A model generated the notes under the pieces. The model had not been told where the DNA came from and did not search any database. It worked only from the letters and a program-made list of their open reading frames with translations. Position numbers and translations under genes: made by a program. A stretch of DNA of 64,000 bases, taken from Phycisphaerales bacterium (GTDB lineage Bacteria > Planctomycetota > Phycisphaerae > Phycisphaerales > UBA1924). Each line of letters starts with the position of its first letter. Within the stretch, counting starts at the first letter, position 1. Shown here one piece after another: positions 1 to 64,000 of this stretch. The DNA lies in the NCBI GenBank assembly GCA_029260345.1, contig JAJDDK010000007.1, forward strand, positions 126,226 to 190,225, read 5' to 3'.

Positions 1-74
1 CGCGATCGGTCTCGCTGCAAGTCCTGCCCGATGCGCCGTCGGATTCGCGGCCGAATCAGATTCGTAAATCGAAA

Positions 75-2033
75 ATGGGGCCACGCCGTGCCGCAGTCCT
101 GATTCTCGTGCATGTGCTGATTCTGGCCCACATCATTCAATGGAAACTCACGGGCAGCACCGTCAGTCCGGTCGAGCCATCGGAATCGATGTACACGCTC
201 GAGCAAGGCCTCGTGAACGCCGGTTTCATTTTCTTCGCCGTTGCCATTCTCTCGACGCTTATCTTCGGCCGCTTTTTCTGTGGCTGGGCGTGTCACGTCG
301 TCGCGCTGCAAGACTTGTGCGGCTGGATGATGAAGAAACTCGGTGTGCGACCGAAGCCGTTTCGCTCGCGCCTGCTCATCATTTTTCCGTTGCTGCTTGC
401 GCTGTACATGTTCGTATGGCCGACCGTGAAGCGCGTCGCCGTTGTACCGCTCTTCCGCGATCTGGAATGGAATCAGGCGCTGGCGATCATCGGGGCGCCT
501 CCCGCATTTCCCGGATTTCACAACGATCTCATCACCGATGATTTCTGGGCGACGTTTCCGACAATCTGGGTCGCTATTCCGTTCTTCCTGATCTGCGGCT
601 TCGCCACGGTGTACTTCCTCGGCGCCAAGGGATTCTGCACGTACGGATGTCCGTACGGCGGATTCTTTGCGCCGGCTGACAAAGTCGCGCCGGGGCGCAT
701 CATTGTTGATCACGACAAGTGCCACCAGTGCGGCCATTGCACCGCTGTTTGCACCTCAAACGTGCGCGTTCACGAAGAAATTCGTGAGTACGGCATGGTC
801 GTCGACCCCGGCTGCATGAAGTGCATGGACTGCGTGAGTGTATGTCCAAACGACGCGCTCTCGTTCGGCTTTGCGAAGCCTGCTGTGATCAAGGGCCCTC
901 CCAAAACGGCGCCGCCAAAGCGAAAATTTGATCTGACCTGGCCGGAAGAAATTGCCTGCGCCATCATTCTGATCGCGTCGTTCTTCGCATGGCGCGGCAT
1001 CTACGGCGTGGTGCCAATGCTCATGGCGGCAGGAATCAGCGGCATCACCGCGTTCATCGCCTGGAAATTGTGGCGGATGGCGCGCGATCGCGATGTGCGC
1101 ATCATCGGCGCGCAGCTCAAACGGGCTGGCCGAATCAAGCCCGCGGGCATCGTCTTTGCGGCACTGGCCGGGCTTGCTCTCGTTGCGACGGCGCATTCTC
1201 TTTTCGTTCGCTACCACTGGTGGCGCGGTGATCTGATTGACGCAACGGTGCTGGTCGCGCGCAATGACGCCTTCAATCCTGATCCTGATGCTGTTTCTGA
1301 TGAAATGAAATCGCGCGCCCGCGAAGCGCTGAAACATTACCACCTCGCCAGCGGGTTCCAGAATGGCGGCGTAGCGCTGGCCGAGACGCCGAGCGTGCAA
1401 ATGCGATCAGCGTGGCTCCACCTGGTCGCGGGAGATCGAAATGAAGCGGTCAAGACGCTGCAGGACTTGGATGACCGATTCGGATACGCCGATACGCGCA
1501 CGCTCGACCTCGCCTCTATCCTCGCGTTTGACGGTCGCGAAGAGGAAGCGGTGGCGTATCTGGAGGACGTGCTCAAGGACCAGCCAACCTTCACGCTCAG
1601 CCGCAATCTTCTGGTTTCAGCGCGTCTCTCACGCGGCGAGACCGAAGCCGCGATCACCGCGCGGCGTGAAGCCATTGATCCCAATGACCGTAATACGCTG
1701 CGACAAGCTGCGGCGTATGCGCAGCTCGGTGGGCTGCTACTGCAATTGAATCAGGCGGATGAGGCGGCGCCGGCGCTGCGCCGTGCGTCTGAGTTGTCGC
1801 CGGACGATGCGTCGATTCAGAACGACTATGCCGTGGCCCTCTTTCTCATCGGAGACCGGGACGCCGCCGTCGAGCACATGCGCGAAGCGGCGCGACTGTC
1901 ACCCAACGATGCGCTTGTGCACGTGCGCCTCGGCCAGATGCTGATGCAGCTCGGGCGTCAAGCGGAAGCGCAGCAAGCCATGGACGACGCTCGACGCATT
2001 GATCCGTCGATCTTTGAGCCGGCGCCGCGGTAG
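75..2033 (+). CDS. Membrane polyferredoxin (NapH/MauN-like 4Fe-4S protein) fused to a C-terminal TPR-repeat domain
   Basis: ATG at 75. N-terminal TM helices. 'FCGWACHV' and 'CxxCxxCxxxCP' ferredoxin motifs (CHQCGHCTAVC, CMKCMDCVSVCP). C-terminal half consists of TPR-like repeats. Full-length high-GC3 ORF. Confidence 0.6.
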   Translation: MGPRRAAVLILVHVLILAHIIQWKLTGSTVSPVEPSESMYTLEQGLVNAGFIFFAVAILSTLIFGRFFCGWACHVVALQDLCGWMMKKLGVRPKPFRSRLLIIFPLLLALYMFVWPTVKRVAVVPLFRDLEWNQALAIIGAPPAFPGFHNDLITDDFWATFPTIWVAIPFFLICGFATVYFLGAKGFCTYGCPYGGFFAPADKVAPGRIIVDHDKCHQCGHCTAVCTSNVRVHEEIREYGMVVDPGCMKCMDCVSVCPNDALSFGFAKPAVIKGPPKTAPPKRKFDLTWPEEIACAIILIASFFAWRGIYGVVPMLMAAGISGITAFIAWKLWRMARDRDVRIIGAQLKRAGRIKPAGIVFAALAGLALVATAHSLFVRYHWWRGDLIDATVLVARNDAFNPDPDAVSDEMKSRAREALKHYHLASGFQNGGVALAETPSVQMRSAWLHLVAGDRNEAVKTLQDLDDRFGYADTRTLDLASILAFDGREEEAVAYLEDVLKDQPTFTLSRNLLVSARLSRGETEAAITARREAIDPNDRNTLRQAAAYAQLGGLLLQLNQADEAAPALRRASELSPDDASIQNDYAVALFLIGDRDAAVEHMREAARLSPNDALVHVRLGQMLMQLGRQAEAQQAMDDARRIDPSIFEPAPR

Positions 2034-2043
2034 CGCATTCGGT

Positions 2044-3429
2044 TCAGCAAGAGCCCCAATTGGCGAGCAGTTGCGCGAGGTCTTCGCCATTGACGGAGCC
2101 GCTGCCATCGATGTCTGCCGACCCAGACATTCCCCATTGCGCGAGCAAAGTCGCAAGGTCATCACCGTTGACGAATCCGTCGCCGTTGAAGTCCGCCACG
2201 CACGGCGCTTCACCGGGCGCCTGGATCATGCCGGAGACTGACGCCAGAGCGCCGGGTTTGAACAGTCCGATCGTTCCCATCGCCTCGACAGGCGGCGCCG
2301 TTGCGATGAAACTGAAGTTGTACATCGTGCCCCAACGAATCGCGTTGGCGTTCGGCATCGTCGCGAAGTCTTCCGTCGCCCATGTCACGGCGCCCGAGCC
2401 TTCGGCGCCGGCCCAGTCGGCGCTGTCGATCGCTTCCCCTGAGTGATAATCCACATCGTGGAATCCGAGATCGCTGACGTGCACGCCGCTCGGAACCGGG
2501 ACGGTGAATGAACCGGCGCTGCGGTCGCAATTCATGTTGTACACCGCGTAGTCATAGCGCCAGTCGCCATCGCCGATGTCGCTGACTCGCGACGCCACGA
2601 TGAACCGGCCACCACCTTCGCCTGTGGCGTCAACGTGCGCCATCGAAACGCTCGGGTCAATCGCAGCCCAGCCTTCGATCATCGTCGTCATCGGCGTCGT
2701 CGAGCCGACGAAATCGACCGGCGTATTTGGCATGAATCCGAAATTCGCAATATCGAGTTCGCGATACGACACATTGTTGTTCGCGGCGCCGGCGGCGGCG
2801 TCCTGCGGATGAATGTACTGGCCTTCCACAAACCAGCGAGCACCGGCATTCATGGCGGGCAGGATGTCCGTTTCCGCCACCTGAATGCGCGAGCGAATTG
2901 TGGAGGGGGTCGATCCTTCCGCCACGCTGTGCGGCCACGCAAAAGCGCCCGTCGTCGCGTTCACTTCCGAGCGCGGCCCGAGCAGTTGCGAGTTCGCATT
3001 GAGATTGACGCTGTACGGATCGGAACATCCCGGCGCGAGATAATTCAGACAAACAGGGAATGGATTCTGGCAAACGCCGCACCCCGTGTCCTGCTGAACG
3101 GCGCAGAACCCATGCTTCACCCACGCCATGCCGACTTGCTGCAGCACGCCATCTTTGAGTCGATACATGTTCTGCGCAATGACAGGGTGCTGGAATCCTT
3201 CTTGAATCCAATCGAGATTGACATCGCCTGCATTTCCTGCCGTCGTGCCGACGGAGAACGCATGAATGCCGCCACTGGCGCCCCAGTAGCCATTGGCTTG
3301 CAATGAGCAGACCCAGACGTCGGCGAACGATCCGCCTTCATCACCAGCCGGCGCCAAGGCCGCCGGTGACAAGACTGCCGCGGCGAGCAATGCCCGTTGA
3401 ATCAACACATTCATCTTTCGCTCCTTCAA
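2044..3429 (-). CDS. Secreted Cys-rich protein, uncharacterized paralog family (copy 1), C-terminal dockerin-like tandem Ca-binding repeats
   Basis: Signal peptide. Conserved core 'DVWVC…HGFCAVQQ…GC..C…PGCSDPY…IRSRLQV'. Ends 'DFNGDGFVNGDDLATLLAQWG…DGSGSVNGEDLAQLLANWGSC'. AAGGAG SD 8 nt upstream of ATG 3429. Confidence 0.7.
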   Translation of the reverse strand: MKERKMNVLIQRALLAAAVLSPAALAPAGDEGGSFADVWVCSLQANGYWGASGGIHAFSVGTTAGNAGDVNLDWIQEGFQHPVIAQNMYRLKDGVLQQVGMAWVKHGFCAVQQDTGCGVCQNPFPVCLNYLAPGCSDPYSVNLNANSQLLGPRSEVNATTGAFAWPHSVAEGSTPSTIRSRIQVAETDILPAMNAGARWFVEGQYIHPQDAAAGAANNNVSYRELDIANFGFMPNTPVDFVGSTTPMTTMIEGWAAIDPSVSMAHVDATGEGGGRFIVASRVSDIGDGDWRYDYAVYNMNCDRSAGSFTVPVPSGVHVSDLGFHDVDYHSGEAIDSADWAGAEGSGAVTWATEDFATMPNANAIRWGTMYNFSFIATAPPVEAMGTIGLFKPGALASVSGMIQAPGEAPCVADFNGDGFVNGDDLATLLAQWGMSGSADIDGSGSVNGEDLAQLLANWGSC

Positions 3430-3451
3430 TCACTGAGCGCACGGAGCGCGT

Positions 3452-4855
3452 TCAGCATGAGCCCCAATTGGCGAGCAGTTGCGCGAGATCCGCGCCATCC
3501 ACCGCGCCGCTGCTGTCGAGATCCGCCGCGCCGCCCATCCCCCACAGTGCCAGCAAGGTGGCCAGGTCCGCGCCGTCAACGATGCCATCGCCGTTGAAGT
3601 CCGCCGCGCACGGCGCTTCGCCCGGCGCCTGGACGGCAGCAGTCACACCAACTGGTGACCCTGTCTTGAACAGTCCAATCGTTGCATTTGTCGTGACCGG
3701 AGCAGCGTTCGCATCAAAACGGAAGTTGTACATGGTCGACCAGCGCAGCGCATTGGCCATCGGATCAATATCGAAACTCGTGGTGGACCACGTCACGGCG
3801 GAATCGCCTTCGGTCGCGGCCCAGTCGGCGCCGTCGTAGAGCTCGCCGGAGTGGTATTCCGCGTCATGGAAACCGACGTTCGAGAGATTGGCGCCGTCAC
3901 CGACCGGCACACTGAACGAGCCGGCGGCGCGATCCGCATTCATGTTGTACACGGCGTATTCGTAATGCCATGTGCCATCGCCGTTGTCGCTGGCGCGTGA
4001 AGCGACGATCAATCGCCCGCCGCCTTCGCCTGACACCTCAATGTGTTCGACCTGAACGGTCGGATCAATGTCGGCCCAGCCTTCGATCATCGCCTTCATC
4101 CCGATCGTTGTGCCGATTGGACTGACGGAGGAGTTGGGCGTGAACGAAAACCCGCCGATGTTGAATTCGCGGTGGCTTGCGTTGTTGTTGTCAACGTTGG
4201 CCTGCGCATCCTGCGGGTGGACGTACTGGCCTTCGACGAACCAGCGGGCGCCTTCGTTCTGCGCCGGATTCACATATTCATCGCGCACTTGAAGGCGCGA
4301 TCGAATGACCGCCGGGACGCCCGGATCACCCACGGCATGCGGAAACGGAAAGACGCCAGTTGTGGGATTCACTTCCGAACGAGGGCCAAGTCGAAACGTC
4401 GTCGCATTCAGAGCAGCGTCATACGGATCGGAGCACCCCGGCTTCAGGAAACTCAGGCAGCCGCCGGAGACCACGCAGGCGCCGCACCCAATGTTTTGCT
4501 GCACCGCGCAGAATCCATGCTTGAGCCATGACATGCCCACTTGCTCGAGCACGCCCTCTTTGAGGCGGTACATGTTCTGGGCAATCACCGGGTGCTGGTT
4601 GTTGGTGTCCACCCAGTTGAGATTGACATTGCCGGCGTTTGCCGACGTTGTGGCGATCGAAAAAGCATGGATGCCGTCGGCTTGGCCCCAGTAGGCGGTG
4701 GATGGCAGATAGCACACCCAGACGTCTGGCATGGCGCCGCCCTCCGTCGGCGCATGTGCCACGGGCAATGCATCGCGCGGACCGGCCGCGGTCGAGATCG
4801 CCGCCAGCGCGCAGGCCAAGACTGCTATTCCACTCATTCGCCCCATAGGAATCAT
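3452..4855 (-). CDS. Secreted Cys-rich protein, same paralog family (copy 2), dockerin-like C-terminus
   Basis: Collinear similarity to 2044..3429 and 5108..6550 along the whole length. GGGAG SD before ATG 4855. C-terminal 'DFNGDGIVDGADLATLLALWG…GAVDGADLAQLLANWGSC'. Confidence 0.7.
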   Translation of the reverse strand: MIPMGRMSGIAVLACALAAISTAAGPRDALPVAHAPTEGGAMPDVWVCYLPSTAYWGQADGIHAFSIATTSANAGNVNLNWVDTNNQHPVIAQNMYRLKEGVLEQVGMSWLKHGFCAVQQNIGCGACVVSGGCLSFLKPGCSDPYDAALNATTFRLGPRSEVNPTTGVFPFPHAVGDPGVPAVIRSRLQVRDEYVNPAQNEGARWFVEGQYVHPQDAQANVDNNNASHREFNIGGFSFTPNSSVSPIGTTIGMKAMIEGWADIDPTVQVEHIEVSGEGGGRLIVASRASDNGDGTWHYEYAVYNMNADRAAGSFSVPVGDGANLSNVGFHDAEYHSGELYDGADWAATEGDSAVTWSTTSFDIDPMANALRWSTMYNFRFDANAAPVTTNATIGLFKTGSPVGVTAAVQAPGEAPCAADFNGDGIVDGADLATLLALWGMGGAADLDSSGAVDGADLAQLLANWGSC

Positions 4856-5023
4856 GAATCACTCCCGATGCGATCACTTCGCAGCGACGTGCACTCGGCG
4901 CCCCGTTGCACGACCAACTCTCTGCCGCAAGGACACTTATCGTAAACGAGCGGAGTCCAGAAACATAGACCCATTCGTCAAATTAGGGAGTTAGACCTAC
5001 GACCGGATCGTATTTGGCGAGGG

Positions 5024-5059
5024 TAAAAAAAACACCGCCGGGAACTGGTCCCGGCGGTG
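5024..5059 (-). terminator. Rho-independent terminator downstream of paralog copy 3
   Basis: 11-bp perfect stem 'caccgccggga/tcccggcggtg' with 5-nt loop. Flanked by an A8 run on the + strand, which is a U-run on the minus transcript. Lies 50 nt after the stop of 5108..6550. Confidence 0.5.
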
Positions 5060-5107
5060 TCGATCAATCAGAAATTCAAACCCTCAGTCGAGGATTCTGC
5101 GGACGGT

Positions 5108-6550
5108 TTAGCAGCCGCCCCAGTTGGCCAGGAGCGCAGCAAGGTCAGCACCATTGACTGTGCCGCTGCCGTCGAAGTCGGCTGAGCCGGGGCCGCCGAA
5201 CTGGGCCAGAAGGTTCGCCAGGTCGGAGCCATCCACGAAGCCGTCTCCATTGAGATCGCCCGTACAGATGCCTTCGCCGGGCGCCTGAACCGCGACCGTC
5301 ATGTTCGAAGGCGAACCTGGCTTGAAGAAGCCAACCGTGGCGTTCGCCTGCACCGGAGCGGCATTGGCGATGAAGCGGAAGTTGTACATCGTCGCCCAGC
5401 GAATCGCGTTGGCGTTCGGGTTGGACGCGAAGCTCGTCGTCGCCCACGTCACGGCGCCGGCGCCTTCGGAACCGGGCCAATCCGTGCCGTCGTAGATTTC
5501 ACCGGAGTGATAGTCGACGTCATGGAAGCCAATGCTCGTGGCGTTCACACCGTTTCCGACCGGGACACTGAAGCTGCCCACAGCGCGGTCCGCATTCATA
5601 TTGAACACGGCGTACTCATACGACCAGAAGCCGCCACCGAGCTCTTCGGCGCGAGACGCGATGAAGAAGCGACCGCCGCCAGTGCCGAGCAAGTCAATGT
5701 GTTCGACCTGCACGGATGGGTCGATGTCGCCCCAGCCTTCAATAATCGTGCGCATGCCGACGGTGCCGCCGATCGGGGGAACTGCGGCGCTCGGACCATA
5801 GTTGTAGTTCTGAAGAGCGACTTCGCGATAGCTCGCATTGTTGTTGTCGAGCGAAGTGGCCGGGTTGTTGTCGGGAACCGCGCCGGCGTCCTGCGGGTGC
5901 ACGTACTGGCCCTGCATGAAGTAGCGAGCGCCCGGATTCATCGCCGTATCAAGATCATTGATATCGACCTGCAAACGTGATCGAATCGCGGACGAAACGG
6001 AGCCACTGCCAACCGAGTGCGGCCATGCAAAGACACCGGTGCTCGGATTCACCTCAGAGCGCGGCCCAAGCAAATTGGTGCTCGCATTGAGATCAGCGCT
6101 GTACGGGTCAGCGCAACCGGGCTGGAGGAAGCTGAGACAGCCGCCGCCACCGGGGCAGTTTCCGCAACCACCAATGTTCTGTTGCAAAGCGCAGAAGCCG
6201 TGCTTCAGCCACGACATACCAATGTGCTCAAGAATGCCGTCCTTCAGACGGTACATGTCCTGAGAAATCACCGGATGCTGCGTGCCGTTCTGAATCCACT
6301 GCAAGTTAATGTTGCCTGCATTTGCGGACGTCGTGGCGATGGAGAACGCGCGCTTGCCGCTGTTCGTTGCCCAATAGGCCGTCACAGGCAGCGTGCAAAC
6401 CCACACGTCGGGCGATGCAATGCCTTCCGGGGTGGCTTCGGCGTCCACCGGGGCGCGCGTGCTCAACGATTCAGCCGTCGCCGTCATCGCCGTGAACGCG
6501 AGCCCAAAGGCGGCCGTTCCCGCCATTCCGATTCGAATCATCTTCTTCAT
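5108..6550 (-). CDS. Secreted Cys-rich protein, same paralog family (copy 3), dockerin-like C-terminus
   Basis: Signal peptide 'MKKMIRIGMAGTAAFGLAFTAMTATA'. Shares the conserved core with copies 1 and 2. GGAGAG SD before ATG 6550. Ends 'DLNGDGFVDGSDLANLLAQFGGPGSADFDGSGTVNGADLAALLANWGGC'. Confidence 0.7.
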   Translation of the reverse strand: MKKMIRIGMAGTAAFGLAFTAMTATAESLSTRAPVDAEATPEGIASPDVWVCTLPVTAYWATNSGKRAFSIATTSANAGNINLQWIQNGTQHPVISQDMYRLKDGILEHIGMSWLKHGFCALQQNIGGCGNCPGGGGCLSFLQPGCADPYSADLNASTNLLGPRSEVNPSTGVFAWPHSVGSGSVSSAIRSRLQVDINDLDTAMNPGARYFMQGQYVHPQDAGAVPDNNPATSLDNNNASYREVALQNYNYGPSAAVPPIGGTVGMRTIIEGWGDIDPSVQVEHIDLLGTGGGRFFIASRAEELGGGFWSYEYAVFNMNADRAVGSFSVPVGNGVNATSIGFHDVDYHSGEIYDGTDWPGSEGAGAVTWATTSFASNPNANAIRWATMYNFRFIANAAPVQANATVGFFKPGSPSNMTVAVQAPGEGICTGDLNGDGFVDGSDLANLLAQFGGPGSADFDGSGTVNGADLAALLANWGGC

Positions 6551-6833
6551 CGATTTCTCTCCAATTGTTCTCGATGGTCTACCCCGCGACGAGGCCCAAC
6601 CGCACCGATGCCGTCCGCGCAGGATGATCTAGTATTCCAACACCATCCTAACACACGGCCTGCCTCGTACAATCACTGATCCCCAGAAAGAACAATTCAA
6701 AGCGATTCTCGGACTATCAAGATCGCTAGCGATCAACTGCCTTATGCGGGACATACACACCAAGAATCCCGCATTACTTCGCTGAAAACCATTATGAGAC
6801 GTTCGTCCGGCTTCGAATCACCGCGATGCTTGA

Positions 6834-7724
6834 ATGCCTGACCGCCGCATGACCACACCTCATTCCAATCAGGCACGCGTCGCCCTCGAAACCACGCTGC
6901 TCGCCCACGGCGTGCCCCGAAGCGGCGCCCTTGAATTTGCCCACGAGCTTGAAGAAATGGTCCGGTCGCGAGGCGCGGCGCCGAACACCATCGGCGTCCT
7001 GCGCGGCAAGCCACTCATCGGAATGTCCCACGATCAGATCGCTGATTTCTTGTCCCAACCCGAAATCGCCAAAGCAAACAGCTCCAACCTTGGCGCCCTG
7101 ATTCATCAGAGCCGCACGGCCGCGACCACCGTGAGCACCACGATCGAGCTGGCGCACGAACAAGGCATTCAAGTCATGGCGAGTGGCGGAATCGGCGGAG
7201 TCCATCGCGGAGCCGACCTGGACATCAGCGCTGATCTGATCGCACTCACGCGAATCCCGATGGCGGTGGTGTGTTCCGGTTGCAAGACTTTGCTCGATGT
7301 CGCCGCGACGCGCGAAGCGCTCGAAACCCTCGGTGTGCCGGTTATCGGTTTTGGGACGGATGTTTTTCCAGCGTTTTACCTGCGCGACACCAATCTTCCC
7401 GTCGATGCTCGATTTGACGACGCGAGCGACTTGGGAGTTTTTCTGTCTTCAGAACTCGTCAGAACTGGGCGCGGCGTGGTCGTGTGCCAACCGGTTCCTG
7501 CTGACGACGCGATCGTGCGCGACGATTGGAATCGATGGCTCAATGGGGCGGAAGAACGCGTCGCAAATGAAGGCGCCACTGGGCGCGATGTCACGCCGCG
7601 CATTCTCAAGGCGCTGCACGACATCTCGAACGGCGCCACACTTCGCGCCAACCTGTCATTGGTCAAAGCCAACGTCGGACTCGGCGCCGATCTTGCCGTT
7701 GCGATGTCGCGCGCTCGGTTGTGA
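6834..7724 (+). CDS. psuG: Pseudouridine-5'-phosphate glycosidase (IndA/PsuG family)
   Basis: Collinear with the PsuG family: 'ALETTLLAHGVP', 'GGIGGVHRGA…DISADL', 'VVCSGCKTLLD'. Start is either ATG 6834 or ATG 6849. Confidence 0.85.
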   Translation: MPDRRMTTPHSNQARVALETTLLAHGVPRSGALEFAHELEEMVRSRGAAPNTIGVLRGKPLIGMSHDQIADFLSQPEIAKANSSNLGALIHQSRTAATTVSTTIELAHEQGIQVMASGGIGGVHRGADLDISADLIALTRIPMAVVCSGCKTLLDVAATREALETLGVPVIGFGTDVFPAFYLRDTNLPVDARFDDASDLGVFLSSELVRTGRGVVVCQPVPADDAIVRDDWNRWLNGAEERVANEGATGRDVTPRILKALHDISNGATLRANLSLVKANVGLGADLAVAMSRARL

Positions 7725-7738
7725 ATGCTCGAGGCGCG

Positions 7739-9163
7739 TTAGCCCGTCCATGCAGCGAGCAACTGCGCGAGGTCCGAGCCGTTCACCACGCCATCGCCGT
7801 TCAAATCCGCTGAACCCGGTCCGCCGAACTGCGCCAGCAAGGTGGCAAGGTCTGAGCCATTGACGAACCCATCGCCATTGAGATCCGCAGGATTGCCGAT
7901 CTGAATCGAAAAGGCGCCATCACGACCGTCGGCAAGCGTGCCTTCGAAAATGATCCACTTGCCGTTGTCGCTCATGACGAAGGCGTCTTGTCCGCTGGCA
8001 ATCGTGTCGATGATGACACCGTCAATCATTGTGACGCCTTCCTGGACCAATATTTGATCGTTGAGGAATAGGCCGGTGTCGATGTCAGTGTTGGGGTCGT
8101 CCCAGTCACCGTACCACAGCACGTCGCCGGCGTCACTGATTTGCACAGGGCCGCTGCCGGTTCCAAATGACGTCAAAGCAAATCCTGGAATTCCCGGCGG
8201 GGTGTCGCCTTCCCGCATGAAGACTGCACCGTTCGCGATGATCACTTCGTCGTCGGCTGCATCACCATCGAGGTTCGCCTTGAAGACCGCGACGCCACTG
8301 TTGTTCATGTCACGTCCGCGGCTCGAAAGGATTTCGTAATTGCGCCCGGCGAGCGGCGAGGGAGAGCCCTCTTGCGCGATGAGCGTGTTGTTGATGTAAA
8401 TCACACCATCCGTCGCCGTGTTTCCGGCAAGGTCAGCAAAGAACAGCACATCGCCGTTGTCATTGAAAGCAGAATCGTGCGGCCCGGTTCCGAAGTCGGC
8501 GACGGCTTCGACCTGCCCGCTGAGCACATCGCCTTCCTTCGCAATCACCATCTCGGCGCCCGTCATCGCATTCACCACGACGATCGCCCGGTCCACGCCG
8601 GACGGGAGCGCAATATCATCCATGGACGCGATGACCATGAGCTGATTGTTGTTGTTCACCTGGACTTCAAGAAAACCGACGTACGGCGTGTCGGGAGAGA
8701 ACCCCGATGCGGTCGAGAAGTCGCCTTCCTGAATAATGAGATCCGCATTGAAGTAGACACCCGTGTCCTGATCGCTCGGCAGCATCTCGAGGAAGAGGTT
8801 GAATCCGCCGTCTCCTGAATTGTTGAGCGTGACGGAGTCGAACGAATTAATCAGTGCGCCCGGAGGACCGGACAAACCACCGAATCCCTCACGCAACACA
8901 ACACCAGCGGCGTTCAACAGCACCGTATCCTGCTCCGTGTTGGCAAAATCCGTATCCGCTTCTATGAGCCAGTCGCCGTTGTTGTTGATCGTGACATTGT
9001 CAATTCGCGTGATAAGGCCGACGCCCGGCACGCTGTCACCTTCAAGCCTGATTGCGGCGTTGATGACGCCTGCGAAACTGCCTGCAAATGCCGTCGAGAC
9101 CGTTGTGAACGCGACCGCCACGAGACTTGCGGTGTGAATCCCAAAGTTAAGATTGCGCCCCAT
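7739..9163 (-). CDS. Secreted repeat protein (beta-propeller-like ~60-aa repeats) with C-terminal dockerin-like domain
   Basis: ATG 9163 is preceded by a GAGGAG SD at 7 nt. The track ORF begins at an upstream TTG. Signal peptide. Ends 'DLNGDGFVNGSDLATLLAQFGGPGSADLNGDGVVNGSDLAQLLAAWTG'. Confidence 0.65.
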   Translation of the reverse strand: MGRNLNFGIHTASLVAVAFTTVSTAFAGSFAGVINAAIRLEGDSVPGVGLITRIDNVTINNNGDWLIEADTDFANTEQDTVLLNAAGVVLREGFGGLSGPPGALINSFDSVTLNNSGDGGFNLFLEMLPSDQDTGVYFNADLIIQEGDFSTASGFSPDTPYVGFLEVQVNNNNQLMVIASMDDIALPSGVDRAIVVVNAMTGAEMVIAKEGDVLSGQVEAVADFGTGPHDSAFNDNGDVLFFADLAGNTATDGVIYINNTLIAQEGSPSPLAGRNYEILSSRGRDMNNSGVAVFKANLDGDAADDEVIIANGAVFMREGDTPPGIPGFALTSFGTGSGPVQISDAGDVLWYGDWDDPNTDIDTGLFLNDQILVQEGVTMIDGVIIDTIASGQDAFVMSDNGKWIIFEGTLADGRDGAFSIQIGNPADLNGDGFVNGSDLATLLAQFGGPGSADLNGDGVVNGSDLAQLLAAWTG

Positions 9164-9355
9164 TGCACTGCTCCTCAATTGCGATGCAGGAATGAATTGA
9201 ACGCCTCACCGGGGCGCTCACATGAAATTGCTTCAGCCCCAGTGTACCTGCGATGCGCTCGACACCAAGAGCAAACTGAGAAACACGGCGCGATGAAACA
9301 ACGTTCATGACGCCGCGCGATCGCGCCCGGGACACGTTGCGCAACATGTGGATAC

Positions 9356-11581
9356 TTACTGATTTGAGTTCGGCGCCATGGCGCGCCACGCGGCGGCTTC
9401 TTCGGAGCGTCCGACTTTCTCGCAATACGTCACGAGCCGCGACGCCGTCGTCTGGGTGTACCGATGCTCGCGGCCGAGCGCGCCGTCGAGAATGGCGAAT
9501 CCTTCCGATGCTGCTTCGATCGCCTCGTCGTATCTCTCTTCAAGCGCCAGCGCGCCTGCGAGCAGCGACAGGGAAACGCCGATCTCCGGATGATTCGGCT
9601 CAAGGTTCTGGCGCCGAATCGCGAGGACTTCTCGGAGCACACGTTCGGCGTCCTCAGGTTGATTCATTCGGGTGAGCACCAGTCCGTAATTCGACCGCGC
9701 CGTCAACGTGTATGGATGCTCCGCGCCAAATTGGCGCTCGTGCAATGCAACGGACTCTTCAGTTAAGTGGCGGGACGCTTCCATGTCGCCGAGCGATTGC
9801 AATGTCAGCGCCAGGCTCGCGATGGTCGCGAGATTCTCTTCAGATTCATAGGCGTCATTTCGCCGACGCGCCTCCAGCACTTGCTCGAAACAATCGCGCG
9901 CCTGCGCGAAATCGCCAATTCGATACGCGGCGTTGCCAAGAAAGTGCATCCGATCAAGTGTCTGCGGCGCCTCCGCGCCGACTACTCGCTCACTCCGCTC
10001 AACGAGGCCCACCAACATCGCATGCCCCTCGTCGTACCGGCCAAGATCAAGCAGGGCTGCCGCAACCTGCGTTTCAGCTTCAAGGGTCGCCGGATCGTCA
10101 GGCCCGTTCACGACGTGAAGCAATTCCTGCGTGCGTTCAAAAGCCACAAGCGCTTCTTCGTAGCGACCGAGACCGATGTACGCGTCTCCAAGCACTCTCC
10201 GAACCGTTGCTTCGGCGCTCGGACGAAGTTCGCGTTCCGTCCCAAGAGAAGCGGCGATGTCATCGAGCAGCGCACGCACGGTGTAATCATCTTCGGTGTT
10301 CTCGACAGGGTTGGCCGCCGCCATGGCTTCGGTCAAGATCGACAGAATCTCCTGCGCCTCGGCGCGCTCCGCATCCGCCGCTGCCCGAGCCGCCACGGCG
10401 CGATCTAGAAGCACCCCCGTCACGGCGAGCGCTGCAACGAGCACCACAAACACAATCGCGACCGACGACACCAGCGCTCGATTGCGGCGAGAAAACTTGA
10501 CGAGCTGATCCCACGTGCTGGGTGGCCTCGCCAAAATTGGTTTGCTGTTGAGATGCCGCTCGATATCGGCGCCAAGTTCCGCAGCCGACGCGTAGCGCCG
10601 GTCTTTCTCTTTCGCGAGCGCCGTGCGCACAATCGTGTCGATATCGGCGCTCATCGTGTGCGAGAGCGTCCGCAGCGATGTCGGTTCGACTTCACGAACA
10701 AGCCGCGCAGCTTCGTGCAACATCTTCCCGCGCACATCGATCGGAAGCTCGCCGGTCAGTAGTTCGTACGCGATGACGCCGAGGGCGTACACGTCGGATC
10801 GTTCATCAACGGCGCGCGGATCACCGGTGGCCTGCTCCGGGCTCATGTACGCAATCGTGCCCACGAGCTGCCCGGTCTGTGTTTGCAACGTAAATTCCGA
10901 AGTGCCCGGCTCCACCAGTCGCCCAACACCGAAGTCCAGCACTTTGATGCGGCCATCTTTGGTGACAAACACATTGCTTGGCTTCAGATCGCGATGAAGC
11001 ACACCCTGTTCGTGCGCATGCTGAACGGCGGAGCACAATTCGATGATGAGCCGCAACCTCTGCGTCACGGACAATTCATGGCGCTGGGCGAATTCCGTGA
11101 TTGGTTCGCCGTCGACAAGCTCCATCGCAAAGAACGGTCGGGTGACGCCTTCCGCTTCAACACTTCCCGCATCGAAAATCTGCGCGATGCCCGGGTGATG
11201 GAGGCGCGCGAGAAGCTCCGCCTCCCGCGCCAGCCGCCGCGCAGAGACCTCGGAGCCGAAGCCCATCGAAACGACCTTCAGCGCAACAAGACGGCGCGGA
11301 TGTTGCTGTTCGGCGCGGTACACCACACCCATCCCCCCGCTGCCGAGCACGCCGACGATTTGAAAATCACCGATGCGTTCGGGCGGCGATTCAAACGTTG
11401 ATTGCAGAAATCCCGGCGTCTGAAGCGTTTCGAAGTCTTCGCGCAAAAGCTCTTCGACCTCGAACCGGAGCGACTCTTCACCGGCGCAGAGTCGCTGCAA
11501 CGCTTCGTCTTGGTCCGAAGGGTTCAATTCCGCGACTTCATGAAAAATCGCGCGGATCTGTTCGTAGCGTTCCGGCGTCAT
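9356..11581 (-). CDS. Ser/Thr protein kinase with C-terminal TPR-repeat domain
   Basis: Start 'MTPERYEQIRAIFHEV…' is the typical planctomycete STK N-terminus. Kinase subdomains 'GSGGMGVVY', 'ALK', 'HRDLKPSN', 'DFG', 'APE'. Predicted TM segment then TPR repeats. The ATG overlaps the sigma-factor stop (ATGA). Confidence 0.8.
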   Translation of the reverse strand: MTPERYEQIRAIFHEVAELNPSDQDEALQRLCAGEESLRFEVEELLREDFETLQTPGFLQSTFESPPERIGDFQIVGVLGSGGMGVVYRAEQQHPRRLVALKVVSMGFGSEVSARRLAREAELLARLHHPGIAQIFDAGSVEAEGVTRPFFAMELVDGEPITEFAQRHELSVTQRLRLIIELCSAVQHAHEQGVLHRDLKPSNVFVTKDGRIKVLDFGVGRLVEPGTSEFTLQTQTGQLVGTIAYMSPEQATGDPRAVDERSDVYALGVIAYELLTGELPIDVRGKMLHEAARLVREVEPTSLRTLSHTMSADIDTIVRTALAKEKDRRYASAAELGADIERHLNSKPILARPPSTWDQLVKFSRRNRALVSSVAIVFVVLVAALAVTGVLLDRAVAARAAADAERAEAQEILSILTEAMAAANPVENTEDDYTVRALLDDIAASLGTERELRPSAEATVRRVLGDAYIGLGRYEEALVAFERTQELLHVVNGPDDPATLEAETQVAAALLDLGRYDEGHAMLVGLVERSERVVGAEAPQTLDRMHFLGNAAYRIGDFAQARDCFEQVLEARRRNDAYESEENLATIASLALTLQSLGDMEASRHLTEESVALHERQFGAEHPYTLTARSNYGLVLTRMNQPEDAERVLREVLAIRRQNLEPNHPEIGVSLSLLAGALALEERYDEAIEAASEGFAILDGALGREHRYTQTTASRLVTYCEKVGRSEEAAAWRAMAPNSNQ

Positions 11582-12117
11582 TCGTTTGCACCAGTGTGCA
11601 AGCGCTGCTTCAGCCACGCTCTCGCCATGCGCCAGTCAAGTTGCACCGTGCGTGCAGAGACGTCCAGCGCGCGGGCCGTTTCTTCGACCGTCATGCCGGC
11701 CAGGAACCGGCATTCCACAATGCGGCTCTGGCGCTCATTCAATCGTTCGAGTTCCGCAAGCGCATCAGCCAGATCGATGGCGTCGGCGCCATCAAGCCCT
11801 GCTGCGCTTTGAGCCGCGCCGGTGAGTGTGACACGTGCGTAGTCGCCACCCCGCTTGTGCGTTCGCGCGGCGTTCGCGTGATTGATCAGCACTTGGCGCA
11901 TGGCGCGGGCCGCCGTCGCCAGGAAGTGCTCGCGATCGACAAAATCATGCTTGTTGGCAAGCTTGAGGTACGCCTCGTGCACCAAGGCGGTTGGTTGCAG
12001 CGTGTGATTGGCGTGCTGATTCTGAAAGATGGCGCCTGCGAGCGCGCGGAGCTCCTCGTACACGGCCGCCGTGTCGGAATGAGACTCCCCCGGCGATTCT
12101 GAACGCCTCTCGTTCAT
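11578..12117 (-). CDS. ECF-type RNA polymerase sigma factor (Rhodopirellula/planctomycete subtype)
   Basis: Region-4 HTH 'LNERQSRIVECRFLAGMTVEETARALDVSARTVQLDWRMARAWL'. Region-2-like 'ALVHEAYLKL'. Stop overlaps the kinase start codon. Confidence 0.8.
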   Translation of the reverse strand: MNERRSESPGESHSDTAAVYEELRALAGAIFQNQHANHTLQPTALVHEAYLKLANKHDFVDREHFLATAARAMRQVLINHANAARTHKRGGDYARVTLTGAAQSAAGLDGADAIDLADALAELERLNERQSRIVECRFLAGMTVEETARALDVSARTVQLDWRMARAWLKQRLHTGANE

Positions 12118-12183
12118 GCCGAGTGCGATCGTACCCCGGTTGAGGGCGCGGCGGATCTATTCGTGGAAATTTCGGCGCGAGGC

Positions 12184-12960
12184 TCAGCTCCAGTTCGCCA
12201 GAAGCGCCGCGAGGTCCGAGCCGTTCACCACACCATCGCCGTTGAGGTCCGTCACTCCGGCGCCGCCCCACTGTGAGAGCATCGTCGCAAGATCCGAACC
12301 GTTCACAATCGCATCACCGTTGAAATCGCCAACGATCAGTTCAAGCTGCACACCATTGAGCGCGGCGCCGTCAAGCTCATCAGCGCCGGGCACGATGCCG
12401 GAGTGCGTATTCAAACGACCGTCAGCGCCGACCACTGCGATGTGCTGCGAGAACGTGACGAACTTTTCGTGCTGGCCCGGCCAGGCGCCGCCGATGATCT
12501 GCGCGCCTTCGGCCGATTGATCCACCGTTGCATACGACATTGTCGCTGGCGCGCCGGGAATCCAGCAGTACTGGGTTACGATGTATGTGCCGGGCTGAAG
12601 TTGCTTGAAGAACAGACACGTTTCGAGACCGTCGTTGAAGGTCACGAGGTAGTCATCAAGAAGCGTCTCGTCGTCACCGATGGTCGCCGGGTCGTTGGTG
12701 GACTCCAGCGCAGTGCCGCCGATGTTGCTCACGACGACCAATGTGGGATTGCCATTGAGGTCCAGGAGCGAGAAGTTGCCCGCGCCGTGCGCTGGATGCA
12801 TTGAATTCCAGAAGCCGGTCTGATCGGCGGCGCCTGCATACGTTGAGCTTGGCCCGGCGCCCGCACTGCTGAAATCAATGTTGAACGATTGGGCGTTGGC
12901 CGCCGCAGCGAACATGCCTGAAGTCAGGGTGATGCTGATGAAAAGATTTTGCAGCTTCAT
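12184..12960 (-). CDS. Small secreted protein with C-terminal dockerin-like domain
   Basis: Signal peptide 'MKLQNLFISITLTSGMFAAAANA'. Ends 'DFNGDAIVNGSDLATMLSQWGGAGVTDLNGDGVVNGSDLAALLANWS'. Confidence 0.6.
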   Translation of the reverse strand: MKLQNLFISITLTSGMFAAAANAQSFNIDFSSAGAGPSSTYAGAADQTGFWNSMHPAHGAGNFSLLDLNGNPTLVVVSNIGGTALESTNDPATIGDDETLLDDYLVTFNDGLETCLFFKQLQPGTYIVTQYCWIPGAPATMSYATVDQSAEGAQIIGGAWPGQHEKFVTFSQHIAVVGADGRLNTHSGIVPGADELDGAALNGVQLELIVGDFNGDAIVNGSDLATMLSQWGGAGVTDLNGDGVVNGSDLAALLANWS

Positions 12961-13156
12961 CGTCCGGGCTCCCTTTCAATCGAAGATTCGGACCGCCCCC
13001 CGAACTGTCGCGTCATGGCGAACGCACGATGGCGCCGTCGCACTTGGCTTTTCACGCAATCAAGATTCCGATCGAACATCGCGTGAACGATCTATAAAGT
13101 CTAATCGACGCAGCTGAGAGTCGGCATAGAGTCATTTCCCTAAACAGGAGAGCCGC

Positions 13157-13894
13157 ATGCTCAATCGAATCGAAGACCTGGGTGAAGATGTTGTTGGGTT
13201 CGAAGCCGAAGGCGTGGTCACGGCGAAGGACTACGAAGAGCACCTTGTGCCCGCGATCGAGCACGTCATCGAGAGCGGCGTTCAACCGCGCCTGCTGTAT
13301 GTGCTGGGGCCGTCTTTTGAGCGGTTTGATATTGGCGCCGCTTTCGCAGACGCCAAAGTCGGGCTCAGTCATTTCTCGGATTTCGAGCGCATCGCCGTGG
13401 TCACCGATCGCGACTGGATCGAACATGCCGTGCGCGCGTTCGGCGTATTGACGCCAAGCCCCGTGCGCACATTTGAGTATGAATCGCTCGACGACGCCAA
13501 GGCATGGGTGAGTGACCACATCAAAAACGAATTTCAACTTGAAGTTGAACGCGACGGGGACACAGCGCACATCCACGTCAAGCTGCAGGGCTCCCTCGAT
13601 CGCAAAGCCGAGGACGAACTCATCAGCGCCGTCAAAGCAGGCATCGGCGACGCCGCCGAAGTGCGTGTGCTGGTGGAAGCGTCAGACTTCCACGGCTGGA
13701 GCGACCTGCGCGCCCTCTGGCAGCACATCCGATTCATCGCCGGCCAGCGCGCCAAGCTCGAACGCGTGGCCATCGTCGGCGATCGAACCTGGCAACGCCG
13801 CCTCGCGGCGTCCGCAAAGCACATTCTGCGACTCGAAGCACGCTTCTTCGATGAGGGGAAGCTCCGTGAAGCGCAAGCATGGTTGAAAGGGTGA
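13157..13894 (+). CDS. SpoIIAA-like/STAS-domain protein (two tandem STAS-like halves)
   Basis: AGGAGAG SD before ATG 13157. Two internally repeated ~115-aa halves ('…FERFDIGAAFADAKVGLSHFSDFERIAVVTDRDWIEH…' and '…LRALWQHIRFIAGQRAKLERVAIVGDRTWQRR…') match the SpoIIAA-like/DUF3478 fold family. Confidence 0.55.
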   Translation: MLNRIEDLGEDVVGFEAEGVVTAKDYEEHLVPAIEHVIESGVQPRLLYVLGPSFERFDIGAAFADAKVGLSHFSDFERIAVVTDRDWIEHAVRAFGVLTPSPVRTFEYESLDDAKAWVSDHIKNEFQLEVERDGDTAHIHVKLQGSLDRKAEDELISAVKAGIGDAAEVRVLVEASDFHGWSDLRALWQHIRFIAGQRAKLERVAIVGDRTWQRRLAASAKHILRLEARFFDEGKLREAQAWLKG

Positions 13895-13944
13895 GCCGTG
13901 TCTCACGGCGATGGCAACAAGAACGTGTCACAAGAAAAAGGAAA

Positions 13945-14018
13945 TGGGCGATACTGGACTTGAACCAGTGACCTCCTCGATGTCAACGAGGCGCGCTAGC
14001 CAACTGCGCCAATCGCCC
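13945..14018 (-). tRNA. tRNA-Val (anticodon GAC)
   Basis: Manual fold of the reverse complement: 7-bp acceptor GGGCGAU/AUCGCCC, D-stem GCGC/GCGC with GG in the loop, anticodon stem CCUCG/CGAGG with loop UUGACAU (anticodon GAC), T-stem ACUGG/CCAGU with loop UUCAAGU, discriminator A. CCA is not encoded. Confidence 0.85.
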
Positions 14019-14282
14019 TGATGGTCCCGGGCGGGGGTATGCCCGACCGGGGGCGAAAGTATACCGGGCCGACCGGGGGAAGCCAGCGGGAGATTTCTCG
14101 ATGTTGGGGTCGCGGCAGCGCCGCCAGGGGTCGTTGATTGAATCAGCGTGGATGGCTCCGGGGAGGATTTTTTGCACATCTGCGGCGACCACTTGGCGAT
14201 CAAGTGCAGCGCCGCGCGGCATGCGATGGTCTCGCCGTCCTTGCCTGCTTCCCAGGATTCGAAGCGAGCCACTTCCAGCAAT

Positions 14283-17111
14283 TCAGTTTGCTTTGAGCAG
14301 CGCAGGCCAATTCAAGACGAGACGAACGCTGGAGCTGGTCGTCTCGGCAACTTCGGTGTTGACGGCGAAGGATTCCTCATTCGGAAAGACATCGAACTCC
14401 ATGCTTTCGTCGTACTGATAGTCGAAGAGGGCTCGTCCGCTGTCGTGCACGAAGCCGCCGCGCTCTTCGCGCCAGGTGACGGCGATGAGGCTGTTGCTGC
14501 TCGAGACGTAGTACAGCGTTTCGCCGAGTTCCCCCCATTGCGGCATCTGTCCGCCTGAGAGTGATACGCGCCATCGCGCATCAGGCGCGGGCGCTGGAAG
14601 GCCCTCGGCACGCTCGCGCTCCCATCCGAACTGGAAGGGAACGACATACACCTGGCGCTGGCCCGATTCCATTCCCGTGTACGCAAGCCATTTGCCGTCG
14701 GGGGAGACGCGACCGTATCCCTGCTCATTCGGCGCGACGATGAGCTCAACTATCTCGCCGCCTTCGGCAGGGACGGCGACGATGTCGGCCTCGCCGGCAG
14801 AGATGAACGATCCCCGATGGCAAATGATCCACTTTCCGTCGCGTGTCCAATCTGTTGGCTGAAGGCTGGTTTCAACGGATGTTGCAGGGACTAGTAATCG
14901 CTCGGCGCCACCGGCGACACGACGAACGAGCAGCCCGCTATTTCTGCCACCCGACGCAAAGAGTCGGCCATACGCGATGTGCTCCCCATCAGGCGACCAG
15001 ACGGGAGAGACCTCTGAGCCAGCCTCGAAGGTGATGCGCCGAGCAGCGCGGTCGGTGCTTGGCACTACTCCGTCCAGAGTCGACCAATCGGTTTCTTCGG
15101 TGTAGACCTGGTAGACCCAAATGTCGAACGTCGATTCGGATTGGTCGTTGGGGCGCCGCCCGCTAATGGCGACGCGGAGACCATCGGGTGAAATCGCAAG
15201 GCTGTTCTGGAGCATGTCCTCGACGAATGTCAGTCGCGGGCGTCCATCGGCCGTGATGGTTGTTGCGCCGGTGACTTCGCCGATGCCAGGTATGAGCGCC
15301 ACCGAATTCTCTCTTTGTCGCGCCGGATCGACTCCAATGTGAACGAGCCGCCCCGTTTCCGACGCGCTGAATGCGTTGTGCCAGGTTGAGCGGTCGCCCG
15401 TGACGCCATGCACGATCGGGACTGGATCACCGGTGATGACGCCGGAGTCAATGTCAACCGGCGCGGCGACGATGGCGTCGTTGCGAAGGAAGAGAAGCTG
15501 GTCGCCGACGATCTGTCCGCCGAACGGCGATGAAATGAGTTGGGTGTTCACAGTTCCATCGAGCGAACCGAGATAGATCGCATCACTCTCACTGCGGTCG
15601 GGGTCATGGCTGACCGCGATGTAGATGAAGCGGTCGGTCCCAGCAATGGGCATGGGCCATCGATGGCTGGTGTGCCGAGTTGCATCCACGAGGGTGAGGG
15701 GCGTTGGCTCGCCGCCGCTGGCAGAGACTTTGAAGAGGCCCGTCTGATAGGAAGGACTGAAGACAATGGTGTCTCCGTCGAGCCACGCGCCGCCGCGACC
15801 GCCGCTCGCTTCGCACAGGGTCCGAACCATGCCGGTCGCAAGATCGAGCCGGCAAAGCCGGGATTCAGCGAAAAAAGCAATGGAGCGGCTGTCTGGGGAC
15901 CAGAAAGGAAAGATCGCACGGTTGGCGCCTGCGAGGCGCCGCGCGTCCGCGCTCTGAAGGTCGCGCAGCCAAAGCCATTGTTCGCCCGATTCGTCGCGTG
16001 CGGCAAAAACAATGCGCGACCCATCCGGCGAAATTGTGGCGGGGCCGGCCAGATCGCCATAGCCAATGAACCGAGTCTGAGGCGCGGGCTCAAGTGATGC
16101 GAAGACGACGTCTTCGATTGACGCCGGCCTCATGAACCGCGTGGCGACAACCGCGCCGGCAACACCTAGCGCCGCAGCGAGGAATGCGACAACCACCATC
16201 GCTACGACGGGAGTGCGGCTGGCTGAGTTTTCAAAGAGCGCCTCGGCAGGTCGCTGCAACTCAATGCGCGCTTCTCCTATTGCCTGGAGGCGCTCGCGCC
16301 GATCGCGCACAAGGCATCGCTCAATCACGCGGCGCACATTCGTCGGTGTTGCGGGCGGCAAACGGTCGACATCAATTTCTTTATGAAGCACAGCGCCGAT
16401 CGAGTCGCTGATCGTTTCGCCGTGAAAAGGCGAAACGCCGGTGAGCATCTCATAGAGCACCACGCCGAAGGACCAGATATCGGTTCGCTTGTCGACTTTC
16501 CTGCCGCGCGCCTGCTCGGGGCTCATGTAGGCGGCGGTGCCGAGGATCACGCCGGGAATGGTCGGTGAATGACGCGCCGGTGAAGTCAGCGTCGGGCTCT
16601 GGCTCAAGGCCGTTGCGGAGGAACTTGATTCCTCATCTGTGCGCGCCAAGCCAAAGTCGAGAACCTTCGCTTGACCATCCGGCGTGATGATGATGTTGCC
16701 GGGCTTCAGATCACGATGAATGACGCCCGCTTCGTGCGCGGCCTCCACGCCTGACGCAATCTGCACGGCGATTTCCAGAGCTTCGTCAAGGGGGAGCGAA
16801 CCACGGTCGATGCGATCTGCAAGGGTCTCGCCTTCGACGAACTCCAGGACGAGGTATCGCGCGCCATCGAGTTCTTCGACACCATAAATCCCGGCAATGT
16901 TCGGATGATTGAGCGATGCGAGCGTTCGAGCCTCGCGCTCAAAGCGCGCCAAACGATCCGGATCGTGGGCGAGGAGCTCAGGCATGGCCTTGATAGCCAC
17001 TGCCCGGTCAAGACGCGTATCACGGGCGAGGTAGACGACGCCCATGCCGCCGCGACCGATTTCTCGATCGATGACAACAGAGCCGATTTGTGCGCCGGGG
17101 GACAAACTCAC
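14283..17111 (-). CDS. Ser/Thr protein kinase fused to TolB-like/PD40 WD40-type beta-propeller domain
   Basis: GTG start. Kinase motifs 'GRGGMGVVY', 'HRDLKPGN', 'DFG', 'SPE'. Central TM segment. The C-terminal ~600 aa carry repeated 'SPDG…IAF/VSPDGKWLAY' PD40-like blades. Confidence 0.8.
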   Translation of the reverse strand: MSLSPGAQIGSVVIDREIGRGGMGVVYLARDTRLDRAVAIKAMPELLAHDPDRLARFEREARTLASLNHPNIAGIYGVEELDGARYLVLEFVEGETLADRIDRGSLPLDEALEIAVQIASGVEAAHEAGVIHRDLKPGNIIITPDGQAKVLDFGLARTDEESSSSATALSQSPTLTSPARHSPTIPGVILGTAAYMSPEQARGRKVDKRTDIWSFGVVLYEMLTGVSPFHGETISDSIGAVLHKEIDVDRLPPATPTNVRRVIERCLVRDRRERLQAIGEARIELQRPAEALFENSASRTPVVAMVVVAFLAAALGVAGAVVATRFMRPASIEDVVFASLEPAPQTRFIGYGDLAGPATISPDGSRIVFAARDESGEQWLWLRDLQSADARRLAGANRAIFPFWSPDSRSIAFFAESRLCRLDLATGMVRTLCEASGGRGGAWLDGDTIVFSPSYQTGLFKVSASGGEPTPLTLVDATRHTSHRWPMPIAGTDRFIYIAVSHDPDRSESDAIYLGSLDGTVNTQLISSPFGGQIVGDQLLFLRNDAIVAAPVDIDSGVITGDPVPIVHGVTGDRSTWHNAFSASETGRLVHIGVDPARQRENSVALIPGIGEVTGATTITADGRPRLTFVEDMLQNSLAISPDGLRVAISGRRPNDQSESTFDIWVYQVYTEETDWSTLDGVVPSTDRAARRITFEAGSEVSPVWSPDGEHIAYGRLFASGGRNSGLLVRRVAGGAERLLVPATSVETSLQPTDWTRDGKWIICHRGSFISAGEADIVAVPAEGGEIVELIVAPNEQGYGRVSPDGKWLAYTGMESGQRQVYVVPFQFGWERERAEGLPAPAPDARWRVSLSGGQMPQWGELGETLYYVSSSNSLIAVTWREERGGFVHDSGRALFDYQYDESMEFDVFPNEESFAVNTEVAETTSSSVRLVLNWPALLKAN

Positions 17112-17144
17112 CCGGCCATCGTACAGAATTGACTTCGATAAGAA

Positions 17145-17176
17145 GTGGTCCGCCGGGGGGAAATCCGGCGGACCAC
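17145..17176 (-). terminator. Putative terminator hairpin downstream of metalloprotease gene
   Basis: 12-bp stem 'gtggtccgccgg/ccggcggaccac' with loop ggggaaat. On the minus transcript it is followed by 'uucuuaucg'. Confidence 0.35.
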
Positions 17177-17222
17177 TGGATTGACTTCTCTTCTATTTAC
17201 TGATCCGAATGCAGGAACGCGG

Positions 17223-19052
17223 TCAGCTCCAGTTCGCAAGCAGCGCGGCGAGGTCGGCGCCGTTCACGATGCCATCGCCGTTGAGGTCCGCGGCGGCGTT
17301 GCCGCTTCCCCATGCCGCGAGCAGCGCGGCGAGGTCCGCGCCATTGACGATGCCGTCGTTGTTGAGGTCGCCGGGGATGGTGTTCACCGAGATCCAAACC
17401 GCCGGCGCGTGATTGGCGTCGTGCTTTGCCTTCAGGAAGTCATAACCATGACCATCAGCGCCAAAGACACCGGGCGGAAGCGGCAAATCAAGTGAGAAGG
17501 CGCCGTCCCCGTCCACAATGATTTGTGCGACGGGATCGTCGTTGATGGTCAGATCAATGGTTTCACCCGGCGTGAAGTGATCGCCTTCCACCTGAATCAC
17601 TTCGCCGATCTGCGCGGCGCCGGGTGCGGTGATCGTCGGTCGCTCATTGTCCATGCAGAAAACGACATCAAAGAATGAATCAAGCGGGCCTGGCGGTGGC
17701 GGCGGAAACTGCGGGCTATCCGTGCCGTACACCGAGAATGAAATCTGTTCCTTCGGATGTGGATCGCCGCGACCGGTGGCGCCGGGGATGTTAAAGAGGT
17801 CCGGCTGGCCGTGAACAAATTCGACCTGGTAGCTCAGACTTGACGACGATGCGACGGCGGAAACCCGCGAACCGAGTTCGAAACCGTCGATCATCCAGTC
17901 AGGCGGACCGACGGAAATGCTAAGCGGCGTTTCTTCACCGTTCTCAAGATTGGAAAGTGTGGCCGTGCCGGTTGCGAGCGTTGTGTCCAGCGCCACCGTG
18001 ATGAGCCATTCGACACCGACGAACGGGCCGACATTGACGCCGGTCGCGTCATCATCGTCCGCGTTGATGGCGTGATAGATGAAGTAGAGCGACGGGCCTT
18101 CGGTCGATTCTTCATCGCCGTCTTCATCCCAGCATTTCAGCAGGCCGCCGAGGTCGTATTTCTTTGCGATTTCGGGATCGGGCGGCTGTGTCGGATCGCC
18201 GAGATCATCGGCGGTGCAGCGCAGTGAAACCCAGATTGGGCTTTTCGCAGGCCCGTCTGGACCAGGGTCTTGCGTGATGGGGCCAGTGGCGGAACCGATG
18301 CCGCGCGGCTTTTCTTTTTTCGGCTCTTCGTCTGATTCACCAGCGACGACTTCGGTTCCAACTTTCGCGGCGCCCTTGCGGATCATCTCTTTCTGTTCGT
18401 CCGTGAGTTTCAGATCACTGCCGTCCTTCGCTTCCCAGAACATCAGGTTGTCAGCGCTGGCGGGATCGGTGAGATCATCAAGCCAGCCCAGTGCGTGCCC
18501 GACTTCGTGCGCGAGCGTTTCGCCCTCATCATGCGGGATCGCCGGGTTTGACTTCACGATGCCGACCCACGGCGAGCACTTGCGTGCGAGACCAGCCCCG
18601 TCGGTCACGCCTCCGTACTCGATGCTCTTTGCAAAAGTGATTTTCAATCCGGTGCGCGGCCCTCCGAGGCCGTCGAGACCGGTCACTTCATCAACGCCTT
18701 CGTTGTGCGCCTGTTCGACTTCATCGCCTTGCAACATCGCATCCATATCCGCGTTGCTGGCGTCGTTCACGTTGTAATAGATTGATTCGCGCGTGAGCGT
18801 CACGCCTGCCTGCTTGAGCACTTCGTTGGCGCGCTTCAGCGCCGCCTCCACCAAGTCAAACATTTCCTCGTCAGTGCAGCCAATGCCCTTGAGGACGTTG
18901 ATCACCACCGGGACGTTGATCTTGGTTTGCTCCGCTTGCGGCTGCTTGCTGCCTTCGGCGCTCTTGGCGCCTGCGAATGACTGGGCGGCGCCGCTAGCCG
19001 CGACGATTGTTGCGGCGAGGATCATCAATACTCGAACATTGCCATTCTTCAT
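17223..19052 (-). CDS. Secreted zinc metalloprotease (HExxHxxGxxD, snapalysin/M7-like metzincin motif) with C-terminal dockerin-like domain
   Basis: GAGGA SD before ATG 19052. Signal peptide. 'HEVGHALGWLDD'. Ends 'DLNNDGIVNGADLAALLAAWGSGNAAADLNGDGIVNGADLAALLANWS'. Confidence 0.7.
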   Translation of the reverse strand: MKNGNVRVLMILAATIVAASGAAQSFAGAKSAEGSKQPQAEQTKINVPVVINVLKGIGCTDEEMFDLVEAALKRANEVLKQAGVTLTRESIYYNVNDASNADMDAMLQGDEVEQAHNEGVDEVTGLDGLGGPRTGLKITFAKSIEYGGVTDGAGLARKCSPWVGIVKSNPAIPHDEGETLAHEVGHALGWLDDLTDPASADNLMFWEAKDGSDLKLTDEQKEMIRKGAAKVGTEVVAGESDEEPKKEKPRGIGSATGPITQDPGPDGPAKSPIWVSLRCTADDLGDPTQPPDPEIAKKYDLGGLLKCWDEDGDEESTEGPSLYFIYHAINADDDDATGVNVGPFVGVEWLITVALDTTLATGTATLSNLENGEETPLSISVGPPDWMIDGFELGSRVSAVASSSSLSYQVEFVHGQPDLFNIPGATGRGDPHPKEQISFSVYGTDSPQFPPPPPGPLDSFFDVVFCMDNERPTITAPGAAQIGEVIQVEGDHFTPGETIDLTINDDPVAQIIVDGDGAFSLDLPLPPGVFGADGHGYDFLKAKHDANHAPAVWISVNTIPGDLNNDGIVNGADLAALLAAWGSGNAAADLNGDGIVNGADLAALLANWS

Positions 19053-19253
19053 TTTTCAATTCCTCATAGGTGGCGGACTCGGCGCCGCCGCGACCCCACA
19101 ATCGCGGCGCTGACGCCGAACCACGCGGGACCGCGGCGACGGACGACCGACGGGACTCAAGCCGTCCGCCGCCTTCGATCCCCTCCCCTTCACAGAAGAT
19201 GAGCGTTGAATGGCGGTCCGGCGGGCGGAATCCGGCGCGGAATTTTCAAAAAG

Positions 19254-19871
19254 TCAGTGGGTCGGAGCCAGAAGCGCCAGCCATTCGACGTTCCCGGACT
19301 TCTTCCCCTTGCCGGCGCCGCCGATGAGGGGTGAGCGCACGCATCCGAGCATGTGAACGCCGAGGTCTGGCAATGTTTCAAGCACTTTGGACAGGACGAT
19401 CTCAGCATCCGCTTCGGGAAGCACGCCGTCCTTGAGGCGATCTTTCATTCCGTGCTGTTCCGCTTCGTAGTGCGGCTTGACGAGTGTGATGATGCGGGCG
19501 TGGTCGTTGTTGCGGAGCCAGCGCAGAGCCGCGGGTATGGCGTGCGACTGCGGTGTCCAGGCGAGATCAATAACGATGAGATCGATTGGTTCGTCAGGCG
19601 GGTCGGCGTGCAGCGCGTTGGTGCGCTCCATGACGATCACGCGCGGATCAATTCGAAGCGGGTACGCCAAGGCGCCGTAACCGGTGTCCACGGCGTAGAC
19701 CCGCGCGGCGCCGGCTTGCAACAGACAATCCGTAAAGCCGCCGACATTGCAGCCGAAATCGGAGCCCGTCATTCCTTTGACATCAAGGCCGAACGTGGTG
19801 AGTGCGTGCGAAAGCTTCAAGCCTCCTCGACCAACAAATGGAATCTTCTCGCGCGCCGCCATGCACGCCAT
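19254..19871 (-). CDS. TlyA/FtsJ-family rRNA 2'-O-methyltransferase (no S4 domain)
   Basis: 'VGRGGLKLSHALTTFGLDVKGMTGSDFGCNVGGFTDCLLQAGAARVYAVDTGYGALA' matches the TlyA SAM-binding core. Start ATG 19871 (alternative 19862). The upstream part of the track ORF looks non-coding. Confidence 0.65.
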   Translation of the reverse strand: MACMAAREKIPFVGRGGLKLSHALTTFGLDVKGMTGSDFGCNVGGFTDCLLQAGAARVYAVDTGYGALAYPLRIDPRVIVMERTNALHADPPDEPIDLIVIDLAWTPQSHAIPAALRWLRNNDHARIITLVKPHYEAEQHGMKDRLKDGVLPEADAEIVLSKVLETLPDLGVHMLGCVRSPLIGGAGKGKKSGNVEWLALLAPTH

Positions 19872-20210
19872 TGTGCCATGTGATGGCGAAGAGGTCTGAG
19901 AAATGAAAACCGCCCCGAAACATGTAGCTCCGGGGCGGCGATTACTCATTCAACGTATGTGTGCCGAGAATCCTTTCCCGGCGGGACGATTACTTGCCGG
20001 GCTTGCCGGGTTTGGTCGTCGAAGGCTTGGGCTGCGGCTTGGGGGCAGCGGCGGACTTGACCGGACGAGCGGCGCCACGAGAGTTGGACATGGCTGGACC
20101 TCGCCTTCGCGAGGCCTCCTATAGGTGCGGCTGGGCGGCGTCTGCTTGCGGGAAACTCTCCCGCTGCCTGGGCGTTTGTCGCCTCGGGCTCGGCGCTGTC
20201 CAACCGTCCT

Positions 20211-20243
20211 TATTTTACCTCGACGTTTTTGAATTTGTTCAAC
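20211..20243 (-). promoter_or_regulatory. Candidate sigma70-like promoter (TTGAAC-N19-TAAAAT) reading toward a small ORF and the tlyA-like gene
   Basis: AT-rich island in an otherwise GC-rich intergenic region. The hexamers lie on the minus strand. The 19-nt spacer is longer than optimal. Confidence 0.2.
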
Positions 20244-20258
20244 AAAGAAAGCGCGTCC

Positions 20259-21158
20259 TTACAATTTATTTTTGTTCACTTCGTCGGCGCGCACGCCAAC
20301 CAGCGCGACGCCAAGTTCGTCAGCAAGCGCCACGGTCTTGGGCTTGTCGAGGATGATCACGCCGCCGGCTTCGAGCGCGGCGCACGCGGCGCCGGCGTCC
20401 GCCAGCGCGCGGATGGTGTCAGGACCGATGGTGGGCACGTCGGCGCGCCGGTCATGCGTCGGCCCGGCGCCCTTGAGGAGCGTCCACCCGCCGCGCCGGC
20501 AAAGTTCGCCGGCGCGTTTGATCATGGCGGCGGTGCCTTCGGACGCTTCAACGGCGACGATGTCCTTCTCTCGCACGGCGATCGCCTGCCCGACGCCGAG
20601 GCGGGCGGAGGCGAGCAGTACGGGCCAGGCGAATTCAATGTCGTCGCGCTGGGTCGCGCCGGGTTCGCGCTTGGTCATGACGCCTTCGTGGGCCATGTGG
20701 TCTTGAATAGGCATCGTAGAATCAATCATGAAGACTCCGGTTCGGGCGAGTTCTTCCGCAACGGCGGCCAGCAGCGCCGGTGAGCGGCGATCGTGGCGGA
20801 GACGCCGGTACCACACCATCGCGGCGCGAACGTCGGGAATGCGCCGGAACAGGCGCAACGGGTCGTGCATGAGTTTCGCTTTATCAACGGCGCCCACCAT
20901 GATGGCGTGGGTGGCGCCCATGCGGCGGAGCGTCCGTGACCACTGCCCGAGCCGCAAGAGACCAACTGGCCGGAATCGATCGCACAACGTCGGAAACTCC
21001 GGCTCGTATTGACCGGCCAGACCGATAGCGACGACCTTGCGCCCTTGGGCGCGCAGACCCGCCGCGACAAGGAACGGCAGGCGGCCGCTGCCCGCGATGA
21101 TTCCGATCGTCGCGGGCGGCGCCGGAATCGCTGGTTTCGTGATTGGCGCCGGCTGCAT
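20259..21158 (-). CDS. lpxI: UDP-2,3-diacylglucosamine pyrophosphatase LpxI (DUF1009 family)
   Basis: N-terminus 'IGIIAGSGRLPF'. C-terminal 'GQAIAVREKDIVAVEASEGTAAMIKRAG…GGVIILDK' matches the LpxI C-domain. It is the real gene inside the 771-aa track ORF. Start ATG 21158. Confidence 0.7.
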   Translation of the reverse strand: MQPAPITKPAIPAPPATIGIIAGSGRLPFLVAAGLRAQGRKVVAIGLAGQYEPEFPTLCDRFRPVGLLRLGQWSRTLRRMGATHAIMVGAVDKAKLMHDPLRLFRRIPDVRAAMVWYRRLRHDRRSPALLAAVAEELARTGVFMIDSTMPIQDHMAHEGVMTKREPGATQRDDIEFAWPVLLASARLGVGQAIAVREKDIVAVEASEGTAAMIKRAGELCRRGGWTLLKGAGPTHDRRADVPTIGPDTIRALADAGAACAALEAGGVIILDKPKTVALADELGVALVGVRADEVNKNKL

Positions 21159-21212
21159 GGGTGGAGATTCTACGGGGCTGGGCGGAGGCGTCGGGATCGG
21201 TAGAGTGCGCCC

Positions 21213-22508
21213 ATGCGCATCACCTTTGAAGATGTCTTGGCGGCGCGGGACCGGATCGGCGGCAAGGGCGGCATTCCGGTGACCCCCTGCCTGCGCTCGA
21301 CGCCCTTGTCCGAGCTGCTGAGCTGCGATGTCTATGTGAAAATGGACCACCTTCAGCGGACCGGTTCCTTCAAGGAACGCGGCGCCCGGAACGCACTCCT
21401 TCAGTTGACGGACGAACAGAAGAAGACCGGCGTGATCGCCGCGTCTGCGGGCAACCATGCGCTCGGGCTGGCATGGCATGGCAAACTGCTGGGCGTGCCG
21501 GTGACGGTGGTCATGCCGGAGTCGGCGCCGATCGTGAAGCGGGCCACGTGCGAACAGTTTGGCGCGAACGTAATTCTGAAAGGACAGTCGTTCTTCGAAG
21601 CGTTCACTGAAGCGAAACGGCTCGCGTCCGAACAGGGGCTGCAATACATCCACGGATATGACGACCCTGCCATCATCGCCGGGCAGGGCACGATGGGGCT
21701 CGAAATCATCGAACAGGTGACGGCGGACCATGGAGCGGCGCCGGACGCGCTGGTCGTGCCGATTGGCGGCGGCGGTTTGATCGCAGGCATTGCGGTCGCC
21801 GTGAAGCACTTGTCGCCGAGCACGCAGATCTTTGGTGTTGAGCCGGAACGAGCCGCGACGTTTCATGCGGCTCACGACGCGGGCAAACCGGTGCACGTGA
21901 ATGTTGAGAAGACGCTGGCGGATGGCTTGGCGACGCCGGACGTTGGCGGCAATGCGTTTGAGACGGCTGACCCATTGATCGATGGGCTGGTCATGGTTTC
22001 GGAAGCGTCGATCTCGCTTGCCGTCTTGCGCCTCATGGAGTTTGAAAAGGCGGTGGTGGAAGGCGCGGGCGCATCCGGGCTCGCCGCGATGCTCATGGAG
22101 CCGGAGGACGGATTGCTGGCGGGGTCGCTGCCGAGTCTCAAGGGCAAGTGCGTTGTTCTTCCCCTGTGCGGCGGCAACATCGATCCGGCGATGATCGGGC
22201 GCGTGATTGAGCGCGGTCTCGCGGCGGACGGACGACTCACGCGGTTTGTCACCACGGTGAGCGACCGACCCGGCGGGCTGGCGCGCCTGACGAACACGCT
22301 GGCGACGATCGGCGCCTCGGTGAAGGACATCTTCCATGACCGGGCGTTCGCGACCAGCGACCTGGCGACGGTGGATGTGGCATGCATCGTGGAGACCAGT
22401 GGGCCCAAGCATGTGAAGCGCCTGTTCGATGCGCTGGAGCAGGCGGGCTTTGACGTGCAGGTGCAACATGGGCGCAGCGACCGTCCGGCGCCGCCCCGTC
22501 TGACCTAG
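21213..22508 (+). CDS. ilvA: Threonine ammonia-lyase (threonine dehydratase), PLP-dependent, with C-terminal ACT-like regulatory domain
   Basis: 'MDHLQRTGSFKERGARN' carries the PLP lysine motif. 'AASAGNHALGLAW', 'GGGGLIAG'. C-terminal ~90-aa ACT-like domain. Confidence 0.85.
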   Translation: MRITFEDVLAARDRIGGKGGIPVTPCLRSTPLSELLSCDVYVKMDHLQRTGSFKERGARNALLQLTDEQKKTGVIAASAGNHALGLAWHGKLLGVPVTVVMPESAPIVKRATCEQFGANVILKGQSFFEAFTEAKRLASEQGLQYIHGYDDPAIIAGQGTMGLEIIEQVTADHGAAPDALVVPIGGGGLIAGIAVAVKHLSPSTQIFGVEPERAATFHAAHDAGKPVHVNVEKTLADGLATPDVGGNAFETADPLIDGLVMVSEASISLAVLRLMEFEKAVVEGAGASGLAAMLMEPEDGLLAGSLPSLKGKCVVLPLCGGNIDPAMIGRVIERGLAADGRLTRFVTTVSDRPGGLARLTNTLATIGASVKDIFHDRAFATSDLATVDVACIVETSGPKHVKRLFDALEQAGFDVQVQHGRSDRPAPPRLT

Positions 22509-22577
22509 TGCAAAAGACGGTCGCCAACCGATATCCCTTTCAGGACGTTTGTTCGCACACCCTGAGAGGATCAATCG

Positions 22578-22913
22578 TTGGACACCATTTCTTCACCTGC
22601 GCCGGTTCAGCCGGACCACAAACCGCTGAATTTTTTCGATCTGCTGGACCTGAACTTCACGCGGTTCATCACTGTGCAACTCGTCAAGGTGATCTACGTC
22701 ATCGGATTGGCGCTGATTGCGATCGTTGCGATGGCCATGATCATTACGGGCTTTAAGAATGGCATCGTCATGGGAATCGGCGCCCTGCTGCTGGCGCCGG
22801 TGATCGTGGCGCTCTGGGTGCTTGGCCTGCGCGTGTACCTGGAGCTCATCGTGGCGCTGTTCCGCATTGCGCAGAACACGTCCATCATGGCGGAGCGATT
22901 GCAAAAGCCGTAA
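22578..22913 (+). CDS. Small membrane protein, DUF4282-like
   Basis: TTG start with a GAGAGGA SD at 6 nt. 'FFDLLDLNFTRFITVQLVKVIYVIG' then two TM helices. Resembles the DUF4282 architecture. Confidence 0.5.
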   Translation: MDTISSPAPVQPDHKPLNFFDLLDLNFTRFITVQLVKVIYVIGLALIAIVAMAMIITGFKNGIVMGIGALLLAPVIVALWVLGLRVYLELIVALFRIAQNTSIMAERLQKP

Positions 22914-22926
22914 ATCTTGTTGGCCG

Positions 22927-23385
22927 CTAGAGGCCGATGTCCTCATTCCAGAGGTCAGGGCGGTCGGCGATGAATTGACGCATGAGCGTTTTGCAACGTT
23001 CATCGTCAGCATGAATCAACTCGACGCCGTCGGCGTTGAGGAGTTCCTCTGCGCCCATAAACGTCTCGTTCTCGCCGATGATGATGCGCGGGATGCGATG
23101 CAGGAGCGCGGCGCCGGTGCACATTACGCACGGGCTCAGCGTGGTCGCCATGGTGAGTTGCGGCCAGTCGCGACGGCGACCGGCGTGCCGCATGCAGATG
23201 ACTTCGGCATGCGCCGTGGTGTCGGCGGTTTGAACACGTTCGTTGTGGCCAGCGGCGATGATCACTCCGGCAGGATCGGCCAGAGCGGCGCCGATGGGGA
23301 TGCCGCCTTCGCGGAGTGATTTTTCCGCTTGCTCGATGGCGGCGTCGAGGAGGGCGCGGTCGGTTGGGGTGAGGGAGGTGGGCAT
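22927..23385 (-). CDS. CDA-fold nucleoside/nucleotide deaminase (TadA/guanine deaminase-like)
   Basis: Zinc motifs 'HAEVICMR' and 'PCVMCTGA'. Start ATG 23385 (the track ORF extends to GTG 23418). Confidence 0.75.
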   Translation of the reverse strand: MPTSLTPTDRALLDAAIEQAEKSLREGGIPIGAALADPAGVIIAAGHNERVQTADTTAHAEVICMRHAGRRRDWPQLTMATTLSPCVMCTGAALLHRIPRIIIGENETFMGAEELLNADGVELIHADDERCKTLMRQFIADRPDLWNEDIGL

Positions 23386-23504
23386 CTGTCTATTGTGAGG
23401 CGATTCTTCGGGCTGCACAACAAATCCTGGTCAGAGATGAAACGTGGCACTGCCGCCTTTGGCGGTCGTACCACGGCACCCGGAAAACTGAATCTGTACG
23501 AATC

Positions 23505-23966
23505 ATGCCACCCCCTACACTTTGGGTCATGGCTCAGCGCGAGTGGTATGCGGATGGACTTCGTTTCGAATGCACGCAGTGCGGCGACTGTTGCACGGGC
23601 CGTCCGGGGTTTGTGTTGTTTACGGATGAGGAAGCCGCGGCGATTGCGGAGCGGATCGGCGTCACGCCTGAAGAGTTTCATGAGAAGTACACGCACGACA
23701 CCGCGGCTGGGCGGTCGCTGGCTGAAGTGAAGTCGGAGTTTGGCTACGACTGCGTGTTTCTTGATCGGGACAACGATTTGGGGAAGCCGCTGTGTTCGAT
23801 TCATGATTTGCGGCCGACGCAGTGCCGCACATTTCCGTTCTGGCCGGAGAATTTGCGCACGAAGGCGTCATGGGCGCGGGTGGCGAAGGAATGCGAAGGG
23901 GTCAATCGCGGGAATCTTGTGAAGATCGAAGACATTCGTATTCAGCGGGATCAGCACAAGGCGTGA
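23505..23966 (+). CDS. YkgJ/UPF0153-family Cys-cluster (putative Fe-S/zinc) protein
   Basis: 'CTQCGDCCTG', 'CVFL…C', 'CRTFPFWP' — the characteristic YkgJ Cys pattern. Confidence 0.6.
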   Translation: MPPPTLWVMAQREWYADGLRFECTQCGDCCTGRPGFVLFTDEEAAAIAERIGVTPEEFHEKYTHDTAAGRSLAEVKSEFGYDCVFLDRDNDLGKPLCSIHDLRPTQCRTFPFWPENLRTKASWARVAKECEGVNRGNLVKIEDIRIQRDQHKA

Positions 23967-24025
23967 GGGAAGGCAGCGAGGCAGCGAGGGATCGAGGCCG
24001 CGAGGCGGGGGGCGATGCGCGCCTG

Positions 24026-24580
24026 GTGACATTGTGGATCGATGCGCTGGAGTCCGATGATGTGCGTGCGGCGATTGCGGGTGTGCATGATGAAATTGGG
24101 CGCGCGATCGCGGCGCAGACGCCGCGCTGTGACATGTCAGGGCGCTGCTGCAAGTTCGAGGAATATGGGCATCGGTTGTATGTGACGGGGTTGGAAGCGG
24201 CATTGACGCTGGTTGATGCGGGCGCGATTGTTGGAACGAATCCAGATGCGTCACAGCGCAGTGCTCACGACTTTGCGCAAGAACCCGGATGTTTATTTCA
24301 GATCGGCAACGCCTGCGGCGTGCATGCGCATCGACCGGCGGGGTGCCGCGTGTATTTTTGTGACCCGTTGTGGGCGCCGGTGATGAATGACGTTGCGGAG
24401 CGCGCGGTGGAGCGGGTTCGCGCGATTCATTATGAATTTGGAATTCCGTATCGGTATATGGAGTGGCGGGCGCTGTTAACGATGTTTGATGGGTGTGTGG
24501 GGCCGGTTGAATTCGATGGGAATGAGAATTCTTCCGTGCGTTCGACGAACGTCACTCGGGAGGGAGAGGCGTTGGAATAG
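24026..24580 (+). CDS. Second YkgJ-family Cys-cluster protein (paralog)
   Basis: 'CDMSGRCCKFEEYGHRLYVTGLE', 'CLFQIGNACGVHAHRPAGCRVYFCD'. GTG 24026 is in frame just after the upstream gene's stop. The track ORF start (23822) overlaps the previous gene and is unlikely. Confidence 0.45.
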   Translation: MTLWIDALESDDVRAAIAGVHDEIGRAIAAQTPRCDMSGRCCKFEEYGHRLYVTGLEAALTLVDAGAIVGTNPDASQRSAHDFAQEPGCLFQIGNACGVHAHRPAGCRVYFCDPLWAPVMNDVAERAVERVRAIHYEFGIPYRYMEWRALLTMFDGCVGPVEFDGNENSSVRSTNVTREGEALE

Positions 24581-24649
24581 CGCTCAATCGTGGCCTTGCC
24601 TGAGGACAGGCAAGACCACGGCACCGTCGGAATGAAACTCATCGCAAAT

Positions 24650-25993
<1,344 letters not shown>

Positions 25994-26021
25994 GCCTTGT
26001 CGATGGCCCCGTGGGCGACGT

Positions 26022-26471
26022 TCAGTTCGGACGGACGAGGAAGAGTTTCTGGCCGAACTCGACCGGGTCGCCGTTTTCGACGAGGACGCGTTCGATCGTG
26101 CCTGAGACGCCCGCCTGCACTTCGTTGAAGACCTTCATCGCTTCGATGAGGCATACGACGGTGTCCGGGCCGACGGCGCCGCCGACCTTGACGAAGTTGT
26201 CTGATTCGGGATTGGGTTTGGAATAGAAAGTGCCGACCATGGGCGACTCGACGGTGAGGAGACCGTCGTCTTTCGCGGGCGCCGCGGCCCCACCGCCCGA
26301 CGCGGCTGGCGCTGCGAGGGCCGGCGCGGCCTGGGTGACCATGGGGGCCTGAACCATGCCCAGACTTCGCTTCAGAGCGACGGTCTGGTCCTTGTCCCGG
26401 ATGTCCAGTTCGGAGAGGTCGTTGTCAACCATCAAACGAACGAGTTGTTCAAGTCGTTTCTGATCAATCAT
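26022..26471 (-). CDS. accB: Acetyl-CoA carboxylase biotin carboxyl carrier protein
   Basis: Biotinyl-lysine motif 'EAMKVFNEVQ'. Ala/Pro-rich linker. Start 'MIDQKRLEQLVRLM' at 26471 directly abuts the upstream stop. Confidence 0.8.
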   Translation of the reverse strand: MIDQKRLEQLVRLMVDNDLSELDIRDKDQTVALKRSLGMVQAPMVTQAAPALAAPAASGGGAAAPAKDDGLLTVESPMVGTFYSKPNPESDNFVKVGGAVGPDTVVCLIEAMKVFNEVQAGVSGTIERVLVENGDPVEFGQKLFLVRPN

Positions 26472-27571
26472 CGCGTTGCCCAGTCTATCGCTTTCGGGAG
26501 GGAACACAGGTTGCGCCGGCCTCGGTCGGTGACAAGGACGTCATCCTCGATCCGCACGCCGCCGATTCCGGGAAGGTAGATGCCGGGTTCGATGGTCACC
26601 ACCATCCCCGGTTCGAGCGTCTCTTCGGACTGCTTGCTGAGACGCGGCCCCTCGTGAATGTCCAGCCCGATGCCGTGGCCCAGGCCGTGACCGAAGTGCT
26701 CGCCGTAACCCGACTTGGTGATGATGTCGCGAGCGACGGCGTCCACCTTGCGGCACTTCACACCCGGCGCGACGGCGTCGATCGCGGCGAGGTGGGCCTC
26801 GAGGACAATCTGGTACACGTCGGCGAGCGGCTTGGGCCAGCGGCCAAAGGTGAAGGTGCGCGTCATGTCGGAGCAGTAGCCGCCAACGACGGCGCCCCAG
26901 TCGATCAGGAGCGGCTGATTCTTTGCGGTCTTGGTTTTCGCGGGGCGGTAGTGCGGCTTGGAGCCATTGGCGCGTGCGGCGACGATCGTGCCGAAGCTTG
27001 GGCCGGAAGCGCCCAGGCGCTTCATGCGCATTTCGAGCTCCGCCGCGATGTCGGCTTCGGTTTGTCCGGGGCCGACGCCGGCGAGCGTTTCTTCCAGCGC
27101 CTGCTGCTGAATGCGCACCGCTTTGCGAATCAGGCTGATCTCTGAATCATCCTTGCGCAGTCGAATGGTTGAAAGCAGGCCGGTTGTGTCGACGAGTCGT
27201 TTGGCGCCGAGCGCTTTGGCGAGCTTGGCGCGGGTCGCAACGGTGAGATGCTCCGCCTGCACGCCGATGCCCTTGAATGACTCCAGCGCGCCGGCGGCGG
27301 CTTCGTCGATGGCGCCTTTGCGAATAATGAGCTTCGCGTTCTTGATCGCATCAAGCTCTTCCTGAAAACGGAAGTCGCTGACGACGAACACGGCGCGCGG
27401 CGCGACGATGGCCCAACTGTCTTCACCGTGAAAGCCGGTGAGGTAGTCCACGTCTTTGGGATTGGTGATGAGGAGCGCTTCCAGGTCGGAATCGCGCATC
27501 GCCGCGCGGACTCGTTTGAGTCGGGGCGCGAACGCATTCTCGGATTTTGAAGGGCTCGCCTTGGTGGGCAT
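26468..27571 (-). CDS. Xaa-Pro aminopeptidase (M24B family, PepP-like)
   Basis: 'HGLGHGIGLDIHEGP', 'VVTIEPGIY', 'GGVRIEDDVLV'. Start ATG 27571 (the track ORF begins at GTG 27601). Confidence 0.8.
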   Translation of the reverse strand: MPTKASPSKSENAFAPRLKRVRAAMRDSDLEALLITNPKDVDYLTGFHGEDSWAIVAPRAVFVVSDFRFQEELDAIKNAKLIIRKGAIDEAAAGALESFKGIGVQAEHLTVATRAKLAKALGAKRLVDTTGLLSTIRLRKDDSEISLIRKAVRIQQQALEETLAGVGPGQTEADIAAELEMRMKRLGASGPSFGTIVAARANGSKPHYRPAKTKTAKNQPLLIDWGAVVGGYCSDMTRTFTFGRWPKPLADVYQIVLEAHLAAIDAVAPGVKCRKVDAVARDIITKSGYGEHFGHGLGHGIGLDIHEGPRLSKQSEETLEPGMVVTIEPGIYLPGIGGVRIEDDVLVTDRGRRNLCSLPKAIDWATR

Positions 27572-27652
27572 AAGCCGCGGAGTATAGAAGAGGCTCACCA
27601 CCGAGGCTGAATAACGCTCGGAAGCGCAGAGTTTGCGCCGTTGGCGGTCAAC

Positions 27653-28417
27653 TCAATCGTCGTCGCGCATTGAGATCGGGCGGCTGAGAATTTCGGTCGC
27701 GATGATGGCGCGCCGCCAGTCGTCGGGCGTGCGGGGCACATCGGGGCTGGCGCCGAACTTTTCGACCGGCGCGTCTTTCTGAACTTTGATCGTCCCAAGG
27801 ATGGGGCGTTCCGGAGCGGCGGCCTTTTGAGCTTTCGGGCGCGGCCGGGCGGCTTCCTTCTTGGCTTGCTCGGCGCGGCGACGCTCAATGTCGGCGCGCT
27901 GGTGTGCGGCGCGGCTCTGCTGTTCGCGCTGCATTTGAATATGGCGCTGGCGCGCAGCTTGCTGCGCGGGCGTCGGCGCCGGCGCCTGGGACGCTTGTGT
28001 CGGTTGCCGCGTTGGAATAGGGATCGGCGCCTGGGATGCTTGTGTCGATTGCCGCGTTGGAATAGGGATCGGCGCCTGCGTAGCGCGTGGCGGAGGCGCT
28101 GGTCGCGTTGGCGGAGTTGGTTTCGCGGCGCCGCGATTCTTCAATTGCTGCATGCGCTGCTGCTGACGCTCGCGCAGGGCGCGCAACTGCGCCTGACGGC
28201 GGGCCTGCAAATCAGGATTCGCTTGTGTTTGCACGACCGGGCGATTGGGCGACTCGGAGTGCTGCGCCACGCCTTCGCCGGTGCGCAACGCATTCTGGCG
28301 GCGTCGTTCGCGCTCTTTACGGGCGCGCGACACTTCCGACTGCTCCTGCGCTTTGCGGAACACCGCTTGAAGCACAGTCACGCCGAGAATGATCCAGAAA
28401 ATCCAACTGGGTCTCAT
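27653..28417 (-). CDS. Membrane-anchored Gln/Arg/Pro-rich protein with 15-aa tandem repeat (QAPIPIPTRQxTQAS)
   Basis: N-terminal TM 'MRPSWIFWIILGVTVLQAVF'. Coiled-coil-like Q/R-rich segment. Pro-rich repeats. Start ATG 28417. The Arg-rich N-terminal extension of the track ORF is probably not translated. Confidence 0.5.
   Translation of the reverse strand: MRPSWIFWIILGVTVLQAVFRKAQEQSEVSRARKERERRRQNALRTGEGVAQHSESPNRPVVQTQANPDLQARRQAQLRALRERQQQRMQQLKNRGAAKPTPPTRPAPPPRATQAPIPIPTRQSTQASQAPIPIPTRQPTQASQAPAPTPAQQAARQRHIQMQREQQSRAAHQRADIERRRAEQAKKEAARPRPKAQKAAAPERPILGTIKVQKDAPVEKFGASPDVPRTPDDWRRAIIATEILSRPISMRDDD
27981..28078. repeat. 45-bp direct tandem repeat (2.2 copies) inside the coding sequence
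   Basis: 'ggcgcctgggaYgcttgtgtcgRttgccgcgttggaatagggatc' x2 plus a partial third copy. Encodes the QAPIPIPTRQ(S/P)TQAS repeat on the minus strand. Confidence 0.8.
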
Positions 28418-28430
28418 GAGTAAGAGAAGT

Positions 28431-29222
28431 CTAGCCGTTCTCAGGCGATGGAGCCTCTGCGATGGCCAGCGCCCGCGTGGCGCCGCTCTCGAGACGCAGG
28501 AATGGCGCGCCAAAGACCGTTTCGAGTCGTTGCGGCGTGAGCGTCTCGGGCGTTGGTCCCTCGGCGCACACGCCACCTTGATCCATCACGATGGCGCGGT
28601 CGGACCAGTTCAGCGCCATGGTGAGATCGTGAAGGATGACGACGACAGCGACGCCTGCGCGGCTGATGGCTCGAAGCCGGCGCATGGTGAGGGCGGCGTG
28701 GCGAGGGTCCATCGCGGCGATGGGTTCATCGGCGAGGAGTGCGCGAGACGGTGCTGCATCATTGGGCGCCATCTGAAGCTGCGCGAAGGCGCGAGCCATC
28801 GCGACGCGCTGTTGCTGACCGACCGAGAGTTCATGGACGATGCGCGATCGAGAATCCGCTAATTCGAATTCCTCGATCGCGGCGGTGATGGCTTCCGGTG
28901 ACGCGGAACGCGCGTAGCGGCCGAACGCGATCACTTGCTCGACGGAAAACGGTCCGGCAATGGTTGGTCGCTGCGCGACAAGTGCGATGCGGGAGGCGCG
29001 GCGGCGCGGAGTAATTGATTTGATGTCATCTCCATCGAGCGACACATGGCCTGCCCACGGCGTGCGCACACCGGCAAGAAGCCTTAGCAGCGTGGATTTG
29101 CCCGCACCATTGGGGCCGATGATGGCGGTGACGGCGCCGATGGGCGCTTTGCAGTTCACGGCATCGACGACTGGTTGGCCGGTGCGATAGCCAAACGAAA
29201 GATTGTGCGTGCGCAACGTCAT
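28431..29222 (-). CDS. ABC transporter ATP-binding protein (FecE/HmuV/BtuD-like iron-siderophore/heme/B12 type)
   Basis: Walker A 'GPNGAGKST', signature 'LSVGQQQR', Walker B 'LLADEP'. ATG 29222 overlaps the permease stop (ATGA). Confidence 0.8.
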   Translation of the reverse strand: MTLRTHNLSFGYRTGQPVVDAVNCKAPIGAVTAIIGPNGAGKSTLLRLLAGVRTPWAGHVSLDGDDIKSITPRRRASRIALVAQRPTIAGPFSVEQVIAFGRYARSASPEAITAAIEEFELADSRSRIVHELSVGQQQRVAMARAFAQLQMAPNDAAPSRALLADEPIAAMDPRHAALTMRRLRAISRAGVAVVVILHDLTMALNWSDRAIVMDQGGVCAEGPTPETLTPQRLETVFGAPFLRLESGATRALAIAEAPSPENG

Positions 29223-30193
29223 GGCGTCACCCACCGGCTGCGCAGGAGCCAGATAAAGGTTGGGCCGCCAAGCAGCGCAGTCAGCACGCCGATGGGCATA
29301 CGACCGGCGCCGAGGTCGATCACGCGAATCAATGAATCAGCAAGAATGATGAGAGTGGCGCCGAGAAGCGCGGAACCCACCATGACGATGCGATTGGATG
29401 GTCCGGCGATCAGGCGAACCGCATGCGGACAGATCAGTCCGACAAATCCAATTGGTCCGGCGATGACCACACTTCCGGCGGTGAGCGCACCGGCCAGCGC
29501 CAGCAAGATCAATCGCAAGCGATGCAGCGGCACACCGACACTGAGCGCTTCGTCGTCATCGAGCGCCGCCGCATCCATCGCGGGACCGAGCCAGGCTCCG
29601 ATGAATACGCCGATGCACGTCACGGCAAGCACGGTGAGCACCAAGCCGCGCGGCGCATCATCGCGCAATGATCCGAACAACCAGCGCGTGGTCGCGACGA
29701 GGCCTTGTTCGGGCATGAGGTGTTGAAGCAGCACCGTCGCGGCGCCGCAGATGAGACTAACGACGACGCCGACGAGAATGAGTGTGACGGGTTCTATGAC
29801 GCCGCGTTTTTGCGCGAGGCCATAAACAACAAGCAGCGCTCCGATCGCGCCCAGCAACGAACCCGTCGCGGCGGTGGTTTGTCCGCCGATGACGCCGCCC
29901 GTCGCAAAGCCGAGAAACGTCGCGAGCGTCACGCCGAACCCGGCGCCGGCCGTCAGGCCAAGTACCGAGGGCGCCGCCAGCGGATTGCGCAGGAGTGACT
30001 GAAGCATGACCCCCGCCGCTGCGAGGGCGCCCCCCACTGCGCCGCCGGCAAGGATGCGTCCGAATCGAAGGCTCCACTCAAGCGCATCTCGGGGCGGATC
30101 AAGCCCTTCCGGCCCGACCGCGAAGCGCAGCGCGATCGCGCCGGACAAAGCGGCGAACAAGACGCCGAGGGCAATCAATGGACGTTTCGCCAT
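29219..30193 (-). CDS. ABC transporter permease, FecCD family
   Basis: Multiple TM helices. 'GPIGFVGLICPHAVRL' is characteristic of FecCD/BtuC. Start ATG 30193 ('MAKRPLIAL…'). Confidence 0.75.
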   Translation of the reverse strand: MAKRPLIALGVLFAALSGAIALRFAVGPEGLDPPRDALEWSLRFGRILAGGAVGGALAAAGVMLQSLLRNPLAAPSVLGLTAGAGFGVTLATFLGFATGGVIGGQTTAATGSLLGAIGALLVVYGLAQKRGVIEPVTLILVGVVVSLICGAATVLLQHLMPEQGLVATTRWLFGSLRDDAPRGLVLTVLAVTCIGVFIGAWLGPAMDAAALDDDEALSVGVPLHRLRLILLALAGALTAGSVVIAGPIGFVGLICPHAVRLIAGPSNRIVMVGSALLGATLIILADSLIRVIDLGAGRMPIGVLTALLGGPTFIWLLRSRWVTP

Positions 30194-30446
30194 TGATCCA
30201 AGCGTATCGCAAAGCCGGAGATCGCCCGCCGCAGAGCAGAATCGCTCAATTTTTCGATGGTCCGGGGCGAAGTCCCGATGACTTCCCGCCGATCTATGGC
30301 ACATCGCTCAGCCGGGCTCATGACGAGTCTTCGCTGTAGCAGCAATCACCTGACTTCATCGCGCCGCCGATGGCGCGAATGAGAAACGTTCGGCATGCGC
30401 CAATCGCTGTGATTCCGCGCGTGCGTTTGCACTCCTCGCCTGAGAA

Positions 30447-31112
30447 ATGGAGCTGGATCAGATGAACACTTTCACGCCCCCCTTCAATACACCTTTCAGC
30501 ACGCCGTTCGGCGGTTCGTTCAATCCTTTCGGCGGCGCGGGTTTCAATCCCGGCTTTAACGGTCAGGGTTTCGGCGGCGGCGGCTTCGGCGGCGGTGGCT
30601 GGAATAACTGGACCGGCGGCGCCACGCCGAACTTCTCCGGTGGCTGGAACACGCCGTGGGGCGGCTCGAACTGGAACGGCTTTGGCGGTTTCACGCCGCA
30701 GGGCAACTGGGGCGGCACGCCGTCCTTCGGTGGCTTCAACACGCCGTGGAGCGGTGGCTCGAACTGGAACGCGTTCAACACCGGCGGCTTCGGCGGCTGG
30801 AACACGCCCTTCGGCGGAACGAACGGTTTCTCGACGCCGTGGAATGGTTTCAACACGCCGTGGAACGGCTTTGGTGGAGGCACGTCGTTCGGTTTCGGCG
30901 GCTTGAATGGCTGGGGCAACGGCGCCACGCCGAATTTCTTCGGCGGCTGGAACACGCCGTTCTTTGGCTTCCCCACCACCAACCCGAACACCACGGAGAA
31001 CAACGGCAAGCCCGTGAATGCTCCGTTTGGTTTCACGCCCGGCGTCCCGTTCGGCTTCAACCCGTACACGGGTCAGCCGATCACCGGCGAGCACGTCGCC
31101 AAGGCTGCCTGA
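30447..31112 (+). CDS. Low-complexity Gly/Trp/Asn/Phe-rich repeat protein (GGWNTP[W/F]GG-type repeats), no signal peptide
   Basis: The + frame shows strong GC3 bias versus the overlapping antisense ORFs. ~20 degenerate repeats such as 'FNTPWSGGSNWN', 'GGWNTPFGG', 'FNTPWNGFGGG'. A strong terminator follows. Confidence 0.55.
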   Translation: MELDQMNTFTPPFNTPFSTPFGGSFNPFGGAGFNPGFNGQGFGGGGFGGGGWNNWTGGATPNFSGGWNTPWGGSNWNGFGGFTPQGNWGGTPSFGGFNTPWSGGSNWNAFNTGGFGGWNTPFGGTNGFSTPWNGFNTPWNGFGGGTSFGFGGLNGWGNGATPNFFGGWNTPFFGFPTTNPNTTENNGKPVNAPFGFTPGVPFGFNPYTGQPITGEHVAKAA

Positions 31113-31152
31113 TTCGCTGCACGGCTCTCCTCTTTTGTGATTGACACGAAAA

Positions 31153-31190
31153 CAGCGGTCCGGTGTTGAGTCCGGACCGCTGTTGTTGTG
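31153..31190. terminator. Bidirectional rho-independent terminator between convergent genes
   Basis: 11-bp stem 'cagcggtccgg/ccggaccgctg' with loop tgttgagt, followed by 'ttgttgtg'. Confidence 0.5.
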
Positions 31191-31219
31191 CGCGCCTGAA
31201 AGAGAATTGAATGGAGACT

Positions 31220-32782
31220 TCAGTTCTGGGCGGCCGCCTGTTCGCGGCTGACCATGCTGTCGAGCATGGTCCCGATGAGCGCCGTCGTTTCGGTCGACGA
31301 CTGGCCATTGCGCTCGCCGGTGACCATGACGCGCGGCGTAATCTCGATGCCGCGCTCGCCGATGACTTTGAGCATCTCCATGAGTGCGGCATTGCCGGCG
31401 CCGATCTGCTGGGCGATCACGCGGAACGCTTCAGCCTGAGCTTCGGCCTCAATGCGGATGGATTCGGCCTGCGCCTCGGCGCCGATGATGCGCTGCTGCT
31501 TCTGCTCGCCGGCGATCTGCACTTCGTACTGCGCAGTGGCGAGGCGGCGCTCTTCTTCGGCCTCCTGCTCAGTGCGCGTGAGCGCCTTTTTCTGCTCGGC
31601 GGCGCGCTGCTGCTCCTGGAAGGTGATTTGCTGCTGAATCGCGAGTTCGCGATCGGTTTGCGTTTTGAGCAACGTGCCGAGGGACTGCTCATCGCCAACG
31701 TCGCCGATGCGCACGCCGTTGATCGACAATCCAAAGCTGCTCACCTCGTGCACAAGGCGATCCTTTGACTGCGATTCTTGTTGAGATCGACTGTTCACAT
31801 AGTCCAGCGCTTTGAGACTTTCGGCGTTGTTGCGAAAAACACTTCGCACGCTGGAGTGAAGGCGATTCTTGAAGGAAATGCTCTCTGCGTCCTGGAAGTT
31901 CGCCACGATGAGCGGCGCATGCTCCGGACGAATCTCGTATTCGACACGCACGTCAACGGGGAAGGTGAATCCGTCAGAAGAGCGCACATTGATCTCGCGC
32001 TCTTCACCTTCGGCGCTTCCTTTGGTGTATTGAATCGTGCGTTCGCGCGTGGAAACCACGGTCACTTCGTATGCCTTGGGGTTGAGGTAATACTTGCCTT
32101 CGCCAAGCGGGTCATTCCAGATGCCGCGCGTTCCGCGAGGAACAAGTCCTTCACCTGAGCGCTGCTCGCGCGTCGGTGCGCGACCCACGTTGGATTTCAC
32201 AACACCAACTTCGGCCTTCGCAATATTCGTGACGGGATGCTTCTCGACGCGATACAAGCGTGTATTCAAACGATGCTTGCCAGGCGTGAGCACGGTCGTC
32301 TGTGGACCTTTGAATCCACTGCCCTGCGTCAGAAAATACTCCGCATCGAGCATGCGCTTGACGTGTTCATCCGACCACTCGGGCGCATAGACCTGGCTGT
32401 CGGGGAGCGGCTGACCATCCGTAGTCGTGATGATGCCGACTTCGTCCTGATCAACCTCGATGATCGACTCAACCTGCACGTCATAGATCACCGGCCAGAG
32501 CCACGGATGCCATCCGGGCGGCAACACCCGCGCCTGTGGACCTTTCTCTCCGTCCGTCGCAATGATCTGACCTGCAGGCAGGCTGTTTCCAACGTTCTTG
32601 ATGATGATGCCAACCTGATTCTCACCGACGTACCGAAATGACGCCATAAAAAACGCCAGCAGCACGACGACGACGGCGCCGCCGGCGGCGACCGGGCGCA
32701 ACGGGCGCGCCAGTTTGGGGATCGTCGTGAGAATCCCGATCGCAATGACAAATCCAAGCAGAATGACAGCAATTGTCCACAT
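31220..32782 (-). CDS. SPFH/band-7 domain protein, flotillin-like (YqiK-like)
   Basis: AAGGAG SD 8 nt before ATG 32782. N-terminal TM. SPFH core. Long E/A/Q-rich coiled coil 'EAEAQAEAFRVIAQQ'. Confidence 0.75.
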   Translation of the reverse strand: MWTIAVILLGFVIAIGILTTIPKLARPLRPVAAGGAVVVVLLAFFMASFRYVGENQVGIIIKNVGNSLPAGQIIATDGEKGPQARVLPPGWHPWLWPVIYDVQVESIIEVDQDEVGIITTTDGQPLPDSQVYAPEWSDEHVKRMLDAEYFLTQGSGFKGPQTTVLTPGKHRLNTRLYRVEKHPVTNIAKAEVGVVKSNVGRAPTREQRSGEGLVPRGTRGIWNDPLGEGKYYLNPKAYEVTVVSTRERTIQYTKGSAEGEEREINVRSSDGFTFPVDVRVEYEIRPEHAPLIVANFQDAESISFKNRLHSSVRSVFRNNAESLKALDYVNSRSQQESQSKDRLVHEVSSFGLSINGVRIGDVGDEQSLGTLLKTQTDRELAIQQQITFQEQQRAAEQKKALTRTEQEAEEERRLATAQYEVQIAGEQKQQRIIGAEAQAESIRIEAEAQAEAFRVIAQQIGAGNAALMEMLKVIGERGIEITPRVMVTGERNGQSSTETTALIGTMLDSMVSREQAAAQN

Positions 32783-32964
32783 GGGTCCGCTCCTTTCAGC
32801 GTTTAATGCCCCAGCGCCAAGCCCATGGGCGACGCCACCTGTCAACGTTTTTCGTCACCCATCATCGTTGATTTCGCGATCGCATGCTGCATGTCCTTTT
32901 CAGGCGCGCAGGGGACATCTCACACGCTTGGCGTGGCCGTCGCAGCGCGATGCAAGGGATGTGG

Positions 32965-34230
32965 TCAGGTCCAGTTGCTCAGGAGAGCCGCGAGATCAGC
33001 GCCGTTGATCACATCATCACCGCTGAGGTCTTCTGGAATATCCGCGCCCCACAACGAAAGCAGTTGGGCGAGGTCGGCGCCATTGACCATCCCGTCGCCG
33101 TTCAAATCACCAACGATCGCAGCGTCACAAAGCTCCCATCGGCGCAGCGGCGTTGTGCTGGAGCCGCCGGGCGTCGTTGCATTCGCGCCGACGAGCAGTG
33201 CGTTGTCGTACGGCGCCGTCGCTCGCGCCACTGACGTCAACCCATCGCCAAGCGCGGACCACGCATCGCCGTCAAAGATCGCAATGCGGTTGGCCGGCTG
33301 ACCGCCAATGGTGGTGAATTCGCCACCGACCACCAGTTGAGCGCCTTGCGCCGAGTCGATCGTGCTGATCGTGTGCACCGGCCCATTGGCGCCTCCGGCA
33401 AAAGTGGTCCATGTGGTTCCGTTCCAACGCGCAAGATGCACGGCGGCCGCGGCGCCGGACATGGTGAAGTCGCCACCAGCGATCAGATCGCCTTCGTATT
33501 CCGCCAGCGCTCGCACAATTCCATTCAACCCGGCGCCAACGGCCGACCATGCGGCGCCATTCCACTTCACGATGTTCGCCGAAGGTTGCCCGCCGGCGCC
33601 GAGAAACGATCCGCCCACAAAGATCGCCTCACCGGCGCCATCGTTGTGTGGTTGCAATGCAACACCGGTCTTGGCGCCGCCCTGCAGACCCGTCGCCAGC
33701 GCAGTCCATGTCGCGCCATTCCACTGTGCGATCCCTGCGGCGCCGGCGCCGCCAGCTGTCAGGAATGTTCCCGCCGCGTAGAGGCGTTCACTATTTCCAT
33801 CATGAAAAGAAGCCAGCGCGAGAACATCGCCACCGAGTCCGGCGCCGAGCGGCGCCCATTGAGCGCCATTCCATTGTGCGATGCGATTGAGCACCGCCGC
33901 GCCCGATGATGTGAATTTTCCGCCGGCGAAGATTGCCCCCTGATGTTCGGCCAACGCGAACGCGGCGTCGTCAAAGCCATCGCCGAGCGAAACCCAGGCG
34001 TCGCCATCGAACTTGGCGACAAACGGCGCTGGCTCGCCGGCCATGCTCGTGAAGGCGCCAGCGGCGTACGCGGCGTTCTCGGATTCATGAAAGACCAATG
34101 CGCGAACGGCGCCATCGGCGGTGGATTTGTCCTGAAGGGGATCCCACGCCGGTTCGCAAGGCTGGGCGACTGCCACAGCCGGGAAGAACAAAAGTAAGGC
34201 GGAGAACGCTCGTCGGGGAGTATTCAGCAT
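32965..34230 (-). CDS. Secreted beta-propeller-type repeat protein ('WNGxxW' repeats) with C-terminal dockerin-like domain
   Basis: Signal peptide 'MLNTPRRAFSALLLFFPAVAVA'. ~7 repeats 'IAQWNGAQWAPLGAGLGG'. Ends 'DLNGDGMVNGADLAQLLSLWG…DDVINGADLAALLSNWT'. Alternative start ATG 34260. Confidence 0.65.
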   Translation of the reverse strand: MLNTPRRAFSALLLFFPAVAVAQPCEPAWDPLQDKSTADGAVRALVFHESENAAYAAGAFTSMAGEPAPFVAKFDGDAWVSLGDGFDDAAFALAEHQGAIFAGGKFTSSGAAVLNRIAQWNGAQWAPLGAGLGGDVLALASFHDGNSERLYAAGTFLTAGGAGAAGIAQWNGATWTALATGLQGGAKTGVALQPHNDGAGEAIFVGGSFLGAGGQPSANIVKWNGAAWSAVGAGLNGIVRALAEYEGDLIAGGDFTMSGAAAAVHLARWNGTTWTTFAGGANGPVHTISTIDSAQGAQLVVGGEFTTIGGQPANRIAIFDGDAWSALGDGLTSVARATAPYDNALLVGANATTPGGSSTTPLRRWELCDAAIVGDLNGDGMVNGADLAQLLSLWGADIPEDLSGDDVINGADLAALLSNWT

Positions 34231-34477
34231 GGCTGGTCCTCTGATCTCGGAGGAGGTCATGGGAAATGGTCGAGCCAGCGATATTACAGGCGGGGTGTTT
34301 CAGAGCAATGGTCTTGGGGAAACGCCGGGTATTACCCAGTTTCACTCAATGCGTCAGCCCGACCCGGACACGCTCAATTGGGCATTTTTCTGGCTCTTTG
34401 GGTAAGAAACGGAATAGAGTGAAGGTGGAGCTGTCGCGGGTGCGTACAGCCGGGAACTCATCGTGGGGACGATGCAT

Positions 34478-36283
34478 ATGAAGATTGGCGCACGAGGCGT
34501 TGCGACAGTGTTCGCCGCCGCAGGACTTGGTGCGATCGCGCTGGCCGGTGATCCCGAGCATCGAACCATCGATGGCTCCGGAAACAACATAAATCATCCG
34601 ACGATTGGCAGTGCGCACTCGAATCTGGGGCGCGCTGCGGCGCCGGAATACGGTGACGGCATTTCGTCGCTTGGCGGTGTGAATCGACCGAGCCCACGAA
34701 CCATCAGCAACAACGTCGCAACACAGGACACCATGCTTCCGTCGGGTGTATTCATTCCCGATCCGCGCGGATTGACGGATTACGTCTGGGCATGGGGGCA
34801 ATTCCTTGCCCACGACACTAACCTTTCGCCGGATGACACCGCTGGCAGCGCGTTTATCCAAATTCCCATTGGCGATCCGTGGTTTGACCCCGATGGCCTC
34901 GGCCTCTCGGTGATGCCATTCCGCCGCTCGAACTTTGACACCTCCACTGGCACAGGCGAACGCAATCCGCGTGAACAGATCAATGTGCTTTCCTCATGGA
35001 TTGACGCATCGACGGTGTACGGATCCGAACCGGATCGTGCCGCTTGGGTTCGCACGTTTACCGATGGGAAGCTGAAGACGGAAGTGCTTTCGTCAGGCGT
35101 GTACCCGCCGCTGAACGACGGCTCACAGGTGATGACGTTTTCCGGCAACGGCCTCGGTTTTCACGTGGCGGGTGATGATCGCGCCAACGAAACACTGACG
35201 CTCTTGTCGATGCACACGCTCTTTGTGCGAGAGCATAATCGTCTCGCGGATGAAATTGCGCTGGCGAATCCGGACTGGACGGACGAGCAGATTTTCCAGC
35301 GCGCCCGGCGCATCGTCGGCGCTGAAGTGCAGGCGGTTACATACCATCAATTTCTGCCCACATTGCTGGGCAAGGGCGCCATTCCCCCTTACAGCGGCTA
35401 CGACGACACCATCGATCCAACCATTCTGAATGAGTTTTCCACCGCGGCGTTCCGTGTTGGCCACACCATGGTGAGCACGGACGTCTTGCGACTTGATGAA
35501 CTGGGCCAGCCAATTCCCGAAGGGAATCTGCACATCTTTGAGTCGTTCTTCAAACCGGAACGACTGACCGATGAGGGCGGCATTGAGCCGATCCTGCGCG
35601 GGCTTGCCGCGTCTCAGCAGCAGCAGATTGATTCGCGCATTGTCGATGACTTGCGCAATTTTCTGTTGAATTCTCCTGGCGCCGGTGAGCCTGCGGCCCT
35701 TGATCTGGCGTCGGTGAATATTCAGCGCGGGCGCGATCACGGACTCGCGGACTACAACACCGTGCGGCAGGCGTTCGGACTTCCGGCGCGGCTCACCGTC
35801 AGTGAGATTTCTTCGGATTCGCAGATTCGTGCCGGGCTTGAGGCGTCATACCCCGATGTGAACGACATCGACCTGTGGGTCGGTTTGCTCGCGGAAGATC
35901 ACTACCCCGGATCCAGCGTGGGCGAAACCCTTCGCGCGATCTGGATTGATCAATTCACGCGACTGCGCGATGGCGACCGGTTCTGGTTCCAGAATGATCC
36001 TGAACTCGCGGATTTGCTCCCGTGGCTGGAGAGCCTCACGCTTCGCGACGTGATCATGGCGAACACCCCGATTGAAGTCGACGAGCTTCAAGAAAATGTT
36101 TTTCAAATTCCATGTCCGCCCGATCTCGACGGAAACGGCGCTATTAATGGAGTAGATCTTGCCGCTCTGCTGGCCAATTGGGGCTCGCAGGAATCCGGTC
36201 AGTCGGCTGATTTGACTGACGACGGCATCGTCGACGGGCAAGACCTTGCGGCACTGCTGGCGGGTTGGGGATCGTGCTATTGA
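34478..36283 (+). CDS. Animal-type heme peroxidase (peroxidase-cyclooxygenase superfamily) with C-terminal dockerin-like domain
   Basis: 'IDGSGNN…P.IGSA…L.R', 'WGQFLAHD', 'LSMHTLFVREHNRLADEIA', 'NIQRGRDHGL'. Signal peptide. Ends 'DLDGNGAINGVDLAALLANWG…DGIVDGQDLAALLAGWGSCY'. Start ATG 34478 sits 7 nt after a GGGGAC SD. The track ORF begins at GTG 34463. Confidence 0.8.
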   Translation: MKIGARGVATVFAAAGLGAIALAGDPEHRTIDGSGNNINHPTIGSAHSNLGRAAAPEYGDGISSLGGVNRPSPRTISNNVATQDTMLPSGVFIPDPRGLTDYVWAWGQFLAHDTNLSPDDTAGSAFIQIPIGDPWFDPDGLGLSVMPFRRSNFDTSTGTGERNPREQINVLSSWIDASTVYGSEPDRAAWVRTFTDGKLKTEVLSSGVYPPLNDGSQVMTFSGNGLGFHVAGDDRANETLTLLSMHTLFVREHNRLADEIALANPDWTDEQIFQRARRIVGAEVQAVTYHQFLPTLLGKGAIPPYSGYDDTIDPTILNEFSTAAFRVGHTMVSTDVLRLDELGQPIPEGNLHIFESFFKPERLTDEGGIEPILRGLAASQQQQIDSRIVDDLRNFLLNSPGAGEPAALDLASVNIQRGRDHGLADYNTVRQAFGLPARLTVSEISSDSQIRAGLEASYPDVNDIDLWVGLLAEDHYPGSSVGETLRAIWIDQFTRLRDGDRFWFQNDPELADLLPWLESLTLRDVIMANTPIEVDELQENVFQIPCPPDLDGNGAINGVDLAALLANWGSQESGQSADLTDDGIVDGQDLAALLAGWGSCY

Positions 36284-36456
36284 ATGGCACAGAGCGAAAT
36301 GTGACGTCCGAGAAACACGGGGAGACAACTCGATTTCACTGCGGCATAGCGGAATTGTCTTGTTCAATTTCGTGTGAGCGGGTACTTTTTTAGGCGGAGC
36401 GTGCTGTAGTGCGCGTTTCGGGAACAATTCATCTGACCTCGTGGGGACGAGAAAAC

Positions 36457-38265
36457 ATGGCTAATTCGAGAGCATTCACGCCCAAGCGCGCCGCGATGGC
36501 CGCACCTCTTGCGGTTGCGCTGTGCGCCGTCGTGGGAATGTCCGCATCGGCGGACGACCGTTCGATCGACGGTGTGGGCAACAACGTGGCAAACCCGACC
36601 TGGGGCGCCGCCGACATTCATCTGGTCCGTATGTCGTTTGCCGACTACACGGATGGCATTTCGACGCTTGCCGGCGCCTTGCGGGAAAACCCGCGCGTCA
36701 TCAGCAACGCCGTCGTGCACCAGGACACTTCCAACGGCATGATCATTCCTGATCCGCGCGGCCTGACGGACTACGTCTGGGCATGGGGTCAGTTTGTTGA
36801 TCATGACCTTGACGAAACACCGACGGACGGTCCCGGCACCGCATTCATTCAAGTCCCCACGGGTGATCCGTGGTACGACCCCGAGGCGGATGGCGGCGGC
36901 CTGCTTCCGTTCCGCCGCTCGCGCATCGATTTTTCCACCGGCACGAACGTGAACAATCCGCGCGAGCAGGAGAATGCCATCACCGCGTTCCTCGATGGGT
37001 CTGCGGTGTACGGCGCTGATGAAACACGCGCCGACTGGCTGCGCACGCATTCCGGCGGCCAGCTGAAGATGTTTGCTGATGTCACCAATGGCATGATGAT
37101 GCCGTACAACGACGGAAGCATCCCGAACGCCGGTGGCAATGACGTCACACTGTTTGTGGGCGGCGACGTTCGCGCAAACGAAACGTCCTCACTTTCGTGC
37201 ATGCACACGCTTTGGGTGCGCGAGCACAATCGTCTCGCCGATGAAATCGCTGCGGCGAACCCGACGTGGACGGACGAAGAAATCTACCAGCGGGCCCGCA
37301 AGATCGTTGGCGCCCTGCTCCAGAAGATCACCTACGACGAATTCCTTCCTGCTCTGCTCGGTGAAGGCGCGCTCGCGCCGTACTCCGGGTACGACGACAG
37401 CGTCAATGCCAGCATCGCGACGGAGTTTTCGACGGCCGCGTATCGCGTCGGTCACACCATGCTTTCACCGATCGTCCTCCGCCTCGATGAATTCGGCGAT
37501 CCGATCGGCTCCGGCAACTTGTCGCTTCGCGATTCGTTCTTTGATCCTGACAAGATCATGCTTGAGGGCGGCATGGAGCCCATCTTCCGCGGCCTTGCCG
37601 CCGGTCAGATGCAGAAGGTTGACGGGTTCGTCAACGACGATGTTCGCATCTTCCTGTTCAACGAAATCGGCTCAACGCCTCCGGCGATGGACCTCGTGGC
37701 GTTGAACATCCAGCGCGGCCGCGACCACGGTCTGCCGGACTACAACAGCATCCGTGTTGCCTATGGCCTGGCGCCCGTCGTCAACTATTCCGACATCACG
37801 TCGGATGCGACGTTGCAGGCAGCCATCGCCTCGGTCTACCCGGACATCAACGACATGGACGCTTGGATCCCGATGATCGCCGAAGACCTCGTCCCCGGCT
37901 CCAGCCTCGGCGAAACCATCCGCACGATCCTGATCGACCAGTTCACGCGCATCCGTGACGGAGACCGTTTCTGGTACGAGAACGACGCCGACCTTTCAGG
38001 CCTGATGTCGTGGATCGATTCGCAGAAGCTCTCCGATGTGATCATCCGAAACACGACGATCAACGAAGGCGAGATTCATGAGAATCTGTTCTTCGTGGCA
38101 TGCCCCGGCGACATCGACGGCAACCTGACCGTCAATGGCTCGGACCTCGCTGCAATGCTTGCGGCGTGGAACACCAGCAGCCCCGCGGCGGACCTCAACG
38201 GCGACGGCGTCGTGAACGGGTCTGACCTTGCTGCCATGCTCGCGGCATGGGGCAGCTGCATCTGA
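36457..38265 (+). CDS. Animal-type heme peroxidase, tandem paralog, with C-terminal dockerin-like domain
   Basis: Collinear with 34478..36283 ('IDGVGNN', 'WGQFVDHD', 'SCMHTLWVREHNRLADEIA', 'NIQRGRDHGL'). Ends 'DIDGNLTVNGSDLAAMLAAWN…DLNGDGVVNGSDLAAMLAAWGSCI'. The same 'tcgtggggacga' 12-mer lies upstream of the start. Confidence 0.8.
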   Translation: MANSRAFTPKRAAMAAPLAVALCAVVGMSASADDRSIDGVGNNVANPTWGAADIHLVRMSFADYTDGISTLAGALRENPRVISNAVVHQDTSNGMIIPDPRGLTDYVWAWGQFVDHDLDETPTDGPGTAFIQVPTGDPWYDPEADGGGLLPFRRSRIDFSTGTNVNNPREQENAITAFLDGSAVYGADETRADWLRTHSGGQLKMFADVTNGMMMPYNDGSIPNAGGNDVTLFVGGDVRANETSSLSCMHTLWVREHNRLADEIAAANPTWTDEEIYQRARKIVGALLQKITYDEFLPALLGEGALAPYSGYDDSVNASIATEFSTAAYRVGHTMLSPIVLRLDEFGDPIGSGNLSLRDSFFDPDKIMLEGGMEPIFRGLAAGQMQKVDGFVNDDVRIFLFNEIGSTPPAMDLVALNIQRGRDHGLPDYNSIRVAYGLAPVVNYSDITSDATLQAAIASVYPDINDMDAWIPMIAEDLVPGSSLGETIRTILIDQFTRIRDGDRFWYENDADLSGLMSWIDSQKLSDVIIRNTTINEGEIHENLFFVACPGDIDGNLTVNGSDLAAMLAAWNTSSPAADLNGDGVVNGSDLAAMLAAWGSCI

Positions 38266-38320
38266 AACTGACTGGGACCTGAAATCGCTTCAGGCCCGGA
38301 TCGAATAGCTCTCACCAAGC

Positions 38321-38362
38321 CGCCGCCGGCGCCTCCCTCGTGGATCGCCGGCGGTTTTTTTT
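38321..38362 (+). terminator. Rho-independent terminator after peroxidase gene
   Basis: Stem 'ccgccggcg…cgccggcgg' followed by a T10 run. Confidence 0.6.
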
Positions 38363-38395
38363 CGCGCTGACTTCAAACCCGAACAAAATACGATC

Positions 38396-39058
38396 ATGTC
38401 CCTTGACGCCACCGAACAAGACCCGTACATTCGATCTCGGATGCATGGAGGCGCAAGCATGATGACTCCCCGACGAATCTCGAAGCTCATTCAACTTGGC
38501 GACGCGGACGCCCTCCTCGACGAGGTGCTTGCCAACGGTCGCCCGCTGCCGATCGCAGCCCGGCTCCGGCTTGGTGAGCCGGGCTCGATCGAAGCGGCGG
38601 CTCTCGCCTTCGGCCTTCAGCGATCCATCGAACTCAGCGGGTGGACTGGGACACCATCGCTTGAAGCACTTGACCGGTTGCGGTCGCTTCAGGCCCCCTC
38701 AGGCGCCTTCGGAGGCATTTGCAGCACCTCAGCGGCGATACGAGCGCTGGCCATGCTGCTGGATTCCCCCGGGCTGACAGGAGAACACAGAGACACAGTC
38801 GCCGAGTCGCTCGATCGAGCCGTCCACGCGATGTTCTGCGTGTTGACGATGCCCGTGATGAGTTCATTTGCAGTAGCGCCGGATGATCTTGACCGCGCCA
38901 TGGTGCTCTGGCAGTTGTCGGACCTGGCGCTGTTGCGTTCCCAGTTGAATCTCGATGCGGTGCAGCGCGACCTCATTCAGGGCGAACCGCTTTCCGGTGC
39001 GGCCCGCGCGGTGCTGGCCATGGCCGGAGCGATCACCGTTGAACGCCGCGCCGCGTGA
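38396..39058 (+). CDS. Hypothetical protein (Ala/Leu-rich; weak 'QxxxGxFGG' prenyltransferase/terpenoid-cyclase-like motif)
   Basis: Full-length ORF with moderate GC3 bias and no recognizable domain. Coding status uncertain. Confidence 0.35.
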   Translation: MSLDATEQDPYIRSRMHGGASMMTPRRISKLIQLGDADALLDEVLANGRPLPIAARLRLGEPGSIEAAALAFGLQRSIELSGWTGTPSLEALDRLRSLQAPSGAFGGICSTSAAIRALAMLLDSPGLTGEHRDTVAESLDRAVHAMFCVLTMPVMSSFAVAPDDLDRAMVLWQLSDLALLRSQLNLDAVQRDLIQGEPLSGAARAVLAMAGAITVERRAA

Positions 39059-39248
39059 TGACGGCTTGTGAGGATGAAAAGCGGCTTTCGGACGTGCAAT
39101 CTCTGAAAATCGTGGCCCTGAAGCGGTTTTGCGAATATCGTGGTGCTTGGGGCGGTACAAGTAAAGATTCGGTCGCCGGCGGCAGGGTGCGTGAGCCCGG
39201 CGACGATTCAACGCCGCATCACGAATTGACACTGACGGAGATTTGAGA

Positions 39249-40460
39249 ATGAAACTTCGGACTGGTTCTGCAATGGTTTCGACGCTGGTTGGCGTCGCGT
39301 GTCTGGCGGTCGCTGGCGCTGCGGGATACACGTTCGCCACCGGCGAATCCGTGTGCAGCCTTCTGGGCTCCTGCGACACCGACGCGACGGCCGTTTCGGT
39401 CGTCGAGACCGCGGCGATGAGCGATGACGCGGTCGTCGTCATTCCCGCGGCGCTCGCTTCATCGGACGCCGGTGAATGCGAAGGCGAAGCGAAGGCCGAG
39501 TGCGCCGGGGATGTCAACGTTGTGAATGCTGCCGTCGTGAGCGATTGCGAGACAGCAACGTCATGCGATGGCGGCGCCAAAGTCGTTCATGCTTCAGAGA
39601 CGTCCGATGAATGCGCCGAGTCCAAGGCCGGATGCTGCGACGCCGAGAAGACGGCCGACAACGCCGAGGCCGTCGTCGTGAACGCGGCTCTCGTTTCCGA
39701 TGAAGATGGCGAAACCAAGGCTTGCTGCCAGGACGCTGAGAAAACGAAAGTCGAGAACGTCGCGATCGCCACGGGCGAATGCGAAGCCTTGACGGATGAA
39801 TGCGCCGAAGAGCCGATGCAGACGAGCCCGATTGAAATCATGCCCGTCAACGCAAGCTGCCCGCTGACGGAAGAGCCGCTCACGCCGGGCCTCGCCTCGG
39901 TGCACGAAGGCTTCACCGTCGGCTTCTGCTGCAACGGCTGCAAGCGCAAGTGGGATGCGCGAGCCGACGCCGAGAAGGCGGACTACATCGTGATGAACGC
40001 GAAGCTCGTCAATGAGATGTGCCCGACCTGCCCGACGATGAAGGCGAAAAAGACGTCGGCGTCTCTCTACAACGGTTTCGCCGTTGGTTTCTGCAATGAT
40101 CACTGCAAGGGCACGTTTGACGCCAAGGACGACGCCGGCAAGACCACGTACATCGCGTCGATCGTCACGCCCGTGAATGAGAACTGCCCGTTCAGCGATG
40201 AAGCGGTCGATGCCGAAATCGTTTCGCTGTATCGCGGCTACGCCGTCGCGTTCTGCTGCAACGGTTGCCAGTCTCGCTTTTCCGGCAAGATGGCCGACAG
40301 CGATCGCGACGCCATGGTCGTGACGCTGGCCTCCAACCTGGATGGCGCGATGATTATTCCCGCCGCCGAAGCACAGAGCTGTGGCGAAGGCTGCGGCGAT
40401 GAGAATTGCGGCGAAGACTGCAAGGACAAGCTGGCTGAGAAGTCCAAGCCCGGCGAGTAA
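39249..40460 (+). CDS. Secreted acidic Cys-rich protein with three YHS/TRASH-type metal-binding domains
   Basis: GGAG SD before ATG 39249. Signal peptide. Three repeats of 'N..CP…Y.G..V.FCC/CN..C….F' (e.g. 'NASCPLTEEP…HEGFTVGFCCNGCKRKWD'). Cys-rich ends 'CEGEAKAECAGD' and 'QSCGEGCGDENCGEDCKD'. Confidence 0.6.
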   Translation: MKLRTGSAMVSTLVGVACLAVAGAAGYTFATGESVCSLLGSCDTDATAVSVVETAAMSDDAVVVIPAALASSDAGECEGEAKAECAGDVNVVNAAVVSDCETATSCDGGAKVVHASETSDECAESKAGCCDAEKTADNAEAVVVNAALVSDEDGETKACCQDAEKTKVENVAIATGECEALTDECAEEPMQTSPIEIMPVNASCPLTEEPLTPGLASVHEGFTVGFCCNGCKRKWDARADAEKADYIVMNAKLVNEMCPTCPTMKAKKTSASLYNGFAVGFCNDHCKGTFDAKDDAGKTTYIASIVTPVNENCPFSDEAVDAEIVSLYRGYAVAFCCNGCQSRFSGKMADSDRDAMVVTLASNLDGAMIIPAAEAQSCGEGCGDENCGEDCKDKLAEKSKPGE

Positions 40461-40487
40461 TCGATTCTCAAATGCACTGAATCACTC

Positions 40488-40520
40488 AAAGCCCATGACG
40501 TTGGTCATGGGCTTTTTTCT
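40488..40520 (+). terminator. Rho-independent terminator
   Basis: 11-bp stem 'aagcccatgac/gtcatgggctt' with loop gttg, followed by 'ttttct'. Confidence 0.6.
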
Positions 40521-40560
40521 GCGCTTGCGGCTCGCCAGTGTTCCAGCGGACAATGCCACC

Positions 40561-40986
40561 ATGGCGACTTTTCTCTTCAAGACCGAGCCGGATGATTTCA
40601 GTTGGGATGACCTTGTGCGTGTCGGGCGCGAACCCTGGAACGGCGTGAGCAACAACACCGCGCTGATTCACTTGCGCGCGTGCCGCCCGGGCGATGAAGT
40701 CTTTATTTATCACACTGGCAAAGAGCGGCGCATCGTCGGGCTGGCGCGCATCGCCTGCGAACCATACGAAGACCCGGAAAAGCCCGGCCGCAATGCAAAG
40801 GACGAGCCCAAGTTCGCCGTCGTCGATGTTGAGCCGGTGAAACCAGTCAAAACGGCGGTGACGCTCGCCGAAATCAAATCGGACAAACGATTCGCCGACC
40901 TGTGGCTCGTGAAGCACACGCGTCTCAGCGTGATGCCCGTCCCTGCAAAGATGGACAAAGCCTTGCGCACGATGTGCGGCCTCTAA
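40561..40986 (+). CDS. EVE (PUA-like) domain protein
   Basis: 'MATFLFKTEPDDFSWDDL…WNGVSNNTALIHLRACRPGDEVFIYHTG' matches the EVE/thymocyte-nuclear-protein-1-like fold. The true start is after the terminator. The track ORF start overlaps the upstream gene. Confidence 0.65.
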   Translation: MATFLFKTEPDDFSWDDLVRVGREPWNGVSNNTALIHLRACRPGDEVFIYHTGKERRIVGLARIACEPYEDPEKPGRNAKDEPKFAVVDVEPVKPVKTAVTLAEIKSDKRFADLWLVKHTRLSVMPVPAKMDKALRTMCGL

Positions 40987-40998
40987 ATTGCAACGGTC

Positions 40999-42114
40999 TT
41001 ATCGCCGGCGAATCACGATGACGGATTGGTCATCGTCCTGCGCGCCATGCGCCCGCGCGGCGCCCAGCAGCGACTGAAGAATCTCCCCCACCGGTTCGCC
41101 CCGTTGGCGCCGCAGTACTTCCACCAGCGGTGATTCGCCGAGCATCGCGCCGTCGGCGCCGCGCGTCTCCGTCAGACCATCCGTGTAGATCACGAGCAAA
41201 TCCTGCGGCGCCAGCGTCATTTCTCGCGTCGAGAATGTTTCGTCGGCAACCACACCAAGCGGAAGCGCTTCATTCTCAACGCGATTAACTTCGCCCGTCG
41301 CCGCGACGACATGCAGAATCGGATGATGCCCCGCGAGCGCGCACACGGCTCGACCATCGTTTGAAAGTCGAATGCACGCAAACGTCGCGAACATGCCCGG
41401 TTCGGCAAGGTCGCACACGACGCGGTTCAAGTCAGGCACCACGTCTTCGAGCGTGTCGTCATGCAGCAGTCGCGTCCGCAGCGAACTCTTCAGCATCGCC
41501 ATGAGGACGCCAGCTCGCACCCCATGCCCGGACACATCGGCGAGGTAGGCATCGAGGCCGCGTTCGTTGGTGAGGATGTCGATGAGATCCCCGCCCATCT
41601 CTGAGCTGGCGTCCGAACGAGCCGCCGCTTCTGCGAACTCCGTCTCGATCATCAGGGGCGGCACAAGACTGCGATGAATGCCTTGCGCCAGATTCATCTC
41701 CGTCCGCAACCGCAACTGACGCGAGCCTTCCTTGGCGATAAAGCTCGCCATGAGGACATACCCCGCAACCAGTGTGAGAATCGCAAAGAGCGCCAGCGGC
41801 GTGGAGCGCGAATCGATGACCCAGGGCGCGTTCAGCGACGGCCCCAGAACCACCGGCCCGAAGATCTGCAATGCGATCACGATCGGCAGCAGCCAGATCC
41901 GCCACATGAACGAGAGCGCCCACCCGATGGCGATCCCGCCGCTGAAAAGTGACCACACCAGCACCGTCCACCACGGTTCGTGCTTTATTTCGACGCGCCC
42001 CAGCGTAAAGAGCGGTCCGAGCGTGGCAAACGTGAAGAAGATCGCGGTGAGCAGCAGCGCCCGCCCTCGGACGCTCAATCCACCGAAGTATTCATCGCGA
42101 GCCGTTTGTGCCAT
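40999..42114 (-). CDS. PP2C-family Ser/Thr phosphatase (SpoIIE/RsbU-like) with N-terminal multi-TM sensor region
   Basis: 'DVSGHGVRAGVLMAMLKSSLR', 'LLVIYTDGLTE'. About 5 TM helices at the N-terminus. Confidence 0.75.
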   Translation of the reverse strand: MAQTARDEYFGGLSVRGRALLLTAIFFTFATLGPLFTLGRVEIKHEPWWTVLVWSLFSGGIAIGWALSFMWRIWLLPIVIALQIFGPVVLGPSLNAPWVIDSRSTPLALFAILTLVAGYVLMASFIAKEGSRQLRLRTEMNLAQGIHRSLVPPLMIETEFAEAAARSDASSEMGGDLIDILTNERGLDAYLADVSGHGVRAGVLMAMLKSSLRTRLLHDDTLEDVVPDLNRVVCDLAEPGMFATFACIRLSNDGRAVCALAGHHPILHVVAATGEVNRVENEALPLGVVADETFSTREMTLAPQDLLVIYTDGLTETRGADGAMLGESPLVEVLRRQRGEPVGEILQSLLGAARAHGAQDDDQSVIVIRRR

Positions 42115-42182
42115 AAAGACATGCCAGAGCCGCGCACGTCATTTGTCAAATGCGGCACGAATCCACAATCGATGAAAACACC

Positions 42183-42821
42183 TCAGGGAATTTCCAGTGC
42201 CTCATGGGGAACTTCAACATTCTCGTCGTTGTAGTACGACAACACCCAGTCCACGCGCCCGGATCGGTACAGGTCTTCAAAGAGCAGCACACTCGAAACA
42301 CAGTAGCGCGTCCCGATGCCTTTTCGAATCTCGATCAGCGCCCGTTCGGCGGCGTCGGCGCCGACTTCCTTGCGATATGGACGCATGCTGGTGAGCGCAT
42401 CAAACGAGTCGACCACGGCAAAGAATCGCGCGCCGAGCGGAATCTCCTCGCCGCGCAGTTTGTCCGGGTATCCGCCGCCTCCCCACTGCTCGTGGTGATG
42501 GCGAACAAGATTCAGGACGACCATGTCCGTCTCGCCCATCGCGATGAGCCGGTCATACCCGGCGACGGGATGCGTCTTGATGATCGCGAACTCTTCGTCG
42601 GTAAGCGCTTCGGGCTTTTGAAGTATGTCCGTCGGGATGTCGAGTTTGCCGAGATCATGCAGCGCGGCGCCACGCGCGATGCGCGGCAAAAGTTCATCAT
42701 CCATGCCGGCGAGCTCCGCCAAAGCGCGCGTGTACAGCACCACGCGCCACGTGTGCGACGCCGTTGAGAGATCCTTCTTCTCGATCTCGGCCACGAGTTT
42801 CTCAAGTTCCGACGTGTTCAT
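42183..42821 (-). CDS. HD-GYP domain phosphodiesterase (c-di-GMP signalling)
   Basis: 'HDLGKL', 'HHEQWGGGGYP'. Confidence 0.8.
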   Translation of the reverse strand: MNTSELEKLVAEIEKKDLSTASHTWRVVLYTRALAELAGMDDELLPRIARGAALHDLGKLDIPTDILQKPEALTDEEFAIIKTHPVAGYDRLIAMGETDMVVLNLVRHHHEQWGGGGYPDKLRGEEIPLGARFFAVVDSFDALTSMRPYRKEVGADAAERALIEIRKGIGTRYCVSSVLLFEDLYRSGRVDWVLSYYNDENVEVPHEALEIP

Positions 42822-42827
42822 GGTCGC

Positions 42828-43265
42828 TTAGCCCGCCGTTGGCACCTGGTCCGGGAGCGGCGCCAGATCCGGCTCGATGAAGCGTGCCCGGGCCTCATCC
42901 GACATCAGCCGATCCTTGGAATAGTGGCGCAGCATAAGCCGCTTGTCGAGGAGCTCGGGCGAACTGCGCACGAATTCCTGCGAATTGGCGAACGTTCGCC
43001 CCGCCATGTGCCGCCGCACGGTGTGAAGCCAAAAGACGGTGATCGTTTCGTGGTACCCGGTCCTGGGTTCGTACCCGGCGAGCTGGGCATTGGCGAGGAG
43101 CTCGCGCAGGCCGTCGCGCATGGGGGCGAGGGCGTTTTCAAAGCCGTGGTTTTGGATGACGAGGTACGCAGCGCGCACGTGCGCTTCGTGGCCGAAGTCC
43201 GGATCGCTAATGGCGCGCTGGTTGAACTGTCGCCAGAAAACCACGTCATCGGAAAGGTCGCACAC
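42828..43265 (-). CDS. Hypothetical protein
   Basis: GTG start. No recognizable motif. Coding status uncertain. Confidence 0.35.
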   Translation of the reverse strand: MCDLSDDVVFWRQFNQRAISDPDFGHEAHVRAAYLVIQNHGFENALAPMRDGLRELLANAQLAGYEPRTGYHETITVFWLHTVRRHMAGRTFANSQEFVRSSPELLDKRLMLRHYSKDRLMSDEARARFIEPDLAPLPDQVPTAG

Positions 43266-43306
43266 GACGATTCTCCGGAAGAAACACTTGCGTTGTGAAA
43301 CTGGGG

Positions 43307-44401
43307 TCAGGCGTTCGTGTCGCGCCCGAGCAATTGCTGAAGGCGGTTGTAACTTTCTTTATCGCGACCGATCAATTGATCCACTTGCATATCCGCGTGG
43401 TAACTCGATCGCACCATCGGGCCGGATTCAACCACCGCAAAGCCGCGGGCGAGGCCCTGGTCGCGGTAACGGTCGAAGACTTCCGGCTCGACGAAACGGT
43501 CAATCGGTAAGTGGTTCGGCGTGGGCTGGAGGTATTGCCCGATTGTGAGGATGTCCGTTTGCGCCCGAGTCTGAAGATCGTCCATCAGTTCGAGCACTTC
43601 ATCATCGCGCTCGCCGATGCCGACCATGATGCCGGTCTTCGTCACCATTCCCGCGTCTTTGCAACGCTTCAACAACTCGACCGAACGGTCATATTTCGCT
43701 GAAGGGCGCACCGCGGGATACATGCGCGGCACCGTCTCCACGTTGTGATTGAGAATCTCCGGCCGCGCGTCGATTACATCCTGAAGCGCCTCCCAATTTC
43801 CTTCGAAGTCCGGGATCAGCACTTCGATGGAGAGATTGTTGTCGCAGGCTTCGCGCGTGCGCAGGACGGTCTCGGCCCAGATCGCGGCGCCGCCGTCTTT
43901 GAGTTCATCACGATTCACACTGGTGATCACGATGTGGCGCAGTCCAGCGCCTTCGACCATGAGCCTTACGGATTCCGCGACGCGTTTGGGTTCATCAAGA
44001 TCAAGCACGGGCGGCTTGCCGGTTTTCACGTTGCAGAAGCCGCAGGCGCGGGTGCAGGTGTCGCCGAGGATCATGATCGTCGCGACGCCGCGGGCCCAGC
44101 ATTCGCCCATGTTGGGGCAGCCGGCCTCTTCGCAGACGGTGTGGAGCTTGTGCTCACCGAGAATGGCGCGGAGGTTGTGGTAGCCGGGGCCGCCGGGGAG
44201 CTGGGCGCGGAGCCACTTGGGCTTGCGCTTGGCCTGCGGCATTTGTTTGGCCCCGCCGTCGTTGTTCAGCACCATGCCGGTCAGGCTGAAGGCGGGCTTG
44301 TCGATGCGGCGCATCGGGTCACCGCCGGCAGGCCTCGGATGGCGCTGAATCCCCTTTGTGCGGGGCGTGGCGGGGGTCGAAGTGGGCGGCGGGGTGGACA
44401 T
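43307..44401 (-). CDS. lipA: Lipoyl synthase
   Basis: 'CEEAGCPNMGEC' and 'CTRACGFC' radical-SAM Cys clusters. 'SVNRDEL'. Start ATG 44401 ('MSTPPP…'). The upstream 370 codons of the track ORF are not LipA. Confidence 0.85.
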   Translation of the reverse strand: MSTPPPTSTPATPRTKGIQRHPRPAGGDPMRRIDKPAFSLTGMVLNNDGGAKQMPQAKRKPKWLRAQLPGGPGYHNLRAILGEHKLHTVCEEAGCPNMGECWARGVATIMILGDTCTRACGFCNVKTGKPPVLDLDEPKRVAESVRLMVEGAGLRHIVITSVNRDELKDGGAAIWAETVLRTREACDNNLSIEVLIPDFEGNWEALQDVIDARPEILNHNVETVPRMYPAVRPSAKYDRSVELLKRCKDAGMVTKTGIMVGIGERDDEVLELMDDLQTRAQTDILTIGQYLQPTPNHLPIDRFVEPEVFDRYRDQGLARGFAVVESGPMVRSSYHADMQVDQLIGRDKESYNRLQQLLGRDTNA

Positions 44402-44797
44402 GGGACCGCAAGTGTAGTCGGTCAGGAATGCCCCGAAGCGGAGCTTTCGCGCGAACTTCCCGGCCCTCAGACCGATAGTACCGGTCGGAGATGAGGGTGA
44501 AACTGGGCAAACAGGGTCAACCCGTGGCGTGTGTCGGTCGATCACACAGTCGGGTGATTCGTGCGCAAGGGCGTCCCGAGCCACCTCAGAGTGCATTCGT
44601 TGACAGCGCGGGGGCCGGTGATACCGTGACCGATTCGCCCGCGGGAACCTCGGAGTCGGCACGCGCGGGGAGCCGACCCGAACACCGAGCGAGTCCCCGA
44701 GCAGGGCGAACTGAAGAATTGCCCGACCAAGGAGTGAGCCGTGGCTGGATGTAATGTCGATCGCGCAAGCGCTGGCCGACCCACACGCACACGCTGG

Positions 44798-46312
44798 ATG
44801 CCGATACTCGGCGCCCTGGCGCTGGGCGGAATGGCCCTCTCCGGCTGCACCAACGAATTGGATTCCTGGTGGGATCCGAGCATCGTTGGTCGCTGGGAGT
44901 TCACCCCAACGGTGGTCCCCATTCTCGAACGCATCGACGTCATCGAAGATGACACCGGTGAGTACGTCGAGAAAAGCGAGATCATCCCCGAAGACCTGAT
45001 CCCCGAAGCCGTGGAATATGAAATCACGCCGGGCGACCAGCTCCTCATCGAAATTTTCGACTTCATGGCGCCGAACGTGCCTTCGCAGCTTCAGCGCGTT
45101 GTAGACGGTCGCGGCAACATCGATCTGCCGCAGCTCGGCCGCATTCCGGTCAATGGGTTGACCGCACGACAAGTTGAAATGCGAGTGGTCGAAGAATTGC
45201 GCAATCAAGGCATTATTCAGGACGGTCTCGTGACCGTGCAGGCGCTGGCGCAGCGTGACGCGACGTACAGCATCTTTGGCGCCGTGCCGCGTGTCGGTCG
45301 CTACATCATCCCCGCGCCGAATTTCCGGCTGCTTGACGCGATGACGGAAGCAGGCGGCATTCCGCCAACCATTCCGGTCGTGTACGTGATTCGTCAGGTG
45401 CCGCTTTCTGACGAAGTCACCATGGGGCTGGGTGTGGATCCCGCCGCCGAACCCGGACGACCGCAAGACCCGCAGTCGCCGAACAATGAGGGACGCAATC
45501 TCGAGGACTTGATCGAGCAACTGACCGAGCCCGAGGGCAACGGTTCGCCGGCGGCGTTCTCCAGCGCCTTCCAGTCGGGCCAGTCGAGCCAGCCGCAGTC
45601 ACAGAATCGACTTCAGAATTTCATCGACTTACCGGACGACGACAGCGCCGCACAGCCACAATCCGGCGACAACACGCTTGAAGAAGCGACGGATGGCCAG
45701 TGGGTCTTCCTCAATGGCGAATGGGTGCGCGTTGCATCGAATCAGCCCAACGGAGCCACCGGTTTGGCCGATGGGCCGGACCTGCTCGCCCAAAGCATGG
45801 GCAGCCCAGCAGATCTCGTGACCCAGCGCGTCATCGAGGTCCCGACGCGGCCGCTCCTCCAAGGCAACGCATCGTTCAATATCGTGATCCGTCCCGGCGA
45901 CACCGTTCACGTGCCCAACCCCGAACAGGGCTTCGTCTACGTCGCGGGTCGCGGCATCGCACGACCGGGTGTGTACAACCTTCCTGGTGCAGGTCGCCTG
46001 ACGCTGACCAAAGCCATTATGGCCGCGGGCGGCCTCTCACAGATCGGTATTCCGGCCCGTACAGACCTCACCCGCATGGTCGGTCGCGACCGCCAGGCGA
46101 CGATTCGTCTGAACGCGAAAGCCATCTTTGAAGGCACCGAGCCGGACGTTTTTCTGAAACCGGACGACGTCATCAACATCGGCACGACGTGGTGGGCCCA
46201 GCCCTTGGCGATCGCCCGAAACGGCTTCCGAACCACGTACGGCTTCGGCTTCCTGCTGGACCGAAACTTCGGTAACGACGTCTTCGGACCGCCGCCGTTC
46301 AGCCGTCAGTAA
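44798..46312 (+). CDS. Polysaccharide export protein (Wza/GumB-like; Poly_export + SLBB domains), lipoprotein
   Basis: Lipobox 'LSGC'. 'PGDQLLIEIF', 'NIDLPQLGRIPVNGLTARQVE', 'IFGAVPRVGRYIIP'. A second SLBB copy near the C-terminus. Start ATG 44798. Confidence 0.75.
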   Translation: MPILGALALGGMALSGCTNELDSWWDPSIVGRWEFTPTVVPILERIDVIEDDTGEYVEKSEIIPEDLIPEAVEYEITPGDQLLIEIFDFMAPNVPSQLQRVVDGRGNIDLPQLGRIPVNGLTARQVEMRVVEELRNQGIIQDGLVTVQALAQRDATYSIFGAVPRVGRYIIPAPNFRLLDAMTEAGGIPPTIPVVYVIRQVPLSDEVTMGLGVDPAAEPGRPQDPQSPNNEGRNLEDLIEQLTEPEGNGSPAAFSSAFQSGQSSQPQSQNRLQNFIDLPDDDSAAQPQSGDNTLEEATDGQWVFLNGEWVRVASNQPNGATGLADGPDLLAQSMGSPADLVTQRVIEVPTRPLLQGNASFNIVIRPGDTVHVPNPEQGFVYVAGRGIARPGVYNLPGAGRLTLTKAIMAAGGLSQIGIPARTDLTRMVGRDRQATIRLNAKAIFEGTEPDVFLKPDDVINIGTTWWAQPLAIARNGFRTTYGFGFLLDRNFGNDVFGPPPFSRQ

Positions 46313-46500
46313 GCCATGGCCGGGGTTGACGATGAGGCTCGGAATCCGAACCGAACTCGGCGCGAACTTCGCTGGCCGAATGGCGTAGTAGCGGTTGTGT
46401 CCGGCGGCACAGGCTCCGCTGGAGGGACGAGAGTTGGTGGGAGGTCGGTCCGCGCGGTGGAAATGCGGACCCGCCTGAAGACCGGAGGGTCAAGACGCAG

Positions 46501-47424
46501 ATGAGCACGGCGGGCGCCAACCCGGCGGAGGGTGTCCAAGCGGACGCTGCCCTTGCGCGCTGGGTGACACCGGCGAATCTCATCATTGCCGGCCTGACGC
46601 TGTTCGGATTCCTCGCCCTCTTCTATCAGTGGTTCGGCTTTCAACACCGCTTCAGTTGGGGCAGCGATGACTGGGCGCACGCCTACGTCGTGCCTCTGAT
46701 TTCCGGCTATGCAATCTGGAAAGAGCGCGACCGCTTAGCGCTCATGACGCCGCAACTGTTTTGGCCCGGCTTGCTTCCTTTGCTGCTGGGCATTGTGTGC
46801 TACTTCTTCTTCATGCTTGGCTTCCCCAATCACATGGGGCAAGGCTTCTCGATTGTGTTGTGCATATACGGACTCGTGCTCCTGAATCTTGGCCCGAACA
46901 TCACGTCACTGCTGACCTTCCCGATCGCGTACCTCGTGTTCGCTGTCACGATTTCCGAACGCGTGATGCAGGGCGTCACGTTCCAATTGCAACTCATCGC
47001 CACCAAGGGCGCCTACGTCCTTCTGAATGTCATGCAAATTACGACGGACATTGCGGGCAATACACTCACGATCCACAAGAGTTCGGGCGAAACGATCCCG
47101 CTCAACGTCGCCGAAGCATGCAGCGGCATGCGCATGGTCATCGCGTTTTACGCGCTCGGCGCCGCCGTCGCGTTTCTCTCAACACGGCTCTGGTGGCAGC
47201 GCATAGCGATCCTTTTGCTCGCCGGGCCGATCGCGGTGTTCGTCAACGTGCTGCGTGTCGCGTCGCTTGGCGTCCTGAGCTTGTGGGACGAAGAATTCTC
47301 AAAGGGCAATGCGCACATGGCCGTTGGCCTGCTGTGGCTGGTGCCTGCCTTCTTGCTGCTGATGTTCAGTGTGTGGGCGCTGAAGCGCATGGTCGATGAG
47401 CCGCAACCGGGAGCCGCCACATGA
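46501..47424 (+). CDS. Exosortase (XrtA-like)
   Basis: 8 TM helices. Active-site 'AEACSGMRM' Cys and 'NVLRVASLG' Arg motifs. EpsI gene follows with ATGA overlap. Confidence 0.75.
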   Translation: MSTAGANPAEGVQADAALARWVTPANLIIAGLTLFGFLALFYQWFGFQHRFSWGSDDWAHAYVVPLISGYAIWKERDRLALMTPQLFWPGLLPLLLGIVCYFFFMLGFPNHMGQGFSIVLCIYGLVLLNLGPNITSLLTFPIAYLVFAVTISERVMQGVTFQLQLIATKGAYVLLNVMQITTDIAGNTLTIHKSSGETIPLNVAEACSGMRMVIAFYALGAAVAFLSTRLWWQRIAILLLAGPIAVFVNVLRVASLGVLSLWDEEFSKGNAHMAVGLLWLVPAFLLLMFSVWALKRMVDEPQPGAAT

Positions 47425-48386
47425 CCGGCGCACGACTCCTGCATCCGGGCGCCATCGCTTCCGTCGTCATTCTCGGCGCCGCCGCGGTCGGACTGAGCGC
47501 AGCGATCGCCGTCAGCGGTGCGCAACTCCGCAAACGACCGATCAATCCGCCGGACGGACTTCGATTCCCGACACTTCCCGCAGAAACAGAAACATGGGAA
47601 CGCTTCGGCGCCGATCCCCCGCCGCTGTCCGCCGAAATTCTTGAAAGCCTCGGCACGCAGAACTATTTCTCGCGCAACTACATCAAGAAGGGCTCGATGG
47701 AAGCGGGAGAGCCCATTGTGATCAACTTGCATTGCGCGTATTACACGGGCATGCCGGACACGGTGCCGCACGTCCCCGAAGCCTGCTTCGTTGGTGGCGG
47801 CATGACGCTGGTGTCAAATGCGACGCTGGTTCCGATTCCATTTGATCTCAATCGATTCCCGCCGGATGAAATGCTCGAGACCAGTGAGATTGATCCAGAC
47901 ATCTATGGCGTCGTGCGTCAGGGCCGCATGGGGCCTTACTCCGAAGCGCCGGGCAACCGCGTGCACATGCCATTCGGGTTTGACGATCTCAAGCTGCGCG
48001 TCACTGAATATGAAGCAACGGACTCACAACGTGTCTTTGCCGGCTATTTCTTCATCGCCAATGGCTGGGGCGTGAGTGACGCCCTGCAAGTGCGCCAGCA
48101 GGCGTTCGACTTGTCGGCGGACTATGCGTTCTACGCCAAAGTGCAATTCACCAGCTATCAAGTAGAGTCTCCGCAGGAATTGAGCGAAATCGCCGCGGAC
48201 CTGTTGAACGAGTTGATGCCCGAAATCATGCGGCGTGTGCCTGACTGGACCGAGGTCATCGTTGGCGCGTACCCCCCACCGGACGATGTGGCGGAGGCGA
48301 ACACGCGCGACCGGCGCGGCACACAGGAATTCGAAGAGTGGAAAGAAGACTTCAATGCCCCCGACCTGCCCGGACGGCGGCGCTGA
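47421..48386 (+). CDS. Exosortase-associated EpsI-family protein
   Basis: N-terminal TM anchor. 'VPHVPEACFVGGG' (EpsI HxPxxCxxGxG-type motif). Translationally coupled to the exosortase. Confidence 0.7.
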   Translation: MTGARLLHPGAIASVVILGAAAVGLSAAIAVSGAQLRKRPINPPDGLRFPTLPAETETWERFGADPPPLSAEILESLGTQNYFSRNYIKKGSMEAGEPIVINLHCAYYTGMPDTVPHVPEACFVGGGMTLVSNATLVPIPFDLNRFPPDEMLETSEIDPDIYGVVRQGRMGPYSEAPGNRVHMPFGFDDLKLRVTEYEATDSQRVFAGYFFIANGWGVSDALQVRQQAFDLSADYAFYAKVQFTSYQVESPQELSEIAADLLNELMPEIMRRVPDWTEVIVGAYPPPDDVAEANTRDRRGTQEFEEWKEDFNAPDLPGRRR

Positions 48387-48425
48387 CTCCCCTGATGACC
48401 GAACGACCCCGAGGATGCTGAGGCC

Positions 48426-51400
48426 ATGGCCACCAAAGTCAATGTGAAATTCGTCATCGTGCTCGCCGCCGCACTCGCCGTGCTGTTCGGCGGCGTTGCG
48501 TTCGTTGCCTATCAGAAGCTCACCACTTCCGGTGAGGAATACGAGGCGAAGGGCGATGCGCTGATGGCCGTCGGCGATTTCGATGAAGCGTCCGACATGT
48601 ACCGGCGCGCCGTCAATCATGATCGCACGAACATCGTCTGGCTGACCAAATGGCGCGACTCGCTTCTCAAAGTCGTTCCCGAAACACAAGTCGAGTACGT
48701 CAAGTACTACCAAGACTACTACTTGGGCATTCTGAATCAGCTCGCGGCGCTTCAGGACAGAGACCCCATCGCTCAGCGCGCTTACCTTGAGCCGTATTAC
48801 CAGCAGCTTGTCAAAGGCGGCGCCAATGCCGAGTCTTGGCAGCGACTCATTGACCACGTCAACAACATGCTCCAGCGTTTGCCGGAGGATGACGTCGTCA
48901 CCAAACAGATTCATCGGTATCGCGGCCTGGCGCGCCTCGCCCGCATGGAGCAAATCGAAGAGCGTGACGAAGAACGCGAGCAAACACTCGCTGACCTTCG
49001 CATTGCGATTGAGGCGGATCCAACAGATGTGGAGTGCGCCGTTGGCGTCTTGAAGTGGCGATTCATTGAATGGAAACGTGCGCACCGGTTGCGCCGGGCG
49101 CAAACCGCCGATCAGCTTTGGACGGCGCTCGGCGACGAAGTCGTGGCGATGAAGGAGTCGTTCCCGAATTCGCCGCCGATCCTGCTGACCGAACTGCAAA
49201 TCATGATCGAGCGCGTTGTGCACCTCGAAGACGACCCGGCCGCTCGCGTGCGCATGGTCAACAACATGAAGGGCTTTGAGGACCGGCTGCTCGAATCGAT
49301 TGAGGCCACGGCGCCCGAGTCGATCGACGAAAACATGCTGCGTCGCACGTACAACTCCTTAAAGCCGCTGCAACCAAGTAACTACGCCGCAACCATGCTT
49401 CCCATCGTGACGCGCGTGTCTGAGGCCAAGCCAAATGACGCCGGTCTCATGTTGCTGCGCGCCGAAGTGTTGAATGATCTCAATCGACAGGAAGACGCCC
49501 TGCAGCAGTTGCGCCAAGTGGCGGAAATGCCGGACCTTCCGGTGAGCCTGGCTGGCCTCATGCTGGTCGCCAATCAGCGCTACACGGCGATGTACAGCCA
49601 AGGCGACACGGTGCTCGACCTGCGCGAAACCACGCAGGATCCGGCCAAGCGCGCGGAACTCTTGAAGGAAGCCCACCAGTTTCGTGATGAGCTTGCGGAG
49701 AACATCACGGGTGGTGAAAACTCGCCCGTCGTGATGCTCCTCGATGGGCGTCTGGCGCTGGCCGAAGGAAACGCGAGCGAAGCCGTCGAGCGACTCAAAG
49801 CGCTGGACGATCGCGTTGGTGGACGCGACAGCGAAGTCATCAAGTTGCTGGGCCGGGCGCTGCTTGAAGCAAACATTCTCGGCGCCGCGCGGCAGCAGTA
49901 CGCGCGGCTCGTGGAAGCAAATCCGAGCGACATTCAATCGCTGTACACCCTCGCCAGCATCGAGAAGCGTCTTCAGAATTATCCGGCGGCTATCCAGCGC
50001 TTTGAAGAAGTGCTGGCGCTCACGCCTGAATTCATGGAAGCGCGGCTCGAGATCGCCGCAATTCGTGCGGAAACGGGCATCATCGACATCCGCGGAACGG
50101 TGCAAGGAGTAGATCCGGTTCGAGTCTCACTGATCCGCTGGCGGGCCCTCATGCAGCAGGAAGAGCCGGAGCCGGACGAGGCGCTCGCCATTCTGCGCGA
50201 AGCGCGTCGTGACAACGGCGACAACCCCATGATCCTCAATGCGATGATCATGCACTTCAATCAAGAAGGAAACGCCGAGCAGGCGATGGCCGTCGCCAAT
50301 GAGGCCATTGCGCTGTATCCCGAAGATCAGCGCTTTGCAGACTGGAAGCGACGCCTTGATCAGCTTGAAGTGGGATTGTCCATCGACGATCGCCTGCGAC
50401 TCATTGATGAGTCCACCGCCGAACCCATTGAGAAACTCATTCAGAAATACGCACTGCTCAACAGCGCGGGGCGCACGGACGAAGCCGAAGCATTTTTCGC
50501 CGAAGCGCAGAGGCTGGCGCCGAACAATCCGGACATCATCGAAAAACAGTTCATGCAAGCGCTGGAGCATGAAGACTTCGCGCAGGCACGGTCCATCGCC
50601 GCGACCGCGGCGCGACTCAACCTGGACAGTGTGGACGGCCTCCTTTATCAGGCGCGGCTCGAATTCGCGCAGGAAAACTTCCAGCAGGCGTTGGCGACAC
50701 TTCAGCAGGTGACGGGGCGCTTGCCGTTCGATCCTCTGGCGCTTCGATTGCTCGGCCAGACGTATCTGCAAATGGGGCGGGCCAACGATGCGTTGAACGC
50801 CTTGGCGCAAGCCTTTGAAAACAAGCCGGACGGCGTGCTGGTGGCGCGACTTTATGTGCAGGCATTGATTCAGCTCCAGCGGCACGATGAAGCGCTGCGG
50901 ATCGTGAAGCGAGCGCGCAAATTCAACGGCGTCGATCGCATGCTCATGAATCAATGGCTCGCGCTGGAGGAGATGGCCGGTGACCGTGCCTTGGCGCTCG
51001 CGGAACGCACCAAGCGGTACGACGCCAATCCGAATGACACGAACAACACCGCCGCCTTGATCCGCATGCTGATGGACGACGAGCAATGGGCCAAGGCGCG
51101 CGTCGTGATTGATGCGATTCGCGAGGCACAACCCGACAGCGCGGATCTCGCTCGGCTGGATGCGAACTGGCACGCGCATCAAGGAAACATCGAGGACGGC
51201 GCGAAGATCCTTCAAGGGTTCACCGGTGACGAAGACACCCTCGCCGGATCCGTGCGACTGGCGCAGTACTACTCCGACTTTGCCCAATACGATCTGGCGG
51301 TCACGACGCTTGAACAGGCGCGCACGCTGCAGGACAGTGGCCAGAAAGTGGTCGAACTGCTGATCGCTGACTTGTACTTTCGCACGGACCGCTACGACAA

Positions 51401-52988
51401 AGCCATTCCGTTGTTCCGTGAGGCGCTCAGCGCCGATGAGGACACCGAGTCCGGCGATGTGGCCCGGCGATACGCCGATGCGCTGATTCGATTGAAGCGG
51501 TATTCCGAAGCGGAGCAAGCGCTGCTCGCCCTCAAAGACAGAGCGCGAAGCAACACGCGCACGAACATCCTTCTCTCCCGCGCCGCCGCAGGGAACGGGG
51601 ACGATCGGGCCGCGATCAATTACCTCGACGCCGCCGTCGCCGCTTCACCCAACAGTCCGGAGCCATTCATTGAGCGAGCGTCGTTCTATTCTGATCGAGG
51701 CCAGCGTCTCGAAGATGTGTTGCAGGACTTGAACCAGGCCATTCGTTTGGCGCCGTCGTCCGTGCCCGCGCGTCAGTTGAAAGCGACGGTGCTTGTCCGC
51801 AACAATCGGATGGCTGAGGCGTCGCGTGAATTGCAGCAAGCCGTCACTGCCAATCCGGACAACCGGGAGCTGCGCCAATTGCTCATCGAATCGCTCACGC
51901 GCATGGGGCAGAATGGCGAAGCGATCGTTGCCGCGACGAGCGCTTCGCGCCAGTTCCCCGACGATGCGGGTTGGCTGCTGACCGCTGGTGATCTGCACGC
52001 GCGTGATCGACGCTGGAAGGAAGCGCTCGGGTTTTACACGCAGGCGTACGACCTGGATCCTTCGGCGCGCGTCGCCATCCGCATGGGACAATCGCTGATT
52101 GAAGTGGATCCGCCTCGATATCAGGATGCGATCGACCTGCTTGCGAAGCACCTGGATGAGGAAAATCACCTCACGACCGTCTTGCTCCTGCAATCGCAGG
52201 CGCACGCAAAACTGGGGAACTCATCCGTCGCGCGCCGGCTTGCGACCGATTCATTCAATGCCGCGAACAAACCAGCGGATATTCGCGATTGGTTCAGCGG
52301 CGTCGGTCTGCTCTTTGAGACGCGTGATGCGCTGCTTGACTACATTCGCAATCAGACGCCTAAGGCCGAACTGGAGCCGATCTACCTCGTGCTGCTGTCG
52401 CGGCTTGAAGCGCAAGATTCTGCGATGCACTCGTCCGTCATCGACAAGCTTCGCGCCATCGAAGATCGTCAGATGGATACGGCCACGCGCATGGATCTGT
52501 ATCGCATCGTCGGCGGTCTGCTCTATATCAATGGCTCGTACGAGGATGCGGCGGATGTTTTCCGCGACGCTGTGGCCCTGGCGCCGGAAGACCTCGAATT
52601 CAATAACAACCTCGCGTACCTGCTGGCTCACCACCTGAATGACGCCCAAGGCGCGTTGGCCCCCGCCGAGAAAGCCGCCCAGCTCGCGCCCGTGGACCCA
52701 AACGTCCTCGACACACTGGGCTGGGTGTATTTCCAGCTTGGCCGCCTGAGCCAGGCGCAGGCGACCTTAAATCAGGCGCTGCAAAACGGACGTGACGCGG
52801 CCGAGCGCGTGCCGGCGCTCCTTCACCTCTCAGAAACCATCCTCGCGCAGAATCAGCCGGATTCGCACAGCCGCGCCCTCCGCAATGCAGAAGCCGCCCG
52901 TGAGATGATTGAACGATCGCCCGCCCTGAAGCAGTCGTTCGGACCTCAATTGGATGCGGTTATGGAGAAGCTCAATCGGTCCGAATGA
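48426..52988 (+). CDS. Giant TPR-repeat protein (1520 aa) of the exosortase/EPS locus (PrsT-like), N-terminal TM anchor
   Basis: Single N-terminal TM helix followed by >30 TPR-like repeats. GAGG SD. Lies between epsI and the wzc-like gene. Confidence 0.7.
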   Translation: MATKVNVKFVIVLAAALAVLFGGVAFVAYQKLTTSGEEYEAKGDALMAVGDFDEASDMYRRAVNHDRTNIVWLTKWRDSLLKVVPETQVEYVKYYQDYYLGILNQLAALQDRDPIAQRAYLEPYYQQLVKGGANAESWQRLIDHVNNMLQRLPEDDVVTKQIHRYRGLARLARMEQIEERDEEREQTLADLRIAIEADPTDVECAVGVLKWRFIEWKRAHRLRRAQTADQLWTALGDEVVAMKESFPNSPPILLTELQIMIERVVHLEDDPAARVRMVNNMKGFEDRLLESIEATAPESIDENMLRRTYNSLKPLQPSNYAATMLPIVTRVSEAKPNDAGLMLLRAEVLNDLNRQEDALQQLRQVAEMPDLPVSLAGLMLVANQRYTAMYSQGDTVLDLRETTQDPAKRAELLKEAHQFRDELAENITGGENSPVVMLLDGRLALAEGNASEAVERLKALDDRVGGRDSEVIKLLGRALLEANILGAARQQYARLVEANPSDIQSLYTLASIEKRLQNYPAAIQRFEEVLALTPEFMEARLEIAAIRAETGIIDIRGTVQGVDPVRVSLIRWRALMQQEEPEPDEALAILREARRDNGDNPMILNAMIMHFNQEGNAEQAMAVANEAIALYPEDQRFADWKRRLDQLEVGLSIDDRLRLIDESTAEPIEKLIQKYALLNSAGRTDEAEAFFAEAQRLAPNNPDIIEKQFMQALEHEDFAQARSIAATAARLNLDSVDGLLYQARLEFAQENFQQALATLQQVTGRLPFDPLALRLLGQTYLQMGRANDALNALAQAFENKPDGVLVARLYVQALIQLQRHDEALRIVKRARKFNGVDRMLMNQWLALEEMAGDRALALAERTKRYDANPNDTNNTAALIRMLMDDEQWAKARVVIDAIREAQPDSADLARLDANWHAHQGNIEDGAKILQGFTGDEDTLAGSVRLAQYYSDFAQYDLAVTTLEQARTLQDSGQKVVELLIADLYFRTDRYDKAIPLFREALSADEDTESGDVARRYADALIRLKRYSEAEQALLALKDRARSNTRTNILLSRAAAGNGDDRAAINYLDAAVAASPNSPEPFIERASFYSDRGQRLEDVLQDLNQAIRLAPSSVPARQLKATVLVRNNRMAEASRELQQAVTANPDNRELRQLLIESLTRMGQNGEAIVAATSASRQFPDDAGWLLTAGDLHARDRRWKEALGFYTQAYDLDPSARVAIRMGQSLIEVDPPRYQDAIDLLAKHLDEENHLTTVLLLQSQAHAKLGNSSVARRLATDSFNAANKPADIRDWFSGVGLLFETRDALLDYIRNQTPKAELEPIYLVLLSRLEAQDSAMHSSVIDKLRAIEDRQMDTATRMDLYRIVGGLLYINGSYEDAADVFRDAVALAPEDLEFNNNLAYLLAHHLNDAQGALAPAEKAAQLAPVDPNVLDTLGWVYFQLGRLSQAQATLNQALQNGRDAAERVPALLHLSETILAQNQPDSHSRALRNAEAAREMIERSPALKQSFGPQLDAVMEKLNRSE

Positions 52989-53103
52989 ACGAGTCGGGAG
53001 CTAGCCAATCACCTCAACCGGCAACGTCCGAGAATGACGAACACCGGCCGAACCAAGCCTCTTTCGATGAAACGAACCCAGATTTGACCCCGAGCAAGTA
53101 GTC

Positions 53104-55371
53104 ATGGCGATGCAACCAAACAATGGACCCGTGCGGGGAGCCCCGCCTCGACAAGCGCCTTCCCCTGCTGGCAGCGCCGGCATGGGTGTGGCGCTCGATC
53201 CGGTCAAGCTCTTCAAGCAATACTTCTGGTGGCTTGCCGCCGCAGGATTCCTCGGCATTGCGCTTGGCGTCGTGGGCCACTTTGCGTTGCTGCGCTTCTA
53301 TCCGTTCTATACGTCTGAAGTCAATTTTGAGATGACCTCTCAGATCATCGACGCGACGGATCAGGTCACCACCGTCACCAACAACGAAGCCGAAATCGAA
53401 CGTTTCATCGGCGGCCAGGTCTTTCTGATGACGTCGGATCAGTTGCTGCTGCGCGCGGCCAATGACCCGACGCTGCGCAATGAAACCAACTGGGCCAAGA
53501 AGTACATTTCCAAGTCCACAGGACTTCCGAATTACGAGGACATGCTCGACGCGCTGAAGGACATCATCACGGCGCGCTCAATTCCTGATTCGAACATTGT
53601 CGTGCTTCGCTGCACCACGCAGAATCCGCAAGACGCGACGACGATCGTGAAAGCGGTCAAGAACGCCTACCTGCGCCAGCTCGATCAGGATAAGACCGCC
53701 GAAGCGCAGGACATTCTTGAATCACTCACGAGCCAGCTCACAGGCGTGCAGGAAGAGCGGCGTCTGCTCGAAGAGCGCATGGATCGCTTGCTCGAAGACA
53801 ATCAGGTCACCAGTCTTGACGAACGCGTGGCATTGGCTTCGCAGGAATTGAACTTCCAGCTTCCGATGCTTGGCGAGATCAAGCGCGGCCTCAAAGTCGC
53901 GCGCGATCAGCTCGCCGCGTACGAAGAGCAGCTTTCCGCGCCGGGCGGCGCCACGTTCCCCGAAATCGTGCGCACGCAGGTGACCACGCATCCGATCATC
54001 CAGCGATTCGAAGTGCAGCTCGCCGACCTCGAAGCGGCGATGCGCGGCAGCCTTGAGCGATTGGGCCGCAACCACATCGCCGTCAAAGCGTTGCAGCAAA
54101 ACATTCAATCCGTGCGCGAACAAATGGCGCTCGAAGAATCCCGTCTGCTTGATGAAATCTTTATTCAACTCATCGAGTTCACGCGGTCGCAGATTCGCAG
54201 TTACGAAGCCGCTGAGATCGAGACCCAGACCACGGTGACGGCCGCCGAGCGCCGTCTTGCCGATCTCAAACGCGTTGGTGAGGAATACAACCAGCTTCAG
54301 ATGGAGCTGGTCCGGCGCTCCGAGGAACAAGGCGACCTCCAAGGCGCTATCTCCAACCAGCGTGCGATTGTCGAACGAGCCGCAAGCAAACGCGTCAAAG
54401 TGATGTACGACGCGCAGGTGCCGGACAAGCCTACATTCCCGCAGATCGTCATTATGGTGCCGGCGATCACACTGCTGGTCGGCGGTCTTGCCGCCGGCCT
54501 GATTGTGCTGCGTGAAGTGCTTGAACAGCGCGTCCGCACGCCGCAGGACATTTCGCTGATCCCGCGTGCTCGCGTGGTCGGTGTGATTCCGGACGCCGGC
54601 GAAGATCCCTCGCAACCAACCTCCGCCGAGCGAGCCGTGCGCGAGAATCCCGCAGGCGTCATCGCGGAATCTGTTCGTCAGGTCCGCACGAACCTCATCA
54701 AGACGTTCACTCAGCGCGGCCACAAGGCGCTGCTGGTCGTGGGCGGCATGCCGGGATCAGGCGCCAGTTCACTCATTAGCAATCTGGCGTCCAGCCTGGC
54801 CGCGATCGACATGCGCGTCCTCGTCATTGACGGCAATTTCCGTCGTCCGGCGATGCACAAAATCTTCGGAGTCGCGGAAGGACCTGGCCTTGGTGAAGTG
54901 CTGCTCGGCACAACGCAACTCGCAGACGCCATTCAGCACACCGATGAGCCCGGTCTGGAAGTGCTCACGGCCGGCGCTCCCGGCAATCGCATTTTCGAGC
55001 GGCTGACCACATCGTCGATGAGCCGCGTCCTCGATGAAGCACGGGCGAGGTACGACCTCGTGCTCGTGGACTCGCCCCCGGCGATCGTCGCGGGCGACGC
55101 GATGGCGCTGGCGAACCGTTGCGATGCGTCGCTGCTGGTGGTTCGTGCCTACGGCGAGAAGCGCGGCCTCGTGCAGCGCGTGCGCGATCAGCTTGATGAG
55201 ACCCGTGCCGATCAGATCGGCGTCGTGATCAACGCGGTGCGCTCGGCGGCGGGCGGCTACTTCAAGCGAAACATCCGCGCCACGCACGAGTACCAGAACG
55301 GCCTCGCCAAGGACCTCGCCGAAGCGCGCGAAGCACGTCAGCGCGACGAAGCGCGATCATCGTCGTCGTGA
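53104..55371 (+). CDS. Polysaccharide co-polymerase (Wzz/GumC-like) fused to BY-kinase-like ATPase domain with degenerate Walker A
   Basis: Two TM helices bracket a periplasmic coiled-coil Wzz domain. The C-terminal P-loop NTPase has 'VVGGMPGSGASSL' (no Walker A Lys), Walker A' 'VLVIDGNFRRP' and Walker B 'LVLVDSPP'. No Tyr-rich tail. Confidence 0.75.
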   Translation: MAMQPNNGPVRGAPPRQAPSPAGSAGMGVALDPVKLFKQYFWWLAAAGFLGIALGVVGHFALLRFYPFYTSEVNFEMTSQIIDATDQVTTVTNNEAEIERFIGGQVFLMTSDQLLLRAANDPTLRNETNWAKKYISKSTGLPNYEDMLDALKDIITARSIPDSNIVVLRCTTQNPQDATTIVKAVKNAYLRQLDQDKTAEAQDILESLTSQLTGVQEERRLLEERMDRLLEDNQVTSLDERVALASQELNFQLPMLGEIKRGLKVARDQLAAYEEQLSAPGGATFPEIVRTQVTTHPIIQRFEVQLADLEAAMRGSLERLGRNHIAVKALQQNIQSVREQMALEESRLLDEIFIQLIEFTRSQIRSYEAAEIETQTTVTAAERRLADLKRVGEEYNQLQMELVRRSEEQGDLQGAISNQRAIVERAASKRVKVMYDAQVPDKPTFPQIVIMVPAITLLVGGLAAGLIVLREVLEQRVRTPQDISLIPRARVVGVIPDAGEDPSQPTSAERAVRENPAGVIAESVRQVRTNLIKTFTQRGHKALLVVGGMPGSGASSLISNLASSLAAIDMRVLVIDGNFRRPAMHKIFGVAEGPGLGEVLLGTTQLADAIQHTDEPGLEVLTAGAPGNRIFERLTTSSMSRVLDEARARYDLVLVDSPPAIVAGDAMALANRCDASLLVVRAYGEKRGLVQRVRDQLDETRADQIGVVINAVRSAAGGYFKRNIRATHEYQNGLAKDLAEAREARQRDEARSSSS

Positions 55372-55402
55372 CGTATTCTTTCATCGTCACCAGTGGAAGT
55401 GG

Positions 55403-56794
55403 ATGAACACGCAGTCGCCCATCTTTGATTTCCCGGGGCTTGGTGATTTCACCCCGCCCCCGTCCGCCGCCGACCCCCTCGCGGTCGAGGAGATGACGCG
55501 GCTCTCGATTTTTCATGGCTACATCGGCGTCTTCGTCGTCGCGTTCCTTGCGACGCTCCTGGTGACGCCGATTCTGCGCCGACTCGCCATCGCCAACGGC
55601 GTCATCGATCATCCCGACTACGAACGCAAAGAGCACAAACTCCCCGTCGCCTACCTCGGCGGCGTCGGGATTTACATCGGGCTGCTGCTTGCCTTCGCCT
55701 ACAGCTTCTTTGCGCCAAGCGGTTTCTTTGATCGGCACCCGTCGGAAGTGACACAACACGCCGTGCCGTTCTCCGTGCTGCTGGGCATGACGCTCATCAT
55801 GTTCGTCGGTTTGCTGGATGACATGATCGGCATCAGCCCGCGCATCAAGATTTCCGGGCAGCTTCTCGCCGCCGCTGCGCTGGCGATGGACGACGTCGGG
55901 GTCAAAGTCGCGGCGGGCGTTTTGACGCCGTTCGCTCGACTCATCGGCGTACAAGAAAATCTCCTCTTTACATTCGATCTTCCGTTCTCGATCCCGATGT
56001 TCGGCGCCCAGATACAGATCGACGTGGTCTACTGGGTGGGCACGGGGATCATCGCGATCTTTATTCTCGGCGCGTGCAACGCGAGCAATCTTCTGGACGG
56101 TCTGGACGGGCTGCTCACCGGCGTCACGGCGATTGCCGTCGCCGCCATGCTGATCATCGCGCTGGGCCTCGGCCTCGCCAGTGACGGACCGCTCGATGGC
56201 GCTCGCGTTGTCATCTGCCTCGCGGTGCTTGGTTCGTGCCTCGGATTCCTCCCCCACAACTTCAAACCAGCGACAATCTTCCTCGGCGATTGCGGCTCCA
56301 TGCTGCTTGGCTTCATGACGGTCGTCGTGATTCTGTCGCTGGGTGACACTGGCAAAACGCCACTAGTCGTTGCGGGGCTCCTGATTTACGCCGTGCCGAT
56401 CATGGATACAACGCTGGCGATCGTTCGCCGCAAAATGTCGGGCAAGCCGATGAGCGAACCGGACGACCAGCACATTCATCACTTGCTGAAGAGATCGTTC
56501 GGCGTGACCCGCGCCGTCTTCACGCTGTATGGCATCGGCGCCGTGTTCGGGATTCTCGGGATTCTGGTGTCGCTGGGCCGCGCCCGCGTGGCGTATGTCT
56601 TTGCACTGGTGCTTGCGGCATTCATCGGTGTCACCGCCGTGAAGATCGCTCGGCTGAAGATTTTTCAGGAGCAGGCCAAGGCGATCGCCGAAGCGCGGAT
56701 GCGGGCCACCCAGGCGCCGCTACCGCCCCGCCCGACGCGAGCCGCGCGGCATTCCGCCGAAGATCCATCCCCGGTCCAGCCGACACGCTCCTGA
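55403..56794 (+). CDS. Polyprenyl-phosphate sugar-1-phosphate transferase, MraY/WecA family (GT4), with extended C-terminus
   Basis: 'LLDDMIGISPRIK', 'NASNLLDGLDGL', ~11 TM helices. Confidence 0.8.
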   Translation: MNTQSPIFDFPGLGDFTPPPSAADPLAVEEMTRLSIFHGYIGVFVVAFLATLLVTPILRRLAIANGVIDHPDYERKEHKLPVAYLGGVGIYIGLLLAFAYSFFAPSGFFDRHPSEVTQHAVPFSVLLGMTLIMFVGLLDDMIGISPRIKISGQLLAAAALAMDDVGVKVAAGVLTPFARLIGVQENLLFTFDLPFSIPMFGAQIQIDVVYWVGTGIIAIFILGACNASNLLDGLDGLLTGVTAIAVAAMLIIALGLGLASDGPLDGARVVICLAVLGSCLGFLPHNFKPATIFLGDCGSMLLGFMTVVVILSLGDTGKTPLVVAGLLIYAVPIMDTTLAIVRRKMSGKPMSEPDDQHIHHLLKRSFGVTRAVFTLYGIGAVFGILGILVSLGRARVAYVFALVLAAFIGVTAVKIARLKIFQEQAKAIAEARMRATQAPLPPRPTRAARHSAEDPSPVQPTRS

Positions 56795-56819
56795 TTCATT
56801 TAAAATCGTCAGTCAATAT

Positions 56820-56902
56820 GTGCCACTGCTTTTGAGCAGTGCCTCCCTCGAGATTCCATCCTGCACCACTGCTCCAGATGCACTGCTCAAGAGCAGTGGC
56901 AC
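56820..56902. repeat. Array of palindromic 8-mers (CCACTGCT / AGCAGTGG) forming two hairpins
   Basis: 'gtgccactgcttttgagcagtgcc' (56820..56843) and 'gcactgctcaagagcagtggcac' (56880..56902) are imperfect inverted copies. Another CCACTGCT sits at 56866..56873. They lie between the wecA-like stop and the ahpD-like start. Confidence 0.4.
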
Positions 56903-56977
56903 ACTCCATTTGGTTCCGGTGGCGTATTCTGCACCGGCCGCTGTCGTGCAGCGCACATCTATGCAGGAGCACACCCG

Positions 56978-57349
56978 ATGACCGATCGTTACATCGATGA
57001 ATTTCGAGCGCGCCGAGCCGCCGGTCACGAGCGCTTGCTCGACACTGATCATCTCGGCCTGAAAAGATTTCTGCGGCTCGACTCCGACGCCTACACCGAT
57101 CGCTCAGCCGAAGGTCGCCTTGATGATCGCACCAAGGAACTCCTCGGCCTCGTTGCGTCCGCCGTGCTGCGCTGCGATGACTGCATTGCGTATCACGTCG
57201 AACAAAGCATGAAGCTCGGCTGGACGAAGGAGCAACTCGAAGACGCATTGAATGTGGCTCTCGTCGTTGGCGGGTCGATCACCATCCCGCATCTACGCCG
57301 CGCGCGGCAGGCGATGGATGAATTGCTTGAAGAAAACGATGCGTCCTAG
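56978..57349 (+). CDS. Carboxymuconolactone decarboxylase-family protein (AhpD-like)
   Basis: AGGAG SD. 'CDDCIAYHVEQ' CxxC…H AhpD-core motif. Confidence 0.75.
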   Translation: MTDRYIDEFRARRAAGHERLLDTDHLGLKRFLRLDSDAYTDRSAEGRLDDRTKELLGLVASAVLRCDDCIAYHVEQSMKLGWTKEQLEDALNVALVVGGSITIPHLRRARQAMDELLEENDAS

Positions 57350-57361
57350 TTTGTAACGCAC

Positions 57362-57400
57362 CAAAAAGAACAGCGGTCCCCGGCATGCCGAGGACCGCTG
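57362..57400. terminator. Palindromic hairpin between convergent genes, likely terminator for the minus-strand PEP-CTERM gene
   Basis: Near-perfect 30-nt palindrome 'cagcggtccccggcatgccgaggaccgctg'. An A-run 5' on the + strand gives a U-run on the minus transcript. Confidence 0.35.
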
Positions 57401-57453
57401 CGAGCATCGTGTGAAAACAATTTCCCGTTCAGCGTTGAGAGATCTGAACGAAA

Positions 57454-58227
57454 TTAGCGACGACGACGGGTCGCCGCGAAACCAGCCATGCCGAAGAGCG
57501 CCAAAGCGCCCGGGGCGGGGATGAGCTGGTCGGTGATGTTGTCGATAAGCAATGAACCGTTGCCACCGCCGAAGTTTCCTCCAACGATGCGGTCAAGGCC
57601 ACCGGCGCCAACCGCGAGCTCCTGAACGATGTCGTGACCGCTGAAGATCAGCGAGCCATCCTGGTACACATTCAGCATGTTGCCGGCGAGCACTTCGATG
57701 CCGATCTGCGTGGAGACGCCAGCAGCCCAGCTTCCGCTCGTGCTGATGACCGCGCCCGCTCCAGCGACGATCTGAACGACGTCAATGCCGCCGCCCGGCT
57801 GGAACAACACACGCGTATTGATCGTGCCGCTGTCGATGTGATCGGTCTCAAATCCGTATGTCGTTCCGTCGTCGACGGTGGCGACAAGGTCAGCCGCGAT
57901 CAGCCCGAATGACGAAGCGCCAAAGTCGGGGGAGGCGACGAATCCGACGGCGCCAGCAGCCACGTTTGCAGACGCCGTGCGGGATCCAAAGCCGCCGACA
58001 CCGGAATTCACAATCGTTCCAGTGTTGGTGAGCCAGCCGAACTGACCAGCGCCACCAAGCGCGAATCCTTCGAAATCTTCGAAGAAACCAACGCCTTCGA
58101 CCGGCTGGGTAGTCGGCGCCGGCGCAATCATCTGCACAGACGTGATCAGATTGCTGACTTCTCCTGCGCTTGCGAACGCTGCAGGAAATGCAGCCATCGC
58201 CAGTGCAGCCATTGCTCGTACTCTCAT
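57454..58227 (-). CDS. PEP-CTERM (variant 'PAP') sorting-domain protein, exosortase substrate candidate
   Basis: GGAGG SD 7 nt before ATG 58227. Signal peptide 'MRVRAMAALAMAAFPAAFASA'. Gly-rich body. C-terminus 'IPAPGALALFGMAGFAATRRRR' has a P-x-P motif, a TM helix and an Arg cluster. Confidence 0.65.
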   Translation of the reverse strand: MRVRAMAALAMAAFPAAFASAGEVSNLITSVQMIAPAPTTQPVEGVGFFEDFEGFALGGAGQFGWLTNTGTIVNSGVGGFGSRTASANVAAGAVGFVASPDFGASSFGLIAADLVATVDDGTTYGFETDHIDSGTINTRVLFQPGGGIDVVQIVAGAGAVISTSGSWAAGVSTQIGIEVLAGNMLNVYQDGSLIFSGHDIVQELAVGAGGLDRIVGGNFGGGNGSLLIDNITDQLIPAPGALALFGMAGFAATRRRR

Positions 58228-58469
58228 GTTCCATCCTCCATCGTCATAGGACCATTTCTGGCCGACGTGTTGCTCACTGCACGCACCGGCAACAAGCCCC
58301 TTGCGCACAGCGAAATCGTGAGCAACGCCAACGACACCTCCTGCCGAAGCAGGTGAGGGTTTCCCGAACTCTCAGTTGCGGCGTTGACGTGTTTCTTCAA
58401 CCGCTTGGCGATGGCAGGCCCCCGCCCAACATCGCCAGCCCAATTGTCATAGATAAAGACTGTGTGAAG

Positions 58470-58500
58470 CAATAAAAAAACCGGCCAAAATTGGCCGGTT
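58470..58500 (-). terminator. Rho-independent terminator of rpsR
   Basis: 9-bp stem 'aaccggcca/tggccggtt' followed on the minus transcript by a U9 run (A9 on + at 58472..58480). Confidence 0.55.
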
Positions 58501-58547
58501 CGTAAAAATACCTATGAGAATCTAGGCAAAGACGGATGTGATTGGTG

Positions 58548-58790
58548 TCACATCGTCGCTGAGGTATACGGCAGAAGCCCCATGTAGCGGGCTCGCTTGA
58601 CGGCCTGCGCCACCATGCGCTGCTCGCGTGCGGAAAGACCCAAACGCTTGCGGGCGTAGATCTTCCCGTTCGGGCTCATCATGCGGCGGAGGGCGTCAGC
58701 GTCCTTCCAATCCACAAACAGCTTGCCCTTGGCGCTTTTCTGAGTGACGCTCGCGCCGGAACTGGCGCCAAATCGATTAAAACGACTCAT
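58548..58790 (-). CDS. rpsR: 30S ribosomal protein S18
   Basis: 'KDADALRRMMSPNGKIYARKRLGLSAREQRMVAQAVKRARYMGLLPY' matches the S18 core. Start ATG 58790. The upstream 63 codons of the track ORF are leader. Confidence 0.85.
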   Translation of the reverse strand: MSRFNRFGASSGASVTQKSAKGKLFVDWKDADALRRMMSPNGKIYARKRLGLSAREQRMVAQAVKRARYMGLLPYTSATM

Positions 58791-58941
58791 GGAATCACAA
58801 CCTCCGATGATTGCATCGAGACCACTGCGGCCCCGGAATCGAGCCGAGGAGTGTATCCGAGGATTCCAGCCGCGCCAAGCGGGCGCTGGAGGAGTGATAC
58901 GGATCATTCTTGGGCCGGGTGGCGTGGTATGGCCCGAGTCC

Positions 58942-59040
58942 GGGTGCCGTGGTACGGCGGCTGAAAGCCGCAGTGCCACGAATAGTCGCTAGTTCACAGT
59001 TCAACCGTGGCACTGCCCTTCGGGCCGTACCACGGCGCCC
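58942..59040. other. Highly structured ~100-nt intergenic element (multi-stem with UUCG and GAAA-type loops) between polyprenyl synthase and rpsR
   Basis: 14-bp closing stem (58942..58955 with 59026..59039). Inner hairpins 'cggc-tgaaa-gccg', a 10-bp stem 'cagtgccacg/cgtggcactg' with a 25-nt loop, and 'ccc-ttcg-ggg'. The strand of the functional transcript is unresolved. Confidence 0.3.
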
Positions 59041-59069
59041 TGCTCAAGATCATCTTTCAGTGTCTTTCC

Positions 59070-60134
59070 TCACCGATCGCGGCTGAGGACGGCGTCCGCC
59101 AAGTCTTCGAGCAACAACCGAGCATCGCCCGGCGGCAGCGTCTGGAGCCGCTCCTTCGCTTCGCTGACCGCTCGCTGGGCGGTCTGGGCGGCGTACGCAA
59201 TTGATCCAGTGGTTTCGAGGGCGAGCCGCACCTCGTGACGCACGTCGGTGAGTTCCGCCACGACCGTCGGCCCATCTGGGCGGCCGTCCGACTCCGCCGC
59301 AATCTCGCCGCGCCACAAACCAGCCAGCAGATTCAGCGATTCGCGCCGCCGGCCCGCATCCGCCACCGCAAGGTGATGAATCAGCGGCAGCGTCAGTTTG
59401 CCCTTCTCAAGATCTTTCCCGAGCGACTTTCCAACCACGCGCTCCACACCCAACAGATCCAGCAAATCATCCTGAATCTGGAACGCGACGCCGATGCGCA
59501 CGCCAAAGTCGTACATCGCACGCTGCAACTCGAGCGAAGCGCCGCTGAACGCCGCCCCCTGCTCGCACGCGACGCCGATGAGTGAAGCCGTCTTGCGCTC
59601 GATGATCTCGAAATACGTCTCTTCGTCGAGGTCACGATCCTGCCGGTGGTGCAATTGCAGCAATTCACCTTCGCAGACTCGGGTTGTGATCTCGCCGATG
59701 CGCATCGCCACGCGCTGATCGTTCAGCGATGAGCACAAATGAAACGCCGACGAAATCAGGTAATCCCCGAGAATCACCGCCGCTTCGTTGCCGCGCAGCT
59801 TGCTGATCGTCGGCCGCTGGCGGCGTACTTCCGCCTCATCAAGCACATCGTCATGCACCAGCGTCGCGACGTGGATCATCTCGACCACAGCGCCCAGCGT
59901 GACATGCTCGTCCCGCGGCGGCTCATCACCATTGGCCGCCATGCCGACCAGCATCGTCAGCGAAGGTCGCAGCATCTTGCCGCGATACCGCTCGACGCGC
60001 GCGCACAATTCACGCACGGATTCGAGGTCCGATTCGATTTGTTCACTGAAGCGCCGCTCGACCTGCGCCAGACTCGATGCGAGCACACCGACGACCGCGC
60101 CGTGCCGTTCGCCGAACTCGTCAAGCCAGCTCAT
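59070..60134 (-). CDS. Polyprenyl diphosphate synthase (IspB/HepT-like trans-prenyltransferase)
   Basis: First DDxxD 'LVHDDVLDEAEVRR' and second 'FQIQDDLLD'. 'GKxxGxDLxxGKxTLP' motif. Confidence 0.85.
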   Translation of the reverse strand: MSWLDEFGERHGAVVGVLASSLAQVERRFSEQIESDLESVRELCARVERYRGKMLRPSLTMLVGMAANGDEPPRDEHVTLGAVVEMIHVATLVHDDVLDEAEVRRQRPTISKLRGNEAAVILGDYLISSAFHLCSSLNDQRVAMRIGEITTRVCEGELLQLHHRQDRDLDEETYFEIIERKTASLIGVACEQGAAFSGASLELQRAMYDFGVRIGVAFQIQDDLLDLLGVERVVGKSLGKDLEKGKLTLPLIHHLAVADAGRRRESLNLLAGLWRGEIAAESDGRPDGPTVVAELTDVRHEVRLALETTGSIAYAAQTAQRAVSEAKERLQTLPPGDARLLLEDLADAVLSRDR

Positions 60135-60228
60135 GTGATTCCTGATCCTTGGCCAAATGGCGCCGTCGCGGGGCGGCGCGTGCTTGACCGAAAGGATAGG
60201 CGATAGCGGCAGATTCGGCAGCCGCGGC

Positions 60229-61095
60229 TTACTTCACGGCGATCAGGTAGGCGATCCAGCCCGCGTCCGCTTCTCCACATTCAACGCGTTCAAACTCGCC
60301 GTTGCCGTCACCCTCTTCATCCGTTCCTTCCCACCAGATCTGGACGTCCTTGAAGCCGGCTTCGAAGAGGATGTCCTTCAGTTCTGGCAGGCTCCACAGA
60401 CGCCAGACATAGCTGAACGCCTTCTTGATTTTGGATCGGTCCGGAAACTTGAAGTGGATATAGCACTGCATCCGGTGCGTAATGGGATCAAACTCCGCCT
60501 GATCCCAAATGTAGGTGAAGCCATCGCACTCGCGCTCTTCTTCGATGACCTGATGCGCCTCGTACCCGCCGTAGGCGTCGAGGAACAGCAACCCGTCATC
60601 CGCGAGCACTTCGCGAAGCTGCTTGAAGTACGCAAGCATCTTCGCCCGCTCCTGAAACAGCCAGTAGCTGAAGTTCATGGCGAGAACCGCGTCAACCGGT
60701 TCGGTCTGGACGGTGAACACGTCCTCTTCGATGAGGCGCACGCGCTGCTGCTCCTTGTCGGAAAGCTTGGCGAGATTGTGTTCGCGTCCCCAGCCGAGCA
60801 CTTCGGGATCGATGTCCACGCCAATGGCGCTTCGATTCTTGCCGCTCTCGACCCAGGCGCATGCCATCTGTGCGGTGCCGCAGAAGTCTTCGCGGATCAG
60901 TCCGAGCTCGCGCCCGCGAATCTCGCGAAATTTCTCGGCAATGAACACGACTTCATCTTCAACACTCTGCACTGAGCGTTGGTAGAGATCGTGCCGATCA
61001 GCCGTTTCGGCGATCTTGGGCTTCTTGCCGCCGCGAGCCTTTTCGAGCTTCATTCGTCGCTTGGATGCGCCTTTGTTCTTCGTCGCTGTTGCCAT
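60229..61095 (-). CDS. Class I SAM-dependent methyltransferase (unknown substrate)
   Basis: ATG 61095 ('MATATKNK…'). 'AIGVDIDPEVL' motif-I/II-like. The N-terminal 117 codons of the track ORF are Arg-rich and unlikely to be coding. Confidence 0.55.
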   Translation of the reverse strand: MATATKNKGASKRRMKLEKARGGKKPKIAETADRHDLYQRSVQSVEDEVVFIAEKFREIRGRELGLIREDFCGTAQMACAWVESGKNRSAIGVDIDPEVLGWGREHNLAKLSDKEQQRVRLIEEDVFTVQTEPVDAVLAMNFSYWLFQERAKMLAYFKQLREVLADDGLLFLDAYGGYEAHQVIEEERECDGFTYIWDQAEFDPITHRMQCYIHFKFPDRSKIKKAFSYVWRLWSLPELKDILFEAGFKDVQIWWEGTDEEGDGNGEFERVECGEADAGWIAYLIAVK

Positions 61096-61158
61096 ATCCG
61101 GAGTGTATGAAGTGCGAGCGGGACGTGCGCCGATGAACAGAGTGAAAAGCGCTGACCC

Positions 61159-61944
61159 ATGACCACACTCACACAACCCGCCGCACCGCCGATCGCCTGG
61201 ACTGAACCGGTCCCCGGCGCCCGCCTCGCCTGTGCGGACTGGTTCGTCGCGGCTCAAGCCATCGAACGCGGCTCGATCGATCTCGTGTACGTCGATCCGC
61301 CTTACAACACCGGCCGCGTAAGGACAGACCGCGCCGGCGCGTTTGACGACGCATGGCCGACGATGGATGACTACATCGATTGGCTCCGCGTGCGGCTGGG
61401 GGTCACGATCCCCCTCCTCCGCGACACCGGCTCCATCCTGCTTCACCTTGATGCGCGGGCTTCACATCTGGCCCGGATCGTACTTGACGATCTGCTCGGC
61501 GCTGAGTGCTTTGTGAATCATCTCATCTGGTCGTATGGACTTGGCGGCTCATCAGCGCGGCGTTTCGCGCGCAAGCATGATGACATCCTCTTCTATTGCA
61601 TCGACCCGGAGAAGTATTGGTTTGAACCACCCCTCGTGCCCGCCACAAGCCGTCGTCTTTCCGGGCAAATGAAGAAAGCGACGGACGTCCTCGACATTCC
61701 CGCCATCAACAACATGGCGAAGGAACGCGTCGGTTGGCCGACGCAGAAGCCCCTTGCGCTCCTTGATCTTCTGGTCCGTGCGTGTTGCCCGGAGGGCGGC
61801 GTGGTCCTTGATCCGTGCCTTGGGTCCGGTACGACCATCGTCGCGGCAATCAGCGCCTCGCGTGACACCATCGGCGTCGATCGCAATGCAGAGGCCGTCA
61901 AACTGGCCTCCTCACGCCTTTTTTCATTGACTGGTTCCCCGTAA
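61159..61944 (+). CDS. DNA methyltransferase, N4/N6 beta-class (DPPY motif), apparent orphan
   Basis: 'IDLVYVDPPYNTG' (motif IV) precedes 'VLDPCLGSGTTIVAA' (motif I), which is the beta-class order. No restriction endonuclease candidate nearby. Confidence 0.8.
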   Translation: MTTLTQPAAPPIAWTEPVPGARLACADWFVAAQAIERGSIDLVYVDPPYNTGRVRTDRAGAFDDAWPTMDDYIDWLRVRLGVTIPLLRDTGSILLHLDARASHLARIVLDDLLGAECFVNHLIWSYGLGGSSARRFARKHDDILFYCIDPEKYWFEPPLVPATSRRLSGQMKKATDVLDIPAINNMAKERVGWPTQKPLALLDLLVRACCPEGGVVLDPCLGSGTTIVAAISASRDTIGVDRNAEAVKLASSRLFSLTGSP

Positions 61945-61999
61945 TCAATCAGAATTATGTGCTTTTCCGCGCGGTGATTGCCGCACATTTGAACCTGAG

Positions 62000-63583
62000 A
62001 TGGAGTGGAACATGCCCCGATTTGAAGCCGCCATCGGCCGCGCCGATTCCCTGTCCCCGTGGTCGTTGCTGGCGCTTTTCGGCGTCGCTGTTTCCGTCGG
62101 GTCAATTGCAACGGCGGATGAGCCGCACCCGGATGACCTCGTCCCGTTCTGCATCGTCGGCCACGGCCTTGAAGGCGGCGGCGGAGTCGGCCCGCTCCCA
62201 ATCACCAATACATTCCTCGAATCGGAAATGAATGACACGCTCGAAACGGCGCAAGTCGTCCTCGCGAACAAGGACGAACGCACCGCCGTGGACGGCGCCA
62301 TTCAGTCCGCGGGCGATGTGGATTTCTATTCGTTCTCGCTTGAGCGAGGCGACGTGGTGCAGTTCTACGTTGAATCACTGTCGCCGGACCATTCCGTCGA
62401 ACTCAAGCTTTACGACGCGAAGGACAACGTCGTCCTCACCGCGCGCACGGATGTGCTCGCAGCGCCCGTGTTTGTCGCGCCCAATGCGCCGTTCATTACA
62501 TCGCCCGGCGACGACGTTGCCGACCTCAGCGCTTCACTGATCTGGGTCGTGCAGGAAACGCGCGATGTGGTGATTCGTGTTGCGTCCGATGATGAGTTTG
62601 GATCGGAAGAGACCGGCGACTACCGCATCAACGTCACGCCCGTACGTTCCCCAATTGAAAGCGCCCCTCCGGGAACCGCGCTCACCGTCTTCCTCGATTT
62701 CGACGGCGCCATGATCACGATGGGAGACATTTACAACCCGGCGCCAGGCCCGGACCCGATCTCACCACTGGCAGACTTCCTTCCCGCCTGGGGTCTCGAA
62801 GCCAGCGACGAAGACGCCGTCATTGACGCCATTATCGCGCAGATTCAGTTGCGCATTGACGACCTCGAACGCCTCAACCCGAACTTTGCCTACAACCTGA
62901 CCAACAGCCGCGACCACGCGGACACGTTCGGCGAGCCGTGGACGACGCGCCTCATCATCGGCGGCACGCGCGATGAGCTCGGCATCAGCGTCATCGGCAT
63001 CGCAGAGTCCATTGACGTGGGAGACTTCGCGCCGAATCAGACTGCATTCCTCCTGCTCGACATCATCAGCAGCGAGACCAGCAGCAACTCGGTGAACAAC
63101 ATCCCACGCGCCGAAGGCTTCTCCATCATCGATGCGATCGGCCAGGCCGTCGGCATCACCGCGTCGCACGAACTCGGCCACAACATTGGCGGCGTGCACA
63201 CCAGTAACTCAAACACCACGCGCTCCGTCATGGACGCCGGCGGCGGCAACATCCCGCTCAATCTCTACGGAGTCGGCCCCGACGGCGAGTTCGGCACCGA
63301 AGATGACGAAGTCATTTTGTTTTCAAATGATGAGTACATCGGCAGCGGTCCGAACTCCTCACTCGAGGGCTTCGAACCGACGAACTACGTCGCCGCGATC
63401 GCTTTTGGTTCGCCCACCGGGTGCGCGGCTGATTTGAACGGCGATGGCTTCGTCAACGGCACGGACCTCGCATCGCTCCTCGCAAATTGGGGGCCGGCCA
63501 AGGGCGGCGCGGACTTTAACGGGGATGGCATGGTCAACGGAGCCGACTTGGCCGCCCTGCTTTCTGTGTGGGGCGACTGCTGA
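62000..63583 (+). CDS. Secreted metzincin-type zinc metalloprotease (HExxHxxGxxH) with PPC-like domain and C-terminal dockerin-like domain
   Basis: 'HELGHNIGGVH'. 'DVDFYSFSLERGDVV' pre-peptidase-C-like. Ends 'DLNGDGFVNGTDLASLLANWG…DFNGDGMVNGADLAALLSVWGDC'. Confidence 0.7.
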   Translation: MEWNMPRFEAAIGRADSLSPWSLLALFGVAVSVGSIATADEPHPDDLVPFCIVGHGLEGGGGVGPLPITNTFLESEMNDTLETAQVVLANKDERTAVDGAIQSAGDVDFYSFSLERGDVVQFYVESLSPDHSVELKLYDAKDNVVLTARTDVLAAPVFVAPNAPFITSPGDDVADLSASLIWVVQETRDVVIRVASDDEFGSEETGDYRINVTPVRSPIESAPPGTALTVFLDFDGAMITMGDIYNPAPGPDPISPLADFLPAWGLEASDEDAVIDAIIAQIQLRIDDLERLNPNFAYNLTNSRDHADTFGEPWTTRLIIGGTRDELGISVIGIAESIDVGDFAPNQTAFLLLDIISSETSSNSVNNIPRAEGFSIIDAIGQAVGITASHELGHNIGGVHTSNSNTTRSVMDAGGGNIPLNLYGVGPDGEFGTEDDEVILFSNDEYIGSGPNSSLEGFEPTNYVAAIAFGSPTGCAADLNGDGFVNGTDLASLLANWGPAKGGADFNGDGMVNGADLAALLSVWGDC

Positions 63584-63736
63584 TCGTCATTGAGCGGTGA
63601 TTTTGGCGTCAACGACTGGCGCTGTCGATAATTTGGGATGAAGATCGCTCTTCCAAGACTTAGACTCTGGAGCGTGCGATTGACATGCGATGGGGCGGTG
63701 TCGCTTCACATCTGAATAAAGACACGGAGAATACCG

Positions 63737-64000
63737 ATGGCGTTCAGAGCAGCCAGGATTCTTTTGCTGATGCGCGTATTCATGGTCGCTCTTGTGGGCG
63801 GCGTCGGCGGGCTTTCCGCCGCCGCAGATCCGTTGCATTATTTCTATTTCGATGAGCAGCGTCCGATTGAATTGAATCCGGAACTCGTTGCGATTCACCT
63901 CAACGGAACGACCGTTGCAGAATTCATGCAAGATCCGGCCGAAGGCGTCGCCGTTGAGACCGTTCGCGCTCACGCGATTGGATCATGGGCAATCGTGACG
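63737..64000 (+). CDS. Partial CDS (5' end only), secreted protein of unknown function
   Basis: Open frame runs to the window edge from ATG 63737, 'MAFRAARILLLMRVFMVALVGGVGGLSAAADP…'. Signal-peptide-like. Not in the ORF track because there is no stop. Confidence 0.3.
   Translation, partial: MAFRAARILLLMRVFMVALVGGVGGLSAAADPLHYFYFDEQRPIELNPELVAIHLNGTTVAEFMQDPAEGVAVETVRAHAIGSWAIVT

Follow-up and report, generated by a model that had tools for sequence, protein, structure and literature searches.

A remote lysyl oxidase-like domain with a putative Lys-Tyr cofactor dyad and a putatively remodelled metal site in tandem dockerin-tailed proteins of Planctomycetota

The lysyl oxidases (LOX), whose animal form cross-links collagen, include animal LOX and LOXL1-4 (PDB 5ZE3) as well as prokaryotic representatives such as Haloterrigena HTU-LOX, and are gathered in the Pfam family PF01186. 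They combine a quinone cofactor, lysine tyrosylquinone (LTQ), derived from a lysine and a tyrosine, with a copper site formed by a His-x-His-x-His motif, the "copper talon". Copper-site mutants of LOXL2 form no LTQ, and the one LOX-family structure found shows a zinc-bound precursor, whose lysine and tyrosine lie 16.6 Å apart (PMC5899467). The formation of the cofactor and the structure of the active state are open questions in the field. For one characterized prokaryotic LOX, which can oxidize many different amines, a contribution to nitrogen availability has been suggested by its authors (PMC6452851). Planctomycetota, where the family described here occurs, is not among the bacterial phyla for which PMC4448552 lists LOX. 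Topaquinone copper amine oxidases provide another point of comparison. The possible common chemistry is the oxidation of primary amines by a tyrosine-derived quinone with release of H2O2, and one of the copper histidines of these enzymes comes from far away in the sequence (PMC5899467), a solution that this family would also require; the copper amine oxidase catalytic fold itself was tested for in this family and was not found. For freshwater Phycisphaerae, a cohesin-dockerin surface complex termed the "planctosome" has been proposed (Andrei et al. 2019, PMC6461901).

The stretch of DNA analyzed here (the window, 64 kb) contains three consecutive minus-strand open reading frames, 2044..3429 (461 aa), 3452..4855 (467 aa) and 5108..6550 (480 aa), whose products we term W1, W2 and W3, respectively. 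A scan with an HMM of their N-terminal domain recovered W1 (E = 5e-105) and W3 (E = 3.8e-102) and indicated that these three are the only copies in the window. The start of W1 is most likely ATG 3414, giving a gene of 2044..3414 and a protein of 456 aa, rather than TTG 3429, because a Shine-Dalgarno sequence, AAGGAG (3421..3426), lies 6 nt upstream of this ATG within the TTG-extended frame, and because the database entry (P0009) also has 456 residues. W2 (database P0001; model pLDDT 90.5), which supplies the residue numbering used throughout, and W3 (database P0004) are preceded on the same strand by GGGAG (4862..4866) and GGAGAG (6557..6562), in line with the initial annotation, which had assigned each copy its own Shine-Dalgarno sequence. 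As the gap between the W2 stop and the W1 start is just 22-37 nt, these two genes are probably co-transcribed. An intrinsic-terminator-like hairpin (minus strand, 5031..5061; a 13 bp stem with 9 G-C pairs, and a T-run) is located 47 nt past the W3 stop, between W3 and the W2-W1 unit.

A single domain architecture is common to the three proteins: a signal peptide, a LOX-like domain, an immunoglobulin (Ig)-like domain and a dockerin-like tail, which in W1 ends with the residues WGSC. In W2, residues 1-39 (4739..4855) comprise a hydrophobic signal-peptide-like segment (MIPMGRMSGIAVLACALAAISTAAG...) and a low-confidence linker, with pLDDT below 50 over residues 1-38 of the predicted structure; hydrophobic leaders can be read at the N-termini of all three proteins. 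These are followed in W2 by the LOX-like domain (residues 40-278; 4022..4738), an Ig-like β-sandwich with the conserved motifs GFHD..YHSGE and NANALRW (residues 279-411; 3623..4021), and the tail (residues 416-467; 3455..3610).

In the predicted structure, the N-terminal domain (~235 residues) displays the fold of the LOX catalytic domain. Alignment of the family profile by hhalign with a LOX profile of 21 animal and bacterial sequences, built from File S5 of PMC4448552, was collinear over the whole domain (score 33.3, P = 2.9e-4, 158 columns spanning both domains). All controls scored lower: column shuffling (98 profiles) reached at most 19.4, block shuffling (99 profiles) at most 30.0, and the reversed profile 13.7. 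An identical alignment was obtained with a 266-sequence family profile (P = 4e-4 to 2e-3), and HMMER independently aligned K112..FC..GC-D-Y145 of the family with K320..FC..GC-D-Y355 of LOX. Significance was reached only with the diverse LOX profile, as with a LOX profile of just two sequences hhalign gave a non-significant E = 0.13; with the family HMM, human LOX reached only 6.4 bits. Several moderate lines of evidence agree in suggesting that the N-terminal domain is a remote homolog of the LOX catalytic domain, as part of an overall explanation that we regard as somewhat more probable than an even chance.

Both HMMER and hhalign place the LTQ precursors of LOX on residues present in this family, with K112 and Y145 aligned with K320/Y355 of human LOX and K653/Y689 of LOXL2. 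In W2 this putative dyad lies in a loop that appears to be stapled by disulfides (K112-HGFC116...C124..C127.....C133.......GC141-S-D143-P-Y145; 4421..4522). Among 266 relatives, with an average identity of ~45%, K112, Y145, H88 and H113 are each present in 264, D143 in 265, and R187 and Y211 each in at least 264. The sequences without K112 are exactly the two without Y145, in every domain copy, and K112, Y145 and Y211 are lost jointly rather than piecemeal; these two sequences may represent one lineage. The counts of covarying positions do not stand for independent events.

The cysteines of the loop show a comparable pattern of coupling. C124 and C141 are found in 266/266 sequences, whereas C116 and C133 are both present in 139 and both absent in 126, with one exception; additionally, every sequence has a cysteine at position 48 or at position 72, but never at both. 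The pairings C116-C133 and C124-C141 suggested by this covariation would correspond to the LOXL2 disulfides C657-C673 and C663-C685 (PMC5899467), and C116 and C141 sit in motifs that HMMER and hhalign find to be shared with LOXL2 C657 and C685. Together with the signal-peptide-like leaders, this covariation bears out the earlier description of a secreted, disulfide-stabilized family. The structural calcium site of LOXL2 is formed by D549, L550, E722, D724, N727 and N728, of which D549 and N727 bind one ion (PMC5899467). D44-V45 and N224-N225 align with D549-L550 and N727-N728, with no clear counterparts of E722 and D724, and D44N is seen only alongside N224D (4/4 cases). A part of the calcium site (D44, N224, N225) may be retained.

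The copper site, by contrast, is not conserved between the two families. In place of the three-histidine motif the family has N-Q-H88-P-V, in which only the middle histidine is kept (H88 codon in W2, 4592..4594), while the 266 relatives show N, T, P or S at position 86 and V at position 90. There is also an alignment gap of ~26 columns at the ES2 hairpin, which carries the copper site in LOX and is deleted in this family. Certain LOX members likewise lack the copper motif, namely that of C. merolae (PMC4448552) and a Patulibacter sequence in the LOX alignment. Only three histidines, H88, H113 and H335, are conserved in the two-domain unit, and H335 is replaced in ~10 otherwise intact members; H113, which directly follows the lysine (K-H), is a further difference from LOX. 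A metal required for cofactor formation would sit in a rebuilt site, possibly made up of H88, H113 and H335.

Unlike in LOX, the domain is always paired with an additional Ig-like domain bearing the conserved YHSGE motif. The likeness of this C-terminal domain to the copper-binding YcnI/DUF1775 proteins (PDB 7ME6, 3ESM) is that of a generic Ig-like domain at the level of the fold, and pilin domains score equally. YcnI-like copper binding by residues 279-411 was considered, but the domain is internal and has no free N-terminal histidine.

A dockerin tail occurs here where LOX proteins have SRCR domains or a propeptide. It reads DFNGDGIVDGADLATLL ... DLDSSGAVDGADLAQLL and contains two tandem calcium-binding loop-helix repeats of the D-x-N-x-D-G...D type, with Cys416 at its start and a cysteine at the C-terminus, these columns being occupied by Cys in 34/60 and 35/60 relatives. 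All copies have a dockerin-like tail, as the initial annotation stated, but the scores of W1-W3 fall below the curated cut-offs, both for Dockerin_1 (Pfam PF00404; 18.6-21.2 bits against 22.9) and for the NCBIfam GC-type dockerin NF041540 (21.6-21.8 bits against 29). These cut-offs are passed by some relatives and by other proteins of the window. Dockerin_1 matches were found at E <= 10 in 57 of the 60 relatives, and a profile of the 60 sequences matched solved dockerins (E = 7e-7). A dockerin-tailed animal-type haem peroxidase is also encoded in the region, 30 kb from the three genes.

W1-W3 align end to end at 59-61% identity with small indels only, which confirms that they are collinear tandem paralogs. 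The motifs previously quoted as invariant are found in them, but this term is slightly too strong, as W3 has GCADPY and GTGGGR. The nucleotide identity among the three genes is 63-66%, with third positions near saturation, and for each of them a separate, closer relative exists in other metagenomes; judged from the sequences, the triplication is old. Recent duplication or gene conversion was ruled out, as there are no long near-identical tracts at this level of overall identity. For the diversifying selection or antigenic variation that had been proposed we find no evidence: with paralogs of this age the synonymous sites are saturated and dN/dS is not estimable. Every putative active-site residue is retained in all three copies, and because paralogs this old have all kept the putative site, it is probably the substrate or the partner, and not the chemistry, that distinguishes them.

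The family is apparently large and undescribed, with more than 4,600 matches in a word-indexed search and 2,077 clusters at 50% identity matched by the N-terminal domain alone; those relatives that carry names belong to Phycisphaerae or Planctomycetota. Pfam and NCBIfam scans of W1-W3 and 60 relatives returned only dockerin and EF-hand matches, leaving the core unnamed. PF01186 itself had no match in W1-W3 at E <= 1 or in the 60 relatives at E <= 10. GTDB genomes scanned with an alignment of animal LOX gave no matches, the motifs employed being specific to animals. The family is hence unrecognized, as first described, with respect to sequence libraries, but its N-terminal domain is lysyl oxidase-like by structure prediction and profile alignment. 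A link to a characterized family, which would have made these proteins ordinary, is accordingly seen in the fold and motifs but not as a family-level sequence match.

We favor, with slightly greater than even confidence, the interpretation that these proteins are surface-tethered amine oxidase-like enzymes, remotely homologous to LOX and with a remodelled metal site, an activity that we infer from sequence and predicted structure. The secreted protein would comprise four parts, namely the signal peptide, the LOX-like domain, the Ig-like β-sandwich and the calcium-binding dockerin-like tail. K112 and Y145 would give rise to a quinone cofactor, as in LTQ of LOX, and primary amines, either protein or peptide lysines or free amines, would undergo oxidative deamination to aldehydes with release of ammonium and hydrogen peroxide. 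Such an activity might serve in nitrogen scavenging, or might process or cross-link proteins outside the cell. The earlier remark that the family is possibly an enzyme is upheld as a possibility.

The same observations can be read in other ways. The LOX-like fold could be non-catalytic, acting as a disulfide-stabilized binding or adhesion module on a cohesin-dockerin complex, with the lysine, tyrosine and histidines kept for ligand binding or folding. This is fairly unlikely, though it would agree with the loss of the copper motif, with the β-sandwich core of the fold, which is like that of many carbohydrate-binding and adhesin domains, and with the sublineage of P0121 and P0135, in which K and Y are missing while the remaining parts of the fold are intact. 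Longer relatives carry extracellular partner domains (P-domain, TSP3, HYR, fn3, GBD_T9SS_assoc), and the partners are mostly of the binding or anchoring kind (GBD_T9SS_assoc, fn3, HYR, Big). However, the near-invariance of K112, H113, D143, Y145, H88, R187 and Y211 at this average identity is of the kind seen in active sites, K, Y and Y211 disappear jointly and not one by one, and fusions to cytochrome c and PQQ dehydrogenase modules occur in some members. Alternatively, the family could be a redox enzyme that uses the LOX scaffold for another chemistry, handing electrons on to cytochrome c or a different acceptor, or employing a different metal or cofactor, and for which the LOX copper site would be unneeded. 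There is precedent for this in other quinone-cofactor amine dehydrogenases, which have haem c partners and cofactors that do not arise from copper self-processing. The missing copper talon would also fit, as would the individual fusions, with PQQ-type GSDH and cytochrome c in P0178 and P0206 and with cytochrome c in P0224 and 2/61 others. Nevertheless, we hold this to be distinctly unlikely, as redox modules occur in a small minority (~5/69 of the long members scanned), W1-W3 have neither a redox partner domain nor an adjacent cytochrome gene, and the loci compared show no conserved accessory genes for cofactor maturation in the vicinity.

Least probable of all, and in our view very unlikely, is that the similarity to LOX arose by convergence or chance, and that this is an unrelated secreted Cys-rich family of unknown function, as initially held. 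Searches of Pfam, NCBIfam and PDB sequences give no LOX match, those of PDB with 3- and 60-sequence profiles recovering only dockerins and calmodulin. In a Foldseek search of PDB with the full-length model, LOXL2 was not in the top 50 and the matches were weak, generic β-sandwiches with TM below 0.2; the HH-suite probability of the LOX match is just 16-40%, below one half.

If the amine oxidase-like interpretation is confirmed, the LOX fold would be recognized in ~2,000 clusters (50% identity) now labelled "hypothetical", and would extend to Planctomycetota, a phylum without an earlier report. A compact, confidently modelled bacterial relative with a Lys-Tyr dyad and a different metal site would be a useful natural experiment, as it could reveal which elements of the copper site can be lost. 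A bolder form of this interpretation, which we consider rather doubtful, is that the family constitutes an undescribed, very large bacterial branch of the LOX superfamily that makes or uses a Lys-Tyr quinone though the canonical copper site of three histidines is lacking, and that is displayed together with a haem peroxidase. Its metal site might then be rebuilt from H88, H113 and the Ig-like domain histidine, or cofactor formation might be copper-free. A cohesin-dockerin scaffold would be shared with the haem peroxidase encoded 30 kb away, such that amines or protein lysines are oxidized and the peroxide is used. In animal basement membranes LOXL2 occurs as a pair with peroxidasin, which the proposed pairing of oxidase and haem peroxidase would echo.

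By analogy, the dockerin may tether the mature protein to the cell surface, perhaps through a planctosome-type cohesin scaffold, and in Phycisphaerae surface-tethered amine oxidases would provide the proposed protein-degrading complexes with an oxidative, ammonium-releasing step. The likeness, by analogy only, lies in dockerin-tailed secreted proteins in Phycisphaerae-type genomes. The component types of the planctosome also match domains fused to the family elsewhere (proprotein convertase P-domain, TSP3, HYR) and the reprolysin-like peptidase encoded by a neighboring gene in locus L001. The planctosome model, however, has peptidases and not oxidases, and none of the window ORFs scanned was recognized as a cohesin gene. 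Gene neighborhoods at four other loci had nothing in common except further copies of the family, the exception being L004, which is syntenic with the window, and no conserved neighbor in the loci compared indicates a substrate.

The core of the three tandem minus-strand paralogs W1, W2 and W3 is very probably a remote lysyl oxidase (LOX)-like domain, and the initial view of the family as unassignable is therefore not borne out. The ORFs do lie where the initial annotation placed them, at 2044..3429 (W1), 3452..4855 (W2) and 5108..6550 (W3), and are collinear end to end, with small indels and 59-61% identity; the motifs quoted from them are present, but their strict invariance does not hold, as W3 reads GCADPY and GTGGGR. 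No name was returned for residues 40-411 (numbering of W2, 467 aa), which span the LOX-like domain and a following Ig-like domain, by Pfam, NCBIfam or PDB sequence searches. Pfam PF01186 was matched by no family member examined, and judged by sequence the family falls outside Pfam Lysyl_oxidase. A word-indexed search recovered >4,600 matches, every named one being a 'hypothetical protein' of Phycisphaerae or Planctomycetota MAGs, and in an exhaustive phmmer search with the N-terminal domain alone the number of clusters at 50% identity was 2,077 for E <= 1e-3 and 1,571 for E <= 1e-10. A literature search found no paper linking lysyl oxidase to Planctomycetota.

The relationship was examined in one targeted comparison, chosen after an independent structural match. 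The LOX profile was built from 21 catalytic domains published as supplementary data by Grau-Bove et al. (2015; PMC4448552), covering animals, Actinobacteria, Deinococcus-Thermus, Proteobacteria and Bacteroidetes; the human LOX sequence included agrees with 5ZE3 (E = 1e-46). Using hhalign, the family N-domain profile aligned with it at a score of 33.3 (P = 2.9e-4, probability 40%) in one collinear stretch of 158 columns that covers both domains end to end. Column-shuffled LOX profiles scored 13.4 on average (98 shuffles, maximum 19.4), block-shuffled profiles that keep local motifs 16.5 (99 shuffles, maximum 30.0), and the reversed profile 13.7. A broader family profile of 266 sequences reproduced the alignment (P = 4e-4 to 2e-3). 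By itself this match is suggestive rather than conclusive. The alignment places in register PD44V with the 'PDL' start of LOX, N73-x-G75 with N-x-G, H88 with one copper histidine, YRL with Y-x-L, K112-x-x-F-C116 with K320-x-x-F-C, G-C141-x-D143-x-Y145 with G-C-x-D-x-Y355, and N224-N225 with the terminal NN. K320 and Y355 of LOX are the residues that make the lysine tyrosylquinone cofactor. Catalytic competence in LOX is judged by these two residues together with three copper histidines (Grau-Bove et al., PMC4448552).

Conservation among 266 relatives (mean identity about 45%) suggests that the core has kept the LOX pair of cofactor residues along with two disulfides and some of the calcium site. 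K112, Y145, H88 and H113 each occur in 264 of them, D143 in 265, and N73, G75, W81, P89, C124 and C141 in all. In LOXL2 the disulfides C657-C673 and C663-C685 span the Lys-to-Tyr loop (PMC5899467), and the family cysteines aligned to them behave as two pairs: C124/C141 is unvarying, and C116/C133 are both present in 139 relatives, both absent in 126 and discordant in 1, which supports the disulfide-stabilised extracellular fold proposed initially. Furthermore, each of the 266 relatives has exactly one extra cysteine, at position 72 (227 sequences) or 48 (39 sequences; minus-strand codons 4640..4642 and 4712..4714, respectively, in W2), suggesting a disulfide partner shifted between neighbouring strands; W1-W3 carry the minority form, in the motif 'DVWVC'. 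The structural calcium of LOXL2 is liganded by D549, L550, E722, D724, N727 and N728 (PMC5899467), and in the family D44 changes to N solely alongside N224 to D (4/4 cases), a pattern as expected for co-ligands of one ion. The Fisher P values for covariation (3e-5 and 3e-8) overstate significance, because the counts are not phylogenetically independent events. Both K112 and Y145 are missing only from the related proteins P0121 (860 aa) and P0135 (696 aa), which also lack Y211. In these the unit is duplicated internally, with K replaced by S, W or R and Y by C, E or S in every copy while the remaining domain is highly conserved; they may represent an inactivated or repurposed sublineage.

The earlier guess of a possible enzyme is supported, and we infer the activity itself: the most likely single mechanism is that of an active amine oxidase that depends on a quinone and is anchored to the cell surface, for which the chances appear about even. 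Where LOX has H-x-H-x-H the family has N-Q-H-P-V, and a gap of about 26 columns falls where the ES2 hairpin of LOXL2 bears the copper site; the canonical copper site is thus missing from the family core, which also differs in always having the Ig-like domain behind the LOX-like one. The chief argument against activity is that copper-site mutants of LOXL2 form no cofactor (PMC5899467). The accepted LOX of C. merolae also lacks the copper motif (PMC4448552), as does, in our alignment, the accepted LOX sequence of Patulibacter. As the two-domain unit contains exactly three near-invariant histidines, H88, H113 and H335 (the last in 251/266, within the YHSGE motif of the Ig-like domain), a rebuilt three-histidine site is conceivable; about 10 members that are otherwise intact have another residue in place of H335.

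In many relatives, proteins of 500-2,000 aa, the unit is joined to extracellular modules, such as the proprotein-convertase P-domain, TSP3, HYR, fn3, PPC and GBD_T9SS_assoc, and in a minority to cytochrome c and PQQ-type GSDH modules. Fusions to a PQQ-type glucose/sorbosone dehydrogenase propeller and/or cytochrome c in the relatives P0178, P0206 and P0224 hint at a redox role. P-domain, TSP3, HYR, dockerin and reprolysin together are the components of the 'planctosome', a complex proposed to exist in Phycisphaerae (PMC6461901). The only biochemically characterised prokaryotic LOX found in a literature search is Cu2+-dependent and acts as an oxidase on many amines, and its authors propose a role in nitrogen availability (PMC6452851).

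W1, W2 and W3 each begin with a hydrophobic leader and end, as first described, in a dockerin-like tail of paired calcium loops, which scores slightly under curated cut-offs; the family profile matches solved dockerins (E = 7e-7). Such double loops close nine ORFs in the window, seven on the minus strand (2044..3429, 3452..4855, 5108..6550, 7739..9178, 12184..12960, 17223..19052 and 32965..34260) and two on the plus strand (36409..38265 and 62000..63583). Their N-terminal parts are mutually unrelated and include a haem peroxidase, a Rax2/DUF5122 beta-propeller and an NxxGxxAF 'choice-of-anchor' repeat protein, several being without any match. Given these nine ORFs, the tail reads as a genome-wide anchoring device, nothing peculiar to the LOX-like family, and suggests a large surface proteome displayed via dockerins; no cohesin was seen within the 64 kb window.

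Each gene has its own Shine-Dalgarno sequence, as had been proposed: AAGGAG (3421..3426) for W1, GGGAG (4862..4866) for W2 and GGAGAG (6557..6562) for W3, all on the minus strand. As AAGGAG falls within the TTG-extended ORF of W1, the gene almost certainly begins at ATG 3414 rather than TTG 3429; the resulting protein length, 456 aa, equals that of its database entry P0009. A G+C-rich 13-bp hairpin followed by a T-run (5031..5061, minus strand) lies 47 nt past the W3 stop, and the W2-W1 gap is only 22-37 nt, so the array is probably transcribed as two units, one for W3 and one shared by W2 and W1. The rest of the 252-nt W3-W2 spacer has no recognised feature.

In a neighbour-joining tree W1, W2 and W3 each pair with a separate partner encoded in another metagenome, and the arrays at two other loci, L003 (an independent array of three) and L004, group by locus. 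These pairings argue that tandem expansion is recurrent and the W1-W3 triplication old, an age that fits the nucleotide identity of 63-66% among W1-W3 and their third positions close to saturation; the diversifying selection invoked initially is not supported. L004, a locus of another metagenome, shares the flanks of the window array (L004:2883-9206 is syntenic with 75..7724, with Indigoidine_A-like and Fer4/TPR flanks) and two paralogs against three; copy number therefore differs among related genomes. The loci L001 and L002 have one copy each. A GSDH gene lies at L004:9611-10948, the corresponding place being beyond the window's left edge. The 3' dockerin-coding ends of W1 (2042..2225) and W2 (3450..3633) share 80% identity across 184 nt, compared with 66% between the whole genes, which could reflect stronger constraint or old local gene conversion.

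The genes that flank the array encode a 4Fe-4S/TPR protein and a protein resembling pseudouridine-5'-phosphate glycosidase, and are unrelated to W1-W3. Large minus-strand ORFs near the array encode a Ser/Thr protein kinase domain with PD40 repeats by Pfam (14283..17111) and, judged from sequence only, a kinase-like protein with TPR-like repeats (9356..11617). Two animal-type haem peroxidase genes (PF03098) stand in tandem on the plus strand, at 34463..36283 (E = 4e-152) and, with a dockerin tail, at 36409..38265 (E = 6e-149), a notable occurrence beside a putative H2O2-producing oxidase family.

What the first reader, a model, noticed from the sequence alone, without database searches (positions are those of the whole stretch)
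30447..31112. Intrinsically disordered Gly/Trp/Asn/Phe repeat protein (FG/GW-like) lacking a signal peptide
The 221-aa product consists almost entirely of degenerate repeats such as 'GGWNTPWGG', 'FNTPWSGGSNWNAF' and 'WNTPFGGTNGF'. It has essentially no charged residues until the last 20 aa ('GQPITGEHVAKAA'). GC3 bias supports this frame over the two long antisense ORFs. The composition resembles FG-nucleoporin cohesive domains and eukaryotic GW/WG 'Ago-hook' or condensate-forming low-complexity regions, which is unusual for a bacterial cytoplasmic protein. It could form hydrogels or condensates, or be a structural matrix component. It lies immediately downstream of the ABC importer and has its own strong terminator.
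Basis: seen in the sequence. Interest (0 to 1): 0.6.

Follow-up and report, generated by a model that had tools for sequence, protein, structure and literature searches.

The report
Charge-free aromatic repeat protein, Phycisphaerae
This is a real, conserved small gene in a group of planctomycete bacteria that encodes an almost uncharged, probably unstructured protein studded with evenly spaced Pro-Phe/Pro-Trp motifs; its make-up recalls the sticky FG domains of nuclear pores, but it belongs to no known family and its function is untested.

Summary
Window 30447-31112(+) is an open frame whose product is 27% Gly, 15% Phe, 14% Asn, 12% Thr, 11% Pro and 6% Trp.

It is a real gene, and the true start is most likely the second ATG at 30462 (216 aa).
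- Six distinct orthologs keep the frame, an invariant GGAG-N9-ATG, the MN(T/P)F N-terminus, a conserved C-terminal module ending K-(A/V)-A, and a terminator hairpin. Four of them turned up only by synteny.
- Two independent gene callers chose this strand.
- Codon usage and dN/dS favour it.

The gene is transcribed divergently from a FecCD-type ABC importer operon, not downstream of it. That pairing survives a local rearrangement.

Across orthologs Gly falls from 27% to 7% and Trp from 8% to 1%. The features that persist are:
- about 14-22% evenly spaced aromatic residues;
- 10-14 (N/T/S)-P-(F/W) motifs;
- no charged residue in the first 75-80% of the chain (P about 7e-8 against neutral expectation in one pair).

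AlphaFold gives pLDDT 38. No Pfam, NCBIfam or PDB match exists.

Best reading: a cytoplasmic, disordered "sticker-and-spacer" protein that self-associates or offers many weak binding motifs. It resembles Nup98 FG domains in composition but fails the membership tests. The GW/Ago-hook reading is not supported. Function remains inferred.

The parts
30270..30293 (+). Bipartite promoter-like motif AAGTC-N15-CGAT, oriented towards the repeat-protein gene. It lies 169 nt upstream of that gene's ATG and 77 nt upstream of the divergent FecCD start.
   Evidence: These are the only invariant blocks in the intergenic alignment of the six orthologous loci. The motif occurs once in the 64-kb window and once, at the same relative place and orientation, in every target-bearing locus. 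It is absent from FecCD loci that lack the target. Its role as a promoter (geometry like an alternative or ECF-type sigma site) is inferred. No sigma-70-type site was found.
30355..30426 (+). 5' leader with two hairpins (about 30355-30383 and 30392-30426).
   Evidence: RNAalifold of window against L001 predicts 28 pairs, 3 of them with compensatory double changes. The fold of the single sequence is not exceptional (z = -1.2). The hairpins cannot be aligned in the more distant orthologs. No Rfam family matches. Status: weak, and restricted to this lineage.
30449..30452 (+). Shine-Dalgarno GGAG, 9 nt before the ATG at 30462.
   Evidence: GGAG-N9-ATGAA is invariant in all six orthologs.
30462..31112 (+). 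Coding sequence of the 216-aa repeat protein, stop codon included. The finding's start at 30447 is an in-frame upstream ATG that overlaps the SD and is not conserved.
   Evidence: The frame is open in all six orthologs, with GC3 of 0.83-0.97. dN/dS is 0.41 overall and 0.22 in the C-terminal 39 codons; alternative frames give >1.2 or contain stops. Codon log-likelihood is 0.416 per codon against 0.148 for the best antisense ORF. Gene callers chose this frame in two independent assemblies.
30462..30995 (+). Charge-free repeat region (residues 1-178). It opens with the conserved MN(T/P)F.TPF motif and continues with degenerate (N/T/S)-P-(F/W) plus Gly/Asn spacer repeats of about 7-8 residues.
   Evidence: There are no D/E/K/R residues here in any ortholog. 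None of 62 substitutions plus 25 indel residues between window and L001 is charged, although 24% of random non-synonymous changes would be (P about 7e-8). Aromatic residues number 46 in both proteins. They avoid adjacency and are more evenly spaced than in shuffles in five of six orthologs. Short DNA tandem repeats of period 15 and 21 are present.
30996..31109 (+). Conserved C-terminal module ENNGKPVNAPFGFTPGVPFGFNPYTGQPITGEHVAKAA. It holds all four charged residues and ends K-A-A.
   Evidence: This is the best-conserved block in the alignments. dN/dS is 0.22, with 9 synonymous against 8 non-synonymous codon changes. It is the only part with pLDDT above 50, modelled with short paired strands. 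All five complete orthologs end K-(A/V)-A.
31151..31190 (.). Intrinsic terminator: a 13-bp GC-rich hairpin followed by UUGUUGU on the + strand. It lies between the repeat gene and the convergent SPFH/Band_7 gene (31220-32845, minus strand), so it may act in both directions.
   Evidence: Fold z = -4.3, with 0 of 200 shuffles as stable. Two compensatory pairs separate window from L001. Equivalent hairpins with a U-rich tail follow the stop in L001, L009 and L011. L013 also has a GC-rich hairpin with a UUGUUCAUU tail, but the fold of that stretch is not exceptional (z = -0.4); there the next gene is co-directional.
27653..30193 (-). Divergently transcribed ABC importer operon: FecCD permease (29219-30193), ATPase (28431-29234) and a membrane-anchored Arg/Gln/Pro-rich protein (27653-28417). 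This is the conserved neighbour, not part of the gene itself.
   Evidence: Pfam matches FecCD (3e-70) and ABC_tran (7e-25). The head-to-head pairing with the repeat gene is kept in all six loci, including L013 and L018, where the other flank has been rearranged.

Best explanation
Window 30462-31112(+) is a genuine monocistronic gene, with a promoter-like motif, leader, SD, CDS and terminator. It is found in a clade of Phycisphaerales (Planctomycetota).

It encodes a 216-aa cytoplasmic protein with no stable fold. The first roughly 80% of the chain is charge-free. In it, aromatic residues (one every 4-5 positions, mostly as (N/T/S)-Pro-Phe/Trp) act as evenly spaced 'stickers' between Gly/Asn/Thr 'spacers'. 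A conserved 38-aa C-terminal module carries the only charges.

Shown here:
- The gene is coding and conserved.
- Selection preserves composition (no charge, a constant number and even spacing of aromatics, xPF/xPW motifs) rather than exact sequence.
- Both termini are conserved.
- Codon bias is strong.
- The head-to-head linkage to a FecCD-type ABC importer operon is conserved.

Inferred:
- Water is a poor solvent for such a chain, so many weak aromatic/proline contacts make it self-associate into a condensate or gel-like phase at low concentration, and/or bind partners multivalently.
- The C-terminal module is the specific handle, for anchoring, for partner binding, or (because of the ssrA-like K-A-A end) for proteolytic turnover.
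- Strong codon bias points to high expression. An alternative-sigma-like promoter motif points to conditional expression.
For: Coding status:
- Six orthologs with the frame intact.
- Invariant GGAG-N9-ATG.
- dN/dS of 0.41 overall and 0.22 in the C-terminus, against >1.2 or stops in other frames.
- dN of 0.27, comparable to neighbouring genes at 0.09-0.33.
- Codon log-likelihood and synonymous preference at the top of the window's genes.
- Gene callers agree.
- Terminator hairpins after the stop in window, L001, L009 and L011, and a weaker one in L013.

Compositional selection:
- No charged residue among 87 changed positions, P about 7e-8.
- 46 aromatic residues in both close orthologs, 39 of them in shared columns.
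- Aromatic residues depleted at lags 1-2 (z about -3) and more evenly spaced than shuffles in 5 of 6 orthologs.
- 10-14 [NTS]P[FWYM] motifs in every ortholog, while Gly varies from 27% to 7% and Trp from 8% to 1%.

Disorder and poor solvation:
- AlphaFold2 pLDDT 38, pTM 0.15, no secondary structure in residues 1-188.
- Fraction of charged residues 0.02, net charge 0. Mean hydropathy 0.44-0.51 lies above the charge-hydropathy boundary of 0.41, the collapsed side (the boundary formula is from my own knowledge of Uversky 2000).
- No transmembrane or signal-like segment.

Analogy:
- Charge-depleted Nup98 FG domains with one FG per ~12 residues phase-separate at sub-micromolar concentration, and shorter spacers increase cohesion (PMC9918544).

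Linkage:
- The FecCD pairing is kept through a rearrangement.
- The AAGTC-N15-CGAT motif co-occurs with the gene.
Against: - There is no expression, proteomic or biophysical data.
- The low pLDDT comes from a 2-sequence alignment, which cannot tell disorder apart from an unrecognised fold.
- With an aromatic residue every 4-5 positions and no charge, the chain might form insoluble or ordered (amyloid-like, beta-rich) assemblies rather than a liquid phase.
- Pro at 11-18% and the conserved xPF/xPW triplets fit a linear-motif array that binds a folded partner as well as they fit homotypic cohesion.
- The promoter assignment and the degron idea are pattern-based only.
- The family is known from only six metagenome-derived sequences.
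Confidence: 0.45

Rival explanations
1. Short-linear-motif array. The 10-14 (N/T/S)-P-(F/W) triplets are docking sites for a folded partner, as NPF/DPF/DPW arrays of endocytic adaptors bind EH or appendage domains and as FG motifs bind transport receptors. Under this reading the protein works as a multivalent adaptor or scaffold rather than by self-association. The partner might be the neighbouring ABC importer or its membrane-anchored Arg-rich third subunit, through cation-pi contacts.
For: The xP(F/W) triplet is the one motif whose number stays constant while Gly, Trp and Asn contents drift. NPF itself occurs 3-5 times in the L013 and L018 orthologs. The head-to-head pairing with the FecCD operon is conserved through a rearrangement. 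The third operon gene encodes a transmembrane-anchored Arg/Gln-rich low-complexity protein.
Against: No partner has been identified. No EH-, appendage- or karyopherin-like gene was seen in the neighbourhood. The Arg-rich operon protein also occurs in FecCD loci that lack this gene. The motif spacing of 3-8 residues is tighter than is usual for independent docking sites (own knowledge). This reading does not exclude self-association.
Confidence: 0.2
2. Ordered assembly. The chain folds or polymerises into a regular structure that shallow alignments cannot reveal, such as a beta-solenoid or amyloid-like fibre with Asn ladders and stacked aromatics, or a polyproline-II/polyglycine-II bundle. It would then be an abundant structural material.
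For: The chain is rich in Asn, Gly and aromatic residues with a degenerate repeat of about 7-8 residues. Codon bias suggests abundance. AlphaFold had only two sequences to work with.
Against: Gly shows no period-3 pattern, which a PGII bundle requires. Pro at 11-18% is spread throughout and breaks beta strands. Repeat length, number and composition vary freely between orthologs, with many indels, which is unlike solenoid repeats. No strand or helix is predicted in residues 1-188. No PDB sequence match was found even at E = 10.
Confidence: 0.15
3. Exported material. The protein leaves the cell by a non-classical route and acts as an extracellular matrix, adhesive or cell-surface component, comparable to glycine-rich adhesives or the disordered domains of the anammox S-layer protein Brosi_A1236.
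For: Planctomycete extracellular disordered domains are known to phase-separate and to mediate adhesion (PMC7482068). Neighbouring genes encode secreted dockerin-bearing proteins and haem peroxidases that could in principle cross-link a matrix.
Against: There is no signal peptide, transmembrane segment, PEP-CTERM or other sorting motif; the N-terminus is MNTFTPPFN and hydropathy is low. The adjacent ABC system is an importer type (FecCD), not an exporter. The peroxidase genes are separate transcription units more than 3 kb away, and the protein has only one Tyr.
Confidence: 0.07
4. Not a protein-coding gene on this strand. The open frame would be a by-product of low-complexity GC-rich DNA, or the real gene would be one of the antisense ORFs (168 aa, Pro/Lys-rich, 30563-31069; or 258 aa, 30318-31094).
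For: Antisense frames stay open in most orthologs. The 168-aa antisense ORF has similar GC3 (0.86) and a dN/dS of 0.52.
Against: Conservation extends beyond both ends of the 168-aa antisense ORF, and that frame has stops inside the best-conserved C-terminal block. The antisense start codons and positions differ between orthologs. The 258-aa frame has GC3 of 0.49 and a codon score near zero. On the + strand, the SD-ATG, the stop position and the terminator tail are all conserved. Selection against charged residues is visible only in the + frame. Gene callers picked the + frame.
Confidence: 0.03

Closest known systems
Cohesive Nup98-type (GLFG) FG-repeat domains of nuclear pore complexes
   Same: Both are low-complexity, essentially uncharged and predicted to be disordered, with spacers rich in Gly, Asn, Thr, Ser and Pro. 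FG dipeptide density is about one per 11-14 residues, against one per ~12 in Nup98. The expected physics is the same: a poor-solvent chain with multivalent aromatic cohesion.
   Different: There is no sequence homology (no Pfam hit even at E = 10). Length is 148-221 aa against 500-700. There is no GLFG. Trp and Pro-aromatic motifs are prominent here, whereas Nup98 domains select against Trp. Total aromatic density is 2-3 times higher. There is no globular anchor domain. The protein is bacterial with no pore context. Gly and FG counts are not conserved within the family.
Prion-like low-complexity domains with evenly patterned aromatic stickers (hnRNPA1/FUS type; sticker-and-spacer model)
   Same: Both have uniformly spaced aromatic residues in a Gly/Asn/Ser/Thr-rich spacer, very low charge, and conservation of composition and aromatic number rather than of sequence. 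The comparison with the model rests on my own knowledge (Martin et al. 2020).
   Different: The stickers here are Phe/Trp preceded by Pro, not Tyr. There are no Arg partners and no RNA-binding domain. N+Q is only about 16% in the window protein. This is a stand-alone bacterial protein rather than a domain of a larger one.
GW182/TNRC6 and plant 'Ago-hook' GW/WG repeat regions
   Same: The window protein has 8 GW/WG dipeptides in a Gly/Asn-rich disordered context.
   Different: GW/WG counts fall to 0-2 in three orthologs, and Trp is freely replaced by Phe. No Argonaute/PIWI gene was seen near the locus. Ago-hook regions are typically Ser-rich and carry charge (own knowledge).
NPF / DPF / DPW motif arrays of eukaryotic endocytic adaptors (Eps15, epsin)
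   Same: Both have many copies of an x-Pro-Phe/Trp triplet in an unstructured chain. Literal NPF occurs up to 5 times in some orthologs.
   Different: The preceding residue here is mostly Thr, Asn or Ser, never Asp. The spacing is much tighter. No EH or appendage-type partner is known in these bacteria. No literature links NPF motifs to Planctomycetes.
Disordered repeat domains of the anammox planctomycete S-layer protein Brosi_A1236
   Same: It is a planctomycete protein region rich in Thr, Ser and Gly that is intrinsically disordered and shown to self-associate and phase-separate (PMC7482068).
   Different: Brosi_A1236 is a very large (170-200 kDa bands on SDS-PAGE) membrane-anchored extracellular glycoprotein with Ig-like folds. 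Its disordered part is not described as aromatic-rich. The protein studied here is small, has no export signal, and is wholly low-complexity.

Membership tests
Nup98-type cohesive FG domain | Extreme depletion of charged residues in a low-complexity chain | tested here: met
   There are no D/E/K/R residues in positions 1-178, and the fraction of charged residues is 0.02. The feature list is taken from PMC9918544.
Nup98-type cohesive FG domain | [quoted passage not shown] | tested here: met
   The window protein has 15 FG in 216 aa and L001 has 20 in 221 aa. The count falls to 6-9 in the L011, L013 and L018 orthologs.
Nup98-type cohesive FG domain | Prevalence of GLFG motifs | tested here: not met
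   No ortholog contains GLFG.
Nup98-type cohesive FG domain | Selection against Trp, Tyr, His, Cys, Val and Ile | tested here: not met
   Trp is 6% in the window protein and 8% in L009.
Nup98-type cohesive FG domain | Length of 500-700 residues, attached to a globular anchor domain in a nuclear pore | tested here: not met
   The proteins are 148-221 aa long with no folded domain, and they come from a bacterial genome.
Nup98-type cohesive FG domain | Sequence-profile match (Pfam Nucleoporin_FG families) | tested here: not met
   No Pfam family matched at E <= 10 for the window protein and L001, or at E <= 1 for the four other orthologs.
Nup98-type cohesive FG domain | Phase separation into a selective barrier; binding of transport receptors | not testable with these tools
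   This needs recombinant protein assays.
GW182 / Ago-hook GW repeat region | Multiple conserved GW/WG motifs whose Trp residues are essential | tested here: not met
   GW/WG counts across the orthologs are 8, 4, 5, 2, 1 and 0. Between window and L001 there are 7 W-W columns against 5 W/F swaps.
GW182 / Ago-hook GW repeat region | An Argonaute/PIWI partner encoded in the genome or locus | tested here: inconclusive
   No PIWI/Argonaute domain was found among the neighbours scanned. The whole genome was not available.
Prion-like (Q/N-rich) domain | Strong Q/N enrichment (typically above ~30%) with few charges and few prolines | tested here: not met
   N+Q is about 16% in the window protein, and Pro is 11-18% across the family. 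The L011 ortholog reaches 29% N+Q. The threshold comes from my own knowledge, and no PLAAC run was possible.
Aromatic sticker-and-spacer low-complexity domain (functional class, not a homology family) | Aromatic residues more evenly spaced than random, with their number conserved while the sequence drifts | tested here: met
   Clustering z runs from -1.6 to -3.2 in five of six orthologs. Lags 1-2 are depleted at z about -3. Both close orthologs have 46 aromatic residues.
Polyglycine-II / PPII helical bundle proteins (snow-flea antifreeze, phage gp38 adhesin type) | Gly at every third position over successive segments | tested here: not met
   Gly autocorrelation at lag 3 gives z = 0.0 for the window protein and 1.5 for L001. 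The signal is at lags 7-8 instead.
Secreted functional amyloid (curli CsgA / Fap type) | N-terminal Sec signal, and imperfect Q/N-G repeats of fixed length forming strand-turn-strand units | tested here: not met
   There is no hydrophobic N-terminal segment. Repeat length is variable with many indels. Pro is spread throughout. No strands are predicted.

The most novel reading that the evidence does not exclude
A clade of Phycisphaerae makes a stand-alone 'FG-like' cohesive protein. This is a bacterial invention, convergent with nucleoporin FG domains or endocytic xPF/xPW adaptor arrays, that forms a selective, charge-excluding condensed phase or a multivalent docking platform inside the cell. 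It may sit at the membrane next to the conserved ABC importer and its Arg-rich membrane-anchored subunit. It would be a rare case of a bacterial protein that is nothing but an aromatic sticker-and-spacer domain, and a minimal natural model for FG-phase physics in a phylum long discussed for eukaryote-like cell biology.
Probability: 0.12. Interest if true: 0.85.

Novelty: new variant of a known kind. Interest (0 to 1): 0.5.

Why it matters
If the inferred behaviour is real, this is a compact natural protein of 148-221 aa that is essentially charge-free. Evolution has visibly held three things constant in it: the number of aromatic residues, their even spacing, and the absence of charge. Everything else has drifted.

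That makes it a clean natural experiment for the sticker-and-spacer rules so far derived from eukaryotic FG nucleoporins and prion-like domains. It would also add to the few known bacterial condensate scaffolds one that has no folded domain at all.

The conserved head-to-head linkage to a FecCD-type importer gives a concrete place to look for function.

There is also a methodological point. Standard profile searches, and the protein collections behind them, missed four of the five orthologs. Families of this kind are therefore probably under-counted in bacteria.

Tried and rejected
1. Sequence searches gave almost nothing.
- phmmer-type searches of 5.8 billion clusters with the single protein and with a 4-sequence profile returned only P0001.
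- An exhaustive HMMER search of 1.84 billion representatives also returned only P0001.
- An exact look-up then showed that most orthologs are simply not in that collection. Apparent rarity is therefore not evidence of rarity.

2. Pattern scans found nothing.
- Peptide patterns against GTDB genomes and JGI metagenomes.
- A back-translated KPVNAPFGF pattern against metagenomes.

3. Exact look-up of the window protein's encoding contig failed for both start variants. The identical locus was reached instead through the AccC gene.

4. Pfam, NCBIfam and PDB sequence searches of the protein and its orthologs gave no hits.

5. Rfam found no family in the leader or the gene. There was only a sub-threshold terminator-like hit to CC0196.

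6. GC3 as a strand discriminator was rejected, because the 168-aa antisense frame shares third positions with the sense frame.

7. The sigma-70 promoter scan found no site.

8. The idea that the third operon gene is the missing periplasmic binding protein was rejected, because it shows no similarity to one.

9. The idea that the Arg-rich third gene is specific to target-bearing loci was rejected.

10. A polyglycine-II bundle was rejected, because Gly has no period-3 signal.

11. Literature searches for the sample accessions and for NPF motifs in Planctomycetes returned nothing. Searches for bacterial FG-like proteins returned no bacterial example.

Full report
**1. What is there**

Window 30447-31112(+) is an open frame of 221 codons. 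The window is 61% G+C. Two long antisense ORFs overlap the frame, one of 258 aa and one of 168 aa that is Pro/Lys-rich.

Pfam annotation of the neighbours gives this layout:
- On the minus strand lies a FecCD permease. Its ORF is 29219-30304, and the called start is 30193.
- It is followed by an ABC ATPase, a 254-aa protein with no Pfam hit, an M24 peptidase, AccB and AccC.
- On the other side, also on the minus strand, lies a convergent SPFH/Band_7 gene (31220-32845).

The gene is therefore head-to-head with the ABC importer operon, not downstream of it.

**2. Is it a gene, and on which strand?**

Orthologs:
- Sequence searches returned a single homolog, P0001. It is 221 aa, 54-67% identical, and comes from Logan contig L001.
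- P0001 begins at MNTFT, which corresponds to the second ATG of the window ORF. It sits in the same head-to-head arrangement with FecCD.
- A contig reached through the identical AccC gene (L008, Logan SRR15505512) is 100% identical to the window across the locus. Its gene caller called the 216-aa + strand ORF.
- Anchoring on FecCD homologs and reading their contigs uncovered four more orthologs that the profile searches had missed:
  - L009, 181 aa, FecCD 77% identical;
  - L011, 179/184 aa, from NCBI GCA_964392425.1, FecCD 74%;
  - L013, 148 aa, which is NCBI RMH27316.1 'hypothetical protein', FecCD 67%;
  - L018, partial at 146 aa, FecCD 68%.
- FecCD loci at 57-58% identity or less lack the gene, as do three GTDB Phycisphaerales loci at 45-55%.

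Evidence for the + frame:
- It is the only frame that is open full-length in all six orthologs while also carrying a high GC3 (0.83-0.97). One antisense frame is open in five of six, but its third positions are GC-poor (0.35-0.48).
- GGAG-N9-ATGAA is invariant in all six. The upstream ATG at 30447 overlaps the SD and is absent in L013 and L018. The start is therefore 30462.
- Between window and L001, dN/dS is 0.41 in this frame. It is 0.52 in the antisense frame that shares third positions, and above 1.2 in the rest.
- In the best-conserved C-terminal 39 codons, dN/dS is 0.22, with 9 synonymous and 8 non-synonymous codon changes. The competing antisense frame contains stops there.
- Codon log-likelihood is 0.416 per codon, against 0.148 and 0.036 for the antisense ORFs. 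Synonymous-codon preference (0.467) is as high as for the best genes in the window.
- dN (0.27) is in the range of the neighbouring genes (0.09-0.33). dS is lower than theirs (0.67 against about 1.0), which is consistent with strong codon bias.
- A 13-bp terminator hairpin with a UUGUUGU tail follows the stop (z = -4.3). It shows compensatory changes in L001.
- Equivalents follow the stop in L009 and L011. L013 has a weaker one (z = -0.4), although its downstream gene is co-directional.

I conclude that this is a real, monocistronic protein-coding gene.

**3. What selection preserves**

Composition drifts strongly across the six orthologs. Gly goes from 27% to 7%, Trp from 8% to 1%, Asn from 12% to 26% and Pro from 11% to 18%. 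Four things stay constant.

(a) No charged residue occurs in the first 75-80% of the chain in any ortholog. The 3-4 charges present in each complete ortholog all lie in the C-terminal tail. Between window and L001, none of 62 substitutions plus 25 indel residues in this region is D, E, K or R, although 23-24% of random non-synonymous single-base changes would create one. P is about 7e-8 for the substitutions alone.

(b) Aromatic content stays at 14-22%. Window and L001 each have exactly 46 aromatic residues, with 39 shared aromatic columns and free W/F exchange.

(c) Aromatic residues are evenly spaced. They are depleted at lags 1-2 (z about -3). They are also more uniform than shuffles in five of six orthologs, with z from -1.6 to -3.2.

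(d) Each protein has 10-14 (N/T/S)-P-(F/W/Y/M) triplets.

Both ends are conserved as sequence. The N-terminus reads MN(T/P)F.(T)PF. The C-terminal module reads ENNG(K)..N.PFG..PGFPFGFNP(F/Y).....K(A/V)A. The repeats are only loosely periodic, at about 7-8 residues. Small DNA tandem repeats and many in-frame indels are present.

**4. Structure and localisation**

- AlphaFold2 on the 2-sequence alignment gives mean pLDDT 38 and pTM 0.15, with no secondary structure in residues 1-188. Only the C-terminal module reaches pLDDT 55-57, and it is modelled with short paired strands.
- No PDB sequence matches even at E = 10.
- No Pfam or NCBIfam family matches any ortholog.
- The fraction of charged residues is 0.02 and net charge is 0.
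- Mean hydropathy (0.44-0.51) lies above the charge-hydropathy boundary (0.41). The chain is therefore expected to be collapsed or poorly solvated rather than an expanded coil (the formula is from my own knowledge).
- No 19-residue segment approaches transmembrane hydropathy, and the N-terminus has no signal-peptide character. By default the protein is cytoplasmic.

**5. Regulatory anatomy**

- The only intergenic blocks invariant across the six loci are the SD and a bipartite motif, AAGTC-N15-CGAT, at window 30270-30293.
- The motif occurs once in the 64-kb window. It occurs once, in the same orientation, in every target-bearing locus, and in no FecCD locus that lacks the gene.
- Its geometry resembles a -35/-10 pair for an alternative (ECF-type) sigma factor. 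That reading is an inference. No sigma-70-like site is present.
- Window and L001 share two leader hairpins with three compensatory pairs. These cannot be aligned in the remoter orthologs and are not thermodynamically unusual.

**6. Mechanism**

The best-supported reading has four elements. The protein is stand-alone. It is intrinsically disordered. It is a charge-free 'sticker-and-spacer' chain with Pro-Phe/Pro-Trp stickers. And it self-associates, or binds partners multivalently.

The physics is documented for Nup98 FG domains. They are charge-depleted, carry one FG per ~12 residues, and phase-separate at sub-micromolar concentration. Cohesion rises steeply as the spacers shorten (PMC9918544). 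In this protein the spacers are even shorter.

The conserved C-terminal module is the natural candidate for a specific interaction. Alternatively, because all complete orthologs end K-(A/V)-A (an ssrA-like Ala-Ala end, from my own knowledge), it could mediate regulated proteolysis.

The rivals are as follows:
- a linear-motif array that binds a folded partner, which fits the constancy of xP(F/W) and the literal NPF repeats in L013 and L018;
- an ordered beta-rich or PPII assembly, which is disfavoured by the lack of Gly period 3, the ubiquitous Pro and the variable repeats;
- non-classical export, for which there is no signal and beside which sits an importer-type ABC system;
- a spurious or antisense gene, which section 2 rejects.

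**7. Comparison with known systems**

Against the Nup98 criteria listed in PMC9918544, the protein meets charge depletion and FG density. It fails on length, GLFG prevalence, avoidance of Trp, the anchor domain and the profile match. It works plausibly like an FG domain but is not a member of that family.

The GW/Ago-hook analogy fails because GW/WG motifs and Trp itself are not conserved.

The closest functional class is the aromatic-patterned prion-like low-complexity domain.

Within Planctomycetes, the disordered self-associating domains of the anammox S-layer protein Brosi_A1236 are a known precedent. They are extracellular, Thr/Ser/Gly-rich, and part of a very large folded protein (PMC7482068). 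The literature searches found no description of a bacterial protein of this type.

**8. Verdict**

Novelty: this is an unannotated, lineage-restricted family, known so far from six Phycisphaerales sequences. It represents a new bacterial variant of a known physical class of proteins.

Interest is moderate at 0.5. The compositional selection and the conserved genomic linkage are striking and directly testable, but the function is unknown.

Caveat on rarity: the large protein searches missed four of the five orthologs, and most of those sequences are absent from the collection. The family may be wider than it appears.

Noticed in passing
window 27653-28417 (-): The third gene of the FecCD ABC operon encodes a 254-aa protein with three parts: an N-terminal transmembrane helix, a long Arg/Gln/Glu- and Pro/Thr/Gln-rich low-complexity stretch, and a conserved C-terminal motif (PRT.DDWRRAIIA.EIL..P.S.RE). 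It has no Pfam hit and is not a periplasmic binding protein, and the operon has no binding-protein gene. Weak homologs follow the ATPase even in FecCD loci that lack the repeat gene.
   Followed up: partly
window 30270-30293 (+): The bipartite motif AAGTC-N15-CGAT is invariant in all six orthologous loci and unique in the 64-kb window. It may be an alternative-sigma promoter for the repeat gene. Its distance to the FecCD start is also nearly constant (74-78 nt) in four loci, so a role in the divergent operon is not excluded.
   Followed up: partly
window 30355-30426 (+): Two leader hairpins are shared with L001, with three compensatory base-pair changes and a conserved GCUGU loop. There is no Rfam match, and they are not conserved in the more distant orthologs.
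   Followed up: partly
window 34463-36283 (+) and 36409-38265 (+): Two tandem genes encode animal-type haem peroxidases, each with a C-terminal dockerin domain. They lie next to a Rax2-like beta-propeller/dockerin protein (32965-34260, minus strand). An An_peroxidase gene also lies near the FecCD locus in L013.
   Followed up: no
window 46501-52988 (+): An exosortase (EpsH) gene is followed by a DUF3485 gene and a 1520-aa TPR-repeat protein, which is a PEP-CTERM/exosortase-type locus. A SpoIIE-type phosphatase (40999-42114, minus strand) and a 737-aa radical-SAM/lipoyl-synthase-like protein with a long N-terminal extension (43307-45520, minus strand) lie nearby.
   Followed up: no
window 30318-31094 (-) and 30563-31069 (-): Long antisense 'shadow' ORFs stay open in most orthologs purely because of the restricted codon vocabulary of the sense strand. 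This is a trap for gene callers in high-GC low-complexity genes.
   Followed up: yes
L009 3237-3782, L011 3174-3728, L013 3416-3862, L018 2-439: Synteny-defined orthologs were invisible to the phmmer/hmmsearch tools, and most of them are absent from the protein collection by exact look-up. 'No homologs' for low-complexity proteins in these resources should not be read as rarity.
   Followed up: yes
window 13945-14018 (-): A single tRNA gene is the only Rfam gathering-threshold hit in the window.
   Followed up: no

Follow-up and report, generated by a model that had tools for sequence, protein, structure and literature searches.

Two adjacent genes for dockerin-tailed heme peroxidases in a planctomycete, a Phycisphaerales-like bacterium, are preceded by the same 12-nt word, and the locus raises the questions of what the two enzymes do and what has preserved the word. 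The explanation that we regard as probable, taken as a whole, is an exported pair of Ca-binding heme peroxidases that would stem from an old duplication, with the 12-mer acting as a ribosome-binding site (RBS) element under selection.

Identity of the two genes

In the window, the whole 64,000-nt stretch of DNA that was analysed, open reading frames, Pfam searches and alignments delineate two 'peroxidockerin' genes on the + strand, gene 1 at 34478–36283 (601 aa) and gene 2 at 36457–38265 (602 aa). Their likeliest start codons are ATG 34478 and ATG 36457; the mechanical ORFs open at GTG 34463 and GTG 36409, and gene 1 has a second in-frame ATG at 34472. Both proteins match An_peroxidase over its full length (profile positions 2–530 of 530; E 4e-152 for gene 1 and 6e-149 for gene 2) and Dockerin_1 at 24.7 and 28.9 bits, respectively, above the gathering cut-off of 22.9 bits. 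A signal-peptide-like segment (aa 1–23 in gene 1, aa 1–32 in gene 2) precedes the peroxidase domain (aa 29–542 and 35–545) and the dockerin (aa 549–598 and 552–599). The signal-peptide-like N-termini, recognised by eye as MKIGARGVATVFAAAGLGAIALA before GD and MANSRAFTPKRAAMAAPLAVALCAVVGMSASA before DD in the two proteins, come before the part of each protein that aligns with the CyanoPOX chain of the crystal structure. The proteins are 55% identical across 585 residues by pairwise alignment, which bears out the initial annotation's description of two adjacent heme peroxidase paralogs of about 600 aa.

That annotation had also assigned both genes to the peroxidase-cyclooxygenase (animal heme peroxidase) superfamily, and the Pfam and structure-database alignments place them there. 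The nearest solved structure is the characterised CyanoPOX (8S6C; PMC11776367), which aligns end to end (E 1.6e-152 for gene 1 and 1.6e-159 for gene 2), followed by DdPoxA (6erc) and then by MPO and LPO. Lipid dioxygenases of the cyclooxygenase or alpha-dioxygenase type belong to the same superfamily and had been listed as an option for both enzymes. We give that option almost no credence, as matches to COX and alpha-dioxygenase reach E values of only about 1e-20 over partial stretches, versus 1e-152 for LPO-like enzymes, and the halogenating branch is typified by a Gln-His-Arg triad, Glu/Asp heme links and a Ca site. From the Pfam and structure-database alignments, we assign both genes to the lactoperoxidase-like bacterial branch as Family 6 'peroxidockerins'. 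Family 6 peroxidockerins and LspPOX have been described previously (PMC4420034). Family 6, including the system of PCC 8106, shares with the present locus a bacterial LPO-like domain, Gln-His-Arg, Asp/Glu heme links, a Ca site and a C-terminal dockerin on some members, and its bacterial hosts, planctomycetes and cyanobacteria among them, are marine and aquatic; the locus described here differs in being a tandem of anciently diverged copies, the first of which is without the Asp.

Catalytic and heme-linking residues

Alignment and motif positions locate the distal residues at Gln108, His112 and Arg235 in gene 1 and at Gln112, His116 and Arg239 in gene 2, and the proximal residues at Arg326, His329, Asn414 and Arg417 and at Arg330, His333, Asn417 and Arg420, respectively; the Ca site of gene 1 comprises Asp113 and LSSWIDAS (171–178). 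The Glu, the Ca-site residues and the distal (Gln-His-Arg) and proximal (His-Asn-Arg) sets all align with those of solved relatives, and the catalytic residues, among them the Arg and heme-ligand His whose conservation had been put forward as a check, are complete in both genes. The distal-His region WGQF(L/V)(A/D)HD was found as initially quoted, in the forms WGQFLAHD and WGQFVDHD, and its A/D variation falls on the heme-ester-linking Asp position (MPO Asp94). The motif quoted as proximal, HTL(F/W)VREHNRLADEIA, is indeed present as MHTL(F/W)VREHNRLADEIA but directly follows the distal Arg and heme-linking Glu and does not hold the proximal His. The real proximal His, His329 in gene 1 and His333 in gene 2, lies within (F/Y)RVGHTM, the counterpart of MPO His336 in FRYGHTL.

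A second proposed check, on the heme-linking Glu and Asp, separated the two copies: gene 2 keeps both Asp115 and Glu242, but gene 1 keeps Glu238 and has Ala111 where the Asp is expected (codon 34808–34810, + strand; the position of MPO Asp94 and CyanoPOX Asp80 in alignments to 8s6c, 6erc and MPO). In the alignment this column is Ala in 8/8 sequences of the gene 1 clade, and the Asp is retained in every copy-2 and single-copy relative. Because Ala is fixed in gene 1 and its orthologues and Asp is kept in gene 2, gene 1 is predicted to be a one-ester-bond enzyme like Dictyostelium DdPoxA, and gene 2 a two-ester, LPO-like enzyme. Asp80, His81, Arg199, Glu202 and His294 of CyanoPOX from Cyanobacterium sp. 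TDX16 are all matched here except the Asp in gene 1. CyanoPOX ends in a motif that we take to be PEP-CTERM-like. It differs from the present pair in being a single gene and in carrying, instead of a dockerin, this C-terminal motif, which may serve in modification, cleavage, sorting and attachment (PMC11776367).

DdPoxA (PDB 6ERC) is the best model for gene 1 with its Ala111. It is a secreted Family 6 enzyme with a Glu-heme ester only and Ile at the Asp position; its single ester bond goes with a lower E'0, and it oxidises I- and SCN- but Br- barely (PMC5787809). It differs in being eukaryotic, glycosylated and without a dockerin, in its Ca ligands and in the replacing residue, and the similarity is about 1e-90 only. 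The replacement of Asp by Ala111 might instead mark gene 1 as a catalytically dead pseudo-enzyme, which we judge very unlikely: nothing else is missing from its catalytic, proximal and Ca-site residues, its ORF has been conserved over the long term in seven lineages, and DdPoxA, which has Ile here, oxidises iodide and thiocyanate very fast (PMC5787809).

History of the pair

The order Band_7, Rax2-dockerin, peroxidase 1, peroxidase 2 is kept in six related contigs. The Rax2/DUF5122-like beta-propeller (32965–34260, - strand), a divergently transcribed neighbour with the same dockerin-like tail, is syntenic with a gene-1-type peroxidase in all related contigs. In bootstrapped NJ analysis, copy 1 groups with a single-copy clade, S1, at 90% and copy 2 with another, S2, at 96.5%; monophyly of copies 1 and 2 has 0% bootstrap. 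The single-copy relatives have one type each, S1 or S2, a status read from short contigs, such that a second copy elsewhere in those genomes is possible. An old duplication probably gave rise to the two types; two-copy genomes carry the Ala form in copy 1, and the relatives seen with one copy keep the Asp.

A shared element at the translation start

The 12-mer TCGTGGGGACGA is exact at 34461–34472 and 36439–36450; the identity upstream of both genes had been noticed at the outset, with coordinates one base off (34460–34471 and 36440–36451). There is no third exact copy in the 64 kb, a single one-mismatch copy lies inside a kinase gene, and copies with at most two mismatches number 7 versus 9.9 expected in the window. 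The search for other occurrences that the initial annotation had suggested covered the window and about 0.5 Mb of related loci; the word is not ubiquitous there, being absent elsewhere except for one intragenic chance match. The two upstream regions are otherwise unalignable, leaving the 12-mer as an island of identity, and when the 40-nt upstream regions of the window are compared two by two (946 pairs), the longest common word is that of this pair, at 12 nt, with the next at 10. Among orthologues, the gene 1 element is exact in L002 and L040 and degenerate in L001/L038, L003 and L039, and the gene 2 element is exact in L001, L038, L002, L039/L051 and L040, with 2 mismatches in L003. The 3' arm is missing upstream of copy 1 in 3/6 lineages and in 4/4 single-copy relatives; the latter have TCGTGGGG only, then a canonical GGAGG, and the full 12-mer occurs only in two-copy genomes.

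Common words of 9–10 nt do turn up in a few unrelated pairs of upstream regions of this GC-rich window, and the identity could in principle be chance or a neutral relic of duplication. The probability of this is close to negligible: the top of the 946 pairs is exactly the paralogue pair, neutral sites should be saturated, given flanks that cannot be aligned and a protein identity of only 55%, and the same word stands at the same place in orthologues of 61–87% identity, a conservation that contradicts it. On these counts the 12-mer is neither a chance nor a dispersed word.

The G-rich, SD-like core lies 8–9 nt upstream of the ATG in both genes (9 nt between GGGGA and ATG 36457 in gene 2), the distance at which other genes of the window have GGAG-type SDs. 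The GGGGA core had been pointed out initially, together with a duplication that included the translation-initiation region, and its normal distance to the ATG and its conservation in orthologues fit both proposals. GGGGA is a poorer match to the canonical anti-SD than the neighbours' GGAG; the host 16S 3' end lies outside the window. At gene 1 (34459–34474, + strand) the element could form a 6-bp hairpin, CATCGT-GGGG-ACGATG, whose loop spans 34465–34468 and whose stem includes the upstream in-frame ATG 34472; at gene 2 (36438–36451, + strand) it could form a 5-bp one, CTCGT-GGGG-ACGAG, in which the loop spans 36443–36446. Of the hairpin cells, 97.8% pair, a value as high in 0/500 shuffles, and the closing pair varies between C-G (n = 5), A-U (n = 2), G-U (n = 1) and U-A (n = 1), covariation that comes from one pair in nine related sequences. 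Thermodynamic support is weak: the MFE fold of gene 1 includes the hairpin, which is missing for L002 gene 1 and L003 gene 2, and in folding energy the initiation regions do not depart from shuffled sequences (z between -0.4 and +2.1). A search of Rfam gave no match for the element.

The inverted-repeat arms of 4–6 bp, whose outer-pair changes preserve symmetry, could alternatively be a palindromic DNA operator (TCGT-N4-ACGA) through which a dimeric transcription factor regulates both genes. We consider this quite unlikely. The centre always reads GGGG on the coding strand, and in L002 gene 1 the closing pair is G-T, a combination that can pair in RNA but not in DNA. The site is always 6–18 nt upstream of the ATG, at some 50 nt downstream of the conserved promoter-like element of gene 2, and no regulator gene is adjacent. 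The promoter-like element (36360–36388, + strand) consists of TTGTTC, a 17-nt spacer and TACTTT in an alignment of six orthologous intergenic regions, with the spacing kept in 6/6 loci. The same stretch, at 36359–36382, holds a weak hairpin and T-run, terminator-like for gene 1, and 36360–36388 may act as a promoter or a terminator. Downstream, RNAalifold gives a consensus for a candidate 5' leader hairpin of gene 2 (36395–36420, + strand), with weak covariation by pair counts in 6 sequences.

CsrA/RsmA-type proteins bind GGA in the loop of a hairpin that covers the SD, and such a protein, or an sRNA complementary to UCGUGGGGACGA, could act in trans on both paralogues after transcription. We rate this as rather unlikely while giving it some weight. 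With 12 bases, conservation goes beyond the requirements of an SD, the two arms are complementary and leave GGGG(A) exposed, and the full 12-mer is restricted to two-copy genomes; however, neither a regulator gene nor a complementary sRNA was identified, Rfam was without a match, the UGGGGA loop is a poor fit to the CsrA consensus A(N)GGA(N), and the element was lost at copy 1 in three lineages that still hold both genes. In the RBS explanation that we prefer, the 5' half TCGTGGGG would be ancestral to the whole clade, the arms TCGT/ACGA and one covarying outer pair would surround the G-rich core and may form a small hairpin with GGGG exposed in its loop, and selection that acts on translation initiation, or on the control of this step, would have kept the whole element.

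Possible surface display and function

The dockerin tails proposed for both proteins were supported by Pfam and by an AlphaFold model of the tail (pLDDT 88.7), for which dockerins make up the whole of the top 15 PDB matches (best 2y3n_B, TM 0.81). The only two Cys residues of gene 1, 546 and 600, flank the dockerin, as do Cys549 and Cys601 in gene 2. The same tail occurs on about 10 unrelated genes within the 64-kb window, and no cohesin and no H2O2-producing enzyme were found among its roughly 47 genes. An exosortase/EPS locus lies near the peroxidase pair. The proposed 'planctosome' of freshwater Planctomycetes likewise has dockerins on secreted non-cellulolytic planctomycete enzymes, and differs in that cohesin-bearing scaffold proteins were identified there, none being seen in this window (PMC6461901). 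Both proteins would be exported through a putative Sec-type signal peptide, and the Cys-bracketed C-terminal dockerin may anchor them to the cell surface or within the extracellular matrix; surface display of both enzymes is an inference.

The dockerin tail common to about 10 unrelated secreted proteins offers many potential co-localised substrates, and the enzymes might mainly act on the matrix or surface proteins of the cell itself, by cross-linking or modifying them (through HOBr chemistry as in peroxidasin, or dityrosine formation), or scavenge external H2O2, instead of producing antimicrobial hypohalites. The nearby exosortase/EPS locus and the superfamily precedents peroxidasin and peroxinectin (PMC4420034) speak for such a role, which we hold to be rather unlikely, since no target was identified and the characterised bacterial relatives oxidise halides and pseudohalides. 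Among these, RbMPO of Rhodopirellula baltica, compared here by its paper only, is a planctomycete enzyme of the same superfamily that oxidises halides and pseudohalides, halogenates and kills E. coli in vitro; it differs in its reported chloride oxidation and in coming from another planctomycete class (PMC10204396).

Because the catalytic residues are fully conserved and the relatives LspPOX, RbMPO, CyanoPOX and DdPoxA are characterised, both enzymes would be expected to give compound I on reaction with H2O2 and to oxidise halides and pseudohalides (I-, SCN-, possibly Br-) or organic donors. With Ala111 instead of Asp, gene 1 would have a heme linked singly, through Glu238 only, and therefore a lower redox potential and a narrower, DdPoxA-like halide range. 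The combination of peroxidase and dockerin is already known from the peroxidockerins (PMC4420034), and the novelty of this pair is modest, residing in the loss of the heme-anchoring Asp in one copy and in the conserved short RBS hairpin candidate at both.

A tandem pair of peroxidockerins

The two peroxidases are encoded by neighbouring ORFs on the plus strand, whose likeliest starts are ATG 34478 for gene 1 (34478-36283, 601 aa) and ATG 36457 for gene 2 (36457-38265, 602 aa). Both proteins match the Pfam An_peroxidase profile (PF03098) over positions 2-530 of 530 (E = 4.2e-152 for gene 1 and 5.6e-149 for gene 2), and they are 55% identical to each other over 585 residues. The top solved structure for both is 8S6C, the CyanoPOX of Cyanobacterium sp. 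TDX16, which aligns end to end with E values of 1.6e-152 (gene 1) and 1.6e-159 (gene 2). In E-value order, CyanoPOX is followed by DdPoxA of Dictyostelium (6ERC), mammalian MPO and LPO, and then DUOX, with cyclooxygenases and alpha-dioxygenases reaching only ~1e-20. These full-length profile matches and solved relatives (8S6C, 6ERC, MPO, LPO and DUOX) bear out the assignment to the peroxidase-cyclooxygenase superfamily made in the initial annotation, the observation and overall interpretation of which proved essentially right. This ranking of the solved relatives by E value fits Family 6.

The combination of a dockerin with a bacterial LPO-like peroxidase already has a name, the Family 6 peroxidockerins (PMC4420034), and DdPoxA has likewise been assigned to Family 6 (PMC5787809). 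Another planctomycete enzyme, RbMPO of Rhodopirellula baltica, oxidises halides and thiocyanate and kills E. coli in vitro (PMC10204396). The locus is a member of a described family with characterised representatives; the family itself, the joining of the two domains and the chemistry were all known before. This family is very large, comprising at least 7979 database clusters at E ≤ 1e-20, and its C-terminal modules vary: dockerins alternate with T9SS-type tails (PF18962), RTX repeats (PF00353), PEP-CTERM sorting domains by NCBI naming (database proteins P0056 and P0070) or Arg-rich tail endings. The host itself is a Phycisphaerales-like planctomycete, as judged from the AccC of the window, which shares 73-85% identity with proteins from metagenome-assembled genomes of Planctomycetota, Phycisphaerales and Phycisphaeraceae.

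Scans of genome and metagenome contigs with both proteins returned distant relatives only (≤51% identity), from cyanobacteria, Bacteroidota, other planctomycetes and MGII archaea, and none of these carries the 12-mer shared by the two genes, a dockerin tail or a neighbour with YHS-like repeats. The close relatives discussed below were obtained solely through exact-protein look-ups, of which the one for P0010, the annotated product of gene 2 itself, matched no contig. In the genome-contig scan, homologues of 41-50% identity (loci L014, L027, L030, L034 and L036) came from metagenome-assembled genomes of marine group II archaea (Poseidoniales, Thalassarchaeaceae) and also from cyanobacteria, Bacteroidota, Myxococcota and Gammaproteobacteria, which suggests that the LPO-like peroxidase has spread widely by horizontal transfer.

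Catalytic residues and heme linkage

Residues were assigned by alignment to CyanoPOX, DdPoxA and MPO. The distal triad comprises Gln108, His112 and Arg235 in gene 1 and Gln112, His116 and Arg239 in gene 2, corresponding to MPO Gln91, His95 and Arg239, and the proximal triad comprises His329, Asn414 and Arg417 in gene 1 and His333, Asn417 and Arg420 in gene 2. The distal Ca2+ site, formed by the Asp after the distal His and an xSxFxDxS loop, is represented by Asp113 and LSSWIDAS (171-178) in gene 1 and by Asp117 and ITAFLDGS (175-182) in gene 2. The initial annotation had allowed for pseudo-enzymes; by alignment, both triads are present in both copies. Its proximal motif HTL(F/W)VREHNRLADEIA was misassigned, as this stretch comes directly after the distal Arg/Glu segment, and the true proximal His sits in (F/Y)RVGHTM, the counterpart of MPO His336 in FRYGHTL.

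The copies differ substantively only at the residue preceding the distal His, the position of the second heme-ester Asp (MPO Asp94, CyanoPOX Asp80). The catalytic Arg and the heme-linking Glu (Glu238 in gene 1, Glu242 in gene 2), which the initial annotation had singled out together with this Asp, are conserved in both proteins; the Asp is kept as Asp115 in gene 2 and is lost from gene 1, which has Ala111. The two acidic heme-ester residues are thus complete in gene 2 and reduced to the Glu in gene 1, as in DdPoxA. Ala occupies the position in 8/8 copy-1 sequences, which are 61-100% identical, and every copy-2 sequence keeps Asp, as do the nearest single-copy relatives. A separate clade of database proteins lacking the dockerin tail (P0025, P0037 and P0038) also has Ala there, within WGQF(I/V/L)AHD, which indicates that Asp loss, and hence putative singly linked variants, arose more than once in bacteria.

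DdPoxA, with Ile at the Asp position, has one ester bond and an Fe(III)/Fe(II) potential of -0.276 V, compared with -0.158 V for LspPOX; its oxidation of iodide and thiocyanate is very fast and that of bromide poor (PMC5787809). The Asp position is changed in both DdPoxA and gene 1, to Ile in the former and to Ala in the latter. By this analogy, gene 1 should encode an active, singly linked enzyme of lower potential, and gene 2 a doubly linked enzyme resembling LPO and LspPOX.

Export and the dockerin tail

By eye, the N-termini of both proteins resemble Sec signal peptides (...AIALA|GD in gene 1 and ...MSASA|DD in gene 2), contain no twin-arginine motif, and stop just before homology to the crystallised CyanoPOX chain begins. 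At the C-terminus, Dockerin_1 matches barely exceed the gathering score of 22.9 bits (24.7 bits for gene 1 and 28.9 bits for gene 2). The tails consist of two DxNxDGxVNxxDLAxLLAxWG repeats of 21-22 residues each, and an AlphaFold (AF2) model of the gene 2 tail, computed from an alignment of nine tails encoded in the window, has a mean pLDDT of 88.7. When this model was compared with the PDB by Foldseek, the best 15 matches were all dockerins, headed by 2y3n_B (TM 0.81, rmsd 1.3 Å), with E values that are weak owing to the 60-residue length of the domain. The Pfam matches, repeats and structural matches together uphold the dockerin tails that the initial annotation had recognised, and the peroxidases may be displayed at the cell surface.

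The same two-repeat tail (DLNGDGxVNGxDLAxLLAxWG) is found on ~10 of the ~47 genes in the window: 2044-3414, 3452-4855, 5108-6550, 7739-9163, 12184-12960, 17223-19052 and 32965-34260 on the minus strand, and gene 1, gene 2 and 62000-63583 on the plus strand. Most of the N-terminal parts of these proteins have no Pfam match, and no cohesin family match occurs among the ~47 genes. Given its frequency and the absence of a cohesin from the window, the tail seems to be a tag for sorting or anchoring used throughout the lineage, not one specific to the peroxidases. Five of the nine aligned tails have one Cys immediately ahead of the module together with another at the very C-terminus; the remaining four lack Cys at either aligned position, the tail of the Rax2-like protein having one farther upstream. 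Cys546 and Cys600, the only cysteines of the gene 1 protein, fall at these two positions. The pattern suggests that a disulfide clamp is an optional feature of the tail, as would suit a location outside the cytoplasm.

History of the pair

A block consisting of a Band_7 gene (-), a gene for a Rax2-like beta-propeller with dockerin (-), peroxidase 1 (+) and peroxidase 2 (+) recurs in six related contigs (L001, L038 (GCA_002007545.1), L002, L003-L005, L039 and L040), whose copy-1 proteins are 61-82% identical to copy 1 of the window. In more distant relatives, represented by the short contigs L052, L053, L054 and L055, a single peroxidase was seen in comparable surroundings. In L052 and L055 the peroxidase is followed by a ~200-aa protein and then a Cys-rich YHS/TRASH-like protein, as after gene 2, and in L053 and L054 a divergent beta-propeller gene lies upstream, as for gene 1.

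In a bootstrapped neighbour-joining (NJ) tree (200 replicates, 541 columns), the only tree method used, the grouping of copy 1 with L053/L054-type proteins had 90% support and that of copy 2 with L052/L055-type proteins 96.5%; a clade of copy 1 and copy 2 appeared in no replicate. The simplest reading of this NJ tree and these short single-copy contigs is that the gene was duplicated in tandem long ago and that some lineages later lost reciprocal copies. On the same tree and contigs, the Asp-to-Ala change is most simply read as fixed only where both copies persist.

A conserved element at the translation starts

The initial annotation had placed a shared 12-mer before both genes. This element, TCGTGGGGACGA, is present in exact form at 34461-34472 and 36439-36450, one base away from the positions first reported. 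It has no further exact copy in the 64 kb, and copies with up to two mismatches number 7 in the window versus 9.9 in shuffles, i.e. there is no enrichment; the single one-mismatch copy (10855) lies inside a Ser/Thr kinase gene and was discounted. When the 40-nt upstream regions of window genes are compared two by two (946 pairs), the longest common word, 12 nt, belongs to this pair (the next is 10), and the 12-mer forms an island of identity within upstream regions that are otherwise unalignable. Gene conversion is an unlikely source of the identity, since it ends exactly at the 12-mer edges.

Among the related contigs, an exact copy of the element precedes gene 2 in L001, L038, L002, L039/L051 and L040, and the copy in L003 differs at two positions. 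Before gene 1, L002 and L040 have the exact form, and the element takes the reduced forms GTGGGGAAC (L001/L038), ATGGGGAAC (L003) and TCGTGGGAGTAC (L039). Four single-copy relatives have TTCGTGGGGAGGA, ACGTGGGGAGGC, TCGTGGGGGCTGGAG and TCGTGGAAATGTGAGGG at the same place. The 5' half, TCGTGGGG, is kept in these relatives too and is thus ancestral to the clade; in outgroups it runs into a canonical GGAGG, and the 3' arm ACGA was seen only in genomes with both genes. In the ~0.5 Mb of loci that were fetched, the 10-mer core is confined to these peroxidase starts, apart from one match within an ORF in L023 that was set aside as chance. The element is therefore not dispersed, either in the 64 kb or in the fetched loci; the initial annotation had held that ubiquity would speak against a specific regulatory role.

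The GGGGA of the element lies 8 nt from ATG 34478 and 9 nt from ATG 36457, the distance at which other window genes have GGAG-type Shine-Dalgarno (SD) sequences, and more distant relatives have GGGGAGG at the SD position. We conclude that the element is most likely the ribosome-binding region, that it predates the duplication and that it has been kept by selection, in line with the earlier proposal of a duplication that included the translation-initiation region. A rival reading, in which the 12-mer forms the -10 of an ECF-sigma promoter (GGAAC ... CGT), was rejected: the spacing is 4 nt for gene 1 versus 9-14 nt in gene 2 orthologues, and such a promoter would also leave nearly no leader.

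The element probably presents its G-rich SD-like core in a small hairpin. Its arms, TCGT and ACGA, are complementary, and the next outward pair varies: C-G in five gene 2 sequences and U-A in L039 gene 2, and on the gene 1 side A-U in two sequences and G-U in L002 gene 1. Pairing holds in 97.8% of cells, a figure matched by 0/500 shuffles, and slid registers all give ≤58%. For the window copies, the hairpin is recovered both by RNAalifold and by folding of single sequences; it is missing from the MFE fold of L002 gene 1 and L003 gene 2, and folding energies of the initiation regions are not separable from shuffles (z -0.4 to +2.1). Rfam 15 covariance models, searched over 34000-38600, gave one chance-level match (E 3.5) elsewhere in the region. 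The stems are just 5-6 bp overall; that of gene 1, at 6 bp, takes in the upstream in-frame ATG 34472; this location and the SD spacing jointly speak for ATG 34478 as the gene 1 start. A trans-acting regulator recognising the element is possible but unsupported.

Gene 2 is also preceded by a conserved promoter-like element, TTGTTC-17 nt-TACTTT (36360-36388), which itself follows a conserved GGAATTGTC and varies as TA(C/G)TTT in the alignment; a possible leader hairpin with weak covariation lies downstream (36395-36420). A generic sigma-70 scan did not call this element, and the stretch was flagged as terminator-like, scoring as a weak, G-U-rich hairpin with a T-run. As the promoter-like element and the terminator-like score fall on the same stretch, genes 1 and 2 may or may not be co-transcribed. 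In the public records, gene 2 is a 618-aa protein starting at GTG 36409 (P0010), orthologue calls and SD spacing favouring ATG 36457, and one gene 1 record (P0001, 591 aa) lacks ten residues of the form that starts at ATG 34478, the difference falling at 34478-34507.

Neighbouring genes

Downstream of the pair, a Cys-rich protein (39243-40460, +) has a hydrophobic segment at its N-terminus, a low-complexity region that is acidic, and 2-3 YHS/TRASH-like repeats (CP...GF(T/A)VGFCCxGC). A gene of this kind lies downstream of the peroxidase(s) throughout the clade, single-copy relatives included (L002 6160-7380, L003 6709-7791, L038 8782-10440, L052 8697-9833, L054 3792-4439 and L055 4301-5302), and is absent beside distant peroxidase homologues in other phyla. 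Between the two usually lies a ~200-aa protein without a family match (38396-39058 in the window). On the other side, 30447-31112 (+) encodes a low-complexity protein of 221 aa with a very high content of Gly, Asn, Phe and Trp (in repeats such as GGWNTPFGG and FG/WN) and no Pfam match, whose position between an FecCD permease gene and the Band_7 gene is conserved in relatives (L001 2179-2724).

Farther away, 46501-56794 (+) encodes an exosortase (EpsH) followed by a DUF3485 (EpsI-like) protein, a 1520-aa TPR protein, an AAA_31/BcsQ-like ATPase and a family 4 glycosyltransferase. This looks like an exopolysaccharide or PEP-CTERM-type locus; the window's secreted proteins carry dockerin tails instead. 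Within 9356-17045 (-), an ECF sigma factor gene (11578-12117) lies between two large Ser/Thr kinase genes, one with TPR repeats (9356-11581) and the other with PD40 repeats (14283-17045), and adjoins the gene for a small dockerin-tailed protein (12184-12960).

Implications

Nothing in these findings overturns current knowledge. What they add is that copy 1 of an old, syntenic pair has lost the heme-linking Asp for good, that a conserved element probably forms an SD-hairpin, and that the dockerin tail looks like a general tag in this genome. Joined together, they might be read as a differentiated two-enzyme oxidative system in which a low-potential, singly ester-linked copy 1 (Ala111) and a higher-potential, doubly linked copy 2 are both tethered outside the cell by dockerins, with the SD-hairpin serving as the operator through which a translational regulator would control how much of each enzyme is made. 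We consider this complete scheme improbable. Under it, keeping both copies would depend on the Asp-to-Ala change, since the related genomes seen with one copy all keep Asp.

Bacterial LPO-like enzymes matter to the study of evolution because the innate-immunity peroxidases have their roots among them, and to biotechnology as stable catalysts for halogenation or antimicrobial use. The frequent dockerin tail, without a cohesin in the window, bears on how exoproteins are anchored in planctomycetes. Finally, a long-conserved natural pair differing at the heme-linking Asp amounts to an experiment made by evolution, one that could show what the second ester bond contributes and would complement the work on DdPoxA and LspPOX.
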